Positions 1 to 63,224 are shown, numbered from the stretch's first letter. The stretch is 63,224 nt of DNA from an uncultured Pseudomonadales bacterium (GCA_964645645.1 CAZYBC010000006.1:1-63224); one strand, 5' to 3'. Notes: a model not told the origin generated them from the sequence alone. A program made the numbers and translations.

Positions 1-139
1 ACAGCCAGAGCTTAGGCGTAAATTTAATTTTGGCTAAAAATTTTACAACTTTTAGCAAATTAACTTTAACAAAACGAGCTAAAAACCGTCCTAGTTTTTT
101 CATTAAAGCGCTAATTTGTTGTAATTGCTTTTTTAGCAC
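1..139 (-). CDS. Partial ORF running off the left edge (basic N-terminus, product unknown)
   Basis: Open minus frame from GTG 139 or ATG 103 (MKKLGRFLARFVKVNLLKVVKFLAKIKFTPKLWL...) to the window edge; not in the ORF track. Confidence 0.35.
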   Translation of the reverse strand, partial: MLKKQLQQISALMKKLGRFLARFVKVNLLKVVKFLAKIKFTPKLWL

Positions 140-301
140 AATTTTTACTTAATATTTCTATATCCAAAAACATCAAAAACTAGCCTCTGAACTTGGGGTT
201 AGTTTTTGAAAATTCTTACTTTCAGTATGCGGATTTTTACAGCCATTTGCAAGAGGAAAAAGAAGAAAAAAGAGTTGCAGAATGTGGGACGAAGTTGAAA
301 C

Positions 302-931
302 CTATTTTAAGGACAATAAATACTCATCAACTTTGCTTACCAGTATTTCTTTAATTTTTTGATCAGAATATTCTTTTCTCAACCATTCTACTGGTGTCAT
401 TTCTAAATCATCAAAATAAGTCAAAGGATCTAAAATCCATCTTTCATTAACTTGATATCGAAGAACTGCCTCTTTGATTCCCTGTGATAAAGAACATAAA
501 CCTTGATCTAAACAAACTGCTACATCCACATAATCTCGCCAGGTAGCACGTTTTCCCATCACATATAATTTTGAACTAAAAATATCTTTAACATCTGCCA
601 AAGCAAATTGAGGATATTGCTTTTCTTCATGCAAAAATGCGGCTTCGTCCTGAAAAAAAGTAATTTTCACATCATCAATAAAAGCAGTGTATTGAGTAGG
701 CGATGAAAGTCGTTGTACTAATTGTGCACTGCCTGCAATAGATTTAATTTTTTTTAATAGGTTATCAGTAATTTCCTCGATCCTCACAAAATCCAAATCA
801 TATGATTTTCTGTGACCAATCTGCAGAGAAAGAGCTGTTCCACCCACTAAAACTCCTTCATTTAAACAGCCCAATTTTTCAAGTAATTCTCTTTGCGCTA
901 CCGAAATTGATTCAGAATGCAGATCTGACAT
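302..931 (-). CDS. AbiEii/DUF1814-family nucleotidyltransferase (type IV TA-like toxin)
   Basis: 209 aa; LVGGTALSLQIGHRKSYDLDF matches the GGTAL...HRxSxDLDF signature; later SKLY...RATWRDYVDV motif. Confidence 0.85.
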   Translation of the reverse strand: MSDLHSESISVAQRELLEKLGCLNEGVLVGGTALSLQIGHRKSYDLDFVRIEEITDNLLKKIKSIAGSAQLVQRLSSPTQYTAFIDDVKITFFQDEAAFLHEEKQYPQFALADVKDIFSSKLYVMGKRATWRDYVDVAVCLDQGLCSLSQGIKEAVLRYQVNERWILDPLTYFDDLEMTPVEWLRKEYSDQKIKEILVSKVDEYLLSLK

Positions 932-1205
932 AATTTTCTTTCACAAGAGGTTCTTTTATTTTTAATAAAAAATTTTTGACAAAATTATAAGTTTGAGACT
1001 GGTAAGTTGGTCTTGGATCGTTAATAAATGTATTTCTTATTTCTGAAAAATTGTATAAAGTTTTCAACCATAAATAATCACTTAAATCCCCGTACTGTAG
1101 GACTTGATGAATTATGTATTCTTTATGTTGATTTTTGTCCAGATTGTCTGGATTACATGACCAAAAAATTTTTCGAGCAGATTTAGGAAAATTTTTTAAA
1201 GACAT
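912..1205 (-). CDS. DUF6922-like small partner (putative antitoxin) of the AbiEii-type NTase
   Basis: 97 aa; IFWS...LD...YIIHQVLQYGDLSD pattern; overlaps the toxin start by 20 nt. Confidence 0.7.
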   Translation of the reverse strand: MSLKNFPKSARKIFWSCNPDNLDKNQHKEYIIHQVLQYGDLSDYLWLKTLYNFSEIRNTFINDPRPTYQSQTYNFVKNFLLKIKEPLVKENYVRSAF

Positions 1206-1212
1206 AATTTTG

Positions 1213-1281
1213 TTGCGGAACTAGGAGTCGAACCTAGCCTGTGAGATTATGAGCCTCACGTGCACCGTACACTATCCCGCG
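1213..1281 (-). tRNA. tRNA-Met(CAU), probable initiator (fMet) tRNA with atypical features; CCA not encoded
   Basis: Folds CGCGGGA/TTCCGCA acceptor with C1:A72 mismatch, anticodon loop CT-CAT-AA, T-loop TTCGACT, A73. Confidence 0.88.
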
Positions 1282-1348
1282 CGTTTGTTTAATTTTTTAA
1301 ACAGGGCTTTATTATAACCCAAGTGATCTGATATAATCAAGGACATCA

Positions 1349-1423
1349 AAAATTTCTTATAATTAAAATCAGGCGACTTGAGTGAAAATCAGGTCTTAAA
1401 TGATTTTACTTATAAGAAATTTT
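1349..1423. repeat. Long AT-rich inverted repeat between two divergent tRNA genes
   Basis: 1349-1371 pairs with 1401-1423 (22/23); the 29-nt loop holds an inner hairpin GACTTGA/TCAGGTC. Confidence 0.75.
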
Positions 1424-1523
1424 CTCAGATAATAAAAAAGTGAAAACTCATATTATATTAAATGTCTGTCGCCTGAGTATCACTCAAGCTAAGCAATTTA
1501 ATATAATACGAGCTTGAACATTT

Positions 1524-1597
1524 GGCAGGGTAGCTCAGTTGGTTAGAGCATCGGATTCATAAACCGAAGGTCCTGAGTTCAACTCTCAGCCCTGCTA
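1524..1597 (+). tRNA. tRNA-Met(CAU), probably elongator; CCA not encoded
   Basis: GGCAGGG/CCCTGCT acceptor (G1.U72, G2-C71, C3-G70), D arm GCTC/GAGC, loop TT-CAT-AA, T-loop TTCAACT; A4-U69 argues against tRNA-Ile2. Confidence 0.9.
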
Positions 1598-1601
1598 CAT
1601 T

Positions 1602-3107
1602 TTACTTTTCTTTTATTTCCAATAACTTTACACCATTTCTTTTTACCGCAAAAATTTCTTGACCAAAATTGGCAATCTTTTGTTGATTGTTTCCTCTCAA
1701 ATGGCAAATTACTAAATCTGCTTGATCTAAAGAACTAACTAGATTTGCCTTAAAAGTAGCATAGTAAGTAAATTGAGCTGGATCACCACAACTAAAAACT
1801 TGATAAGTTTGATTCTGATCCAAATTTTTATTTGCCCAAAGTACAGCTTCTCGATAAGAAGCCCCCCAATAATCTAAATCAAACTGTTTATAGGCGCCAC
1901 GCACCCCGCCCACAAATTGATTGAAATAAATATATTGATAAGGAAAAAGTTTAACCAAATTAAATACTACTATGGCCATATCTAAAATAAGTAAAACAAC
2001 AATAAAAAAACTTTTTGCTTTAATAAAATGAATCATTTTTAAACTAGCTAAAGTGGCAATGATTGGGAGTAAAAATAAAAAATGTCTTAAGCCATCGTAA
2101 ATAACTGGTTTTAACAAAAAATAAATAGATAAATTAATCAGCAAAGCTAAAGTAAAAAGTTTAACAACTGGTTTTTCTCTAACTTGTTCTGGTTTGTTAA
2201 AACTACGCACAGGAAAAAACAATAAAAATAACATAAACCAAGGTGTAGTCACCAACAGCCAAATTGGGAGATAGATTAAAGGTAAATTTTGAGCATTCAC
2301 TAAATTTCCTAAAAATAGAACTTCCCCTCGCCACGGATAACGACTACTAGCTGTTAAAAGATGCCCAAAATTACCAATTGGATCAGCTCCTAAATAAGGC
2401 AAAGTAAACATATTGAGCAAAAAACCCAACATCACAATAATCAACAAAGCAGGTAGAATCTGAAACCAATTTTTAGGCTTAAAAATTTCCTTGTTTAACA
2501 GTGCCAAATAAGCAACATAAACCACATAAATACTAAAACCCACCACTCTTAATGATTGAGTTAGCCCAAAGGATATCCCTAAAAATAATAAAGCTAAGGC
2601 ATCGCGGCGGGTGCCAAAAAAATAAATTAAAATTAGAGATATAAAATAACTAATTGCAAAAGGAACGTCTTTAGGATTAGCAGCGATATGTCCCAAAAAC
2701 CTTGGCATTAATAAAATAAAGATTGGCCCCCAAATCGCCAACCAACCTTTTTTAGTTACTTTTAACAAAAGTTGATAGCTGGCTATAAAAATCACACTGG
2801 CAAACAACAAATTTAATAAATGATAAATTTCATAACTTTCTCCGCTATTAAAAGTATATAAAACAGCTTGATAAATACGGTCATAATCATATAGATTACT
2901 ATCGCCGCTGTTAATTACAAAACTTTTTTCTAAAACAGGGTCATTAGCTCTTAGTTTAATATAAAGCAATTTGCCTAAAAAATATTCTTCTGGCTCATCA
3001 TTAGTTAGACCATAAGCACGATATGTTAGCAAAGATAACAAACAATAAAATAACAGAAAAATAATTAAGGGAATTTGTTGATAAAAAATTTTTAGCCACC
3101 TACCCAT
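1602..3107 (-). CDS. GT-C fold polytopic glycosyltransferase (ArnT/PMT/GT39-like)
   Basis: 501 aa with many TM segments; TNDEP after TM1, NPKDVPF, YDGLRHFL and LDYWG motifs. Confidence 0.75.
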   Translation of the reverse strand: MGRWLKIFYQQIPLIIFLLFYCLLSLLTYRAYGLTNDEPEEYFLGKLLYIKLRANDPVLEKSFVINSGDSNLYDYDRIYQAVLYTFNSGESYEIYHLLNLLFASVIFIASYQLLLKVTKKGWLAIWGPIFILLMPRFLGHIAANPKDVPFAISYFISLILIYFFGTRRDALALLFLGISFGLTQSLRVVGFSIYVVYVAYLALLNKEIFKPKNWFQILPALLIIVMLGFLLNMFTLPYLGADPIGNFGHLLTASSRYPWRGEVLFLGNLVNAQNLPLIYLPIWLLVTTPWFMLFLLFFPVRSFNKPEQVREKPVVKLFTLALLINLSIYFLLKPVIYDGLRHFLFLLPIIATLASLKMIHFIKAKSFFIVVLLILDMAIVVFNLVKLFPYQYIYFNQFVGGVRGAYKQFDLDYWGASYREAVLWANKNLDQNQTYQVFSCGDPAQFTYYATFKANLVSSLDQADLVICHLRGNNQQKIANFGQEIFAVKRNGVKLLEIKEK

Positions 3108-3978
3108 ACAATTCCTTAATCATTGCCACTACTTGAGTTAAACTTAACGGAGTTGGTTTTTGATCACGATGCTTTCTTGAACCATTAATCAGCATTTTGC
3201 CATTGTTGTGATAAAACCAACTACCTTCTTTATCTTCAGCTAAAATCTTTTCATACAGAGCACTTAAATTCATCTTTATGTCAGGACGAACTTTAATATT
3301 CATATGACCAATCACTGAATCTTTTTTAATTACCAAAGCAAAACCCATTTTTTGCGCTTGTTTAACCACATCGTTATTACGGGAAGCAACGGCTAAACAC
3401 TTGCCAAGTTTAATATTAAATTCTAAACCTTTAGTAGCAATAATTTCTTTGGCTTTAATTGTTTGCTTTAACGACGCATAAGCATAATCTAAACATTGCA
3501 TGCCAAAATGCATTTGCGAATCATCATTATGCAAATCGACACATTCGTGACCACGGATTAATTCGTGCAACATAAAACAATAACGATTGTCAGCTGGTTC
3601 TGGCCAATAAACTTCTTCAAAATGATCAATGCTGGTAATAAATTCCACTAATTCTTTTAAAGTTTCATCTTGATCGTAATCTGGATAAACAGTTAGTAAA
3701 TATTCATAAACCAAACTACTAGCGCAAATTTTTTGACTAGAACGTTTTAATTGGTGATGATCAAAATCGCCAAAACCAGTATCCACATGGGTAACTTGTT
3801 CTAACCGAAAACCAATTTCTTTAAGCTGTGCAGGTGAAATGGTATCGCCGGGATTAACAAAATAAATTTTAGCCTCTGCAAAATTTTGGCTATCAAAACG
3901 CTTTAGTAACCAAGTAGCACCAATGGCATCTAAATCTGGAGCATGATGAGTAACAATTACTTTTTGATCTTTAAGCAT
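3100..3978 (-). CDS. DHH/MYG1-like phosphoesterase-fold protein
   Basis: 292 aa; HHAPDLDAI, VDTG and FDHHQ motifs followed by CASSLV. Confidence 0.6.
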   Translation of the reverse strand: MLKDQKVIVTHHAPDLDAIGATWLLKRFDSQNFAEAKIYFVNPGDTISPAQLKEIGFRLEQVTHVDTGFGDFDHHQLKRSSQKICASSLVYEYLLTVYPDYDQDETLKELVEFITSIDHFEEVYWPEPADNRYCFMLHELIRGHECVDLHNDDSQMHFGMQCLDYAYASLKQTIKAKEIIATKGLEFNIKLGKCLAVASRNNDVVKQAQKMGFALVIKKDSVIGHMNIKVRPDIKMNLSALYEKILAEDKEGSWFYHNNGKMLINGSRKHRDQKPTPLSLTQVVAMIKELYG

Positions 3979-4046
3979 AAAAGCTTTCTAAAAAGCTAAA
4001 CTTTAATAGGCTTTATTTTACTCTGAGTTTAGGTTATCCTAAAGAT

Positions 4047-4535
4047 ATGAAATTTCCTAAATTAGCGAAACTCTTAACAGCGGTAGGTGCTTGCTTAATG
4101 GCTGGATTTATTGGTTCTGCCTTTACTACACCTAATATTGCTACTTGGTATGCCAGTTTAAACAGACCAGTCTTTACCCCTCCAAATTTGGTTTTTGCTC
4201 CAGTTTGGACTTTGCTTTACATTTTAATGGGGATTTCTTTTTTCTTAGTTTGGAGCAAAGAAGTTAGTAAAAAATACTTAAAAGATAAACGTTCAAGTTT
4301 GGTTTTATTTGTTTTTCAGCTAGCACTTAATACTTTGTGGTCAATACTTTTTTTTGCTCAACATTGGTTATTAGCATCAAGCATAGAAATTTTAGTGTTG
4401 TGGCTAACAATTTTGCTTTTAATTGTGCGCTTTAAAAAGTTTAGTCAAACTGCCAGTTGGTTATTATGGCCATATTTAGCCTGGGTGAGTTTTGCCAGTG
4501 TTTTAAATATTACTTTTTGGTGGCTTAATCGTTAA
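4047..4535 (+). CDS. tspO: TspO/MBR family membrane protein
   Basis: WYASLNRPVFTPPNLVFAPVWTLLY, QLALNTLWS and LLWPYLAWVSFASVLN motifs. Confidence 0.92.
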   Translation: MKFPKLAKLLTAVGACLMAGFIGSAFTTPNIATWYASLNRPVFTPPNLVFAPVWTLLYILMGISFFLVWSKEVSKKYLKDKRSSLVLFVFQLALNTLWSILFFAQHWLLASSIEILVLWLTILLLIVRFKKFSQTASWLLWPYLAWVSFASVLNITFWWLNR

Positions 4536-4552
4536 ACTGCGCTCAGACATTT

Positions 4553-5404
4553 TTATTTTTTCCAACGATTTTTTAGAATTAAGTTCTTATTGTTAGTGCT
4601 GTGAAAAAAAGCTTGGTGGAGATTAACTGTTTGTGAGCCATAACGTAATTGACGGTAATATTTTTGCCCTAAATAAAATAAATAATTTAATAAAGTTAAA
4701 AGCATCAAATTGTTTTGCTTTAACACAGGTGATGAAAATTTTGCTGCAGCATAATTAGGTAAAAATTTTTTTAACCAAAAATTTTTTTGCCACAATTGAG
4801 TTTTAATTTGAGCTTTATCCAACAACCAATCAATTTGTAAAATTTCATAGGCTTCATAAACTGATTGACGATCAGTGGTCATAGTTAGTTGATCTTCAGC
4901 TAACCACAAATTAAAATCCCAAGCATTGTTAATATTAATACCTGGCTGAGGCCGACGTTTTTTTAAACAGGAATATAACAACACTACAGCTCTAACCAAC
5001 CATAAACAATTTTTTTGAGTAAGCACTAAAAAATCCAAATCGTCTTGCTCTGTGGCATTATCAGCCGCCAAAGAACCAGTAATGGCGACGGCTTTAATTA
5101 AAGAAAAATTCTGTGCAAATTTTAAAAAATCTTGAGCCTGTTGCTTTTTAGCTTTAGAAATTATTTGACGATGCTGACGAATTTTAATCAGTTGTTTTTG
5201 TTCAGCTAAGCAATACCAATTATTTTGACAAATAATTTTTTTCTTTTTTTGCAGTTGAACTAAAATTTGCTTTAATTGAGTTGAGGAAATTTTAATTGGC
5301 AAACGCCACCACAATTGTTGGAAATCTAACGGATAATTAAACTGACTAAAATAACAAAGAGTTTTTAAAACTGCTTGTTGATAACCAAAACTCTTGTTGT
5401 CCAT
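4553..5404 (-). CDS. Hypothetical protein with a Pol-beta-like nucleotidyltransferase motif and N-terminal HTH-like region
   Basis: 283 aa; AITGSLA...DDLDFLVL (GS...DxD) signature. Confidence 0.6.
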   Translation of the reverse strand: MDNKSFGYQQAVLKTLCYFSQFNYPLDFQQLWWRLPIKISSTQLKQILVQLQKKKKIICQNNWYCLAEQKQLIKIRQHRQIISKAKKQQAQDFLKFAQNFSLIKAVAITGSLAADNATEQDDLDFLVLTQKNCLWLVRAVVLLYSCLKKRRPQPGININNAWDFNLWLAEDQLTMTTDRQSVYEAYEILQIDWLLDKAQIKTQLWQKNFWLKKFLPNYAAAKFSSPVLKQNNLMLLTLLNYLFYLGQKYYRQLRYGSQTVNLHQAFFHSTNNKNLILKNRWKK

Positions 5405-5446
5405 GCTATTATTTTAACAGTATAAACCTCATAACAAAGTACGAAT

Positions 5447-6232
5447 ATGAGCCAAAGTTTAAATTTAATTTCTTGGAATGTTAACGGCCTGCGAGCCATC
5501 ATGCGCAAAGGATTTTTTGATTTTGTGCAACAAAAAAATCCCAATCTTCTTTGCCTCCAAGAAACCAAAATCCATGAACATGATTTAGACTTACAAATTA
5601 AAAATCTTAGTGGCTATGATTATAGTTATTTTTCATCAGCTCACAAAAAAGGTTATAGCGGCGTAGCTACTTATAGCCAGCTAAAACCTTTGCACACTAG
5701 CCACAATTTTTTTAACGAAGCTAAATTTGATGATGAAGGCCGCGTGATGATGACTGAGTTTGAAAAATTTACTTTGCTCAATGTTTATTTCCCCAATGGC
5801 AAAGCCTCCGCTACTAGGTTGGAGTATAAAATGGAATTTTACCAAAAATTTTTAGCCAAAATAAAGTCATTACTCGCTGAAAATAAAAAATTAATTGTTT
5901 GCGGTGATGTTAATACTGCTCATAAAGAAATTGATCTTGCTAGACCCAAAGCCAATGCAGAAATTTCTGGTTTTCTTCCAGAAGAACGGGCGTGGATAGA
6001 TGAATTTTTAGCCGCTGGTTTTGTTGATACTTTTCGCTTTTTTAATCCTGAAAAAAAGGATCAATATTCTTGGTGGAGCTACCGAGCCCAAGCAAGAAAA
6101 CGCAATGTTGGTTGGAGAATTGATTATTTTTTTGTCAGTCAAAACTTACAAGCTCATTTAAAAAAAGCTGAAATTTTAACAGAGATTGAAGGATCAGATC
6201 ATTGCCCAGTGGCAATAGAATTAGAGTTTTAA
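5447..6232 (+). CDS. xth: Exodeoxyribonuclease III / AP endonuclease
   Basis: SWNVNGLRA, LQETK, GYSGVA, GDVNTAH, GWRIDYF and GSDHCP motifs. Confidence 0.95.
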   Translation: MSQSLNLISWNVNGLRAIMRKGFFDFVQQKNPNLLCLQETKIHEHDLDLQIKNLSGYDYSYFSSAHKKGYSGVATYSQLKPLHTSHNFFNEAKFDDEGRVMMTEFEKFTLLNVYFPNGKASATRLEYKMEFYQKFLAKIKSLLAENKKLIVCGDVNTAHKEIDLARPKANAEISGFLPEERAWIDEFLAAGFVDTFRFFNPEKKDQYSWWSYRAQARKRNVGWRIDYFFVSQNLQAHLKKAEILTEIEGSDHCPVAIELEF

Positions 6233-6236
6233 ATCC

Positions 6237-6267
6237 AAAAAGCGGAGGCTTTCACCTCCGCTTTTTT
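6237..6267. terminator. Bidirectional intrinsic terminator between convergent xth and groEL
   Basis: AAAAAGCGGAGG-CTTTCA-CCTCCGCTTTTTT: GC-rich stem with A/T tails on both sides. Confidence 0.9.
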
Positions 6268-6287
6268 AATTTTTAGCTTGTACGCTT

Positions 6288-7937
<1,650 letters not shown>

Positions 7938-7983
7938 TTAATTATTTACTAATTACTAGCCAAAACTGGCCAGCAAAAAATTC

Positions 7984-8289
7984 TTATTTAATAGTTGCTA
8001 AAATATCTTCAAATTTTAAAAATTGATATTCAACGTCATCAATTTTGACATCATTGCCACCCCATTTTTTATATAAAACTTTGTCACCTTTTTTAACTGG
8101 ACATTTCACTTCTTTAACACCACTTTCCCAAATTGAAGCGCCACAAGCTAAAACTTGACCATGTTGAGGTTTTTCATCATTGTTGGGCAAATAAATACCT
8201 GAAGCAGTTTTAGTTTCGCTTTCAGCTGGTTTAACTAAAACATAACCAGGCATAGGTTGAAATTGTGAGACTTTAAGTTTTGTCATCAT
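7984..8289 (-). CDS. groES: Co-chaperonin GroES (start may be the second ATG, 8286)
   Basis: QPMPGYVLV, KTASGIYLP, VKKGDKVLY and EDILA motifs; directly upstream of groEL. Confidence 0.97.
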   Translation of the reverse strand: MMTKLKVSQFQPMPGYVLVKPAESETKTASGIYLPNNDEKPQHGQVLACGASIWESGVKEVKCPVKKGDKVLYKKWGGNDVKIDDVEYQFLKFEDILATIK

Positions 8290-8325
8290 TTCTCCTTTCT
8301 CTAATAAAAGCTTATTAATACTTTT

Positions 8326-8352
8326 TTAGCAATGCTTAATTGCCTTTGCTAA
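8326..8352. promoter_or_regulatory. CIRCE-like (HrcA) operator 1
   Basis: TTAGCAATG-N9-CTTTGCTAA versus consensus TTAGCACTC-N9-GAGTGCTAA; exact 9-nt spacer; upstream of groES. Confidence 0.75.
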
Positions 8353-8355
8353 TTA

Positions 8356-8382
8356 CTAGCAGTAATCTTAATAAAGTGCTAA
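8356..8382. promoter_or_regulatory. CIRCE-like (HrcA) operator 2
   Basis: CTAGCAGTA-N9-AAGTGCTAA; starts 30 bp after operator 1 and overlaps the -10. Confidence 0.7.
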
Positions 8383-8393
8383 AAAATTGTAAA
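8365..8393 (-). promoter_or_regulatory. Sigma70-type promoter of groES-groEL
   Basis: Minus strand TTTACA (8393-8388), 17 nt, TAAGAT (8370-8365). Confidence 0.65.
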
Positions 8394-8402
8394 TAGGCAA
8401 TT

Positions 8403-8768
8403 TTAGTTTTCTAACCGATCTCTACCATGCGCCAAACTTCTAATCACTGTTGTGGCTTCTCTTAAATTAGTCATTAATTCTACAGATAATTGCAAAGCCT
8501 CACCTTGTAATTTAGCCCCATCCAAAGCTAAAGTGGAATCTTGCATAAAGGCGTCCATTAATTGTTCAATCACTTCCTGATTATCATTAAACCAGGTTTT
8601 TCTAGCTGGTAAATCCCACAGTAAAATTTTTTGTAGAGAAGAATTAATTTGACTCACCTCACGATTACGTAAATACAAATCAAAAACAATTTCATTGTGA
8701 GTACGATCGGCATTGGCAAAAGAAGATTTAGTTTCTAAAGTAACCTGTTTAACTTTTTTGGATTTCAT
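8403..8768 (-). CDS. Hypothetical protein
   Basis: 121-aa ORF with TATAAT 10 nt before the ATG; no motif recognised. Confidence 0.7.
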   Translation of the reverse strand: MKSKKVKQVTLETKSSFANADRTHNEIVFDLYLRNREVSQINSSLQKILLWDLPARKTWFNDNQEVIEQLMDAFMQDSTLALDGAKLQGEALQLSVELMTNLREATTVIRSLAHGRDRLEN

Positions 8769-8806
8769 GGACTGTTATATTATAACCTAAGCCTACAGAT
8801 GGCAAG

Positions 8807-8878
8807 GGAAAAACCAATATGTCTTTATAAACGCAATCGCTTCGCTCAAATGGTTTATAAAGACACATTGGTTTTTTC
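8807..8878. repeat. Long hairpin element with GCGAAGC apex (family A)
   Basis: Arms 8807-8832 and 8853-8878 (24/26); 20-nt loop reads CATTTGA-GCGAAGC-GATTGC on the minus strand; abuts the PIN gene stop. Confidence 0.85.
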
Positions 8879-9396
8879 TAATAAAAATAAATTCCATATA
8901 CTTGTAAACCTCTTTCTAATTGAATTAAGAAATATGTTTTTAGATTAAAAATAGAAGCTAAAAAATCTTTAGGGTTTTTAGTTAATAAACATAGATCTTT
9001 TGCATGAATTTTAGTCATGGCAGCTAAACAAAAATCAGTTAGAGAAACAGCTTTTCCTGCTTGTCCATATTTTTCTACTAACCAAGGAATTTCTTCTGTA
9101 AATACTTTGGGCAAAATTGGCAACAGATAATCACCGATAATCTCTTTAATCAACAAAGTTTTTTGTTTAAAAATATTTTTAGTATCAGAACCTTTAGTAA
9201 ATTCCGCCACAACAGGAATAATAGTTACTAAAGTAATATTATTGCTTCTACATTCAGCAACAAAATTAGAAAAAATTTCAGGATAGCTTGAGTAATCACC
9301 AAAAAATGAAGTATCTAATAAAAGATGCTTATTTTGCAAACGTTGAAAAAAATCCTGAGGTAGTAGAATTTTCTCTCTCCCTGACAAGGTTTTCAC
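8878..9396 (-). CDS. PIN-domain protein (VapC-like ribonuclease); start uncertain
   Basis: LLLDTSFF, VVAEF, SLTDFCLAA and LLTKNPKDF give the four acidic PIN motifs. Confidence 0.75.
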   Translation of the reverse strand: MKTLSGREKILLPQDFFQRLQNKHLLLDTSFFGDYSSYPEIFSNFVAECRSNNITLVTIIPVVAEFTKGSDTKNIFKQKTLLIKEIIGDYLLPILPKVFTEEIPWLVEKYGQAGKAVSLTDFCLAAMTKIHAKDLCLLTKNPKDFLASIFNLKTYFLIQLERGLQVYGIYFY

Positions 9397-9523
9397 TTTC
9401 TTTTCTTAGGGCAGTTGCTACTTTATTGGCCAATTGAATCATTTCCCGCTTATTTTTAACTTGCAGTCCTTTAACTTGAGGAAAAATGTCGTCAAATGAA
9501 ATAAAAGTTTTTCTACTAAGCAT
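9329..9523 (-). CDS. Small ORF, putative antitoxin of the PIN protein
   Basis: 64 aa from ATG 9523, preceded by TGC-AATAAT 6 nt upstream; upstream of and overlapping the PIN ORF. Confidence 0.5.
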   Translation of the reverse strand: MLSRKTFISFDDIFPQVKGLQVKNKREMIQLANKVATALRKESENLVRERENSTTSGFFSTFAK

Positions 9524-9620
9524 ATTTTTATTATTGCACAAATTTTTCTAAAAAATAGACTTATTAAAACTTCATTCGTGCTTATTATTTCCATTTCCAC
9601 CTCTGGTATAATACAGTGTG

Positions 9621-10790
9621 ATGGAAATTATAAAACTAACTGATTTACCAGCTAAAAAAATTATCGAACGGGCCTGTGAGGTTTTAGCCCAAGGTGGTTT
9701 GGTGATTTATCCAACTGAGACTGTTTATGGGGTTGGCGTAGATGCTACAAATCAGCAAGCTGTAGATAAATTATTGGCTTATAAATCTCGCCGCGAAGGT
9801 AAACCTTTATCCATTGCTGTAACTGATGAAGAGATGGCTGGTAAATTTGTAAAAATCAATGACCAAGCCCATCATATTTATCAACGTTTTCTACCCGGAC
9901 CTGTCACGGTTGTTTCTAAAGTTAAAGAGCCAAGCCAGCAGCAATTACTTTTAGCCAATGGCGTGGCCAGTGAATTTCAAACCGTAGGGATTAGAATTCC
10001 TGATTTTCCTTTAATTAAAAATTTGGTGCAAGCTTATCAAAAACCAATTACCGCTACTTCGGCTAATGCGTCTGGTGAAAAAAGACCTTATCAGATCAGC
10101 GATATTTTAGAACGACTTTCTAACAAACAAAAAAATTTAATTGATCTAATTATTGATGCTGGTGAGTTACCCAAAAATGAACCTTCTAGTGTAATTGATA
10201 CTACTTTATCTACACCAGTAACTTTGCGGGCTGGAGCGATTAAATTTGAGCAACAACATACTGAACCAAGCAACGAACAACTAAGCCCACTTTTTGAACT
10301 CAAAGCTCGCACCAAATTGTTGTCTAATAATGAACAAGAAACCAGCGATTTAGCTGGTAAATTATTGCTGAAATATTTAGATCAATTAAAAACCACCGGG
10401 TTGGTGATCGGCTTAAATGGTCGTTTGGGAGCTGGTAAAACTATCTTTGCTAAAGGGGCGGCTAAATTTCTTAAAATTACTAATTTATTACGTTCTCCAA
10501 CTTATACTTATTGGTTTGATTATGATTTTACGAGATTTCAAACTAGTGGCAAATTAATTCACGCAGATTTATGGAAAATTGATGATCCACAAATTTTGGA
10601 AAAAATTCAATTAATGGAAAATTTACAAGCTAATCATGTTTTATTAATTGAGTGGTTTAATCAATTAGATAATCAGCAATTAGCTAAAATTGCTCAACAA
10701 CAAGCGCCTTTAATTGTGGTTTCTTTAACTAATACTAATGAAGAAAATTCTCGAGAAATTATCATTGAGGAATATCTTGCTAAAAAATAA
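9621..10790 (+). CDS. tsaC-tsaE: Fused threonylcarbamoyl-AMP synthase (TsaC/YrdC) and TsaE ATPase
   Basis: N-terminal YPTETVYG, KSRREGKPL, TSANASG; C-terminal GRLGAGKT, SPTYT, HADLWKI, LIEW; one uninterrupted frame (ORF track starts at GTG 9618). Confidence 0.9.
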   Translation: MEIIKLTDLPAKKIIERACEVLAQGGLVIYPTETVYGVGVDATNQQAVDKLLAYKSRREGKPLSIAVTDEEMAGKFVKINDQAHHIYQRFLPGPVTVVSKVKEPSQQQLLLANGVASEFQTVGIRIPDFPLIKNLVQAYQKPITATSANASGEKRPYQISDILERLSNKQKNLIDLIIDAGELPKNEPSSVIDTTLSTPVTLRAGAIKFEQQHTEPSNEQLSPLFELKARTKLLSNNEQETSDLAGKLLLKYLDQLKTTGLVIGLNGRLGAGKTIFAKGAAKFLKITNLLRSPTYTYWFDYDFTRFQTSGKLIHADLWKIDDPQILEKIQLMENLQANHVLLIEWFNQLDNQQLAKIAQQQAPLIVVSLTNTNEENSREIIIEEYLAKK

Positions 10791-10791
10791 A

Positions 10792-11934
10792 ATGAACAAA
10801 ATTGCCAAGTCAAACTCCACTTCCGCCTTAATTTTAGCCATTGATACCAGCTGTGATGAAACCAGTGCTAGTGTCGTGCAAGGTACCACAATTTTGAGTA
10901 ATGTTATTGCTTCACAGGTAGAATTGCATAAACCTTATGGCGGAGTTTTCCCCACTATTGCCAAACAAGCCCATCAGGAAAACATTGATCGTACGGTGAA
11001 ATTAGCGTTAAAGAAAGCCCAAATCAATGCTAAAAATTTAACAGCTATTGGCGTCACAGTGGGACCTGGTTTAGCTCCGGCTCTAGAAGTAGGCATTAAC
11101 TACGCTAAAAATTTAGCGCAGCAGTACCAAAAACCATTGCTGGCGATTAATCATTTAGAAGCGCATGCGCTAAGTGTCCTTGCTCAAGCTCAAAAAAAAT
11201 CCGTTCAAACTCAGCCAGCAAAAAATTTACCAACATTAGCTCAACGTTTGCCAGCTTTAGCTGTTATTGTTTCTGGCGGACATTCTGAATTTGTTTATCT
11301 TGATCAAATTGGCCATTATCAAATTTTAGGCCAAACCATTGACGATGCTGTAGGTGAATGTTTAGACAAAGTAGGCAGAATGTTGGAGCTTGGTTATCCA
11401 GCTGGGCCAGTGTTAGAAAAATTAGCTAAACATGGCAATGCGCAAACTTACCAATTTCCTTTACCAATGACAACCAGCCAAGATTTTAATTTAAGTTTTT
11501 CTGGTTTAAAAACAGCGGCTTTTAATAAATTAGAAGCTTTGCAAACAGAACAATTATTAAACAAACAGCAAACTTTAGATTTTGCCGCTAGCTTTCAACA
11601 AGCAGTTTTTCGTCATTTGTTACATAAATTAGAAAAACTACTCCATGCTTTGATAGCCGGAAAAATCAAAAATACTCAACAACAGATTTTAACTCCACCA
11701 AAAGAAATTTGGCTTGGTGGTGGTGTTGCAGCAAATATGACTCTTAGATCAAGCTTAAGAAACATCACTCGTAAATTTAATTTGCCTTTAAAAACCCCTT
11801 ACACTAAAAAGTTATGTGGCGATAATGCAGCCATGATTGGTGTGACTGCTTTCTTAAATCTCAACCAAATTAAAATTGAGCAAGACTGGTCAAAAATTGA
11901 TCGCCAACCTCAACTAAATTTCCCCCAAAAATAA
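10792..11934 (+). CDS. tsaD: tRNA N6-adenosine threonylcarbamoyltransferase TsaD
   Basis: AIDTSCDETS, NHLEAH, VSGGHSE, TIDDAVGECLDK and DNAAMIG motifs; ATG 10792 follows the tsaE stop (ORF track start 10738). Confidence 0.95.
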   Translation: MNKIAKSNSTSALILAIDTSCDETSASVVQGTTILSNVIASQVELHKPYGGVFPTIAKQAHQENIDRTVKLALKKAQINAKNLTAIGVTVGPGLAPALEVGINYAKNLAQQYQKPLLAINHLEAHALSVLAQAQKKSVQTQPAKNLPTLAQRLPALAVIVSGGHSEFVYLDQIGHYQILGQTIDDAVGECLDKVGRMLELGYPAGPVLEKLAKHGNAQTYQFPLPMTTSQDFNLSFSGLKTAAFNKLEALQTEQLLNKQQTLDFAASFQQAVFRHLLHKLEKLLHALIAGKIKNTQQQILTPPKEIWLGGGVAANMTLRSSLRNITRKFNLPLKTPYTKKLCGDNAAMIGVTAFLNLNQIKIEQDWSKIDRQPQLNFPQK

Positions 11935-11942
11935 TTAGACAA

Positions 11943-14015
11943 GTGTTACAATACGAACAAATGCCAAAACTGGCGCCACTTCCTATCATCGGTTTTCCTT
12001 TAGCAACTGGCTGGTCACAAGTTTGTGAAACTAATAACCACCAGGTCTGTTTTGCTTTAGCTATTGCTGGTAATAATGCCACCAATATTGGCAGAGATAT
12101 TAGCCAAAAAATCAAACAAATTACTATTAAAAATGCCCAAGAATTGCATCAATTCTGTTTAGACTTATTAGCCCATATTCATCAGTTGGGCAACCAAATC
12201 CAATTCGCTGGAACTCTATTAGAAGATGGTAAATATACTTTTATCACTTACCAAGGGCTTATTCTTTTAAAAAGAAATCTTAAGGTGGGTGTTATTTTAA
12301 CTTCTGATAAAGAACTAAAATTGATTCAAGGTAGAGCTCAAGAAGATGATAGCCTGGTTTTAGCCACAGCTGATGCTCATTATTTTGTTAAAGAAGCTCA
12401 ATTAAAACTTGAACAAGGTTATCAAGCAGCCATGATTGCTACTAGCTTAGTTACCGGCATTACGAGTTACGAAGATTCGGCAACAATGGCGCTAGCGATA
12501 GTACAGCAACAGAACAGAACCGACCTTGCTAAAATTAGCCAAGAAAAAAACAAAGAATTAACGATTAACCTTGATTTAGATTTTGCTGATCAGCCACCCT
12601 CAACTCAATCCAGTGCAACATCAGAACAAATTGTGACAAAAAGACAGTCTGAAGAAACTTTAATTAATATTGTAGAATCCACAACTGCACTTGATTCTAA
12701 ACAACCAACCACCACAGCTAAAAGTAATAAAACCAGACAAATGGGTTTATTATTAAAAAACCTTAGCCAAAAAATCATTACCACTGTTGGACAAACAGCT
12801 CAAAATTTATTTAGCCTTTTACCTAAAATAAAGAAAGGTTTTTCTTTAAAAAATCAATATATTCAAACTCTACCTAATGATAAAAAACGAAAAATGATTT
12901 TAGTTATTGTTGCTGCGCTTGGTTTAATTTTAGGATCTATTTTTGGATTTAGATGGTTTAAAAATCAACAAATTAAACAAGCTCAAACTAAAATCCAACC
13001 CATGCTCAACCTATTTGCACAAGCTCAACAACTGGTAGACTCAGATCCTTTTCAAGCTAGAACCTTAACTCAAGAATCAATTGATAAACTGCAACAATTA
13101 AGGCCATACTTTGAACACAAACCCTATGCCAAAAAAATTATTGAGGAAAATTTAACCCAACAACGCACTTTTTATGACACCATTTCTGGCAAAGAAGAAT
13201 CACAAAATTTAAATGTATTTTTGGATTTACAACAGCTAGAAAATAATCTGTTAGCTTCTTTAGTAGCAGCTAACGACAATTATTTAATTATCATCGACCA
13301 AGAACAAAAAATTTTATTGCTCGTTGATTTAACTAGCAAACAAAAATATCAATTTTACTTAAGCAAAGAAATTCCAGAATTAAGCGAAGCAAAAATTAAA
13401 GACATTGTGTTAACTTCAGACAGTTTATATCTCTTGGCCAATGGTTTATATCGCTTGCAGTTTGAAATTAATGACCAAGCTCAACTTAAAATTGAGCAGC
13501 TTAAAAAAGAAGGCGATTCTGATAGAGGTGGAACTTTTATTAATAATTATTTAAGCTATTTTTATATTTTTAATCCAGAAAAAAGAAATATTTACCGCTT
13601 TAATTATGACGATGGAGTTTTATCCGAACCAATTGGTTGGTTGATTTCTAAAGAAGGTTTAGACTTCAATCAAATTAATGATATGACTGTTGATGGCGAT
13701 TTGTGGCTTAGCACTAAAGCTGGCCAAATAAAAAAATTCACTAAAGGTTATGAAGATACTGACTTTAAATTAACTGGCTTACCAGAAGAATTAACTAACC
13801 CTTTATACATTTATACCAATGAAAATTTAAACTATGTTTATTTATTTGATCCTCAACAAAGTAAATTAATCAGCATTACTAAAGATGGCAAATTTTATAA
13901 AGAGCTAAAAAGCCGTTCTTTAGCCGGAGTCACACGTTTTGCCATCAGCCCCAAAAATAAACAAATTTTTGCCATTAGTGGCTCAGTGATTTTTGAAATT
14001 CCTCTTGATAACTAA
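11943..14015 (+). CDS. Bitopic membrane protein: degenerate PP2C-like N-domain, low-complexity linker, TM, C-terminal beta-propeller-like region
   Basis: 690 aa; DDSLVLATAD motif, single TM (MILVIVAALGLILGSIFG), beta-rich repeats at the C-terminus. Confidence 0.5.
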   Translation: MLQYEQMPKLAPLPIIGFPLATGWSQVCETNNHQVCFALAIAGNNATNIGRDISQKIKQITIKNAQELHQFCLDLLAHIHQLGNQIQFAGTLLEDGKYTFITYQGLILLKRNLKVGVILTSDKELKLIQGRAQEDDSLVLATADAHYFVKEAQLKLEQGYQAAMIATSLVTGITSYEDSATMALAIVQQQNRTDLAKISQEKNKELTINLDLDFADQPPSTQSSATSEQIVTKRQSEETLINIVESTTALDSKQPTTTAKSNKTRQMGLLLKNLSQKIITTVGQTAQNLFSLLPKIKKGFSLKNQYIQTLPNDKKRKMILVIVAALGLILGSIFGFRWFKNQQIKQAQTKIQPMLNLFAQAQQLVDSDPFQARTLTQESIDKLQQLRPYFEHKPYAKKIIEENLTQQRTFYDTISGKEESQNLNVFLDLQQLENNLLASLVAANDNYLIIIDQEQKILLLVDLTSKQKYQFYLSKEIPELSEAKIKDIVLTSDSLYLLANGLYRLQFEINDQAQLKIEQLKKEGDSDRGGTFINNYLSYFYIFNPEKRNIYRFNYDDGVLSEPIGWLISKEGLDFNQINDMTVDGDLWLSTKAGQIKKFTKGYEDTDFKLTGLPEELTNPLYIYTNENLNYVYLFDPQQSKLISITKDGKFYKELKSRSLAGVTRFAISPKNKQIFAISGSVIFEIPLDN

Positions 14016-14064
14016 AGACCACTTAGCTGACTAAAACGCTGATCTAATGTTATACTAACCAGAG

Positions 14065-14511
14065 ATGATTTTATTGATTAACAAAAAAGCCAGATTTGAT
14101 TACGAAATTACTAAAACCCTACAAGCAGGGATTGCTTTAATTGGAGCAGAAGTTAAATCTTTACGTAATAAATCTGGAAGTTTAAATGGGAGCTTTGTTA
14201 AAATTATTGGTCATGAAGCTTTCCTAATTAATGCACAAATCACTCCTTATAAATTTGCGGATAATCGCCAATATGATCCTAAAAGAACACGCAAATTATT
14301 ACTGAAAAAAAAGGAAATTTACCAATTATTAGAAGCAACCCAACAAAAAAATTGGACCGTGGTCCCATTAAAAATGGAATTATTTGGCAATAAAATCAAA
14401 TTAACTTTAGGTTTAGGTCGTGGTAAAAAACAATTTGAAAAAAGAGCTAAAATTAAAGAGCGTGATGAAAAACGAAAAATTGCCACAATGATCAAAAATC
14501 AAAGAATTTAA
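14065..14511 (+). CDS. smpB: SsrA-binding protein SmpB
   Basis: NKKARFDYEI, AGIALIGAEVKSLR, DPKRTRKLLLKK and GRGKKQFEKR motifs. Confidence 0.97.
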   Translation: MILLINKKARFDYEITKTLQAGIALIGAEVKSLRNKSGSLNGSFVKIIGHEAFLINAQITPYKFADNRQYDPKRTRKLLLKKKEIYQLLEATQQKNWTVVPLKMELFGNKIKLTLGLGRGKKQFEKRAKIKERDEKRKIATMIKNQRI

Positions 14512-14543
14512 GCGCATTGACTGACAATCAAATTCAATAAATT

Positions 14544-16037
14544 ATGCTTAAAAAATTAGCTAATAATTTTGTTTTTTTTCTTCCCTTGCTTATTTTGAGT
14601 TTAATTTATATGTTGAGCTTAATCAGGCCTGTAGATTTAGCTGGTCAAGACTTAGGCAGGCACTTAATCAATGGCCAAGAAATTTTAGCTGGCCATTGGT
14701 CAGTGCTAAAAACTAATTTTTATTCTTATACTCAGCCAGAAGCCAACTTTATTAATCATCATTGGTTAGCTGGAGTAATTTTTTATTTGCTCTACCACTT
14801 CATCAATATCCAAGCCGTAATTATTTTTCATAACCTAATTTTGCTGGGTATGCTACTTAGTTTTTTTAATCTTTTAAAAAAGAAAAGTAATCTATTACTA
14901 GCTTCAGTTTTAACTTTACCAGCAATTTTATTTTTCTTAAACAGATTAGAAGTGCGTCCTGAAACTTTTGGTTATCTATTTATTAGTTTAATTTTAAATA
15001 TTATTTGGCAAGCCCAACATGACCAACAATTAAAAACTCAGCATTTTTGGAGCTTAATTATTATTCAATTTTTATGGGTAAATTTGCATATTAGCTTTGT
15101 ATTTCATTTTTTAATTAGTGCTTTGTGGCTGATTGATTTATGGATCCAGCATCAATCTATAAAAAACAAATTGTTTAAAAAAGTTTTGCTTTTAAATTTA
15201 GCTCTCCTAGGAATTAGTTTGCTTAACCCAAATTTTTTAGCTGGATTATTAGAACCATTAAAAATTTTTACTGATTATGGTTATCCAATTGTAGAAAATA
15301 AAAGTCTATTTTTTCTAAAAAAAGTTCTTAATGATAAATTAGTTTATTCTTATTTACTAACTATTTTAGTAGAAACCATAATTTTCTTTTTTACTCTCAA
15401 AAAACAAAAACCAAATTTTTTTAGCCTGAGTTTGGCTATTATCGGCGGCCTTTTAGCTTTAATCGCTAAAAGGAATATTATTATCTTTGTGTTGTTTAAT
15501 TTCCCTTTGTTGGCCGAAAACTTAAATTGTCTTGTTTCTAAAATTAAAATCAATATTAATCAATTAAAAACCATTTTTGTTAGCTTAAGTCTAATTTACT
15601 TTTTATTTATTCCCCTTATTTTAAGCGGCCAGTTAATTAAAAATATTAATAGCAAAATTTTTTATTTGGGCTTTATCGATAATCAATTTCAAGCTACTGA
15701 TTTTTTTAAAACTCTAAATATTAAAGGTCATATTTTTAACAACTATGATGTAGGCAGTTTATTAATTTTCACTTTGTACCCAGAACAACAAGTTTTTGTG
15801 GATAATCGTCCGGAGGCATATGGAGAAAATTTTTTTCAACAACTTTATATCCCCATGCAAGAAAATGACGCAATTTGGCAGGAGGCTTTGAAAAAATATA
15901 ACTTTCAAGCCATTGTTTTTGGCGCCCGTGACCTAACCAATTGGGGGCAAACTTTTATCGCCGCTCGTCTACAAGATCCAGCCTGGGAATTAGTTTATCA
16001 TGATCCATATTTGCTCATTTTTGTACCAAAGAAATAA
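14544..16037 (+). CDS. Polytopic membrane protein, GT-C-like glycosyltransferase
   Basis: 497 aa; QDLGRHL, NHHWL, RPETF, WVNLH and VFVDNRPEAY motifs. Confidence 0.6.
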   Translation: MLKKLANNFVFFLPLLILSLIYMLSLIRPVDLAGQDLGRHLINGQEILAGHWSVLKTNFYSYTQPEANFINHHWLAGVIFYLLYHFINIQAVIIFHNLILLGMLLSFFNLLKKKSNLLLASVLTLPAILFFLNRLEVRPETFGYLFISLILNIIWQAQHDQQLKTQHFWSLIIIQFLWVNLHISFVFHFLISALWLIDLWIQHQSIKNKLFKKVLLLNLALLGISLLNPNFLAGLLEPLKIFTDYGYPIVENKSLFFLKKVLNDKLVYSYLLTILVETIIFFFTLKKQKPNFFSLSLAIIGGLLALIAKRNIIIFVLFNFPLLAENLNCLVSKIKININQLKTIFVSLSLIYFLFIPLILSGQLIKNINSKIFYLGFIDNQFQATDFFKTLNIKGHIFNNYDVGSLLIFTLYPEQQVFVDNRPEAYGENFFQQLYIPMQENDAIWQEALKKYNFQAIVFGARDLTNWGQTFIAARLQDPAWELVYHDPYLLIFVPKK

Positions 16038-16102
16038 CTCTCCCTTGAAATTCCCCAGCTTTTTCGCTTTAATAGAGCTAATTAACAAAAGGAGAAAAAA
16101 CC

Positions 16103-16342
16103 ATGCCCAAAAAAGTCTTCTGGCCTGTTGCTTTAGTAGTAATGGGGTTTATCATTATTGCTTCAAATCTTGATTTATTACCCCAAGCTTTTAGCGATTT
16201 ATGGCCAATTATCTTAGTTGTCGTAGGCTTAGGAGGCTTAATTACTGCTGATAAAGATGAATGGATGTGTTGTAAAACAAAAACCACTGCTAAAAAGCCA
16301 GTTAAAAAAGCCGCTAGCAGAAAAACAGCTAAAAAGAGATAA
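16103..16342 (+). CDS. Small two-TM protein (DUF5668/LiaF-like) with a Lys/Ala-rich tail
   Basis: 79 aa; SD AAGGAG; two hydrophobic helices with LWPIIL, then TAKKPVKKAASRKTAKKR. Confidence 0.7.
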   Translation: MPKKVFWPVALVVMGFIIIASNLDLLPQAFSDLWPIILVVVGLGGLITADKDEWMCCKTKTTAKKPVKKAASRKTAKKR

Positions 16343-16394
16343 ATAAAAACTAACAAATCAACATGAAGATGCCAGTCAATCGCTGGCATCTTTT

Positions 16395-17102
16395 ATGAAA
16401 GAACTTATGAGTCAATTTTTTCATATTGCCATTGATGGACCAGTTGCGGCTGGCAAAGGCACTGTTTCTAGACTAGTAGCAGAAAAATTAGGTTTTTTAT
16501 ATGTTGATACTGGTGCTATGTATCGCATGACTGCTTTACTGTGTTTAGAACAAGGCGTTGATATGAATAATGAGCAAGCTGTAGCGGATCTTGTAGAAAA
16601 AACCACTATGGAAATGAGAAACCCTACCAAAGAAGAGCAAGATGGTCGTCTCACAACGGTTTTTATGAATGGCGAAGATGTCTCCTGGAAAATTAGAACT
16701 CAAGAAGTTAGCCAAGGTTCTTCTCAAGTCGCGGTTCACCCTTTAGTCAGAAAAATTTTAGTGAAAAAGCAACAAGAGATTGCTGCTGGTCAAAATGTGA
16801 TTATGGAAGGCCGAGATATTACTTTTAAAGTTTTACCTCAAGCTCAACTAAAAATCTTTTTAACCGCCAACGATACTATCAGGGCTAAAAGAAGACATCA
16901 ACAACTTTTAGTAAAAGGAATTGATTCTAGATTTGATGATGTTTATAAAGAACTCAAAGAACGAGATGAACGAGACTTAAGCCGTGACACTGATCCCTTG
17001 CACATTGTTGAAGATGCTTGGGTCATTGATACCAGTGATTTATCCATTGAAAAAGTGGTTGATTTAATTGTTAATAAAGCCCGCTTAATGCTAAATAGCT
17101 AA
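16395..17102 (+). CDS. cmk: Cytidylate kinase, bacterial type (start may be ATG 16410)
   Basis: IAIDGPVAAGKGT, YVDTGAMYR, MEGRDI and IDTSDLSI motifs. Confidence 0.95.
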   Translation: MKELMSQFFHIAIDGPVAAGKGTVSRLVAEKLGFLYVDTGAMYRMTALLCLEQGVDMNNEQAVADLVEKTTMEMRNPTKEEQDGRLTTVFMNGEDVSWKIRTQEVSQGSSQVAVHPLVRKILVKKQQEIAAGQNVIMEGRDITFKVLPQAQLKIFLTANDTIRAKRRHQQLLVKGIDSRFDDVYKELKERDERDLSRDTDPLHIVEDAWVIDTSDLSIEKVVDLIVNKARLMLNS

Positions 17103-17125
17103 ACTAATCAATTTTTTTACCGACT

Positions 17126-17335
17126 ATGTTTAAAAAACACGATAATTTCGATGAACAAGATCTTTTGGATGAAGAAGAATCACTCAAACAGCAAGAAAAA
17201 TCAGAAGCAAAAAAATTAAAACCTAAAAATCCAAAAAAAGATTTAGAACAAATTGAATTTAAACAAAAATTAGTTGCACCACTAATTTTATTAATTAGTA
17301 TTTTAATTTCTTTAATTTTTTATCTTCTAAGCTGA
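17126..17335 (+). CDS. Small tail-anchored hypothetical protein
   Basis: 69 aa; charged N-terminus and C-terminal hydrophobic helix; follows cmk. Confidence 0.55.
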   Translation: MFKKHDNFDEQDLLDEEESLKQQEKSEAKKLKPKNPKKDLEQIEFKQKLVAPLILLISILISLIFYLLS

Positions 17336-17382
17336 GTTGAAAATAAAAAATCAAAATTTTACTCGCCGCGCTATTTTTTAAA

Positions 17383-19782
17383 CTAAAAACGCTGAATTTG
17401 CCTACCTTGCAAAATTTGATTACGAACTGATGGAACTACATTTTTACTATAGTTACTAAAAAAAGCTGGATTGCAAGCTTTTCTTGGTTCTTGCCCTAAT
17501 TCGAATAATTCTTCTGCCACAGTTGGGCAACCTAAACAAGGTAAGGTGCCGGTTTGCGTACAAACTTTTACTTTAATTAATCCTTCTGGCAAAGTAAATT
17601 TATGCGGATTATTTTGATCTAACAATAAACGCATAATGCTATTCCAAATTGGTGAAGCACCAGTTACACCAGAAGCGATATAACTCATTGGCGTATTATC
17701 ATTATTACCTACCCAAACAGCCACCAAACGATCAGCAGTATAACCAATTGTCCAGTTATCGCGTAGGCTATTAGTGGTGCCAGTCTTAACCGCCACTTCT
17801 TGATTAGGAATATATAAAACAGAACGTGGGCCAAAGGCCGGCGTACGCGCAGTATTGTCAGCTAAAATATCTGTAATTTGATAAGCTGTTTTAGCAGAAA
17901 AATTTTTAACTTTAAAACAATTATTTTCAAACACGCATTCATTACGATATAAAACTTCGCCTTTATAGTTACGAACTTCTAAAATTGGATTTAAATCAAC
18001 AGTTTCCCCTGAATTGGCAAAAGTGCCATAAAGCTTAGCCATTTCTGTCATTAGCACTTCACCGCCACCTAAAGTAAGTGACAAGCCAAAACGCTTCCGA
18101 TCCTGCCAAGTAGTAAAACCAATCGCTTCTGCTTTATCTATCATTGTCTCAACCCCAATACTAGCTAAAGTTTTTACAGCCGGGATATTGTAAGAAGAAC
18201 CCAACGCCTGACGAATACTAACTTTGCCATGATATTTACTATCATAATTTTGCGGAGCATACACTGGACTACCAGCTACTTGATATGAAACCGGCGCATC
18301 TTCAATCATCGTACTAGGAGTCTGACCCTGTTCAAAGGCAATAGCATAAGTCAGTGGCTTAATTGAAGAACCAGGCTGACGCGGGCGTAACACCACATTT
18401 ACTTGACCATCATGGGCAAAATCAAAATAATCTTTACTACCCACCATCGCTAGAATTTCTCCAGTTTTAGGGTTAGTTACTAAGGCTGCCCCATTATTAA
18501 CTCTTAGACCATGCAAAGCATTAACCTGAGAAGTAATTTCTTGCTGTGCCGCTGTTTGTAAATCTAAATCTAAAGTTGTCCGTACTTCTAAACCACCTGT
18601 ATTAAGTAAGTCTTCACTAAACTGTTCCGCTAAAATTTTTTTGATATACATCACAAAATGAGGAGCCTTAATATCAATAGAATCCATTCTAAAATTAAGA
18701 CTTTGACTAAGCGCAGCTTGTTTTTGTTCTGGAGTAATATAAGCATCTTCAACCATACGCCGCAAAACTTCTTCCTGACGCATATAAGCTAATTCTGGAT
18801 TAGCTCCAAAGGGTGAATACTGACTTGGTGACTGTGGCAAACCAGCCAATAAAGCCCCTTCAGCCAAAGTTAAATCACTAGCAGGCTTATTAAAATAACG
18901 CCAGGCAGCTTCTTCGATACCATAAGTAGCACCCCCATAAGGCACTTGATTAAGATACATTTCCAGAATTTCATCTTTAGAATAAGTTCCCTCCACTAAA
19001 ATTGACAATAACAGTTCTCTAACTTTGCGTTTCATGGTGCGCTCAGAGGTCAATAAACGGTTTTTAACTAATTGTTGGGTAATGGTTGAACCACCTTGCA
19101 AAGAATCCTCGTGAGTGGCATTAGAAAACACAGCTCTAACAATGCCTCGAATAGAAAAACCGTGATGGCGATAAAATTCTTTATCTTCAATGGAGATGGT
19201 AGCCTGAATCACATAAGGGGGAATTTGTTGAAGAGGAATAGGTGTCCGATTTTCGTCTTCATAAATTTGATAAAGTAAATTACCGTTTCGATCCATAATT
19301 CTAGTGCTAACAACCTGATCTTTACGAGTTAAATCTAAAGGCGAGGGTAATTTTAAAAATAACAAATCATAAATCTGCCAAAAACTACCTAAAATACCAT
19401 AGGCCAAGAGAACAGAATAAAAAATTCTGCGCTCTAACTTGTTAGTATTCCAAGTAAAAAGTTTAAAAAATTGTTCTGGCCAATAAAAAACTTTTCGCCA
19501 AAAATTTAAAGATTGAGAAAAAACTACTACCGGCTTAGTAGCTAATTGCGTTTTGACTAACTTTTGATGCTTTTTTTTAGCTTTTGAGCTTTTTGGAGAT
19601 TTTTTGATTGCTTTAGCAAATTTCCAATGACTAAAACCAGAAAAAAAAGCTTGTTGGTTAACTCGCTTTTGCAATTTTTTATAACGCTTTACAAGCAAAA
19701 ACCACTGTTTTTTAGTGGTTTTTTTATAGTTTTTGATCTCTTTTTTTATACTAAAATTTTTTATAAGTCTATCCAAAAACAT
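17383..19782 (-). CDS. Class A (bifunctional) penicillin-binding protein
   Basis: EDKEFYRHHG, GGSTITQQLVKN, RKVRE; transpeptidase GSSIKP, SYN and KTGT; ATG 19782 chosen because TGC-TATTAT lies 7 nt upstream (ORF track start 19803). Confidence 0.95.
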   Translation of the reverse strand: MFLDRLIKNFSIKKEIKNYKKTTKKQWFLLVKRYKKLQKRVNQQAFFSGFSHWKFAKAIKKSPKSSKAKKKHQKLVKTQLATKPVVVFSQSLNFWRKVFYWPEQFFKLFTWNTNKLERRIFYSVLLAYGILGSFWQIYDLLFLKLPSPLDLTRKDQVVSTRIMDRNGNLLYQIYEDENRTPIPLQQIPPYVIQATISIEDKEFYRHHGFSIRGIVRAVFSNATHEDSLQGGSTITQQLVKNRLLTSERTMKRKVRELLLSILVEGTYSKDEILEMYLNQVPYGGATYGIEEAAWRYFNKPASDLTLAEGALLAGLPQSPSQYSPFGANPELAYMRQEEVLRRMVEDAYITPEQKQAALSQSLNFRMDSIDIKAPHFVMYIKKILAEQFSEDLLNTGGLEVRTTLDLDLQTAAQQEITSQVNALHGLRVNNGAALVTNPKTGEILAMVGSKDYFDFAHDGQVNVVLRPRQPGSSIKPLTYAIAFEQGQTPSTMIEDAPVSYQVAGSPVYAPQNYDSKYHGKVSIRQALGSSYNIPAVKTLASIGVETMIDKAEAIGFTTWQDRKRFGLSLTLGGGEVLMTEMAKLYGTFANSGETVDLNPILEVRNYKGEVLYRNECVFENNCFKVKNFSAKTAYQITDILADNTARTPAFGPRSVLYIPNQEVAVKTGTTNSLRDNWTIGYTADRLVAVWVGNNDNTPMSYIASGVTGASPIWNSIMRLLLDQNNPHKFTLPEGLIKVKVCTQTGTLPCLGCPTVAEELFELGQEPRKACNPAFFSNYSKNVVPSVRNQILQGRQIQRF

Positions 19783-19846
19783 CAAAAATATAATAGCACG
19801 CAAAAATAAAAATGGTGGAAGTAAAAGGTGTGTAAAAGACCAATAA

Positions 19847-21619
19847 TTAGATTTTGTCTAACCAAATTTTCTTTTTCTTAACCAAACTTTGATATATAAG
19901 AAAAGCTAAATAGCCTCCACAAAGAATTGCTCCTGTCCAAATTAAAGGATACCATTGACCACCAGTATATTGTAATTCTAGTGTTCCATTACCTGTCACA
20001 TCTGCTTGCATAAATCCATAACGACCTTCTTGATAAGGTAAAGTTACTTTTTTATTATTGTTGTCAGCTTGCCAGGTAAATTTGTAACCGGCATAAAACA
20101 AGCGAGGAAATTCAAAGGCAGTTTTTTTCCCTTCATTGTTACTAATTTCAGCCAAAAGATAAGGCGTCTCGTTAACAATTATTTTTGCCGAAGGAGTTGC
20201 TTCAACATTATTAGTTACAGCAATAATTTCATAAGGACGATCATCAGCTGTTTCAAAATTAGCTTTAGTTTCAGAAGGCAAATATTCTCTTTCTACACCC
20301 ATAGCCTGAATGATTGAATGAGTCGTGTAATCAATTTGACCTAATTCATATAATTCAAAATTATTAAACACAAAAGTAAAAACAATTATAAAAACTGCTA
20401 AAACACCCAATAATATTTTCTTTGTCCTAGTAATTTTAGAAATTAATGAAAAAGGGAGAGCGATTAATAATGATAAAACTGGAGTCACTTCTAAAAGTAA
20501 TCTATGTGGATACTGAACAAAAGCAAAAAATTCTGGTAAATGCAACCAAATTTGTTTTGAATTTACCAGGACAAGAAGACCAACAAATAAAGCCACTAAA
20601 GAATTAAAAAATTGATAATTTTTTATTTTCTTACGGACTTTAGGAAAAAGCACAATAAATAAAATAAAAAACAATAAAACTACAATATTAAAAACAGCAG
20701 TTAAACTTCTAATTTTAAAATTCCATACATCAAGTTGTAAATCAAACATCATAGAAAATGGCAGATTCTGACCAGCAACATTTTCAATATTATATGGATA
20801 AGCAGTGCCAAAAATAACATGAGCTTTAAGCAGGTATTGTTGAACCAGTAGACTCCAAAATGGAGCTGTCATTAAACAAATCATTATTCCAGATAAAAAA
20901 AGACTAATAATAGCAGCTTTCTTTTTTTTAAGAAAAAGAAAATTAATTACTAATAATAAGCCAAAGATAATATAAGTAATAAAAGCAGTAACCAAATGTG
21001 TCCAAGTAATTAAAGTCATACTAATCACAAAAGCAAAAAGAAATGATGAAAACTTTTCTTTTACAAAATAATATAAACTAAGCAATAAGATTGGCAAAAA
21101 CACAAAGCAAAGACTAGAACTCATCCCGCCTCGCCAGTAATAATCCATTTGCAGATAAGGTGCCGATAAATAGAATACACTTGCAAAAAAAGCGACTGTT
21201 GTATTATTAGAAACTTTTTTGGCTAAATGATACATCGCTAAACCACTGCCAAACATAGTTAGAAAACTAAAAACTCTAATAGCTAAAAGAGTGGAATTAA
21301 TACCTACCTTAGACATAACAAAAGCAATAAAGGCAGGAATTAAATGAGCAAGGGGCGGATAAAATAAATGGGTTCCATAGCCAAAATCATGAAAAATAAG
21401 TGGTGAAATAGCAAATGAAGCTAAAGAATTATGCTGAAAAGTAGATCTTATCTGTAAAGCAAAAACATTGCCTAAATGAAACAGTAAATCATAGCCTTTA
21501 GGAATGAGCTTAAGGCTTAAATGAGTACTATAAATCAATGAGATGACTGCAATCAAAAACAATAAAAATGCCGATGTTTTATATTTTTTAAAAAAAGGTA
21601 ACAAATTTAATTTACTCAT
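19847..21619 (-). CDS. PTPS-related / YfhO-like polytopic membrane glycosyltransferase-like protein
   Basis: 590 aa; YDLLFH, FYPPL, QYPHR, EYLP and FPRLFYAGY motifs. Confidence 0.7.
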   Translation of the reverse strand: MSKLNLLPFFKKYKTSAFLLFLIAVISLIYSTHLSLKLIPKGYDLLFHLGNVFALQIRSTFQHNSLASFAISPLIFHDFGYGTHLFYPPLAHLIPAFIAFVMSKVGINSTLLAIRVFSFLTMFGSGLAMYHLAKKVSNNTTVAFFASVFYLSAPYLQMDYYWRGGMSSSLCFVFLPILLLSLYYFVKEKFSSFLFAFVISMTLITWTHLVTAFITYIIFGLLLVINFLFLKKKKAAIISLFLSGIMICLMTAPFWSLLVQQYLLKAHVIFGTAYPYNIENVAGQNLPFSMMFDLQLDVWNFKIRSLTAVFNIVVLLFFILFIVLFPKVRKKIKNYQFFNSLVALFVGLLVLVNSKQIWLHLPEFFAFVQYPHRLLLEVTPVLSLLIALPFSLISKITRTKKILLGVLAVFIIVFTFVFNNFELYELGQIDYTTHSIIQAMGVEREYLPSETKANFETADDRPYEIIAVTNNVEATPSAKIIVNETPYLLAEISNNEGKKTAFEFPRLFYAGYKFTWQADNNNKKVTLPYQEGRYGFMQADVTGNGTLELQYTGGQWYPLIWTGAILCGGYLAFLIYQSLVKKKKIWLDKI

Positions 21620-21725
21620 ATTAATATCTAAAAGGCTTATTTTTTAATAAAACTATTATAGTCAATAAAAAATTTTTCTTTAAGCCTAAGTTTTAGATAA
21701 TTTAATTAGTCTTTAAGCAAAATTC

Positions 21726-24011
21726 CTATATTGGGCATGCTCCGCTATCGCATTTAAGATGTTCCAAGCTAATATCTTCCAACAATTTATCTTCTCCACC
21801 GGTAGCCATCCCAATTTCACGCACCATCTTCATAAAATCATTAATGGTGACAGATTCTTCTGGTTGATACTCGTAAGCGGTGGCGTCAATCTTAGGCATG
21901 ACGCTACAAGTTTTAATTAAAGGTTGATATTTTCTAACCATGCTTGAGAATTTTCTAAAACTCACTTTGTCTGGATCATACTTAAGGGTATAAGAGACTT
22001 GATTACCAATATCTGGTAATGGCTTACCTTGTTCGTCTACACCCACAATCCAATATTTTTCTAATAACATCAACCATTTATATTGTTCTTCTGGGCTAGC
22101 TTCACTGGCGGTTAACAATTTATCTTTCATGCCTAATTTACAAATTTCTGGTTGAGTAGGAAACCCAATTGCCACTGTGCCAGTATAGCTTTTCAATTCC
22201 TTAATGGGATATTTCATCCGGCGATATTTTTTGATTATTGGGTCATCATCTCTAAACTGCACCCATCTAATGTATTCGCGCATGGCTGGTAAATGAGCGC
22301 CTTCTGAAAGAGCAAAGAGCTTGGACACAGTCCCAGATGGTTTAATAGTCGTATTGGTATGAGGAACATTAACTTTAAGATATTTAGCGTAGTTCTCAGC
22401 TTCTTGCACCACTGCTCGCTTAAATCTAGCAATGCTATTCCAAAAATCTTGAGATTTTTCTTCATCAATTAAATCACGAAAGCCATAGCCAAAAGCATTC
22501 CAGGCATATTCATGAATAGCAGTAATGCCTACCCCAATCCGATTGGTACGTTTCACTTCTCGTGAATATAAACAATCCATGGTATTAACTCTCATTAAAG
22601 CGCGCACGGCCACTCTGAAAGCTTCTTCAGCAGCATCAATGTCTGGAGCATAATAAGGAACAACGTCAGCAATCACACAGTATCCGCCCAACATATTAAG
22701 GGTGATTTCACCACAGGGATTAGGAATCTGGGTGTAATACTTAGCATTGGCTTTTTTAGCCACATCAGATAACATCTGAGTGGTTTTTTTCATGGGATGA
22801 TATTTTTTGCTTTGAGCATATTTGCCATCCAAATAACCATCATAGCCTTCATCATTCTGCACTAAACGATGTTGATTAACAAAACCTGGTTCACCAGTGC
22901 GATCATAATAGCTAGCGCGTAGAACTGCTTCTAAAACTTTCTTGGAATGTTTACTGCGTTGTTTCCAAAATTTATCATCAACAGCTACGCTATTGTTAGC
23001 GGACCATAAAAAGCCACCTTTTTTGATGCTAATAAATTCAAAAATACCAGCATCAGTCCAAATTTTAGTAGCAATTCTGGCCGCTCTTCTTGCCCCACCA
23101 ACTAACACACATTCGGATAAATAGTGATCAACATAAATGGCTTGTTTCCATCTATCCATGCCAGCATTTTTAACAGTGGCCACTTTTTGTAAGGCTTTAA
23201 TTAAAGGTCTTGGTCCAGAAGCGGGCCGTTTTTGCATACCTTGAATTGGTTGACCTTTAGCTCTAATTTTGGAAAAGTCTAAAATTAAGACATCATCTTT
23301 ATATTTCTTTTCAAAAGCCATGGTTTCAATTTTTTCCACTACCTGAGCCCAACCTTCTCTGGTATCTGGGACTTCAAACCAATGGACATCTTTATATTTT
23401 TTACGTGCCTCACGCATGCTTTCATCTTCTCCCCAGATAAAATCAGCGTGATTTTCATCCAAAACACAATGGATAATTGGCATGTAATCCCAATCCACCA
23501 CCATTAAATCATCATCGTAAGAACGACCCACTCCAGAACCATTGAGTAATAAATAAAACAATAAAAATGAGCTAGAAGCAGTACTACAGTTAGTAAAAAC
23601 TTCCATGTTGCGTTCTGGCTGATCAACATCGCCATGTTGTAAATGTCGGCCACTCATCAATAAAGAAGCATTGGCAATATGTTTTTTTAATAATTCATAT
23701 TCAGCTTCTTGATGATTTTTATCTTTAGCTACTAGCATTGAATTGCCAAGAGCCACCCGGTGAGCTACTTCGCCCCATTCTTCCAAATTACCTTTTTCAT
23801 CAGTACGTAGATAAGTACGTTTGGCAACTGCTTCACCTAAACCTTTAGCTAATTTGCGCACGGTAAATTTCATTTTTTTCTTAGGCAGATCTTGAGTTTC
23901 TTGAGCATGAGGCATCAGTTTAATTTTTTCAGCTTTTGCTTCAGTTGAAACTTTTTTAACAACTGGGGTTGAATTTTTGCGGTGGTTCATAATTAATATT
24001 TCCTTATCCAA
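21726..24011 (-). CDS. nrdJ: Class II (adenosylcobalamin-dependent) ribonucleotide reductase
   Basis: FTNCS, PNPCGEI, GYCVIAD, TIKPSGTVS and C-terminal CDSGACPI; follows nrdR; no beta subunit or activase adjacent. Confidence 0.85.
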   Translation of the reverse strand: MDKEILIMNHRKNSTPVVKKVSTEAKAEKIKLMPHAQETQDLPKKKMKFTVRKLAKGLGEAVAKRTYLRTDEKGNLEEWGEVAHRVALGNSMLVAKDKNHQEAEYELLKKHIANASLLMSGRHLQHGDVDQPERNMEVFTNCSTASSSFLLFYLLLNGSGVGRSYDDDLMVVDWDYMPIIHCVLDENHADFIWGEDESMREARKKYKDVHWFEVPDTREGWAQVVEKIETMAFEKKYKDDVLILDFSKIRAKGQPIQGMQKRPASGPRPLIKALQKVATVKNAGMDRWKQAIYVDHYLSECVLVGGARRAARIATKIWTDAGIFEFISIKKGGFLWSANNSVAVDDKFWKQRSKHSKKVLEAVLRASYYDRTGEPGFVNQHRLVQNDEGYDGYLDGKYAQSKKYHPMKKTTQMLSDVAKKANAKYYTQIPNPCGEITLNMLGGYCVIADVVPYYAPDIDAAEEAFRVAVRALMRVNTMDCLYSREVKRTNRIGVGITAIHEYAWNAFGYGFRDLIDEEKSQDFWNSIARFKRAVVQEAENYAKYLKVNVPHTNTTIKPSGTVSKLFALSEGAHLPAMREYIRWVQFRDDDPIIKKYRRMKYPIKELKSYTGTVAIGFPTQPEICKLGMKDKLLTASEASPEEQYKWLMLLEKYWIVGVDEQGKPLPDIGNQVSYTLKYDPDKVSFRKFSSMVRKYQPLIKTCSVMPKIDATAYEYQPEESVTINDFMKMVREIGMATGGEDKLLEDISLEHLKCDSGACPI

Positions 24012-24015
24012 AAAA

Positions 24016-24480
24016 TTAAGTGTCTTTAACTTGAGTTTTTAATTTATTAATTTCTTGCTCAAAATCTTCAATGCTGTCAAAATCTCGATAAACACAAGCA
24101 AAAAGCAGATAAGACAACTGATCAATCTTTTTTAAACGATTAATCACTAAATTACCAATCTCCCAACTTTTAATCTGGCGAGAGTCTCGCTGTCTAAGCT
24201 TACACTCTACTTCATCTACTAATTTATCAATTTCTTCAATGGTTAATGGTCTTTTCCACGTAGATTTAATTAAGCCACGCCGGATTTTTTCTCGGCTAAA
24301 ATTTTCTTCCGAGCCATCTTTTTTCACTACTTTTAAATCTAAACTTTCTACTCTTTCATAAGTAGTAAACCGCCGCTGACAATCTTCGCAAACCCGACGT
24401 CGGCGAATTGCCTGAGCGTCGTGAGCATCGCGTGAATCAATCACTGCCGTGTTTGCACTGTTGCAGTATGGACATTGCAT
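24016..24480 (-). CDS. nrdR: Transcriptional repressor NrdR
   Basis: MQCPYC...RRRRVCEDCQRRFTTYE Zn ribbon plus ATP cone. Confidence 0.97.
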   Translation of the reverse strand: MQCPYCNSANTAVIDSRDAHDAQAIRRRRVCEDCQRRFTTYERVESLDLKVVKKDGSEENFSREKIRRGLIKSTWKRPLTIEEIDKLVDEVECKLRQRDSRQIKSWEIGNLVINRLKKIDQLSYLLFACVYRDFDSIEDFEQEINKLKTQVKDT

Positions 24481-24548
24481 AAAAACTATTAATTCTAAAC
24501 TTGCACTAAAATAAAGTTATTTCCATACAAATTTAGTTTTTTGGGCAG

Positions 24549-24596
24549 ATTCTATAATTTGTATATTAAATGAATTTCAACCACAAGCTATTGTGT
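24549..24596. promoter_or_regulatory. Tandem NrdR boxes upstream of nrdR-nrdJ
   Basis: ATTCTATAATTTGTAT (24549-24564, 11/16) and CCACAAGCTATTGTGT (24581-24596, 13/16) versus ACACWATATATWGTGT; 32 bp apart. Confidence 0.7.
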
Positions 24597-24674
24597 AAAA
24601 TTTCATCCCGACTCACCCGGGATATAAGAATCGCATAAAATGGAGGGGGATGTCAATAGAGCAAATCGTAACAA

Positions 24675-25220
24675 CTAAGGCTGTTGGAAATCTCTGCTGA
24701 GCATTTCCTTGAGGGCTAAAGTTTCACGCCGTAAAATTTCTAGAGGTTCTTTTTGACTAGGCAAAAATGAGTCCATCATCGAATCCAATTCGCCTAAGTG
24801 ATATTCTATCGAAGCAGCTAAATGTAATTTAACTTCTTTGTCTACGTCACCATTTAAAGCTTCCTGAGCTGCATTATTGAGATATTTTTGGGCTTTAGTA
24901 ATAGTGCTTTGAGCTAAATCTGATTCACCTTTAATTAACAGCTCTTTGGCATAACCTAAACGCCGATGGCTGTAATTAACCTGCAAATAAATTCTCTCTG
25001 TGGGCATAGCCATTTCTAATTTAGCTCGATCTGCCAAGGCAACAGCTGGATAAAACAAATTATCTGGCAAAATTTCTTTACCTAAATAAAGTTTGCGACT
25101 ACTAATAGAGTTTTGTGTATAAGCTTGGCTAGCGGCAGCACTAGATAAAGAAACCAAAACAATTGTTCCTCCTAGCAATAAACTACAAGCACAAATAATA
25201 AAACGAAATTTTTTTAGCAT
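24675..25220 (-). CDS. DUF5667-like membrane-anchored protein
   Basis: N-terminal TM, then ILPDNLFYP...DR motif and helical domain; start set at ATG 25220 (ORF track 25325). Confidence 0.65.
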   Translation of the reverse strand: MLKKFRFIICACSLLLGGTIVLVSLSSAAASQAYTQNSISSRKLYLGKEILPDNLFYPAVALADRAKLEMAMPTERIYLQVNYSHRRLGYAKELLIKGESDLAQSTITKAQKYLNNAAQEALNGDVDKEVKLHLAASIEYHLGELDSMMDSFLPSQKEPLEILRRETLALKEMLSRDFQQP

Positions 25221-25294
25221 AAAATAAATTTTATTGCTTTCACTTCTAAAATGAGCTGACATTATACCATTATTGTGTTTTTGTAATTTAAAAT

Positions 25295-26005
25295 CTAAAA
25301 ATGAACTAATAAAACCATGCCCCATAAGGCTTGAGACAAAATTAAACTATAAGCATTTTCATAACTAGTAAATAAGAAAGCTTGACCAATTCCAAATAAA
25401 AACATCAAGATAAATTGATAAAGAATTGCCGCCCCATCAAAGCGGAGAACAGCATTAGGTAAATGAAACAAAGTAAAAATCAAAGCAGCTATCAGTATTC
25501 TCGTGAATAAAGCAGATTTATGTAATTTTTGGTTAATGACCACCATGACAAAACTAAAGAAAAATAAAGTTTCCCAAAAACTCGTTAATAAAGCCAAGAA
25601 AAATTCCCACCAAAAACGATCAGAAGTAAAAAGCAAAACTGGTTGCACTTGACCACCTTTAGTCAAAATGGCCAAAAAGCTAGCCACAAAACCATAAATG
25701 CCGCCTACTGCTAAACCCAACATCAAACCGGGTTTTAACTTACTAAAAGCAAAAGTCTGGCTGATTTCTTTAACATTAGTAATACTAACATAAGCCCAAA
25801 CTGGTAAAGCAAAAAAGATCGCTTTACCAATGGTTTCATCAAACCAAACTGGGAAATTAAACAACTGGCGATAAAGAATCCAGAGTAAAAAAACTAAAAA
25901 TAACAACGGCCAAAAAGCCAAATGATGATGTTTTGCTAGACTGATAGTTCTAGTAATTTTTTTAGATGGGCTGGTTTTAGTCTGTCTTTTTTTTGATGGC
26001 ATCAA
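25295..26005 (-). CDS. CPBP/Abi (CAAX-protease-like) intramembrane protein
   Basis: Multi-TM; FWETLFF (degenerate EExxxR) and FTLFHLPN motifs. Confidence 0.65.
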   Translation of the reverse strand: MMPSKKRQTKTSPSKKITRTISLAKHHHLAFWPLLFLVFLLWILYRQLFNFPVWFDETIGKAIFFALPVWAYVSITNVKEISQTFAFSKLKPGLMLGLAVGGIYGFVASFLAILTKGGQVQPVLLFTSDRFWWEFFLALLTSFWETLFFFSFVMVVINQKLHKSALFTRILIAALIFTLFHLPNAVLRFDGAAILYQFILMFLFGIGQAFLFTSYENAYSLILSQALWGMVLLVHF

Positions 26006-26618
26006 GAACGATCTCTAAAGTTTGTTGCTTGTTAGTTGAATAAGTATCAATAACAATATCGTAAAGATCTTTGCGCCAAAAATCAATTGGATCTGAGTCT
26101 TTAGCCTTACCAGTCGCCACTACCCATTCTTGCCATTGATCTTTATACATTCTCTGCCATTTGGCTAAATTAGTATTATAACGAGCAGTGATATGTTCTT
26201 TAGCTTCTTCAGCTGTAATTTCGTCTCGATTAATAATCCTATCTACTCTGACACTTGGATCTGAACAAATCATTAAAACCTTAAGAGTACCTTGTACTCC
26301 TTGAGCCAAAAAACCAGATAACCAAGACTCAATAATCCACTTTTCTTCTTTTTCAAGTTTTTCTCTCATCCCCATATCAACTTGACGGTCAAAATCATCA
26401 CTATAAGCACTAGCATCATGATGAATTTTTTTACTATCATTAAATAAACCTTTTTCAACTGCGTAAGCCCGCATAAATTCACCACCACTAAAACCAGTCC
26501 ATTTATCAAACTTTAATTCTTCACGCAACATATTTAATAAAGTAGTTGAGCCAGCTCCAGGTAAACCAGAAATGGTGATGTTCTTATAAAAATATTGAAT
26601 AGCGGAATTTTCTGACAT
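25977..26618 (-). CDS. Second (d)CMP kinase-like P-loop kinase, archaeal-type family
   Basis: ITISGLPGAGSTT, SGGEFMR, DRQVD, IIESWLSG and IVIDT motifs. Confidence 0.75.
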   Translation of the reverse strand: MSENSAIQYFYKNITISGLPGAGSTTLLNMLREELKFDKWTGFSGGEFMRAYAVEKGLFNDSKKIHHDASAYSDDFDRQVDMGMREKLEKEEKWIIESWLSGFLAQGVQGTLKVLMICSDPSVRVDRIINRDEITAEEAKEHITARYNTNLAKWQRMYKDQWQEWVVATGKAKDSDPIDFWRKDLYDIVIDTYSTNKQQTLEIVLDAIKKKTD

Positions 26619-26667
26619 GAAGAAGTCTTTCTTAAACTTTTATATAAGATGTCTAATTATAACTCAT

Positions 26668-27159
26668 TTATTTATACTGTTGATGAATGCAATCGCAAGC
26701 CCGTTGCATAGCTTGAGTAAGCTGTGCAACTTTTTGTTCAGCTTCTTTTAAAGAAAGAGATTTGTCTTGTTTGGGAAAGTAATGAAAAACTTGATTACGA
26801 CATTCTAACCAAGCTTGCCACAATTCTCTAGCAATATCCTTGCCACACACTCTTACCACATCATCATAAAGCCACCAATTATCACGCTGTTCTGGATAGA
26901 TATCAGGATTTAATGCTCTCCCAATTCTAAACCGCCGGCTAAAATAAACTTCTTTAGAAATCAATTTTAATTCTAATAAAAATTTTTTCAAAAAACCTTC
27001 ATAAACTTTAGCTATCCCAAAAACCAATAATGAATAGTCATGTTCAGGTTGATCACCTATTTCATTAGCTTTTTTGATAAAATATTGAGTGGTATTAATT
27101 AACTTTTTTTGTGACTCATCCAAACAAAGATACCAACTGGTTAAATTTACATTATTCAT
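26668..27159 (-). CDS. HEPN-domain protein (RnlA/RNase LS C-terminal-like)
   Basis: DYSLLVF..AKVYEGFLKK and an intact RxxxxH motif RNQVFH. Confidence 0.6.
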   Translation of the reverse strand: MNNVNLTSWYLCLDESQKKLINTTQYFIKKANEIGDQPEHDYSLLVFGIAKVYEGFLKKFLLELKLISKEVYFSRRFRIGRALNPDIYPEQRDNWWLYDDVVRVCGKDIARELWQAWLECRNQVFHYFPKQDKSLSLKEAEQKVAQLTQAMQRACDCIHQQYK

Positions 27160-27219
27160 AGTTATTAACGATAATAGAAAAATAAACTATCGTTAGCAAG
27201 AGCAAAAGCCACACTATCT

Positions 27220-29925
27220 ATGGCAAAAAACAAACACTTCTCACCTCACCAGAAGAAAAAAATTATTAATCATGCTTTAAATGGTCAATTAACTGAAAAA
27301 AAAACTAGCAAACAAAAAATTAGCCAGCTGCTTAAACAGGCTGAAAAGCTCAATTCTCAAAAATCTCAAATAACTTCATTGCCAGCTCCTTTTCAAGAGT
27401 CTGCTAAACCTAAAAAGTTAAACTGGCAATTAATCAAAACTGTTTTTCAAAAATCAGCTAACTTAACTATTTATTTATGGAATTTCTTTTGGGGCAAAAG
27501 AGCAAGCTCTACAGCTAGCCTTACTCAAACTTCATCAACTCAAGCAAATCCAATCGCTGATTCACCTGTTATTAACACTCCATCACCTTCTGACTATAAC
27601 GTCTTAGCCATCATTAAAAGATTAAAATTACTAGCAAATAAAATCCGAAGCTTATTTGGCCAAAAACTCAACAAAACACCAAGAATTAAAAAAATACTGC
27701 GAATCATTTTATTTCCAATTTTAAACCCATTTTGTAGATATGGAGTAATTATTTTATTTTTTGGATTTTTTATTTGGTTAGGCGTATTGGCCAGTGAGTT
27801 ACCTTCACCAAAAAGAATTGCTACTACTGATAACTTTGCGGTGAGTACTCAAATTTTTGATCGTAATGGTGAACTACTTTATGAAATTTTTGCCAAAGAA
27901 AATCGCACGCCCATTGCCCTCAAAGATTTACCTCCTTATGTTTATCAAGCCACCATTGCTATCGAAGATAAAAACTTTTATAAACACTTTGGCATTGATA
28001 TCCAAGGCATTGTCAGAGCAATTATTAATAATCTTAAAAAAGAAACTGTTTCTGGTGGCTCCACAATCACTCAACAATTAGTCAAAAATGCGCTTTTATC
28101 TAGAGAAAAAACTTTCCAACGTAAAATTAAAGAGGCATTGCTTTCTGTTCTCACCGAAATGATGTACACCAAAGAAGAAATCTTAGAAATGTACCTTAAT
28201 TACATTTCTTATGGCGGAACTTCTCTAGGAATTGAAGCTGCTGCCAATAGCTACTTTGATAAACATGCTAAAGATTTAACTTTAGGTGAAGCGGCTTTAC
28301 TAGCTGGTTTACCCCAAGCTCCAAGCAAATATTCGCCCTTTGGCTCTAACCCTCAACAAGCTAAAAACCGACAATTCGATGTTTTAAGGCGAATGAGAGA
28401 AGATGGATATATCAGTCCAGAAGAAGAAAAACGAGCACAAGAAGAAATTTTGGAGTATGCGCTTAGCCAAACCGAAATCAAGGCTCCTCACTTCGTCTTT
28501 TATGTGCGTGATTTACTTTATGAAAAATATGGTGAAGAAAAAGTCCAGAAAGGTGGTTTACGCGTTACCACTACTCTGGACTTAAATTTACAAAACGTCG
28601 CGCAAGCTTCTTTATCAGCTAAAATGAAAACAGTTGGCCCTCGCTATAAAGCCGGTAATGCTGCCGCTTTAGTCACCAAACCTAACACCGGTGAAATTTT
28701 AGCCATGATAGGAAGTAAAGATTACTTTGATGCTACCGCTGATGGACAAGTCAATGTTACTATTTCTAATCGCCAACCTGGTTCTTCAATCAAGCCAATC
28801 ATGTATGCCACTACTTTCCAACAAAAAACACTCAGCCCAGGAACCATTTTATTAGATAAGCCTACTTGCTTTGGCATTACTGGTCAAAAAAATTATTGCC
28901 CTAAAAACTATGATGGCTCTTTTAATGGACCATTAACTGTTAGGCAATCTTTGGCAAACTCTTTAAACATCCCGGCAGTTAAAGCTTTATCTACTATTGG
29001 AGTAGCAACTTTTATCAACCAAGCAAATAAAATGGGCATTGAAAGTTGGCAAGATCCTACCCAATACGGCTTATCTTTAACTCTTGGTGGCGGTGAAGTA
29101 AAAATGACTGAAATGGCTCAAGCTTTTGGGGTAATTGCTAATCAGGGAGTTAAAGTTCCCCTTACTCCTATCTTAGAGGTTAAAGATTATCAGGGAAATG
29201 TTTTAGAAAGTGTTAATACTCAACAACGTTTGTTAGATTTAACTTATTTAACTGAATACGAAAGCAGCAATAAAAATGACCTAGAAAGAGTCATGGATCG
29301 CGCGCCAGCTTATCTAGTTGCTCATATTATGCAAGATGACCAAGCCAGATCCAGAGTTTTTGGCATGAAAACCAAATTAACTATTCCTGGCCAAATCGTT
29401 AGCGCCAAAACAGGTACAACAAATAATTCTAAAGATAACTGGACTGTTGGTTTTACTCCAGAATTTTTAACTGTTATATGGGTTGGAAATAATAATAGTA
29501 ATCCAATGGCTTATTCAGCCGATGGCATTACCACTGCTGCCCCAATTTGGAACGACATTATGAGCTATATTCTCAAAGATAAAGAAGCAATTTTATTAGA
29601 CAAGCCAGATGATGTTAAAGCTGGCATGGTCTGCGTTAGCGGCATGCCACCCAGCAAAGAAAGTGGTGAAGGCTGTGGCTCAATGACCAACGATCTTTAT
29701 TGGGAAAAAAGCCAACCAGCAAATAGCAAACAAATCACTAAAGACATGTGGATTGACCCAACCACTGGCCAACCACCCAAATATGGCGAACAAAAAGAAG
29801 GTTTAATCTTAGAAAACCACACTTTATACACTGATCCTACTGGCGATTCTCTATGTACTAATTGTATTCTGCCCACCAACGAAGAAGGTAAGATCATTTA
29901 TGATCCTTACCTAGTTAAACCTTAA
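27220..29925 (+). CDS. Class A penicillin-binding protein with a long N-terminal extension
   Basis: EDKNFYKHFG, GGSTITQQLVKN; GSSIKP, SLN and KTGT; TM at about aa 175-190. Confidence 0.95.
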   Translation: MAKNKHFSPHQKKKIINHALNGQLTEKKTSKQKISQLLKQAEKLNSQKSQITSLPAPFQESAKPKKLNWQLIKTVFQKSANLTIYLWNFFWGKRASSTASLTQTSSTQANPIADSPVINTPSPSDYNVLAIIKRLKLLANKIRSLFGQKLNKTPRIKKILRIILFPILNPFCRYGVIILFFGFFIWLGVLASELPSPKRIATTDNFAVSTQIFDRNGELLYEIFAKENRTPIALKDLPPYVYQATIAIEDKNFYKHFGIDIQGIVRAIINNLKKETVSGGSTITQQLVKNALLSREKTFQRKIKEALLSVLTEMMYTKEEILEMYLNYISYGGTSLGIEAAANSYFDKHAKDLTLGEAALLAGLPQAPSKYSPFGSNPQQAKNRQFDVLRRMREDGYISPEEEKRAQEEILEYALSQTEIKAPHFVFYVRDLLYEKYGEEKVQKGGLRVTTTLDLNLQNVAQASLSAKMKTVGPRYKAGNAAALVTKPNTGEILAMIGSKDYFDATADGQVNVTISNRQPGSSIKPIMYATTFQQKTLSPGTILLDKPTCFGITGQKNYCPKNYDGSFNGPLTVRQSLANSLNIPAVKALSTIGVATFINQANKMGIESWQDPTQYGLSLTLGGGEVKMTEMAQAFGVIANQGVKVPLTPILEVKDYQGNVLESVNTQQRLLDLTYLTEYESSNKNDLERVMDRAPAYLVAHIMQDDQARSRVFGMKTKLTIPGQIVSAKTGTTNNSKDNWTVGFTPEFLTVIWVGNNNSNPMAYSADGITTAAPIWNDIMSYILKDKEAILLDKPDDVKAGMVCVSGMPPSKESGEGCGSMTNDLYWEKSQPANSKQITKDMWIDPTTGQPPKYGEQKEGLILENHTLYTDPTGDSLCTNCILPTNEEGKIIYDPYLVKP

Positions 29926-29929
29926 ATTT

Positions 29930-40200: not shown

Positions 40201-43200
40201 GAGTCCCAACAATTGTTCACGAGCGGCCTGCGCTTCGTCTTTAACCTGGATTACTTCTTCCACTGGGGCATAACTGTCAGCAACAGCAGCTGTGGGTGGA
40301 TTAGGAGCAACTAAATCATTATCACGTTTAACAATTGCCTCAGTTAAATAATTTGCTTGTTTTAATAAAGCTGTCTTTTGGGTATCTAAATCTCTATATT
40401 TAGCTCTTAAAGCTTCAATCTGTTCTTTTTCTGCTTGGTGGGCTTGTTGGTAAGTAGTGGTAGCGTTAGCTAGGGCAGAATTTCTTTGTTCTAAGGTTTT
40501 AGAAAGAGTAGCTAAAACTTCTTGATTATCTTCTAGATAGGGTTCTATCTTAGGAATGAATTCATTATTAAGTGTATCAATCAACTCTGTTAAGGTCGCA
40601 GATTCATTTGTCCAATTATAGGCTTCAATCAACTCCAAAACTTTTTTATAAACATTATTTAGAGCTTCATTTTCCTCATTTTGACCAGCAATATAATTGA
40701 ATTCATTAAAAATAGTTGCTAAATCAGTTTCTAATATTGCAAGATGACTACCTATCTGTGATAAATCATTTTCTGCATCCCAATTAATATAACCAATTAA
40801 CTCTTTTAATTTTCCAGCTAAATTAGTGGCATTGTATCTAAAACTAGCTGAAATTTTTTGTTCATATAATTGTTTTTCAATGCTATTAAGCCCATCATTA
40901 TATGCTTTATATCGTGGATCATATTCTGCATTGATCTCTGCTATTTGTTGGTCTAATTCAGCTATTTGGGCTTTGACTTGCTCTAATTGTTCTTCTAAAG
41001 TCAATTCTGGAGAAGGTTCTTCTACTACTGGCTCAGTAAGAGCAGTTTCAGCTGCGACTTCTTCAGTTGACTCGGTTTTAAGCTTAGCTAATTGATCTGC
41101 CCAAGCTTTAAACATCTTGCCTAAGTGTTGTTGATTAGCAGTTTGAGCTTTAACAAAAGCTTGATATTGAGGCAATAAAGCTAAAACTGAATTAATTGGC
41201 CCACTACCGACTGGAATTGAGTTGTAAACACTTTTTAATACAGTATCTCTGGCAACAATTGCTTGTTTATCCGCCTGGGCAAGCTCTGCTTCCAAATATT
41301 CTCTGCCTTCAATTCTAGCCAAAGGATAATTGGCTTGTTCGGCAGTTAAGACAATCGGGTAGTTAGTTTGATCTGCAGTAATTGCTTCAGTGCCGGACTC
41401 AACCGCAACTGTTTCTGTTTCTTGATTTTCTACTTCAGAACCTTGTCCCTCCTTAGCTTTTACTGGATGAGTGGCAAAGTAAGCTGTTATGTTATATTGA
41501 TCAGCCAAATTAGCCAAAGTAGCACGGCGTGCTAACCAGGCTTGATACTGTTCAAAAAGATTTTGTACTGTATCTACTGAACCCATTAAAGGAATAGCTT
41601 GTCCAAATCTAATTGGGCCACGATCTTCTATCACTGCTGTTGTAGCAGCTGGCACTTCATTTTCAGTAAACGTACTAATAGTTTCAGCCATTCTAGCTAA
41701 AGGAGCTTCTTGATAGCGAACAATAGGATAGTTAGTTAAATCTGCTTCTAAAGCTGGTTTAGCTTGCAATGATTGCATTACTGGGGAATAAGCAAATGTT
41801 TCTAAAAATTGGTCAACTCTTTTTTGACCAGTAATTCTTGCCACGACTTGATCAACTGCGTCTACCAACCAATTAAACTCTACAGCTCGAGAATCGTACA
41901 AAACTGGCAAGTATTCTTTAACAACTTCAGTGTTGGTTAAATTTGGTAAAGCCGGAGTCTGATTAACGGTCCGAGTATCGCCTTGTTCTAATTCTTCAGT
42001 GCCAGCTAAATCAGAAACTACAGTGGTCGTAACTAAGACGGTAGAAGGTTGGTCATATACTGCCATTTGAGCTAAATATTCTTGTTGTTCTCTAGCTGCA
42101 GCTAATTCTTGAGCATAGCTTGGTAAAGAAGGATAACCACCATAAGGCACTAAAGGCGCAACAACTTCTTCATAAGGTAAGATAGGATAGTTTTCTTCAG
42201 TAGTAGTGGTAGTAACTTCTTCAGCTGGAGCTTCAGCTTCAACAGTTTGGGCTTCCTCAGTTGGAGTAGTTTCTTCTTGAGCAAACATCGGTTGTTCTGT
42301 TGTGGCTACAACTTCTTCTTGTGTAGTGCCGCCTGTACCGATTTGCTCCGCTTGAACGGAAACTTCTCCTGAAACTGGTTGTTCAACTTCTGGTTTAATT
42401 TGTTCAGTGACTGGCTCAATTTCTGCTGGCTGAACTTCTTGCACTGGCTGAACTTGTTCTATAGCTTTAGGAGCTTGGCTTTGTTGTTGTAAAGTTTGAT
42501 ATAAATCTAAGAATCCTCTAACCTTAGTGAAGATTTTTGTTGTATCAGTCAAAATTCCACCAATACCTGGAATAGAACTTGTTAAATCTGGAGTGGCAAT
42601 TTCTGATTCCACAATTTCTCTAACTGCAAAAACCCAATCTGTGGTTTGAATACCACTGATAAGATCTGTATCTTCTACACCGAGATAATCTTGTAGGTCA
42701 CTGACTAATAAATTATTTAAAGTGTTTTTTAATTGCAATACATCAGTTTCATTTAAATTTTCATCTTCTAAAGAATCAATTACAAGATTAATTTGTTTTT
42801 TCAGCTGAGGATCATCAACATAACTTTCTAAAGCAATTAATCTATCTAATAGTTCAGCAGCTAAATCATTTGGCGACAGCTCGTTTGATTTATTTATTAA
42901 GTCAACAATTTCCATTCTAAGATCATGTCTCATTAATCCGGCAAATAACTCACTAAAGCCGTCTTCTTTCATTAAGCTGTCTACATCAAATGTAAATAAA
43001 GCTCGTTCTGATTGCATAGTTAAACGATCTCTAAGTTGAGCTTTTTGATCGTCATTGGCAGAGCGATAATCCTTAATAATTCCACCTAAATTCTTGATTT
43101 GTTCACTGGTCATTCCCAGGTCTTCCATGGCTTTCTTGAAAGCCGCCACACTAAAATCTTCGCCAAATAAATCACTTAACAAAGCTTGGACTGATGACAC

Positions 43201-46200
43201 TCTCATATTTACTTTAGGAACAATTTTCCCTTGCTCATTAACCATAAAAGTAACTTCATCAAGCAAGCCAGTATAGGTTGGCAAAGTTAAATCAACAGTT
43301 ACTTCGTTAAATTGATTCTTTACTGCCTCAATATATTGATTTCTTCTATCAACTGCCAAATTTTCATCAGCCATTAATAAATCAATAATTTCTTGTTTTT
43401 TCTTTTCGACATAAGGCTTTAATTTGGCTTTAACCGCTGCATTAATTTGATCTTGTTTTTCTTCAGCTTCTAAACCTGCAAACTGTTGTTCATATTTTTC
43501 TATTAAAAGTTGCTTATAAAGTCTAATTCCGTTTAATTTTTCCAACACAGCTGGAATCTTGAAGGCTTCTGGAGCTTTAGTTTCTGCGGTAGTGCCTAAA
43601 GCATCTACAATTGCTAAAACGTGGTGAACCATTTCTGGATGTACGCCATCACTTTCTACTCTAAAATCTGCATCATAGTTAGGATAACTATGCAATAAAA
43701 TTGCTTCATAAACAGCCTCAAAACTAGCCTTGCCGAGATGTCGTTCAAAATATGATTGATTAGCTTTTATAAAAGCGGCTGAAAAAATAGGGTGATCTTT
43801 TGAAGCTTCAAAGCTAGCTTGAGCCTGAGCAACTCCAGTTGTATAACCCATATCATGAAGTAAAGTTGCTACAACAAAGGCTAATCTATCTTTTGCTGTT
43901 ACGACTAAACCAGCTTGCTCTAACTTACTTACTGATTCTAATAAAGCTAAACCTTTATTTAAGTTACCCCTTACAATGTGGTTATTACCATGATCACTGC
44001 CGGAAAAAACCTGTTTATCTCTTAAAATTTGATAACTTAATAACCTAGCCATATCTCTAGCGAATTCAACGCCAGCAATTCTTGAATTTTCCCCATTAGC
44101 TAAGACATAATCGGCTAAAACCTCGTTAGCGGCTAACATCACATCACTAATTTCAGCTTCTGTTAACTTTGCTTTTTGTTCACCACCTTGGTAATTTCTG
44201 AGCTCAGCTTCAATGTCAGCTACTGTTGTAACTGTTAGATTTTCTTTAATGCCAAAGAAATAATTTACTTCATCCATCATTACGGCTGGTTTAACAACTC
44301 CATTGTCAACTAATCTAGTATAGGCTGCACCTAAGTCACCTTTACCGTCTACCAAATCTCTTAAGGCAGCTTTTTTACCAGCAAAAGTATTCCATCCTAA
44401 CACTGACTTAATAGTATTAATTAGTCCTTTACCTTTTGCTAAATTAAGTGTTTGAGCATATTCGGTCTTACCCTGTTGTCTTAGCTTAGCTAATTCTTCA
44501 TCGCTAGAACCATGAGCTAAAGTTACTGGAGACTCGGTTTTTACGACTTCTTCTTGAGTAGTACCACCTGTATCAGGTTGTTCTGCTTGAGCAGGAGCTT
44601 CAGTTTTTACTCCTAAAAAGTTAAGTAAAACCTCAATAGCTTGCTCATGAGTGTAAATTTCTTTATTTTCAAAAACTTGGGTGTATAAATTAGCAATCTG
44701 CTCGTTACTTAAGGCTCTTACGTTAGCAGAATATTGGCCTAAACCACGATCGGCTAAGTATTTAGTTAAAGCCGTTGTTTTTTGTTCTGTAGTTCGTTCC
44801 TTAATTTCAATAACAGGGAATTCAACACCTCCAAAAATTACAGTTTCAGCCGGCTTAACTTCTTCTTGAGTAGCACCACCAGTGCCAGGTTGTTCAACTT
44901 CTGGCTGGGCTTGCTCTGGGGTAGTGGTTTTTTGCCCAAAGCCTAAATCTTTTGCAATGCCACCAAACCAATTCCCAACTTTATAAATAAAACTGTTTTG
45001 AATATTAGTTTCAGCTTTAGCTGCAGCTTGTGGTTGAACTGGTTGAGCTTGCTGACCTGGCTGTACTGGTGTAGCTGGCTGTGATTCGCTCTTCTTAAAT
45101 AGACTGATCAAACCAGTACTTAAAACCTTTTGCACAGCTGGAGCATTAACCAAACCACCAGACCACCATTGAGTTAGATTAGTAGCAGAACCAATTAAAC
45201 CAGTGGCCCACCATCCACTTAATCTTTCTCCTAAAGTGGGTTTTGTCGTGGAGGCTTTTTGTTCTGTAGTTTGGGCAACTTTTTCCGTTTCAGTTTTTGG
45301 AGTGACTGGTTGAGTTGGTTTGTTTAAATAAGTGGCAATAAAAGCTGGCTTAATTACGGTTGGCCAAGTGGTATCTAAAAAGGCTGCTAAACCATTGGCC
45401 ATTGTTCTAGGAATAAATAAAGCAGTATTTACTAAACCGCCCTTGGGCAAATTACTCTGACGAGTAGAAAAATTATCCGCAACCGCAGTAATAATTCTTC
45501 TGGTACCGGCTAGGAGGGTGGGCTGCATAGATGGAGCTACTACTCCAGTAGCAACAGTCCTTCCAGCGTTATTTCCAGCTGCAACCTTAGCGACATCATC
45601 AGTCTTTTTAACTGTAGCATTATGCTGTAGTAAATATTCTGATAAATCACCACTATTGACTACTGCTTCTTTACTAATTGGGGCATTTTGATCAGCGTAA
45701 GCTAATCTATTAGCATCAACTTCAACATTACTTCTCATTCTAGCGAAAGCTTGAGGATTATTTGTTTCAATGTATTTTAAGATACTTTGATTAGCTGAAT
45801 CACTAAAAAGATCTTGCCATTTAGATTGAGCACTAGCTAATTTAGCTTGTCTAGCCACTAAAGTATCTTGAGATCCACCAACTAAATCAACATTTCTACG
45901 AGATTCATTGCTAGACATTTCTAGTAATTTTGCAGAAGCCCAACTAGCAATTTTAGCATCAGCTGACATTGATAATTCTGCTAAAACTCTTGTACTAGCA
46001 CTCTCGATACCATTATCTAATCCTTGAGTTGTCTTTAGTTGTTCTACTCTTAATTGAGCTTCATTAATACTTTGTCTAAATTCTTGAAAATCAAACTCAT
46101 TAGCACTCGCTAATCTAGTAGTAGCATCAACGTTAAGATCTAAATTAGATCTAGTTGAATCCAAAATAATAGCATATTGTTCAGCCACGGCTGTACCACG

Positions 46201-49200
46201 ATCAAGTCTAGCACCTGCCTGAGCAACTAAACCTTCTGGAGAATTTTTACTAACCAAAGTAACACCAGGCACATTACCTTCAGTTCTGATACTATCTCCT
46301 GTAGCCCCACCTCGACCAATGACAATGGTCATGTTTGCTGGATTATCCTGATAAAGTTTTTGAACTCCTTTAGCATCTAAATTATCATTTAATATTCTTC
46401 TGCTAATTGTTTCATTACCAGCTGAATCAACAGTTCTAACAAAGGCTACTTCTACATAGTGATCACCTCCTTGTTGAACAAAATATCGTTGTCTGTCTGA
46501 AAAATCACGACCCTGAGCATCAGCTTGAGCTATCCGCATAGTATCACCAACATCATCAGAACCAATAACATACTTCACGCTATCATTAGAAGCCAAACCA
46601 TTACTTTGAGCTAATTTTCCTGATCTAATTAAATCAACAATTAATTGAGTACTATCTTCCAAACCAGAAGCCATATAAGAACGATCTTTATTAATTCTAG
46701 CTCCGATATCAGTGTCGGCAGTGTTGACAATCTTTTCAACAGCTTCTGTATCTCTATAAGTATCAAATCCTAAAGTTGTCTCTACCACACCACGACCATC
46801 GGCAAAGGCACCTGTGACAGCGCCTACTGAAGAATTATTTAAATCAGCTAAATAATCAGCAAAAGTAGAGCGATAAGCGGTTTCTGGAGAAGAAGTTAAA
46901 CCATCAAAATTAACTTTAGAAGCCGCATTATTAACTCCAGGATTAGCTTGAGCATAAGCTTTGGCTCCAATAAATTCCATTGCTGCTTGTAAGCTAGCCG
47001 TATAACTTTGGCCTTCATTTTTAACACCTCCAGAGGCTGGGATCGTTACTGGATCTTTAGTTCTATTATTGGCATTATTAGCTTGTAATTGAGAATCAAC
47101 ATCTCTAAAGTAATCAACACCAAATTTCATCTTCAAACCTTGAGCAAAACTGTTAATTTGGTCAATTTGATCTAAAACCTGATTAGCTTGAGCACTTGAA
47201 TCTTTAAAGCCAGCTGCTTCTAAACGACTAGTTAAAGCGTTAGTATTACTAGATAGAATTTCTAACTCTTGAGCATTGCTCCTTACGTAATCAACTAAAT
47301 CACTAATTTCAGTCTCACTCATCCCTTTAAAAGCTGAACTTTCTCCATTTTTAACTTTAAGTTGAGTAAAAATTTTATCTAAAGTATCATCGGTAAAACG
47401 AGCTACTTCAGCACCATCTGCTTCTCTAACAGTTAAAACTCCTGCATGATCTCCAGATCCCCAACGATTAATTAAGCCTGTATCAAGAATAGATTCACCA
47501 ACTAAATTAGCAGCGTCTTTTTGATTTTGAGCAATTGGTTTACTGCTTTCACCAGTAGGATTAATTGCTTGCCTAGAAGGATCCATATTTATCTGAAGTT
47601 CATCTACATAAACGCCAACATTAGAACTTAAATTTTTATATAAACTAACCGCCACATCTCTCGTTGAGCCTAAACTATAATTATGAGCAGTATTTCTTAA
47701 AAATTGAATTTGATCTGGATTACTAACTAAATAGTCAGCCGCAAGCACTTCTGCTTGATAAGCTTTATCCTGTAAAAATTTATTTTGATCAAATTCTACA
47801 ACTTTAGTTCCTTCTGGACTCATGGCTCGTAATTGATTAGCTATATCAGCTTCACCACCTGCTTTAGCAATATAAATTCCTTTATCTCTGCCATAAACTG
47901 TTTTTTGAATTTCTAAAACTAAACCACCAACAAAACTTTTTCCTCCGGCAGTAGTTAACTCTACAGCTACTTTAGGAGAACTTAAAATTTGAGCTAATGT
48001 GGATAATTGATTAGATCTTGTATTGAAGAAAGCAATCCCTTCAGATTGGCCAGCTCTTAATTCTGCTGATCTAATAATATTCTCTATTTGTAAATTCTTC
48101 TGAGGATCACTACTAACTTGAGGGATATCCAATTCACGAGTCTGCAACAGCTGATCAATATCAGAAATTACTCTTAAGGCTTCAACTGAAGTTTGATCTA
48201 AACTAGCAAATTTTTGTTGCAAATCAGCTACTGTATCTAATAAAGTGGCTTGTTTAAGTTTTCTTAAAGCTTGGTTGAGTTGTTGTTCTACTGCTAGAGT
48301 GCGTTGCCCTCCATTTTGACTAATTAAATCAGCTTCTATTTTTGTTAAATCTACTTCTGAGGCTGATTTTTTACCCAATTCTGTAGCTACTTGATTTCTT
48401 AATTGTTCAGCTTGGTTCTTAGTACTTTGAGCAGTGGTTTCAGGACGGATTGTAGTCAAACCAGCTAATACAGGTTTACTAAGATTATCATCTTGATTTA
48501 AAGATGCCGCTTTAGCTTTAACTGAATCTAAATTTTGTTGTAACTGAAGTTTTTGTTGTTCTAAATTTGCTCTTTGGTTAATTAAACTTTGATTATCTGG
48601 ATTAATGTTTAGTTTACTGTCTAATGCTCTAATTGCATTATCAAAACTATTAATTTTTTCAGTTAATTTTCTGACATCTCCTTCTGTTTGAGCAATTTCT
48701 TGAATACTTTGTTTAGCTTGATTAAATCCTGCTTGCAATTCTTGAGCAACTTCTGCTTGTGTTTTAATTGGTTGTTCTTGTGGCTGAGCTGTTTTTTGCG
48801 CTTCTTCCACCTTGGCAGTCTCTGTTTTTACCTCTTGGGTACTAACGGTTTGTCCGCCCCTGCCAAACCAACCGCCAACTGTTTCTTGGATTCGTTGGAA
48901 AATTCCGGGCTGAGCGGCAGGTTTAGTGGTTTCTACTTGAGCTACTTGTTCTGTTTCAGTTTTAACTGTTTCTGGTTGAGCGGCACCTTCAGCAGTTTTG
49001 GCTGTTTCGGGCTTAATGCCTTCTGCTTGAGCTTTAGCGACAGCTGCTTCAATAGCTTGCTTTTGTTGTTCAAATTCTTGATTAACTTTAGCTAATTCAG
49101 CATCGGCCTGAGCTAATTGAGCTTCCAGTTCTCCACGTTGAGTTTTAATCTGTTCTGCCTGAGTTACATCACCAATTTGTTCGGCAATTTTCACTGATTC

Positions 49201-52200
49201 TTCAACCTTGGCAATCTTACTTTCTAATTCTATTTTCTGTTGTTCAATAATTTGTTTTTGAGTTTGAGCTGCTTCCAATTTTATTTGAGCATCAGCAATC
49301 ACTGTTTCTGGCAGAATTGCTTTAGCGAGTCTTATGTCTTGTTCTTGTTGTCTGGTTTCGTAGATTTTATAAGCATTATCTTTTTGAACAGTAAGATCGG
49401 TATTTTGCTTAATTAGATTATCTCTCACTGTAGCTAAAGCTAATTTTTCTGATTCTGGTAAATTAGGTTCTTTGCTTAACTTGCCCACAATGGCTTCAAT
49501 ATCGGTTTGGTTAGCTTTAACTAAATCTTCATAATATTTAGCCTTGGCATAATAGGGGTCAGATAAAGTCGTATCTAACTTAACGGCATTATCAAGTTTA
49601 GCCACATCCAAAAGAGTTTGCTGAGTTTTAACAAGTGGATCAAGTTTAGGCACATCCGCGCCACCTAAACTGCGGACTGGCTGGCTGTTTCTAAAATTAC
49701 TAACATCAGACTGCACTTCAAAACCAGCTTGGCCTAGACCAACAGCTAAGCCCAGGAAGGCTCTAGTCTGAGCAAATTGATCATTAGGATTAAGATTAGC
49801 GGTATTTTGTAGAGCGTAATAATCAAGCATTGAGCCAGATACATCAGCTAAAAGATCAGTGCCTAAATTAAGGGCTGCATTATTAGGATTAAATAAACCA
49901 GCTGTACCAGCCACAGTGTTTAACACTGAGCCGCCAACACTGGCCCAATCAGTTAATTGTTGACTTTGAGCAGCATTAACCGTTGCTAAAGTTGTATTAG
50001 CCAGGCCTAAGCCATAACCTAGTTGTTGAGCATTAGAAGCAACTAAGCTAGTCGCAGTTTGGGCAGTCCCAATAATGCCTTGGGCGCCACTGCCCATTAA
50101 GCCAGTTAATTGCACGCCTTGTTTGGCCGCTGTTAAACTGCCAGTAACCGGAGCTAAAACAAAGTTGGCTCCAGCTAAAGCGAAGTTAGCACCCTGTTGT
50201 AAACAGGCTGGATCATTTAAAGCATCTTCAGAAGTACGACAAACTGCGGCGGTCTGAGAGCCAGCGCCAAAAAAGTTTGAGCTAGCTAAAGAAACTTGAG
50301 TTGTACCTAGTAAAGTAGCTCCCACTCCTAAAGCACTCGCTCCACCAGCAGCAGCAGTGATTCCTAAAGCGGGAACAGCTACTACTGCACTCGCTATCGC
50401 TACCTTTTCCATCACCGCACCACTTAATTCCAAAGTGGCTAAAAACTTATCTCCACCAGTATATTGATTAGCAAAATCAGTCTGAACATTAACATAATTT
50501 TCAACGCTATTGCCAAACCAATTGCTAGAAGCCATGGTGGTCATTAAGTTATAGGAAAATTTATCTACACCTTGCAAATCCTTAGTGGCTATTAAAGCTT
50601 CGCTTGCCCATTCTGAATCTCGATTTAAAATTCTACTGGTAATATTTTCTTTACGTAAAGCTAACTGAGCATCATCCAAGCCAAACACTACCTTACCAGC
50701 ACTGTCACCTTGGCAATCCGCAATTTGACCGTTAGTTTTAGTTACTAACTGACATTTTTGTTCTACTAAATCCTGAACATTGCGACCACCCAAATAGTCT
50801 TGATAAAGTTGTTCTAAATTGCGATTTTCTTGTTCAACTAAGCGTTTTTGATTAGCCACTTGAGCAATAGCTGGTTTTTCTAAACTAGGTGCTAAATACG
50901 CCAAAATTCCTTCTTGAGTACTACATTTTTGATAATCATTTGGATTGTCCGCTCGACATTGGTTGTACAAAACCTGCATATCTGTACTTAAATAAGTGTT
51001 GATGGTTTCTGTTTGAGCTTCTTCAACTTTAGCGGCAATCTGACGATATTTTTTAGTTTCTTCTTGTTTATAAGTAATAATATTTTTAACTTGATCTTCA
51101 CTGACCCCAGGGACTACGATCTGTAAAACCTGTTGTTCATTGCTACATAATTCTGGTTTACCAGTTAAACTGACACATTCAACCTGTAAATCGGTATAAC
51201 CACCAGCTAAATAAATACCAAATTTTTGATTTAAATTTTGAGTAAAAGCCTTATCCTCTTCAACCTGATCAAAAATATAAGCAGTTTCAATCTTTGGATA
51301 CAAAGCTTTTAGAATTTTTTCACTAGATAAAGTACAAGCAGTGTTGCTATCACCTAATTCAGCTTTACACTGATTTCTTAAATAGTCGAGATCATTATCA
51401 ACCAAAGCCTGATAAGAACGAGAAAATTTAGCGTTCATTAAATTAGTCACTTCTTCTTGGCTTAAATTAGTTTTTTGCTCTAACTGACTTAAGGTTAATT
51501 CTTTGTTATCAGTTAAATCTTGAATAGCTTGATTACTTGAAGGCTTGATTATTGGTTGAGATGGAGCTGGAGTTTTTTCAGCTAACAAATCTGCCAAACT
51601 AGAAGCTGTAGGAATCGGAGTAGGTGGAACTTTAGTAGGTGTGGCAGTTGGATAAGCCGGAGTACGATTTTCTTGCACAATTGAACCAGTGGGTGAGCAA
51701 ACATTTTCACAAACTTGATTCTGTGTACATTGGCCATTTTTATCTAATTGGGAATACCAACAGAACTGCTCACCAACTTCTACCGTACCTTGGCTAGTTG
51801 GATAAGTACAAGGCATGATGAAAGCAGGCCCCTTACAAGCATTACCCACCGCTCCTTCTGGGATACATTGACCTTTGGCACATTTAAAGTTTTCTTTACA
51901 AGGATTAAATAACCCACATTTCTCTTTTTCCTGACAAATCCCAGCCTCACAACCACCTTCGCAGTTATATTCTAAATAACCAATTTGAGTTTGTTTACAA
52001 ATTAAAAGCTTAGTGCCGTCAGCAGAACATTGACTAGAAGGATAAGTACAAACATTGGCCGCACATTGACTGCCACTACAACCGCCATCACATTTACTAC
52101 TTCTAACAAAAGTTCCTTGCTGACAGTTATATTGCCAGTAAGAGCTGTTCCACCATTCACATTTAGTTTCTCCACTGGAACATTCTTTTTTAATTTCTCC

Positions 52201-54093
52201 AGGTTCTTGACAAGTTTTATGGCCTTGAACATCAGGAATACATTGATTAGACTGACATTCATAATTAGCATTGCAAACTACTCCATTAGCTTTATCACGA
52301 TAGTTAGCTACTTTACCAGTCTGACAAGGACCACAATCTTTAACATTTAAATTACATAAGCCAGTCTTGGTATCTTGCTTGGTAAAATAACAAATTTTCT
52401 CAGCTATAACGTTACCATTATTGTCAAAATTACAAGCCTGAACAAAAGCCTCTCTACAACTGACATCTTTAATAGGTTCACAACGAAAAAGAAAATTAGA
52501 AAGTCTCCCTTCAAGGCCAGGACAGCAAGAAGAACCGGCCAATATACCAATCTGTTCACCTTGACCTTTACAAACTGTTTCACCAATCTGATAAGGAGGG
52601 ATAGGAGTAGGTGTGGGTAATAAACAAGCTTGATTGCCACAACCATAGGCACAATTACTAGGATTACCCCAAGTTTGATTATTACTACAAGTATATTCAA
52701 CACCATTCTGACATTTGTGTTCACCTAAGTTACATTCAATTCCACCAGTTTTTTCACCACCTTGATGAGTATCATCAACCTTTGGCTCTTGGCAGGTTCT
52801 TGGTAAACCTTTACATTCCAATCCTGGTAAACACTTTTTATTGGCAAAAATACCACAATACTCACCTTGCTTTAAGGAAACTTCCACTACTTTAGCAGGA
52901 ATAGGGGTAGCAGTAGGTGCAAGCTTTTCTTCTGTTTTACTTTTGGTCTTAGGTTGATCAGTTTTTTCTTCAGTAGTAGTGCTGGTTGCATCAATTGGTG
53001 TAAACGACACGCATTTTTTACTACCAGTACAAGCAGAAGCCTCACCAGTACCGACACAAGTACTGTAATAACATTTAGCTTTACCTAAGGTTAAACCAGC
53101 CCGAGTGGTTTCTTCAAAGTATTCAGATTTACAAGCTTGACCATTAAAACGACAGCTATCACTTCCTGTTCCAATTCCGATAGTACTCTTATCAGTACAC
53201 TGATTGTTGTAACATTGATAACCAGTAGGACATTTTTGTTCGGTCCAAGTTTTACAATCACTCTTACAAGTCTTGAGAGTATCATAATTACATTGCACTT
53301 CACCTGGGTTACAGTTACACTGTTCAGTTTTCACACAACAAACCTGCATCGTATCACAACCACCACACTGACTACTTTGAGCAGCTTCTAAGCCCGCAGG
53401 ACAGCCACCAGTATAGGCACTATAACAACCAGCTTTACTAGTTGTACCACCTGACCCAGGTTTAATAGTCACTTTAGGGGTAGGAATAGGCGTACTAGCT
53501 GGTACTTTAGTTGGTCTAGGAGTTACTCCCACATTACCACAAGGAGCTGGACAATTACTTCCAGACTGATTTCTTTGAGTTTCCCCATCCCAACACCTGA
53601 CACATTCAGACATAGATAAGCATGCATATTCACCATGCTTAGCATAACTACAATTAATATTCGGCCCACAATAAGGATCACCAGAACATTTGCTTCTATC
53701 TACCTCTAACCACTGCCCACCTTGGCACTCTACACATTGTTTAGTCCCACCACAGGCTGTAGTCCCAGGATCAACATAAGCATTAGTACTAGACAAAAAA
53801 CATTTTTTTACACCTGGTGTGGGAGTGAGTGTTGGTTTAGCACTTGGCTGGGCACTTGGAGAAGGTGTGGTATACAAATCTGTACTAGCTTGTTGACGAA
53901 TATCTTGATTAACCTTAACCAAATAAAAAGCCGCTGCCCCGCCTACCAATAACAAAATTAAAGGTAACAATAAAATAAATTTAGTTCTAAATCTTACTAA
54001 AGGTCTTAAAGTAGAGGATTGGCGATGTGGAGTAAAAAACTTACTAAGTTTAAAAAGTAAATTTTTTTCACCCTCTTTCCTTGTTTGTAACAT
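34237..54093 (-). CDS. Giant (6,618 aa) membrane-anchored multidomain protein: Cys-rich region, SecA-like ATPase, HD, J-domain, PPP phosphatase, FHA, ART-like, transglutaminase-like, TPR
   Basis: Single uninterrupted 19,857-nt frame; motifs detailed in the findings. Confidence 0.95.
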   Translation of the reverse strand: MLQTRKEGEKNLLFKLSKFFTPHRQSSTLRPLVRFRTKFILLLPLILLLVGGAAAFYLVKVNQDIRQQASTDLYTTPSPSAQPSAKPTLTPTPGVKKCFLSSTNAYVDPGTTACGGTKQCVECQGGQWLEVDRSKCSGDPYCGPNINCSYAKHGEYACLSMSECVRCWDGETQRNQSGSNCPAPCGNVGVTPRPTKVPASTPIPTPKVTIKPGSGGTTSKAGCYSAYTGGCPAGLEAAQSSQCGGCDTMQVCCVKTEQCNCNPGEVQCNYDTLKTCKSDCKTWTEQKCPTGYQCYNNQCTDKSTIGIGTGSDSCRFNGQACKSEYFEETTRAGLTLGKAKCYYSTCVGTGEASACTGSKKCVSFTPIDATSTTTEEKTDQPKTKSKTEEKLAPTATPIPAKVVEVSLKQGEYCGIFANKKCLPGLECKGLPRTCQEPKVDDTHQGGEKTGGIECNLGEHKCQNGVEYTCSNNQTWGNPSNCAYGCGNQACLLPTPTPIPPYQIGETVCKGQGEQIGILAGSSCCPGLEGRLSNFLFRCEPIKDVSCREAFVQACNFDNNGNVIAEKICYFTKQDTKTGLCNLNVKDCGPCQTGKVANYRDKANGVVCNANYECQSNQCIPDVQGHKTCQEPGEIKKECSSGETKCEWWNSSYWQYNCQQGTFVRSSKCDGGCSGSQCAANVCTYPSSQCSADGTKLLICKQTQIGYLEYNCEGGCEAGICQEKEKCGLFNPCKENFKCAKGQCIPEGAVGNACKGPAFIMPCTYPTSQGTVEVGEQFCWYSQLDKNGQCTQNQVCENVCSPTGSIVQENRTPAYPTATPTKVPPTPIPTASSLADLLAEKTPAPSQPIIKPSSNQAIQDLTDNKELTLSQLEQKTNLSQEEVTNLMNAKFSRSYQALVDNDLDYLRNQCKAELGDSNTACTLSSEKILKALYPKIETAYIFDQVEEDKAFTQNLNQKFGIYLAGGYTDLQVECVSLTGKPELCSNEQQVLQIVVPGVSEDQVKNIITYKQEETKKYRQIAAKVEEAQTETINTYLSTDMQVLYNQCRADNPNDYQKCSTQEGILAYLAPSLEKPAIAQVANQKRLVEQENRNLEQLYQDYLGGRNVQDLVEQKCQLVTKTNGQIADCQGDSAGKVVFGLDDAQLALRKENITSRILNRDSEWASEALIATKDLQGVDKFSYNLMTTMASSNWFGNSVENYVNVQTDFANQYTGGDKFLATLELSGAVMEKVAIASAVVAVPALGITAAAGGASALGVGATLLGTTQVSLASSNFFGAGSQTAAVCRTSEDALNDPACLQQGANFALAGANFVLAPVTGSLTAAKQGVQLTGLMGSGAQGIIGTAQTATSLVASNAQQLGYGLGLANTTLATVNAAQSQQLTDWASVGGSVLNTVAGTAGLFNPNNAALNLGTDLLADVSGSMLDYYALQNTANLNPNDQFAQTRAFLGLAVGLGQAGFEVQSDVSNFRNSQPVRSLGGADVPKLDPLVKTQQTLLDVAKLDNAVKLDTTLSDPYYAKAKYYEDLVKANQTDIEAIVGKLSKEPNLPESEKLALATVRDNLIKQNTDLTVQKDNAYKIYETRQQEQDIRLAKAILPETVIADAQIKLEAAQTQKQIIEQQKIELESKIAKVEESVKIAEQIGDVTQAEQIKTQRGELEAQLAQADAELAKVNQEFEQQKQAIEAAVAKAQAEGIKPETAKTAEGAAQPETVKTETEQVAQVETTKPAAQPGIFQRIQETVGGWFGRGGQTVSTQEVKTETAKVEEAQKTAQPQEQPIKTQAEVAQELQAGFNQAKQSIQEIAQTEGDVRKLTEKINSFDNAIRALDSKLNINPDNQSLINQRANLEQQKLQLQQNLDSVKAKAASLNQDDNLSKPVLAGLTTIRPETTAQSTKNQAEQLRNQVATELGKKSASEVDLTKIEADLISQNGGQRTLAVEQQLNQALRKLKQATLLDTVADLQQKFASLDQTSVEALRVISDIDQLLQTRELDIPQVSSDPQKNLQIENIIRSAELRAGQSEGIAFFNTRSNQLSTLAQILSSPKVAVELTTAGGKSFVGGLVLEIQKTVYGRDKGIYIAKAGGEADIANQLRAMSPEGTKVVEFDQNKFLQDKAYQAEVLAADYLVSNPDQIQFLRNTAHNYSLGSTRDVAVSLYKNLSSNVGVYVDELQINMDPSRQAINPTGESSKPIAQNQKDAANLVGESILDTGLINRWGSGDHAGVLTVREADGAEVARFTDDTLDKIFTQLKVKNGESSAFKGMSETEISDLVDYVRSNAQELEILSSNTNALTSRLEAAGFKDSSAQANQVLDQIDQINSFAQGLKMKFGVDYFRDVDSQLQANNANNRTKDPVTIPASGGVKNEGQSYTASLQAAMEFIGAKAYAQANPGVNNAASKVNFDGLTSSPETAYRSTFADYLADLNNSSVGAVTGAFADGRGVVETTLGFDTYRDTEAVEKIVNTADTDIGARINKDRSYMASGLEDSTQLIVDLIRSGKLAQSNGLASNDSVKYVIGSDDVGDTMRIAQADAQGRDFSDRQRYFVQQGGDHYVEVAFVRTVDSAGNETISRRILNDNLDAKGVQKLYQDNPANMTIVIGRGGATGDSIRTEGNVPGVTLVSKNSPEGLVAQAGARLDRGTAVAEQYAIILDSTRSNLDLNVDATTRLASANEFDFQEFRQSINEAQLRVEQLKTTQGLDNGIESASTRVLAELSMSADAKIASWASAKLLEMSSNESRRNVDLVGGSQDTLVARQAKLASAQSKWQDLFSDSANQSILKYIETNNPQAFARMRSNVEVDANRLAYADQNAPISKEAVVNSGDLSEYLLQHNATVKKTDDVAKVAAGNNAGRTVATGVVAPSMQPTLLAGTRRIITAVADNFSTRQSNLPKGGLVNTALFIPRTMANGLAAFLDTTWPTVIKPAFIATYLNKPTQPVTPKTETEKVAQTTEQKASTTKPTLGERLSGWWATGLIGSATNLTQWWSGGLVNAPAVQKVLSTGLISLFKKSESQPATPVQPGQQAQPVQPQAAAKAETNIQNSFIYKVGNWFGGIAKDLGFGQKTTTPEQAQPEVEQPGTGGATQEEVKPAETVIFGGVEFPVIEIKERTTEQKTTALTKYLADRGLGQYSANVRALSNEQIANLYTQVFENKEIYTHEQAIEVLLNFLGVKTEAPAQAEQPDTGGTTQEEVVKTESPVTLAHGSSDEELAKLRQQGKTEYAQTLNLAKGKGLINTIKSVLGWNTFAGKKAALRDLVDGKGDLGAAYTRLVDNGVVKPAVMMDEVNYFFGIKENLTVTTVADIEAELRNYQGGEQKAKLTEAEISDVMLAANEVLADYVLANGENSRIAGVEFARDMARLLSYQILRDKQVFSGSDHGNNHIVRGNLNKGLALLESVSKLEQAGLVVTAKDRLAFVVATLLHDMGYTTGVAQAQASFEASKDHPIFSAAFIKANQSYFERHLGKASFEAVYEAILLHSYPNYDADFRVESDGVHPEMVHHVLAIVDALGTTAETKAPEAFKIPAVLEKLNGIRLYKQLLIEKYEQQFAGLEAEEKQDQINAAVKAKLKPYVEKKKQEIIDLLMADENLAVDRRNQYIEAVKNQFNEVTVDLTLPTYTGLLDEVTFMVNEQGKIVPKVNMRVSSVQALLSDLFGEDFSVAAFKKAMEDLGMTSEQIKNLGGIIKDYRSANDDQKAQLRDRLTMQSERALFTFDVDSLMKEDGFSELFAGLMRHDLRMEIVDLINKSNELSPNDLAAELLDRLIALESYVDDPQLKKQINLVIDSLEDENLNETDVLQLKNTLNNLLVSDLQDYLGVEDTDLISGIQTTDWVFAVREIVESEIATPDLTSSIPGIGGILTDTTKIFTKVRGFLDLYQTLQQQSQAPKAIEQVQPVQEVQPAEIEPVTEQIKPEVEQPVSGEVSVQAEQIGTGGTTQEEVVATTEQPMFAQEETTPTEEAQTVEAEAPAEEVTTTTTEENYPILPYEEVVAPLVPYGGYPSLPSYAQELAAAREQQEYLAQMAVYDQPSTVLVTTTVVSDLAGTEELEQGDTRTVNQTPALPNLTNTEVVKEYLPVLYDSRAVEFNWLVDAVDQVVARITGQKRVDQFLETFAYSPVMQSLQAKPALEADLTNYPIVRYQEAPLARMAETISTFTENEVPAATTAVIEDRGPIRFGQAIPLMGSVDTVQNLFEQYQAWLARRATLANLADQYNITAYFATHPVKAKEGQGSEVENQETETVAVESGTEAITADQTNYPIVLTAEQANYPLARIEGREYLEAELAQADKQAIVARDTVLKSVYNSIPVGSGPINSVLALLPQYQAFVKAQTANQQHLGKMFKAWADQLAKLKTESTEEVAAETALTEPVVEEPSPELTLEEQLEQVKAQIAELDQQIAEINAEYDPRYKAYNDGLNSIEKQLYEQKISASFRYNATNLAGKLKELIGYINWDAENDLSQIGSHLAILETDLATIFNEFNYIAGQNEENEALNNVYKKVLELIEAYNWTNESATLTELIDTLNNEFIPKIEPYLEDNQEVLATLSKTLEQRNSALANATTTYQQAHQAEKEQIEALRAKYRDLDTQKTALLKQANYLTEAIVKRDNDLVAPNPPTAAVADSYAPVEEVIQVKDEAQAAREQLLGLLKVIPGLNAIEQFVANIDQVNFLTGLVNVWTASELSLSQKVTETFKVLPESVTPGIANQRFTEILTQAESLEDLHTRLEKNFSYGNNYWMLVNPATNQIEFVNLFKFIDNVDDTLSSLNNKEFDEDVSATLADWPNYAPIRAAGQQLVAIALAQRKQANATKAEAFYADYRQQQEQLINRLEIKPETKVAELKTLAQNPPNQKSWLTDNNQIVGADTVVSWLDRIDFENVNQVIPADKIPLSALREKVQALLDLRKSEQARKAAEKYQQAQTAYSKFLLRLNLSSETTAAQLEVLASNQDLTIDDYLKMFGLTRDSEQTDFTAAKRALLNPVHPDNYEMLGTAYLFDKKTNLEMQALLANLAAATKLLNRALIDLEEYFKNPEAYLRKHNSTASSQPSTDFYTQIKKAEDAIKSTLYKARNLDELIELMSKYEETRDMVDDVREFVEGKIKADRLLESYGIRDLAKKLLAEEAEERASYIDKLNKLPIFANLMPLISHSSTTLDQLREIWNTINGFRFGNFDAQTLEGTDVRFNFSLLMTQIERILNLSGSLYRRPINEINNAQNVQGLLDFLTRYENEDIFLDDETFYTSEELKAEKQSLIDLRAAWNTDDYNQVDVILNNLRIAAIKNKVLSIIRDRYQRNINDLYLKAVNAKTLAELRNIFNQSPILYYPSDALTPRATILTSSYLVSSLDNGLVQNLPTELQNIVNKLLTQAKVQQAAQQVAPSSGQSVSNQTRTVNSVMVGDVHSNKNRLVKLLQESGWIEFIGQTEKPGFFARIFNFFIKLFTGKDPAKSSLNFEDEWQLNVLGNANSISFTGDYFDRNRNDREKTPGIDIIKLLWKLKQQASKMVGVEFNMLGGNHEVEFLLAMLLDENEDFRLLQALAHNGVDMDEVVEAKKDPQVWEILQNLDWMALRVDGSVMQHSDVFSYADFIYPDLISGIGWEKLADVEETKQHLDMILQRVQNDQLTPQQVVERINSNMKNYVQTAVRNNDLNSIFRLFDILTLDKKDSQFLNNPETTDLYLELFATAANKGQNRIYHGHNQKLGKSQPIYHDGRVINIDRGMGEHYGGKGDIVKETIYAGEQPASQQPSGYSQSAAQSPQAQAAQPTFTPTTITIGRGDGGLRNYQINDERVSSRHAKISNNSQGQWFLVDTSTNGTFLYNVQNPSGQRVYGSVEIKNGDVIKIINQYFKIKIDGNKVSLEDVTLNFSGTGSYNTKGCSSCPIAFGEFNTEFTSFFIAQSLANTISVEADKADLQALNQTAQAQVAVLKNMANDHTFDNAPAQETLDALAETADAMLKKTEAEKAQAIAEMAEAFQTIDQAISQITAAQDSAQNQAITDLTTLKNELKLISAELEALQVKPSNRLAGVFERINIQLEEIALYVKRISGDVSRLVRPEEEEETGETSITEEVSSTKIKIGDQEIEALVLGKTDPSQITAENLDQLFKLYHGASKKLIVDENYDFFADEDAPDGSYTIGAGLYTTDNHALAEEYANLRAKQNLQTETGVLTTLVPYQAKMLDLRNGQSLPEPLFKAWVEFMQAKFAQKKAQYEAISKPDGIEEMMFEFEKRYYDFLVAIAAKEPDQENRQIHYVLATRFIPEYNMEVGLGSSQNFYFAEFMKNLGFDGLISQEPTDIEGMIKADSFVFFNYSTIGSVEDWQRRSETESKIEENKETGVLEQFQPTFAEQLTELVNVLGVEDLDFDSSKPAKEILAELMPKIGNEEIFSIEAENPEKELMRLVTYHALQTAYQRLNPSGVEEINQARERIKDLEKDESPLVKREREDLIFQLLRQNVLTFPSGDYSYVKHPHYSFLQPSESNEYDCIAQTAYAISVLYNLGKDRNQIRTALSGFHLSALYNDASINQINVYDPRTADRYSLTKATNDNVPNNDFFSKYSIESIKTALDFVNETDHLGFLEPSYQEARQNIHFMTPEDGFLAAFYTHLGRTHQEEENFDKAEEYYQIALMFDPENSYIAAMRSLYR

Positions 54094-54099
54094 GTAAGT

Positions 54100-55734
54100 T
54101 TATTCTTCTAACTTGACTGCTAACCACCAACTCCAAATACCGCCGGTAATAAAGAACAAACCAGCCAGAATTAGAGCTAGTGTCACTTCAAAGCTTCCAG
54201 CTGAAAAAGTTCCACTAGAAGTAGAAACAACTGCAGACCGACTACTCATAGCTACGGTGGGACTTAATTTTACAGTTGGAGTAACTTTTTGAGTAGGGGT
54301 AGGAGAAGAGTAAGGATTACCAGAACCATAAGTTGTACTAGCTAAGGCTAATTGATTACTGGTGGTAGAAGTTTTTTCACCCACATAGAAGGTTTTAGTT
54401 GTGGTAACTAATTTACCAGTGGTTGGATCAGTATAACTATAAGTAACTGTGTGTTCACCTGGTTCTAGATTTTTACCCAAAGTGGCGAGATCAAGTTCAA
54501 AATCACCATTTTTATCGGCGGTAACAGTCGTTTCAATCTGATTATCAGAATGGATCTCAATTGTAACCACTACGTTTGGTTTAGCTTCACCTTTAATTAA
54601 AGGCTGAGCAACGTGCTCTAATTGAGTAGTATCTTTAACAGTTAAATCTACTTCTGTTGCTAAAGTAGCTGAAGTAGAAGCTGAAGTAGAAGTAGGAGCC
54701 TTAGTAGGAGCAACCGTTACAGAACTAGCTGGGACACTCGTAGGAATTGGCATACTATAATCACTAACCACTTCGCTAGGTGAATCATCATACACGTCAC
54801 TATCTGAATAATCAGTCACATTGTTACTTGGCTCTTCCTCAAGAGCTGAAGACATACTTAAATTTGCTAAATTCTTGCCAAAAGCAGAATTACTAGCTTC
54901 ACCAGTAGTCTGACCCGTTGTTAGAGTTGGGATAGCACTAGGGCTAACAGCGGGAACAGTGCTAGCTGAGGCAGCGCCAAATTTTAAATCAGCAACTGGC
55001 TGAGCACTAGCAATAGTAGTTTGATAACTTAAAGTCTGACTAAAACTTTTGCCTTGAGCTAAAAAATTAACAGCTGTATCTTTGTTAAAAATAGCTGAAG
55101 CTGTACCCTTGGCATTTCTAGCGGTAGCCAAAGAAATTCCCCAGCCACCGGTATTCCGCACTAAAGAAGAAAGTGGACCTGCTTCACTCATGGTTAAATA
55201 AACGACGCTGCCTTCTGCTGGCGTACCATCTTGATTATATAAATTACCATAAATCATCGTAGAATCAGGAGCTGAACTTAAAGAAGCCGCTGTTGTTACT
55301 GTGAAAGGTTTACCTTGATTATCAAAAGTAGTTCTTTCTGAGCTAGTTCCTAAAACATAAAAATAAGCAGTGTTAGGTTTTAAACTTCTTACAGTAATAT
55401 GATGAACATTGTAATTACCAGCCACACCAGAAAGCTGAGTTCTGTCATCACTAGCTTGAAGGCTAAGTTTATTTTCAGCGCTACCATATTTAACAAAACT
55501 AGTAGTAGGTTCATCTGTAAAAAATGACACGGTAAAACTAGTATCAGTTACATTAGTTAAGCGGACATTTTTAGGAGTGGTCTGAGGAGTGGCTCTAGGA
55601 GCAAAAACTCCAGTCCCATTTTTAAATAACAATAAGCCTGACACTAAAGCCCCAACTAAAACGAAAATGCCAATCATGGTAGGCATCTGTTTCTGCATCA
55701 AATTTTTTCTTTTGTTAACAACTGGTTGTGGCAT
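54100..55734 (-). CDS. Surface protein with FN3/purple-acid-phosphatase-N-like domain, Ser/Thr/Pro linkers, Ig-like domain and C-terminal membrane anchor
   Basis: N-terminal TM; PKNVRLTNVTDTSFTVSF...HHITVRSLKPNTAYFY; IKGEAKPNVVVTIEIHS; TFSAGS plus terminal TM (ORF track start 55806). Confidence 0.75.
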   Translation of the reverse strand: MPQPVVNKRKNLMQKQMPTMIGIFVLVGALVSGLLLFKNGTGVFAPRATPQTTPKNVRLTNVTDTSFTVSFFTDEPTTSFVKYGSAENKLSLQASDDRTQLSGVAGNYNVHHITVRSLKPNTAYFYVLGTSSERTTFDNQGKPFTVTTAASLSSAPDSTMIYGNLYNQDGTPAEGSVVYLTMSEAGPLSSLVRNTGGWGISLATARNAKGTASAIFNKDTAVNFLAQGKSFSQTLSYQTTIASAQPVADLKFGAASASTVPAVSPSAIPTLTTGQTTGEASNSAFGKNLANLSMSSALEEEPSNNVTDYSDSDVYDDSPSEVVSDYSMPIPTSVPASSVTVAPTKAPTSTSASTSATLATEVDLTVKDTTQLEHVAQPLIKGEAKPNVVVTIEIHSDNQIETTVTADKNGDFELDLATLGKNLEPGEHTVTYSYTDPTTGKLVTTTKTFYVGEKTSTTSNQLALASTTYGSGNPYSSPTPTQKVTPTVKLSPTVAMSSRSAVVSTSSGTFSAGSFEVTLALILAGLFFITGGIWSWWLAVKLEE

Positions 55735-55867
55735 ATAAAATCTAGAAGTAAAGAACTTCCTGTTATCATTAAAGACAAAAATTGAACTTAATTCAAGGCG
55801 AAACAAAACCGAAATTTACTCAAGCAAAAATAATTGACTGAGTTAGCACTAGTTAATACAACTAACC

Positions 55868-56290
55868 TTATTGAAAATTCATAACATTAGCAGCTGGAGA
55901 AGCCACAGCCGGAGTAACTGTTTTAGCCGCATTACTTACAGCTGGACTTGGGGTAACAACTAATTGATCTGCCCCAACTTTTACAATTTTCATTAAATTT
56001 TTATTGTTTTCATCTTCTTGAACCATATAAATATCAAATTTAGCTAAATCACTAGCAGAATAAATTTGCTTTTTCTCTAAAGTATCCAAAACAGTAGTAT
56101 CAACACTAGGAGTCAAAGGACTAGCTAAATTTTTTAACTCAGTAGAAATTTTTAAAGTATTCTGAGCAGTAAAAAGATTCATCATTACCCAAAGTAAAAT
56201 TACAACCAATAAAAAAACTAGAAAAGTAAATAAAAACTTCCGTTGTTTTAAATCTGCTATTTGACTAACTGGCTTATTACTTGATGACAT
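55868..56290 (-). CDS. Bitopic protein in the PilP-like position of the pil operon
   Basis: 140 aa with one N-terminal TM; 3 nt after the pilO stop; PLTPSVDTTVL motif. Confidence 0.5.
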   Translation of the reverse strand: MSSSNKPVSQIADLKQRKFLFTFLVFLLVVILLWVMMNLFTAQNTLKISTELKNLASPLTPSVDTTVLDTLEKKQIYSASDLAKFDIYMVQEDENNKNLMKIVKVGADQLVVTPSPAVSNAAKTVTPAVASPAANVMNFQ

Positions 56291-56293
56291 AGG

Positions 56294-56971
56294 TTAATTC
56301 TGTGTTTTTAATTCAACTTTTTGAGTCTCATCTACTTTAGTATTATTACCTAAATCATAATATGGAACCTGCAAACTAAGAGTCGCCTTTAAACTCTTTT
56401 GCCCTCGATTATCATTAACATGAAAAGTAATGCTATCTACAATAATTAATCTTCTATTAGAACGTAATTTTTCTGCCACATTACGAATAGCCTGATAATT
56501 ACCAATTAAACTCAATTTTAAAATCAGGTTATTTTGTTTAGCTTTGCTTAAATTACTAGTAGTAAGATTAGTTAAATCAGTTTCAACTGGGATTTCATTA
56601 ACTGAAGCAGTTTCTATTACTACTACTTCTTCACTGCAAACTTTTTCAATTGTTTTTAATAACTCTAATAGATTAGCCGAACTAGGAATTGCTTGGTCTA
56701 AAAGATAAAGCCTGTTTTCCAAATTAGAATACACTTGCTGAGCTGAAGCTAAAGCAGAAATCTTTTGGTCAAACTTTTTAGACAATTCTTTTTTATCTTC
56801 AATTTCTTTAATCAAATCAGCCATAGTTAGTAAAGTAGGACGGATAGCCGCCAAAGCAAAAAATACAATTGAAAAAACAGTCAGAAATAATTCCAGAGAA
56901 ACCTTAGCAACTGGATTGTTATAAAAAGTTTGTAAAGCTAGATTCAATTGTGTTTTTTCTTTAGTAGACAT
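56294..56971 (-). CDS. pilO: PilO-like type IV pilus alignment protein
   Basis: TM, coiled coil, LDQAIPSSANL...GNYQAIRNVAEKLRSNRRLIIVDSI ferredoxin-like pattern. Confidence 0.75.
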   Translation of the reverse strand: MSTKEKTQLNLALQTFYNNPVAKVSLELFLTVFSIVFFALAAIRPTLLTMADLIKEIEDKKELSKKFDQKISALASAQQVYSNLENRLYLLDQAIPSSANLLELLKTIEKVCSEEVVVIETASVNEIPVETDLTNLTTSNLSKAKQNNLILKLSLIGNYQAIRNVAEKLRSNRRLIIVDSITFHVNDNRGQKSLKATLSLQVPYYDLGNNTKVDETQKVELKTQN

Positions 56972-56976
56972 ATTTT

Positions 56977-57600
56977 TTAATTAAGATCTGGTTCTGTTTC
57001 AGTAGTCACTGATTTTTTAGTTTCCGTGTCTTGTTTTTTAACCTCAATTGTTTTTTTAGTATTAGCTTTTAAGCTAAAGGCAAAACCTGGACGATTGTCA
57101 TCCAGAGATTCTATCTTATCAATTCTTACTTCAAAAAAATCCTCTGACAAAGTTAAATTATTAACAAAAGTATTCAGCATACTTTGAGAAAAAACTTCAC
57201 CTTCAACACTAACCGAATTTTGATTAATAGTTAAATTCTCAAAAACCACATTACTAGGAGTAATCTTACTTAGTTTAGGAAAAATATCAGCAATATTATC
57301 ATTAACAGCCAAAACCTTATAATCAGTCAGCTTCTTTTGCAGATTTAAAAAATTGGTTTCTAATTCACCATAAGATAAAATTAAAGATTTTTTCTGTTCA
57401 ATTTCTTTATTAATATCTGTCCGCTGACGATCTAAAGTAAACCTAGCCACAAAACTTAAAATTACTAATAGTTCAGTAAAAATCACAATATATCTACCCA
57501 CTGATAAAGCCCACTGGATAGAACGACCAATTACTCCTTTAAAAAAAGGATCCTTAGGAAAAAGATTAATCTTAATCTCGACAGGCTTCTTATTAGGCAT
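56977..57600 (-). CDS. pilN: PilN-like type IV pilus alignment protein
   Basis: INLFP N-terminus, TM, coiled coil, ITPSNVVFENL...VEGEVFSQSMLNTFVNNL; own TGT-TACAAT promoter 7 nt before the ATG. Confidence 0.75.
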   Translation of the reverse strand: MPNKKPVEIKINLFPKDPFFKGVIGRSIQWALSVGRYIVIFTELLVILSFVARFTLDRQRTDINKEIEQKKSLILSYGELETNFLNLQKKLTDYKVLAVNDNIADIFPKLSKITPSNVVFENLTINQNSVSVEGEVFSQSMLNTFVNNLTLSEDFFEVRIDKIESLDDNRPGFAFSLKANTKKTIEVKKQDTETKKSVTTETEPDLN

Positions 57601-57655
57601 TGCTTTTATTGTAACAAGTTTATAAAGAAAACACCATTAACTTAAACCACTCAAA

Positions 57656-63224: not shown

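Follow-up and report, generated by a model that had tools for sequence, protein, structure and literature searches.

Gene neighbourhood and layout of the giant protein

The window, meaning the whole 63,224-nt stretch of DNA that was analysed, contains a giant gene at 34237..54093 on the minus strand, the strand on which all features described below are encoded. An ORF scan revealed a single intact reading frame of 6,618 codons, a length that chance cannot produce in DNA of 33-39% GC. The corresponding frames were also open in relatives from 14 GTDB species, extending over 1,985 to >6,647 codons. The source genome is cellular and CPR-like (ultra-small CPR/Patescibacteria). Directly upstream lie five co-directional genes (54100..59347) separated by intergenic gaps of 3-61 nt. 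Pfam searches identified their products as MurJ (57656-59347), PilN (56977-57600), PilO (56294-56971) and, nearest to the giant gene, a 568-aa FN3/Big_13 surface protein with transmembrane (TM) helices at its N- and C-termini (54100-55806); between PilO and the latter is a 140-aa single-TM protein (55868-56290). The same gene order was found upstream at four related loci (L001, L003, L008 and L009). Neither secY nor secA was found within the 63,224-nt window, and no SecY2 was seen there either.

The giant protein begins with a basic N-terminus followed by a signal-anchor helix, TM1 (aa 38-58; 53920..53982; Kyte-Doolittle peak of 2.53 at aa 40). This leads into a predicted ectodomain (aa 59-1228; 50410..53919), a cysteine-rich region with Pro/Thr linkers for which Pfam gave no match and which was not conserved in BLASTP comparisons with 14 large homologs. 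A second helix, TM2 (aa 1229-1255; 50329..50409; peak of 2.13 at aa 1231), is followed by a Gly/Ala-rich amphipathic stretch as far as ~aa 1480, and then by a linker (aa 1481-1995; 48109..49653) whose charged, heptad-like composition, as read from the sequence, suggests a helical, coiled-coil-like structure. Cysteines number 78 in aa 60-830 compared to only 5 in aa 1230-6618. On the basis of just these hydrophobicity peaks and the cysteine distribution, the ATPase motor described below is predicted to be cytoplasmic, behind a two-helix membrane anchor. Relatives also have an N-terminal TM helix homologous to TM1 and a second TM helix, equivalent to TM2, preceding their motor, such that across the family the motor always sits shortly after the TM anchor.

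Beyond the motor, Pfam detected an FHA domain (aa 5749-5820; 36634..36849; E 1.1e-12, 48.6 bits), and FHA domains recur after the motor in relatives. Two further segments scored below threshold: an HD-domain-like segment (aa ~3401-3473; 43675..43893; Pfam HD, E 5e-4, score 20.7 bits, cut-off 22) and a calcineurin-like metallophosphatase-like segment (aa ~5376-5531; 37501..37968; Pfam Metallophos, E 5.8e-4, score 20.8 bits, cut-off 21.5) in which the motifs GDVHSN, GDYFDRN and GNHE are readable. A C-terminal TPR repeat (aa 6574-6607; 34273..34374; Pfam TPR_1, E 3e-5) was likewise under its gathering score. FHA, HD and phosphatase modules are typically cytoplasmic. In three relatives the motor is followed by a third TM helix (P0007, P0009 and P0010), after which P0007 carries VanY, Amidase_2 and C39-like domains and P0010 carries SLT. 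These cell-wall hydrolase domains of P0007 and P0010 must act outside the cell. In contrast, the VanY, Amidase_2, C39-like and SLT domains are absent from the window protein, which has no third TM helix by Kyte-Doolittle analysis and no recognised extracellular C-terminal domain.

A conserved ATPase module

The first-pass annotation had picked out nine peptides as colinear with the motifs of SecA. All nine were recovered exactly, in place on the minus strand, and they span aa 2043-2633 of the 6,618-aa ORF. They fall within a module (aa 1996-2800; 45694..48108) that AF2 modelled as a SecA-like ATPase with a pLDDT of 82.8 and a pTM of 0.78. RecA-like domain 1 (aa 2020-2166; 47596..48036) contains the Q-motif residue Q2029, the Walker A motif LTTAGGKS (2046-2053), FLRN (2131-2134) and the Walker B residues D2164-E2165. 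Of the nine peptides, this domain holds AVELTTAGGKS (from aa 2043; 47935-47967), in which K2052 is the Walker A lysine, YLVSNPDQIQFLRN (from aa 2121) and the start of VYVDELQINMD (from aa 2161). Between Walker B and motif III is a 256-aa insert (aa 2167-2422; 46828..47595), at a position like that of the SecA preprotein cross-linking domain (PPXD), which gave a pLDDT of 83.5 when modelled in isolation. It includes FGVDYFRD (from aa 2324), SYTASLQAAME (from aa 2363) and STFADY (from aa 2409), and its residues Q2362 and E2373 are invariant (GQSY...AAME). Motif III, GAVTGA (aa 2424-2429; 46807..46824), precedes RecA-like domain 2 (aa 2430-2655; 46129..46806), which is supported by invariant residues and by the AF2/Foldseek fold and which contains motif V, IVIGRGGATGDSI (aa 2590-2602), and motif VI, AQAGARLDRG (aa 2624-2633). 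After domain 2, DSSP analysis of the model showed a 43-residue helix (aa 2666-2708) and a helical bundle (aa 2713-2790; together 45724..46098), corresponding to helices H671-713, H718-732, H749-769, H771-783 and H785-795 in model numbering. Within the bundle region, W2718, L2724 and N2768 are conserved. The helix and bundle are possibly an analogue of the SecA scaffold domain (HSD), judging from the model. No cysteine occurs in the motor (aa 2000-2800), and there is therefore no XPD-type Fe-S cluster.

We compared 30 sequences of the family, whose identities range over 23-49%. Wherever covered, Q2029, G2050-G2051-K2052-(T/S), D2164-E2165, T2427-G2428, T2598-G2599 and Q2625/R2629/R2632 were 100% conserved. 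The earlier reading that the Walker A lysine and the DE pair are kept was thus borne out by the invariance of K2052 and D2164-E2165. Its companion claim, divergence of motifs V and VI, was only half right: motif VI has the exact Q-x3-R-x2-R spacing of SecA and is invariant, whereas motif V retains TG(D) with a variable preceding arginine. This residue, R2592 (GRGG in the window, matching the arginine of SecA GRGTD), is replaced in several relatives. At the sequence level, the generic SF2 ATPase motifs are far beyond chance.

A total of 22 homologs were found, and the longer ones (2,000-7,800 aa) all hold the module inside a giant protein. BLASTP against the 14 large homologs delimited a conserved block (aa ~1900-2860; 45514..48396) that is the only region common to all of them, and tblastn matches to L001 were limited to aa 1977-2857. 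The proposal of a motor embedded in a non-SecA protein agrees with these data, which place a conserved two-RecA-domain ATPase inside a much larger protein of 6,618 aa.

Relationship of the module to SecA

Sequence comparison by itself reveals no relationship to SecA. Searches of the module against Pfam, NCBIfam, PHROGs, PADLOC and PDB sequences returned nothing, including phmmer and hmmsearch runs against the PDB sequences. SecA_DEAD (PF07517), SecA_PP_bind (PF01043) and SecA_SW (PF07516) did not match the window segment or the 14 members even at E <= 10, nor were DUF3638 and DUF3645 (PF12340 and PF12359) found in the 14 members at E <= 10. Smith-Waterman alignment to E. coli-type SecA gave z-scores of -0.6 to 1.0 relative to shuffled sequences, which is no excess. 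Profile comparison with hhalign gave P = 0.011-0.076 over the full module, and the Walker A segment taken alone reached P = 0.0035. Among local profile alignments, the best did fall on the motif pairs originally proposed, but these pairings carry no sequence significance (z <= 1; hhalign P 0.011-0.076). When the insert was compared with the PPXD, hhalign singled out the DYIV/GRRWSDGLHQAVE segment, at P = 0.25.

The relationship to SecA emerged from the predicted fold. When the AF2 model was searched against the PDB with Foldseek, the best match was the SecY-bound SecA structure 5eul_A (E 1.2e-10, TM 0.50/0.54), and SecA occupied ranks 1-4, 6, 9 and 28. The closest solved structure is therefore SecA and not a nucleic-acid helicase, the outcome that the first-pass annotation had named as refuting a SecA-type motor. 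Other SF2 proteins were also matched, including XPD (E 1.2e-7), DinG (E 1.7e-6), MDA5/RIG-I and UvrB, with TMq values of 0.22-0.33 for XPD, DinG, RIG-I and UvrB. The higher TM score to SecA suggests that, in the model, domains additional to the common core superpose. When the insert was searched in isolation, its first match was the MBP-SecA PPXD chimera 5k94_A, a weak hit (E 0.29, prob 0.69), and SecA 1tf5 was at rank 50. The earlier assignment of a PPXD therefore stands as to the presence of a large insert at the PPXD position, and its identity as a PPXD is not established by the weak 5k94_A match. The same applies to the description of the motor as complete: the 43-residue helix after the second nucleotide-binding domain (NBD2) resembles the scaffold helix, the Zn-finger tail is absent, and completeness is not established. 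In the BFVD, DUF3638 or "ubiquitinyl hydrolase 1" proteins of Klosneuvirus-like giant viruses matched as well as SecA did (E 1.6e-11 to 1e-7, TMq 0.41-0.48). Because these giant-virus modules match equally well, "SecA-type" denotes a fold class and is not a demonstration of function. Collectively, these results indicate that the region is a very divergent SecA-like superfamily-2 ATPase that is apparently active, with ATP hydrolysis as a probable property.

Possible functions and comparison with known systems

What the computational analysis shows is the gene and its family, the invariance of the catalytic residues, a predicted fold like that of SecA, and the synteny. Our best explanation for them, tentative and at just short of even confidence, is a divergent SecA-like motor in a giant membrane protein that moves polypeptide across the membrane, with export of itself or of a partner as the likeliest function. 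The ATPase is, in this reading, the sole conserved "engine" in otherwise hypervariable giant membrane proteins of CPR/Patescibacteria. The chain is predicted to enter the membrane at TM1, display a cysteine-rich ectodomain of 1,170 residues and return at TM2. On the cytoplasmic side this would leave the motor with its coiled-coil linker and, in ~3,800 further residues, the HD-like, metallophosphatase-like, FHA and TPR modules, which are of regulatory or effector-like type. Tethered to the membrane, the motor most likely uses ATP to thread a polypeptide through a membrane channel, which could be SecYEG or one associated with the adjoining PilN/PilO-type machinery. Candidate cargoes are the family's large extracytoplasmic parts, for example the cell-wall hydrolases lying C-terminal to the third TM helix of relatives, or alternatively operon partners or effectors. 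For this model we infer ATP hydrolysis, a polypeptide rather than a nucleic-acid substrate, a channel and action in cis. In its favour, besides the fold and the invariant residues, are the extracytoplasmic hydrolases after the third TM helix of relatives, the conserved PilN/PilO operon and the like proposals for other giant proteins. Against it stand the absence of significant sequence similarity to SecA, the weak PPXD match, the equally good DUF3638 matches and, in the window protein, the lack of a third TM helix and of a recognised extracellular C-terminal domain. Strict cis export of the N-terminal ectodomain would also be awkward because the ectodomain is synthesised before the motor.

Less probable, though a credible competitor, is a SecA/DUF3638-like ATPase without a role in membrane transport, acting as a cytoplasmic unfoldase, a remodeller or an ATP-driven switch for its own enzymatic and FHA modules. 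The module would then be one of a class of SecA-like modules built into giant "conflict" proteins of many domains, as found in eukaryotes, giant viruses and endosymbiont effectors. The equal strength of the DUF3638 and SecA matches is consistent with such a role, as are the cytoplasm-type domains after the motor in the window protein, its lack of a third TM helix, and the "SecA-like helicase-related domains" listed among Amoebophilus effector modules (Zhang et al. 2012). Against it, conservation in the family is confined to the module, which invariably follows closely on a TM anchor, extracytoplasmic cell-wall hydrolases lie downstream of the motor in relatives, and the Pfam DUF3638/DUF3645 models, of which DUF3638 is itself uncharacterised, are absent from all 14 members.

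A role in translocating or unwinding nucleic acid, as an enzyme of the XPD/DinG or RIG-I type, is in our view improbable. Membrane-tethered and encoded beside type IV pilus genes, such an enzyme would draw in or process DNA, for instance when the CPR cell takes it up. PilN and PilO directly upstream, the HD-like domain downstream and the Foldseek matches to XPD, DinG, MDA5/RIG-I and UvrB point in this direction, and the Arch domain of XPD is likewise inserted between motifs II and III. However, the E-value for SecA was ~1,000-fold better, with a TM of 0.50 compared to 0.29-0.33. The cysteine-free motor lacks the 4Fe-4S domain for which XPD and DinG use four cysteines in helicase domain 1, the top 50 matches of the insert included the SecA PPXD and SecA and no XPD or DinG, and nothing nearby was recognised as a nucleic-acid-binding domain. 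That the resemblance is fortuitous, or the domain decayed and without function, as the shuffle-level pairwise similarity to SecA and the silent HMM libraries might suggest, is effectively refuted by the invariance of the nucleotide-binding residues across such divergent sequences and is opposed by the single conserved block, the confident AF2 fold and the intact ORFs in 14 species.

The favoured reading of a membrane-anchored export motor can be set beside several known systems. The module and SecA (5eul, 3jv2, 1nl3, 2fsg) both have a pair of RecA-like domains bearing SF2 motifs, the DE residues and a Q-x3-R-x2-R motif VI. Their Walker A contexts are similar (AVELTTAGGKT in the family and IAEMRTGEGKT in SecA), and in both a large insert separates motifs II and III and a long helix follows domain 2. 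Unlike SecA, the module has an insert ~100 residues longer than the PPXD and weakly PPXD-like, no SecA HMM match and no C-terminal zinc-binding, cysteine-rich tail, a feature that is not universal among SecA proteins. Moreover, SecA is a soluble protein of ~900 aa, whereas the module is covalently joined to a TM anchor inside a protein of 6,618 aa. The Gram-positive accessory Sec system (SecA2/SecY2) has a dedicated SecA paralogue for very large surface proteins, but there the motor is free-standing and has a SecY2 channel and glycosylation partners of its own, and here it is fused into the giant protein. The DUF3638/DUF3645 giants of giant viruses and eukaryotes resemble the CPR family in matching its fold as strongly as SecA and in embedding the module in very large multidomain proteins. 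They differ in carrying Pfam DUF3638, which was not found in the CPR family, and these uncharacterised proteins are expected to reside in the cytosol without TM anchors.

The closest parallels are giant proteins of other phyla. Built-in SecA-like domains with proposed self-export have been described in Omnitrophota giant proteins (West-Roberts et al. 2023, bioRxiv 10.1101/2023.11.21.568195) and in giant actinobacterial toxins (Kaur et al. 2021, PMC8195603). Like the CPR family, they have a SecA-type motor within a protein of several thousand residues, adjoining TM segments and without a Pfam scaffold/wing domain, and they are associated with domains of the cell-wall-degrading and C39-like kinds as well as with neighbours resembling type II/IV secretion genes (here PilN and PilO). 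In contrast to the CPR family, they match Pfam SecA_DEAD and SecA_PP_bind, the annotation through which they were discovered. They also belong to different phyla and apparently to a different sequence family. Particular to the CPR family are the motor as sole conserved block, the fixed order of TM1, ectodomain, TM2, coiled coil and motor, and the conserved MurJ-PilN-PilO operon. The idea of a private, cis-acting translocase, also raised in the first-pass annotation, is not new, having been proposed before for these actinobacterial and Omnitrophota giants (PMC8195603; bioRxiv 10.1101/2023.11.21.568195). Together, these comparisons place the CPR module as a divergent variant beside the already reported built-in SecA-like motors of other phyla.

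Conservation of an ATPase module in a giant-protein family

The motor lies within a single uninterrupted ORF of 6,618 codons at 34237-54093 (-). The first-pass annotation had proposed a rewired SecA-type motor on the basis of nine motifs, and all nine were found within this frame, at aa 2043-2633 of the giant protein, with K2052 as the Walker A lysine; that raw observation was correct. Searching 1.84 billion representatives exhaustively with HMMER identified 22 homologs, the longer of which (2,000-7,800 aa) bear the module within a giant protein, the remainder being fragments. A word-index protein search returned only a single fragment, P0001, whether the query was a single sequence or a profile, and the exhaustive search was therefore needed to find the family; entry P0002 proved to be the window protein itself. 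In GTDB species genomes, a first scan of the contigs with the single giant protein as query gave no match. The full family alignment was too divergent as a seed, and a scan seeded with a tighter alignment revealed 14 loci with open frames of 1,985 to more than 6,647 codons. The metagenome-assembled genomes in which the homologous loci sit bear the titles Candidatus Paceibacterota, Woesebacteria, Pacebacteria, Gottesmanbacteria and Parcubacteria. Candidatus Paceibacterota belongs under the phylum Minisyncoccota, the present NCBI name for CPR/Patescibacteria, and the window is assigned to a bacterium of this group. Other loci (L002, L003, L006, L007, L010-L012, L014 and L015) are titled 'uncultured Pseudomonadales' or 'Gammaproteobacteria'; these titles are probably wrong, since the genomes carry the CPR-type giant gene and L003 also has the PilN/PilO synteny.

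Conservation was scored, where positions were covered, on an alignment of 30 sequences that were 23-49% identical to the window protein. The invariant residues were Q2029 (Q-motif), G2050-G2051-K2052-(T/S), D2164-E2165, T2427-G2428 (motif III), T2598-G2599 (motif V) and Q2625/R2629/R2632 (motif VI), and likewise Q2362 and E2373 within the insert (aa 2167-2422). BLASTP with the whole giant protein revealed aa ~1900-2860 as the sole region common to the 14 large relatives, in agreement with tblastn against the syntenic locus L001. Because the catalytic residues are invariant and only this region is shared, the module forms the core that defines the family, kept by strong purifying selection between hypervariable flanks. 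At L001, an ENA contig, frameshifts such as those at ~11572-11686 and 12180-12183 divide the giant gene (4174-21737) into at least seven called genes. As the gene is intact in 14 other species, these frameshifts probably reflect errors of long-read sequencing and not decay.

Architecture and genomic setting of the giant protein

Strong TM helices were predicted from hydrophobicity at aa 38-58 (TM1), preceded by a basic N-terminus, and at aa 1229-1255 (TM2). The 1,170 residues between them contain 86 cysteines, 78 of which lie in aa 60-830, and the 5,388 residues after TM2 contain five. Taken by themselves, the hydrophobicity peaks and the cysteine distribution fit a topology in which the N-terminus is inside, the ectodomain outside and the C-terminal part inside, placing the ATPase in the ATP-containing cytoplasm. 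Right after TM1 is the motif NQD(I/L/N)RQQAS (53884-53910 (-), aa 62-70), which is found near-verbatim in P0003, P0005, P0007, P0009 and P0010, relatives with otherwise unrelated ectodomains, and which may act as a signal for sorting or processing.

The plan of TM1, variable ectodomain, TM2, helical linker and motor is kept in the relatives, and the remaining modules are swapped. After the motor, the window protein has HD-like and metallophosphatase-like segments, each slightly below the Pfam cut-off, an unambiguous FHA domain, a segment resembling DUF3990 and a TPR repeat. FHA recurs in relatives, and P0006 has a Fic domain. The DUF3990 segment (35524-35850 (-), aa ~6051-6318), itself sub-threshold, matches two separate copies in P0012 at 37% and 27% identity and is among the few shared post-motor modules. 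Downstream of FHA, a CS(S/D)C motif (36523-36537 (-), aa 5853-5857) followed by a coiled-coil stretch holds two of the five cysteines after TM2 and recurs in relatives as CSSCSEVR, CSDCQEVKAA and CSSCAEVRAA. The repeat (G/D)TGG(A/T)TQEEV occurs three times between modules, at 44857-44886 and 42310-42339 (-) and near aa 3174; these repeats might be processing sites or mere linkers. A third TM helix is present far C-terminal of the motor in P0007 (from aa ~4734), P0009 (~6537) and P0010 (~5003). Beyond it, P0007 carries Amidase_2, a C39-like peptidase and VanY, and P0010 an SLT lytic transglycosylase. The peptidoglycan enzymes of these two proteins must get outside after thousands of cytoplasmic residues; transfer of a large segment across the membrane after its synthesis is the task of SecA.

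The giant gene closes a compact, co-directional set as its last large member; the upstream members (54100-59347 (-)) lie 5' of it and encode MurJ, PilN, PilO, a single-TM protein of 140 aa and an FN3/Big_13 surface protein of 568 aa that has a TM helix at each end. The intergenic gaps are 3-61 nt, and the gene order is kept in L001, L003, L008 and L009. PilM, PilB, PilC and PilT were not found among the window ORFs scanned. The window DNA is cellular, neither phage nor plasmid: besides MurJ, PilN and PilO it encodes GroEL, LepA, TsaD and a class II ribonucleotide reductase, and its GC content is 29-39%. No match to it was found by blastn in plasmid or phage collections, placing the gene outside the mobile-element and phage sets searched. 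A phage or plasmid polyvalent protein was rejected on the cellular housekeeping context, and a defence system on the negative PADLOC result. The window also contains a Sua5/TsaC-TsaE fusion gene (9618-10790 (+)), a divergently placed tRNA-Met pair (1212-1281 (-) and 1524-1598 (+)) and two PBP1A paralogues (17383-19803 (-) and 27220-29925 (+)), the second adjoined by a GH18 chitinase-like gene (29930-31171 (+)). A 135-codon ORF antisense to the giant gene, just beyond the motor region (48688-49095 (+)), is most likely spurious.

Relationship of the module to SecA

No Pfam match to SecA_DEAD, SecA_PP_bind or SecA_SW was obtained at E <= 10, either for the segment from the window or for the 14 family members scanned, and the motor had no match in NCBIfam, PHROGs or PADLOC. 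Among PDB sequences, phmmer and hmmsearch with the family profile returned no SecA, only noise, and in Smith-Waterman comparison with a genuine E. coli-type SecA the scores stayed within one standard deviation of shuffles. Of the E. coli and B. subtilis SecA sequences used, the E. coli one was 96% identical to a real cluster representative. Using hhalign, the family profile aligned to SecA with P = 0.011 (one sequence) and 0.076 (shallow SecA profile), and in domain-by-domain comparison the Walker A segment alone reached P = 0.0035; profile-profile power was poor because the SecA set consisted only of enterobacterial sequences with >=90% identity to one another. The best local profile alignments fell on pairings already proposed in the first-pass annotation, namely TTAGGKT/RTGEGKT, FLRN/YLRD and DE/DE, and further proposed pairings were recovered in DYFR...GQSYTASLQAAME with DYIV...GRRWSDGLHQAVE, AVTGA with GMTGT and AQAGARLDR with NQLRGRSGR. 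These alignments are suggestive of a relation to SecA. The generic ATPase motifs are clearly real and strongly conserved, but their SecA-specific reading is not significant as sequence.

The AlphaFold2 model of aa 1996-2800, built from the 14-sequence family alignment, was confident (mean pLDDT 82.8, pTM 0.78). It begins with an N-terminal helix, a RecA-like domain containing the Q-motif, Walker A and Walker B, and a mixed alpha/beta insert of ~250 residues, and continues with the motif III strand, a second RecA-like domain containing motifs V and VI, a 43-residue helix and four shorter helices. When this model was compared with 350,542 PDB chains using Foldseek, SecA occupied ranks 1-4, 6, 9 and 28 (best E 1.2e-10; TM 0.50 query, 0.54 target), the top match being 5eul_A, a SecA-SecY complex with translocating substrate. 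The best solved-structure match is thus SecA and not a nucleic-acid helicase, which supports the SecA-like fold proposed earlier. The motor is very probably a real SecA-like-fold ATPase, predicted to be active. That it works as a translocase is the best-supported reading of its mechanism but a tentative one, slightly easier to doubt than to accept.

One rather unlikely alternative is an ATPase of the DUF3638-like class that acts as a remodeller or switch in the cytoplasm. In BFVD, DUF3638-containing 'ubiquitinyl hydrolase 1' proteins of Klosneuvirus-like giant viruses match the full model as strongly as SecA does (E 1.6e-11 to 1e-7, TMq 0.41-0.48); no Pfam match to DUF3638 or DUF3645 was found within the family, and a literature search on DUF3638 yielded almost nothing. 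'SecA-like helicase-related domains' have been described in Amoebophilus effectors with ubiquitin-system modules (Zhang et al. 2012), and these may be of the same class as the DUF3638-type fold. Since the giant-virus proteins match equally well, the SecA-like fold is not confined to membrane translocation systems, making the functional inference less certain, and the matches hint that SecA-like ATPases within giant multidomain proteins form a wider class.

A nucleic-acid translocase, perhaps tied to pilus-mediated DNA uptake, is more improbable still. XPD was the fifth PDB match (E 1.2e-7, query-normalised TM 0.29), and DinG, MDA5/RIG-I and UvrB ranked below SecA with weaker E values and query-normalised TM of 0.22-0.33. 

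The TM-score to SecA was higher than to the other SF2 proteins that share both RecA domains, and was highest for the closed-clamp, SecY-bound state, suggesting that the modelled insert and/or C-terminal helices also superpose on SecA. The isolated insert model (pLDDT 83.5) had as its first PDB match 5k94_A, a maltose-binding-protein chimera with the SecA preprotein cross-linking domain (PPXD), although the scores were weak (E 0.29, prob 0.69, TM 0.34) and part of the alignment may lie in the MBP moiety. SecA 1tf5 was at rank 50 among the insert's PDB matches, and XPD and DinG were absent from the top 50. Since the motor also contains no cysteine, it cannot have the Fe-S/Arch arrangement of XPD, and the reading as an XPD-type Fe-S helicase was rejected. 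A PPXD-like insert is tentatively favoured on these models. Chance resemblance or decay is scarcely credible for a module with invariant catalytic residues.

As a translocase, the membrane-tethered SecA-like motor, predicted to be catalytically competent, would drive export of the family's large extracytoplasmic parts, or alternatively of partners or effectors, through SecYEG or through a channel linked to a PilN/PilO-type apparatus. Computation here covers the gene and its family, the catalytic residues that are invariant, the fold as predicted and the conserved gene order, and we infer ATP hydrolysis, a polypeptide substrate, a channel and action in cis.

Built-in motors in giant proteins

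Most CPR/Patescibacteria are episymbionts that have not been cultured, and the means by which they attach to hosts and exploit them are poorly understood. It is conceivable, if improbable, that the giant proteins of the present family are self-contained, contact-dependent delivery devices, polymorphic-toxin-like and with a built-in translocase. The hypervariable cysteine-rich ectodomain would recognise the host cell, the tethered invariant motor would act with the co-operonic PilN/PilO-type apparatus, and the exchangeable C-terminal effector modules of the same protein (phosphatase, HD, Fic, ART-like and cell-wall hydrolases) would be threaded out, onto or into the host. If true, such a device would represent a new principle of secretion in episymbiotic ultra-small bacteria. 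K2052, D2164/E2165 and R2629/R2632 offer a mutable handle on how such giant proteins reach the cell surface.

The concept of a SecA-like motor within a giant protein is already published and is not new. A SecA-like ATPase aiding secretion of the very protein that contains it was proposed for giant actinobacterial toxins (Kaur et al. 2021, PMC8195603), and the same idea was put forward for giant proteins of Omnitrophota and some actinobacteria (West-Roberts et al. 2023, bioRxiv 10.1101/2023.11.21.568195). In the modules of the latter study, Pfam recognises SecA_DEAD and preprotein-binding domains and there is no scaffold/wing domain. These modules adjoin TM regions and are found together with C39 peptidases, domains that degrade the cell wall and type II secretion-like neighbours. 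A SecA_DEAD architecture cluster again appears among Omnitrophota long proteins in a 2026 preprint. For Patescibacteria, no literature report of a built-in SecA-like motor was found. In contrast to the Omnitrophota and actinobacterial modules, the CPR motor was missed by every HMM library tried (Pfam, NCBIfam, PHROGs and PADLOC), belongs to another phylum, is the lone conserved block in a fixed anchor-linker-motor layout and is accompanied by a conserved MurJ-PilN-PilO operon. Compared with SecA itself, the motor is not recognised as a member by sequence but is by fold; we therefore describe it as SecA-like in working and probably distant kin, not a family member. Structure prediction is needed to detect such modules. 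The present family extends the theme of a built-in SecA-like motor to a third lineage beyond Omnitrophota and Actinobacteria, which suggests that giant proteins are handled in this way quite generally.

Follow-up and report, generated by a model that had tools for sequence, protein, structure and literature searches.

A conserved pilN-pilO-led block adjoining murJ in Microgenomates, followed by a giant gene that is probably not a built-in part of it

The window analyzed here, a whole stretch of 63,224 nucleotides, carries on its minus strand a co-directional run that reads MurJ, PilN, PilO, a 140-aa protein (X140), an FN3/Ig protein and a giant ORF (Table 1). The gaps from pilN down to the giant gene are 5, 3, 133 and 6 nt, exactly as given in the initial annotation. 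Its remark that no pilM, pilin or ATPase gene lies nearby was also borne out, as a Pfam scan of almost every ORF of 90 aa or more across the 63 kb returned no PilM, T2SSE, T2SSF or pilin match. Nor was a complete type IV pilus or T2SS cluster (ATPase, platform protein, prepilin peptidase, and pilins) found in the window by Pfam. The canonical pilMNO order is broken, with murJ, and no pilM, directly upstream of pilN. The RNA runs searched for the locus gave no match, and the sequence was found solely in wastewater DNA metagenomes.

Table 1. Features of the locus, with positions counted from the first nucleotide of the window
Feature	Position	Strand	Remarks
PBP1a and GH18, convergent genes	27220..31171	+	Pfam Transgly/Transpeptidase, Glyco_hydro_18
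Four small ORFs (CopG-like, SIMPL/DUF541, two of no assigned family)	31172..34236		Between the giant gene and GH18
Giant gene, 6618 aa	34237..54093	-	Slot between FN3 and GH18
Giant N-terminal signature, TM-NQDIRQQA	53887..53976	-	TM aa 40-58, NQDIRQQA aa 62-69
FN3/Ig envelope protein, 544 aa, ATG start	54100..55734	-	Pur_ac_phosph_N 2.6e-12
P2, promoter-like element in the X140-FN3 spacer	55768..55814	-	Conserved across loci
X140, 140-aa bitopic protein	55868..56290	-	Orthologous ORF in 66/68 species
pilO, 225 aa	56294..56971	-	PF04350 E=2.3e-5
pilN, 207 aa	56977..57600	-	PF05137 E=1.9e-10
P1, extended -10-like box TGTTACAAT	57608..57616	-	7 nt 5' of the pilN ATG, leaderless-type start
murJ (lipid II flippase)	57656..59347	-	Pfam MurJ 8.2e-69, TIGR01695 1.3e-79

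Pfam, profile, and fold evidence identifies PilN and PilO as genuine. PilN scores 41.1 bits against PF05137 (cutoff, 22.8) and is laid out as a cytoplasmic N-terminal INLFPKDPFF motif (KINLFPKDPFF), a single TM preceded by only ~25 cytoplasmic residues, a long helix, and a ferredoxin-like domain. Its homologues (n = 283) are all Patescibacteria-type, and across 32 homologues N12, D17, P18, F19, and F20 are invariant while I11, L13, and P15 reach a conservation of 90% or more. In canonical systems, the INLxP-type motif at the N terminus of PilN binds PilM. Binding of PilM by the first residues of PilN has been described (PMC6325625). The AF2 model of PilN (pLDDT 79) has a helix at 23-113 followed by strand-strand-helix-strand-strand over residues 119-180, and its top Foldseek matches are the periplasmic domains of GspL/PulL/EpsL proteins (PulL 5hl8, TMt 0.78; EpsL 2w7v; XcpY) together with PilN of T. 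thermophilus (4bhq). Single PilN and PilO sequences found no match in PDB, and the PilN profile reached only a weak E=0.65 to 3jc8 PilN at best, so the identity of PilN is carried by fold and Pfam. PilO scores 25.0 bits against PF04350 (cutoff, 22), with weak T2SSM_b and GspM matches besides, and its profile, built from 36 orthologues, matches PilO of M. xanthus (3jc8_Oa) over 13-192 with E=2.5e-7. This kinship with GspL and GspM of the T2SS has its limits, as GspL has a fused cytoplasmic PilM-like domain in place of the short cytoplasmic segment of PilN, and no GspD/E/F genes lie near the block.

The third gene had been labeled pilP-like, a name that we do not retain. X140 is a lineage-specific bitopic protein, not PilP: it has no Pfam or NCBIfam family, no PilP match at E<=1, and no lipobox cysteine, its TM being of the uncleaved type with no cysteine after it. 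After the TM come a conserved core of ~50 aa (...LAKPL.P....E.K..F...EL..FPIY) and a variable S/T/P-rich tail. Its profile had no PDB match at E<=10, and the AF2 model (pLDDT 58), poor because the homologue search gave two matches only, contains two short helices and a hairpin, without a beta-sandwich. The FN3/Ig protein, whose Big_13 (3.7e-4) and fn3 (1.8e-3) matches fall below the Pfam cutoff, reads from N to C terminus as QKQ-MPT-TM-GVFAPRATP, an FN3-like domain, a second beta-rich domain, a linker, a Big_13 Ig domain, and SAGSFEVT-TM. It is anchored at both ends, and the motifs at both termini are conserved. It was also considered as a prepilin and rejected, since it lacks Gly at -1, F/M-T-L-x-E, and Glu5.

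A TGn-10 promoter had been proposed before pilN, and the TGTTACAAT box is indeed present. On its own this box is not above chance (TGNTAYAAT occurs 6 times in the window versus 8.3 expected). Among related loci, TAnAAT lies no more than 50 nt from the PilN ATG in 45 of 84, compared with 6.2% of random windows, and TGnTAnAAT in 12 of 84, compared with 0.29%; this enrichment makes a promoter credible there. The same annotation treated the genes as one run from this dedicated promoter. The gaps on which that view was based are real, but the 133-nt gap before FN3 holds a conserved promoter-like element that had been missed, P2, laid out as TTCG-N6-TTTCGCCTTGAAT-N17-TTTAAT. The exact TTTCGCNTTG occurs once in the window. 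Its core (T[TC]CG..TTG and, ~17 nt later, TA[CAG]AGT/TTTAAT) was found by regex in 61 of 77 loci, and variants were recognized by eye in the 15 of the remaining 16 whose spacers were inspected. P2 as a sigma-54 promoter was rejected by inspection, since the GG/GC spacing does not fit, and a generic sigma-70 and terminator scan of 53.5-59.6 kb gave counts at chance level. The element in the 133-nt gap makes two transcription units probable, one with pilN-pilO-X140 and one with FN3, the latter including the giant in the window's clade, where the 6 nt between FN3 and the giant leave no room for a promoter. Median gaps across loci are 2 nt for PilN-PilO (71 loci), -4 for PilO-X140, and 116 nt for X140-FN3, and the close packing of the first three genes suggests translational coupling.

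The comparison set comprised 80 species-level relatives, all Microgenomates, with denominators that vary per feature. Throughout this set, the order murJ/pilN-pilO-X140-FN3 is essentially invariant: PilO follows PilN in 75/75 species, FN3 follows X140 in 68/68, and PilN has MurJ upstream in 76/77, in the same orientation in 75. The four genes thus form a vertically inherited core block that adjoins murJ in a Microgenomates (Pacebacteria/Woesebacteria-type) lineage. No pilus ATPase or pilin was found within 10 kb of the block in any of the 80 species, and neither Walker A/RQDPD nor prepilin G-F-T-L-x-E motifs were detected in 1.38 Mb (the window and 85 loci).

The block is surrounded by genes for the cell wall and for glycans (murJ, PBP1a, GH18, Bac_transf, Wzy_C, and an epimerase), not by pilus genes.

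We favor, by a modest degree of belief, the explanation that the locus carries an alignment module split off from a type IV pilus system, together with two lineage-specific envelope partners, the giant being an accessory neighbor co-transcribed with FN3 here. Within the type IV pilus machine of this organism, the PilN/PilO pair would form the membrane alignment subcomplex and would dock a PilM encoded elsewhere, alongside pilB, pilC, pilD, pilT, and pilin genes. The envelope partners of the pair, X140 and the FN3/Ig protein, would act in a monoderm-like cell that lacks a secretin. Judging from the conserved elements, P1 may drive pilN-pilO-X140 and the deeply conserved P2 the FN3 gene, into whose transcription unit the giant appears to have been drawn in the window's clade. 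Separated by 6 nt and part of that unit, the giant would be co-expressed with FN3 and not mechanistically dependent on PilN/PilO. The pilus link of the pair is one that we infer, as we did not locate PilM, PilB, PilC, or pilins in this organism or in related ones. PilN-PilO-X140-FN3 is a candidate for the part that carries a pilus machine across the envelope in secretin-less ultra-small bacteria, a module predicted to combine the split-off pair, two uncharacterized partners, and a remarkably conserved private promoter.

Known pilus systems can place this module in context. The type IVa PilM-PilN-PilO-PilP(-PilQ) subcomplex of Pseudomonas, Myxococcus, and Thermus likewise has adjacent pilN-pilO genes, bitopic topology, the INLxP-type motif of PilN, and the same coiled-coil plus ferredoxin-like fold (Foldseek 4bhq, 3jc8, 5uvr, and 2rjz), with the PilO profile match to M. 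xanthus as a further tie. In contrast, the block here lacks an upstream pilM, a PilP lipoprotein, and a secretin. Behind the pair come two lineage-specific proteins, one of 140 aa and one of the doubly anchored FN3/Ig type, and the block adjoins murJ, well away from any gene for an ATPase or a pilin. CPR bacteria carry PilB/T/C/M/N/O/D without PilQ, and PilM/N/O-type proteins are widespread and enriched in CPR (PMC6744442); a secretin-less envelope is shared with monoderm and CPR pilus loci. In Saccharibacteria TM7x, pilM1N1O1 and pilM2N2O2 lie inside loci with pilB and pilC (PMC12206443), whereas here pilN-pilO is split off. The single pilus locus of the complete Microgenomates genome Ch65 lists PilA, minor pilins, PilD, PilB, PilT, PilC, and PilM, and does not list PilN/O (PMC7143001); it would represent the complementary half of the same split.

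A different reading, which we regard as unlikely, is that the murJ-adjacent pair has been repurposed into a pilus-independent envelope or cell-wall complex with MurJ, PBP1a, and glycan genes. The invariant adjacency to murJ, the neighboring PBP1a, GH18, Bac_transf, Wzy_C, and epimerase genes, and the 10-kb surroundings free of pilus ATPases and pilins would all be consistent with it. However, PilN keeps the invariant INLxP-type motif that serves PilM binding in canonical systems, a promoter-like box stands between murJ and pilN, and in reduced CPR genomes deep synteny does not have to reflect function. The Ch65 locus, with PilM and without PilN/PilO, moreover fits a split machine (PMC7143001).

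The place of the giant gene is best seen from what follows FN3 elsewhere. In 61 species loci, the first occupant after FN3 is a sugar transferase (17), 5S-23S rRNA (13), a giant (8), a convergent GH18 (7), a shorter relative with the TM-NQDxRQQA motif (5), or another gene (11), and 53 of the 61 have the block without a giant behind FN3. FN3 directly abuts GH18-PBP1a in the relatives L005, L006, and L013, and the four small ORFs between FN3 and GH18 are missing in these and in L045 and L065. Apart from the giant and the four ORFs, the synteny of the window equals that of L005 and the P0008 contig and extends through 163 aa-kinase-Rce1-DUF5667-NrdR-RNR. The giant is not a constituent of the block and fills the FN3-GH18 slot in only two subclades. 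Since this slot varies and its occupation by a giant is optional, the giant is probably not an integral component of a pilus-like "system." This does not make it a recent arrival, as the second clade has a homologous giant in the same slot, partly collinear and 30% identical over ~800 aa, so the giant may have resided in the locus for a long time and need not have been inserted late.

The initial annotation had made the giant the last member of a pilN-led run and suggested that PilN/PilO may scaffold or display the giant protein in a system of five or six genes. We consider such a dedicated system, with the FN3 protein sharing in the scaffold or display, improbable. On its side are the co-directional genes with gaps of 5, 3, and 6 nt, an FN3-giant adjacency kept in the close relatives L001-L003, the partly homologous giant of the second clade, and a precedent in Omnitrophota, where T2SS/T4P-like loci stand before giant genes (bioRxiv 10.1101/2023.11.21.568195). 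The physical linkage to FN3 is real, but the block is intact without a giant in most species, the giant of L053 is decaying beside an intact block, P2 splits the run before FN3, and the giants of the sister clade are preceded by a conserved promoter-like spacer element of their own. The contrary possibility that had been named, a conserved core block beside a giant that is independently transcribed and placed, holds for the block, which is core-conserved and mostly giant-less, yet here the giant follows FN3 so closely that no promoter would fit between them. In the Omnitrophota case (West-Roberts et al., bioRxiv 10.1101/2023.11.21.568195), a giant multi-TM gene of an ultra-small bacterium likewise lies behind type IV filament-family genes, but that locus encodes >10 subunits, GspD/E/F and class III signal-peptide proteins among them, and is conserved together with the giants. 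The present locus has PilN/PilO only and lacks an ATPase, and its block is kept whether or not a giant follows. A universally conserved four-gene Microgenomates envelope module can now be separated from the giant gene that follows it here, and the latter merits study on its own terms.

Searches of the giant protein against PDB, Pfam, and NCBIfam yielded an FHA domain and weak TPR only. About 5,300 aa (~80%) come after the second TM and hold phosphatase motifs, FHA, and TPR, so most of the protein looks cytoplasmic; a displayed surface protein is unlikely on these grounds, and the scaffolding or display by PilN/PilO found no support. From its sequence, the giant belongs to a diverse class of predicted N-terminally anchored, Cys-rich TM-NQDxRQQA proteins, whose N-terminal signature it has in common with other post-FN3 proteins. 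In other lineages, these range from 150 to at least 2,400 aa (one was called at 7,610 aa), and the same signature occurs on unrelated CPR proteins away from the block. It sets apart an entire class of CPR membrane or surface proteins that have gone unannotated. Only one match at E<=1 came from a 63-column signature profile searched against 5.8 billion proteins, the signal being too short for a database of that size. Members of the class were rejected as prepilins because Gly at -1, F/M-T-L-x-E, and Glu5 are all missing.

A TM-NQDxRQQA gene is the first gene after FN3 in 13 of 61 species from several lineages, and other such genes in the same loci number ~6, a handful set against a denominator that is a rough estimate; this concentration after FN3 hints at more than neutral adjacency. 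One could then imagine, although we give it little credence, that the block acts in trans as a handling, anchoring, or sorting apparatus for the class, with the post-FN3 gene as a local substrate, as in sortase/exosortase systems. Non-homologous passengers do share the same N-terminal 50 aa, and the other secreted proteins in the window are without the NQDxRQQA motif. Nevertheless, in a motif-first scan, ~9 of ~10 informative TM-NQDxRQQA loci had no block within 2.4-6.5 kb upstream and only one had it, PilN/PilO have no known sorting or protease activity, and vertical inheritance within two clades explains some of the adjacency. Just as doubtful to us is a stand-alone PilN-PilO-X140-FN3 platform, uncoupled from pilus genes, that recognizes TM-NQDxRQQA and places or anchors large Cys-rich membrane proteins, the giant included, at the cell surface or a host-contact site; if true, TM-NQDxRQQA would act as an N-terminal sorting signal of a new kind, recognized by a receptor derived from PilN/PilO. 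The split-off pilus module remains our preferred explanation for the block. Away from it, TM-NQDxRQQA genes often occur in tandem arrays, and in the L080 locus the motif protein shares the SGS..TT-TM C-terminal end of the FN3 protein, a likeness that would favor a common sorting apparatus.

On re-reading of the ORFs, the coordinates and gaps that the initial annotation gave for the run from pilN to the giant gene, a 6618-aa ORF, proved right (see the table); from murJ to the giant, the intergenic gaps are, in order, 55, 5, 3, 133 and 6 nt. Contigs with close PilN relatives (69-72% identity) keep the order S20-LepA / MurJ-PilN-PilO-small-FN3-giant, FN3 being the FN3/Ig protein gene, with giants called at 7610 aa (contig of the close relative L001) and 5793 aa. 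Relatives at ~50% identity retain S20-LepA / MurJ-PilN-PilO-small-FN3, followed directly by convergent GH18-PBP1a and then by 163 aa-kinase-Rce1-DUF5667-NrdR-RNR. The window has the exact GH18-to-RNR order of these giant-less relatives from 31171 down to 21726, and its excess of ~23 kb over them between FN3 and GH18 consists of the giant and four small ORFs. In a survey of one genome per GTDB species (80 loci, each count taken over those with enough flanking sequence), PilO followed PilN in 75/75 loci, FN3 was present in 68/68 and an ORF like X140, the 140-aa third gene, in 66/68, and MurJ preceded PilN in 76 of 77, on the same strand in 75. Record titles of many of the contigs (L008, L011, L013, L022, L030, L048, L059, L065 and others) name Pseudomonadales, Limisphaerales, Methylococcaceae, Vitreimonas, Lentimicrobiaceae or TM6; the locus being clearly of Microgenomates type, the source assemblies probably carry wrong taxonomic labels.

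Features of the pilN run (nt of the window) and of the giant protein (aa)
Feature	Position	Strand	Basis or remark
murJ	57656-59347	-	ORF call, first of minus-strand run
P1 box, TGTTACAAT	57608-57616	-	7 nt upstream of pilN ATG
pilN, 207 aa	56977-57600	-	ORF call
pilO, 225 aa	56294-56971	-	ORF call
X140, 140 aa	55868-56290	-	ORF call
P2, window copy	~55814-55768	-	conserved spacer element
FN3/Ig gene, 544 aa	54100-55734	-	ORF call, ATG taken as start
FN3 C-terminus	54100-54200	-	(P)xSGS(V)GTT-TM-tail motif
Giant, 6618-aa ORF	34237-54093	-	ORF call
Signature of giant	53887-53976	-	TM + [NS]QDxRQQA[SA]
Giant, TM	aa 40-58
Giant, second strong hydrophobic segment	aa 1231-1249
Giant, PPP-phosphatase-like motifs	GDVHS 5377, GDYFDRN 5450, GNHE 5492
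Giant, FHA domain	about aa 5749-5820		Pfam 1.5e-12
Giant, TPR			C-terminal

The absence of an adjacent pilM, pilin or ATPase gene, also stated earlier, was borne out. Pfam scans of nearly all window ORFs of >=90 aa found no PilM, T2SSE, T2SSF, prepilin peptidase or pilin, and a six-frame motif scan of 1.38 Mb (the window and 85 related loci) found no GspE/PilB Walker A, RQDPD box or prepilin G-F-T-L-x-E. Since the motor and pilin motifs are missing from all of these loci, the separation from other pilus machine genes is, on this sequence evidence, a property of the whole lineage and not of the window. The 207-aa protein matches Pfam PilN far over the cutoff (41.1 bits, E=1.9e-10), and its 283 database homologues are all of ~190-230 aa with PF05137, those named being Woesebacteria, Pacebacteria or Patescibacteria. 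Its AlphaFold model, made from the homologue alignment (pLDDT 79), combines a long TM/coiled-coil helix with a strand-strand-helix-strand-strand domain, and the PDB matches rank the periplasmic domains of PulL, EpsL and XcpY first, then T. thermophilus PilN, then PilO and EpsM. Canonical PilN binds PilM through an INLLP-type segment, of which we take the N-terminal K-I-N-L-F-P-K-D-P-F-F, near-invariant among 32 homologues, to be the counterpart; the PilM groove holds the first residues of PilN (PMC6325625). At 25.0 bits, the 225-aa protein is above the Pfam PilO cutoff of 22, and a 36-orthologue profile matches M. xanthus PilO (3jc8) over nearly its full length (E=2.5e-7).

The third gene had been called pilP-like, a name that fits its position only: X140 has no family match in Pfam or NCBIfam, no lipobox in its sequence and no PDB match to its profile, and a low-confidence structure model displays no beta-sandwich. 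Among its orthologues from 66/68 species, conservation is limited to the TM and ~50 residues after it, the tail being variable and Ser/Thr/Pro-rich. The FN3/Ig protein contains an FN3-like Pur_ac_phosph_N domain (Pfam, 2.6e-12) and a Big_13 Ig domain match under the Pfam cutoff. Both of its ends probably serve as anchors, because its orthologues have a strikingly conserved N-terminus (QK[RQ]-IPT-TM-GxGVFAPRATP) and an equally striking C-terminus, (P)xSGS(V)GTT followed by a TM (LALIFGGLFFIxSGxWSFW) and a short polar tail. This C-terminal end resembles a tripartite C-terminal sorting signal and is shared by an L080 protein (12908-14038) that carries the N-terminal [NS]QDxRQQA signature; sortase-like ends of LPQTG and LPVAG type occur in L008a (L008 13520-15331) and L041 (15100-16761).

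What follows FN3 is variable. The first gene after it, scored in 61 loci, was a Bac_transf sugar transferase in 17, usually followed by a Wzy_C protein; convergent 5S-23S rRNA in 13; convergent GH18 in 7; a shorter protein whose N-terminal signature is common with the giant in 5; and another gene in 11. The initial annotation had proposed looking for giants behind pilNO in other Microgenomates, and some do have them: a giant ORF of >1,100 aa, each cut by the locus end, stands directly after FN3 in 8/61. The Wzy_C (O-antigen ligase) family takes in pilin O-oligosaccharyltransferases, and the Bac_transf/Wzy_C pairs (L010 11949-14589, L023 13451-16795 and ~15 other loci) may be linked to glycosylation of Ser/Thr-rich envelope proteins. 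The Mutator-family transposase directly 3' of FN3 in L030 (13572-14456) fits the slot as an insertion-tolerant site.

We lean, by a little, towards reading the block as a split-off alignment module of the type IV pilus machine, in which detached PilN/PilO would work with X140 and the FN3/Ig protein as two lineage-specific envelope partners, and PilM and the pilus motor would come from genes elsewhere in the genome. This matches the CPR-wide enrichment of PilB/T/C/M/N/O/D without PilQ (PMC6744442), a complete genome from the Microgenomates in which the one pilus locus is listed with PilM and without PilN/PilO (PMC7143001), and the PilM-binding-type motif kept in PilN. The last point sits less easily with an envelope complex independent of the pilus and linked to murJ, PBP1a and glycan genes, which the neighbourhood itself brings to mind and which we regard as unlikely. 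PilN/PilO in CPR were already known; the invariant murJ-adjacent pilN-pilO-X140-FN3 module, apart from all other pilus genes, appears to be new.

Alongside such a split alignment module, the giant would be an accessory occupant of the variable slot and, in the window's clade, would share a transcript with FN3. Omnitrophota offer a precedent for a giant gene downstream of type IV filament genes (bioRxiv 10.1101/2023.11.21.568195). In the MurJ+PilN tree, giants occupy two subclades of the group with GH18-PBP1a as downstream neighbour, interspersed with giant-less species (L005, L006, L007, L013, L057, L045, L064, L065). The L053 ORFs of 150 and 795 aa (11441-14328) are pieces of its clade's giant (~aa 1-150 and 150-977) that break off before GH18: here the giant is decaying, and the block next to it is intact. 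Because the giants of the two clades share a collinear stretch (aa 1614-2408 in the window's copy, aa 1560-2285 in L068; 30% identity, E=4e-74), the giant may be an old, often-lost resident of the slot and not a recent arrival. Of 1.84 billion representatives, only 14 are related to its first 1,200 aa. Cysteines number 78 over ~aa 60-800, and ~5,300 aa follow the second hydrophobic segment. Since the phosphatase motifs, FHA and TPR lie beyond that segment, most of the giant is probably cytoplasmic, signalling-type sequence and not a surface adhesin. If both TMs are real, the extracellular part would be a Cys-rich loop of ~1,170 aa only, a poor fit for a displayed giant. The earlier proposal that the block scaffolds or displays the giant as one system, prompted by their adjacency, is quite improbable.

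The N-terminal signature (a basic stretch, a ~20-residue TM, 3-4 residues, [NS]QDxRQQA[SA], then usually Cys-rich sequence) is common to the giant and every same-strand protein directly after FN3. Their lengths differ widely: the shortest has 150 aa, the longest in the surveyed loci at least 2,400 aa, and one on the L001 contig was called at 7,610 aa. Similarity between lineages is mostly confined to ~50 N-terminal residues, so the segment behaves as a modular signal or anchor; it may be a sorting or cleavage signal specific to the lineage. Neither Pfam nor NCBIfam has a model covering it, and the other exported proteins of the window are without it. Reciprocally, scanning the back-translated motif against metagenome contigs (120 stretches) gave genuine TM+motif N-termini in 15 genes at 14 loci on low-GC CPR-like contigs. 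Only L204 had LepA/S20/MurJ/PilN/PilO/X140/FN3 directly upstream, and ~9 other loci with 2.4-6.5 kb of upstream sequence had no block there, several being in tandem arrays. The signature is therefore the mark of a wide class of CPR proteins that are otherwise unrelated and have no tie to the block. This class appears to be new. That the block is a trans-acting handler of this class is similarly improbable, even with signature genes in the slot in 13/61 species, far above expectation from the handful elsewhere in the loci. Signature genes elsewhere include L093 5958-8822, L099 4269-6283, L114 34-1945 and L155 4863-7489, often in tandem arrays.

Across 71 loci, median gaps are 2 nt for PilN-PilO, -4 nt for PilO-X140 and 116 nt (range 61-309) for X140-FN3. 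TAnAAT lies within 50 nt of the pilN ATG, in the murJ-pilN spacer, in 45/84 loci, compared with 6.2% of random windows, ending 6-7 nt ahead of the ATG in ten; the P1 pattern on its own is not enriched in the window. The X140-FN3 spacer carries the consensus TTCG-N6-TTTTTCGC[GAC]TTG[CT]A-N14-17-TCTCTA[CAG]AGT (P2), which can be read as -35 and -10 boxes set a constant 17 nt apart, with a conserved TTCG repeat upstream. A regex finds it in 61/77 loci, recognisable variants stand in all 15 of the other 16 loci whose spacers were inspected by eye, and its exact core TTTCGCNTTG occurs once in 63 kb. As a deeply conserved, private promoter-like element of the block, P2 appears to be new. The most economical reading would have two units, P1 driving pilN-pilO-X140 and P2 driving FN3, plus the giant in the window's clade, where the FN3-giant junction is a 6-nt gap in the window, an overlap in L001 and 24-57 nt in the close relative L003. 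Among public RNA runs, none was found to contain the locus. In the sister clade, the FN3-giant spacer of 108-141 nt has a conserved element of its own (...CTACCAGATGTTTTTTGTAGTAAATTAGAAT...), which suggests independent control of the giant there. A conserved 40-nt element, CCTTTCTACCAGATGTTTTTTGTAGTAAATTAGAATAGGG, is found in the 81-141-nt spacers of L042, L053-L056, L067 and L068, kept in L053 despite the decay of the giant. TGnTAYAAT boxes at 9604-9612(+), 61912-61920(+) and 57608-57616(-) end 5-7 nt before the starts at 9618, 61927 and 57600, suggesting that the organism commonly makes mRNAs with no leader or almost none. Near the left window end, an AbiEii-family toxin gene (302-931(-), Pfam 7.4e-11) lies close to tRNA genes at 1213-1281(-) and 1524-1597(+).
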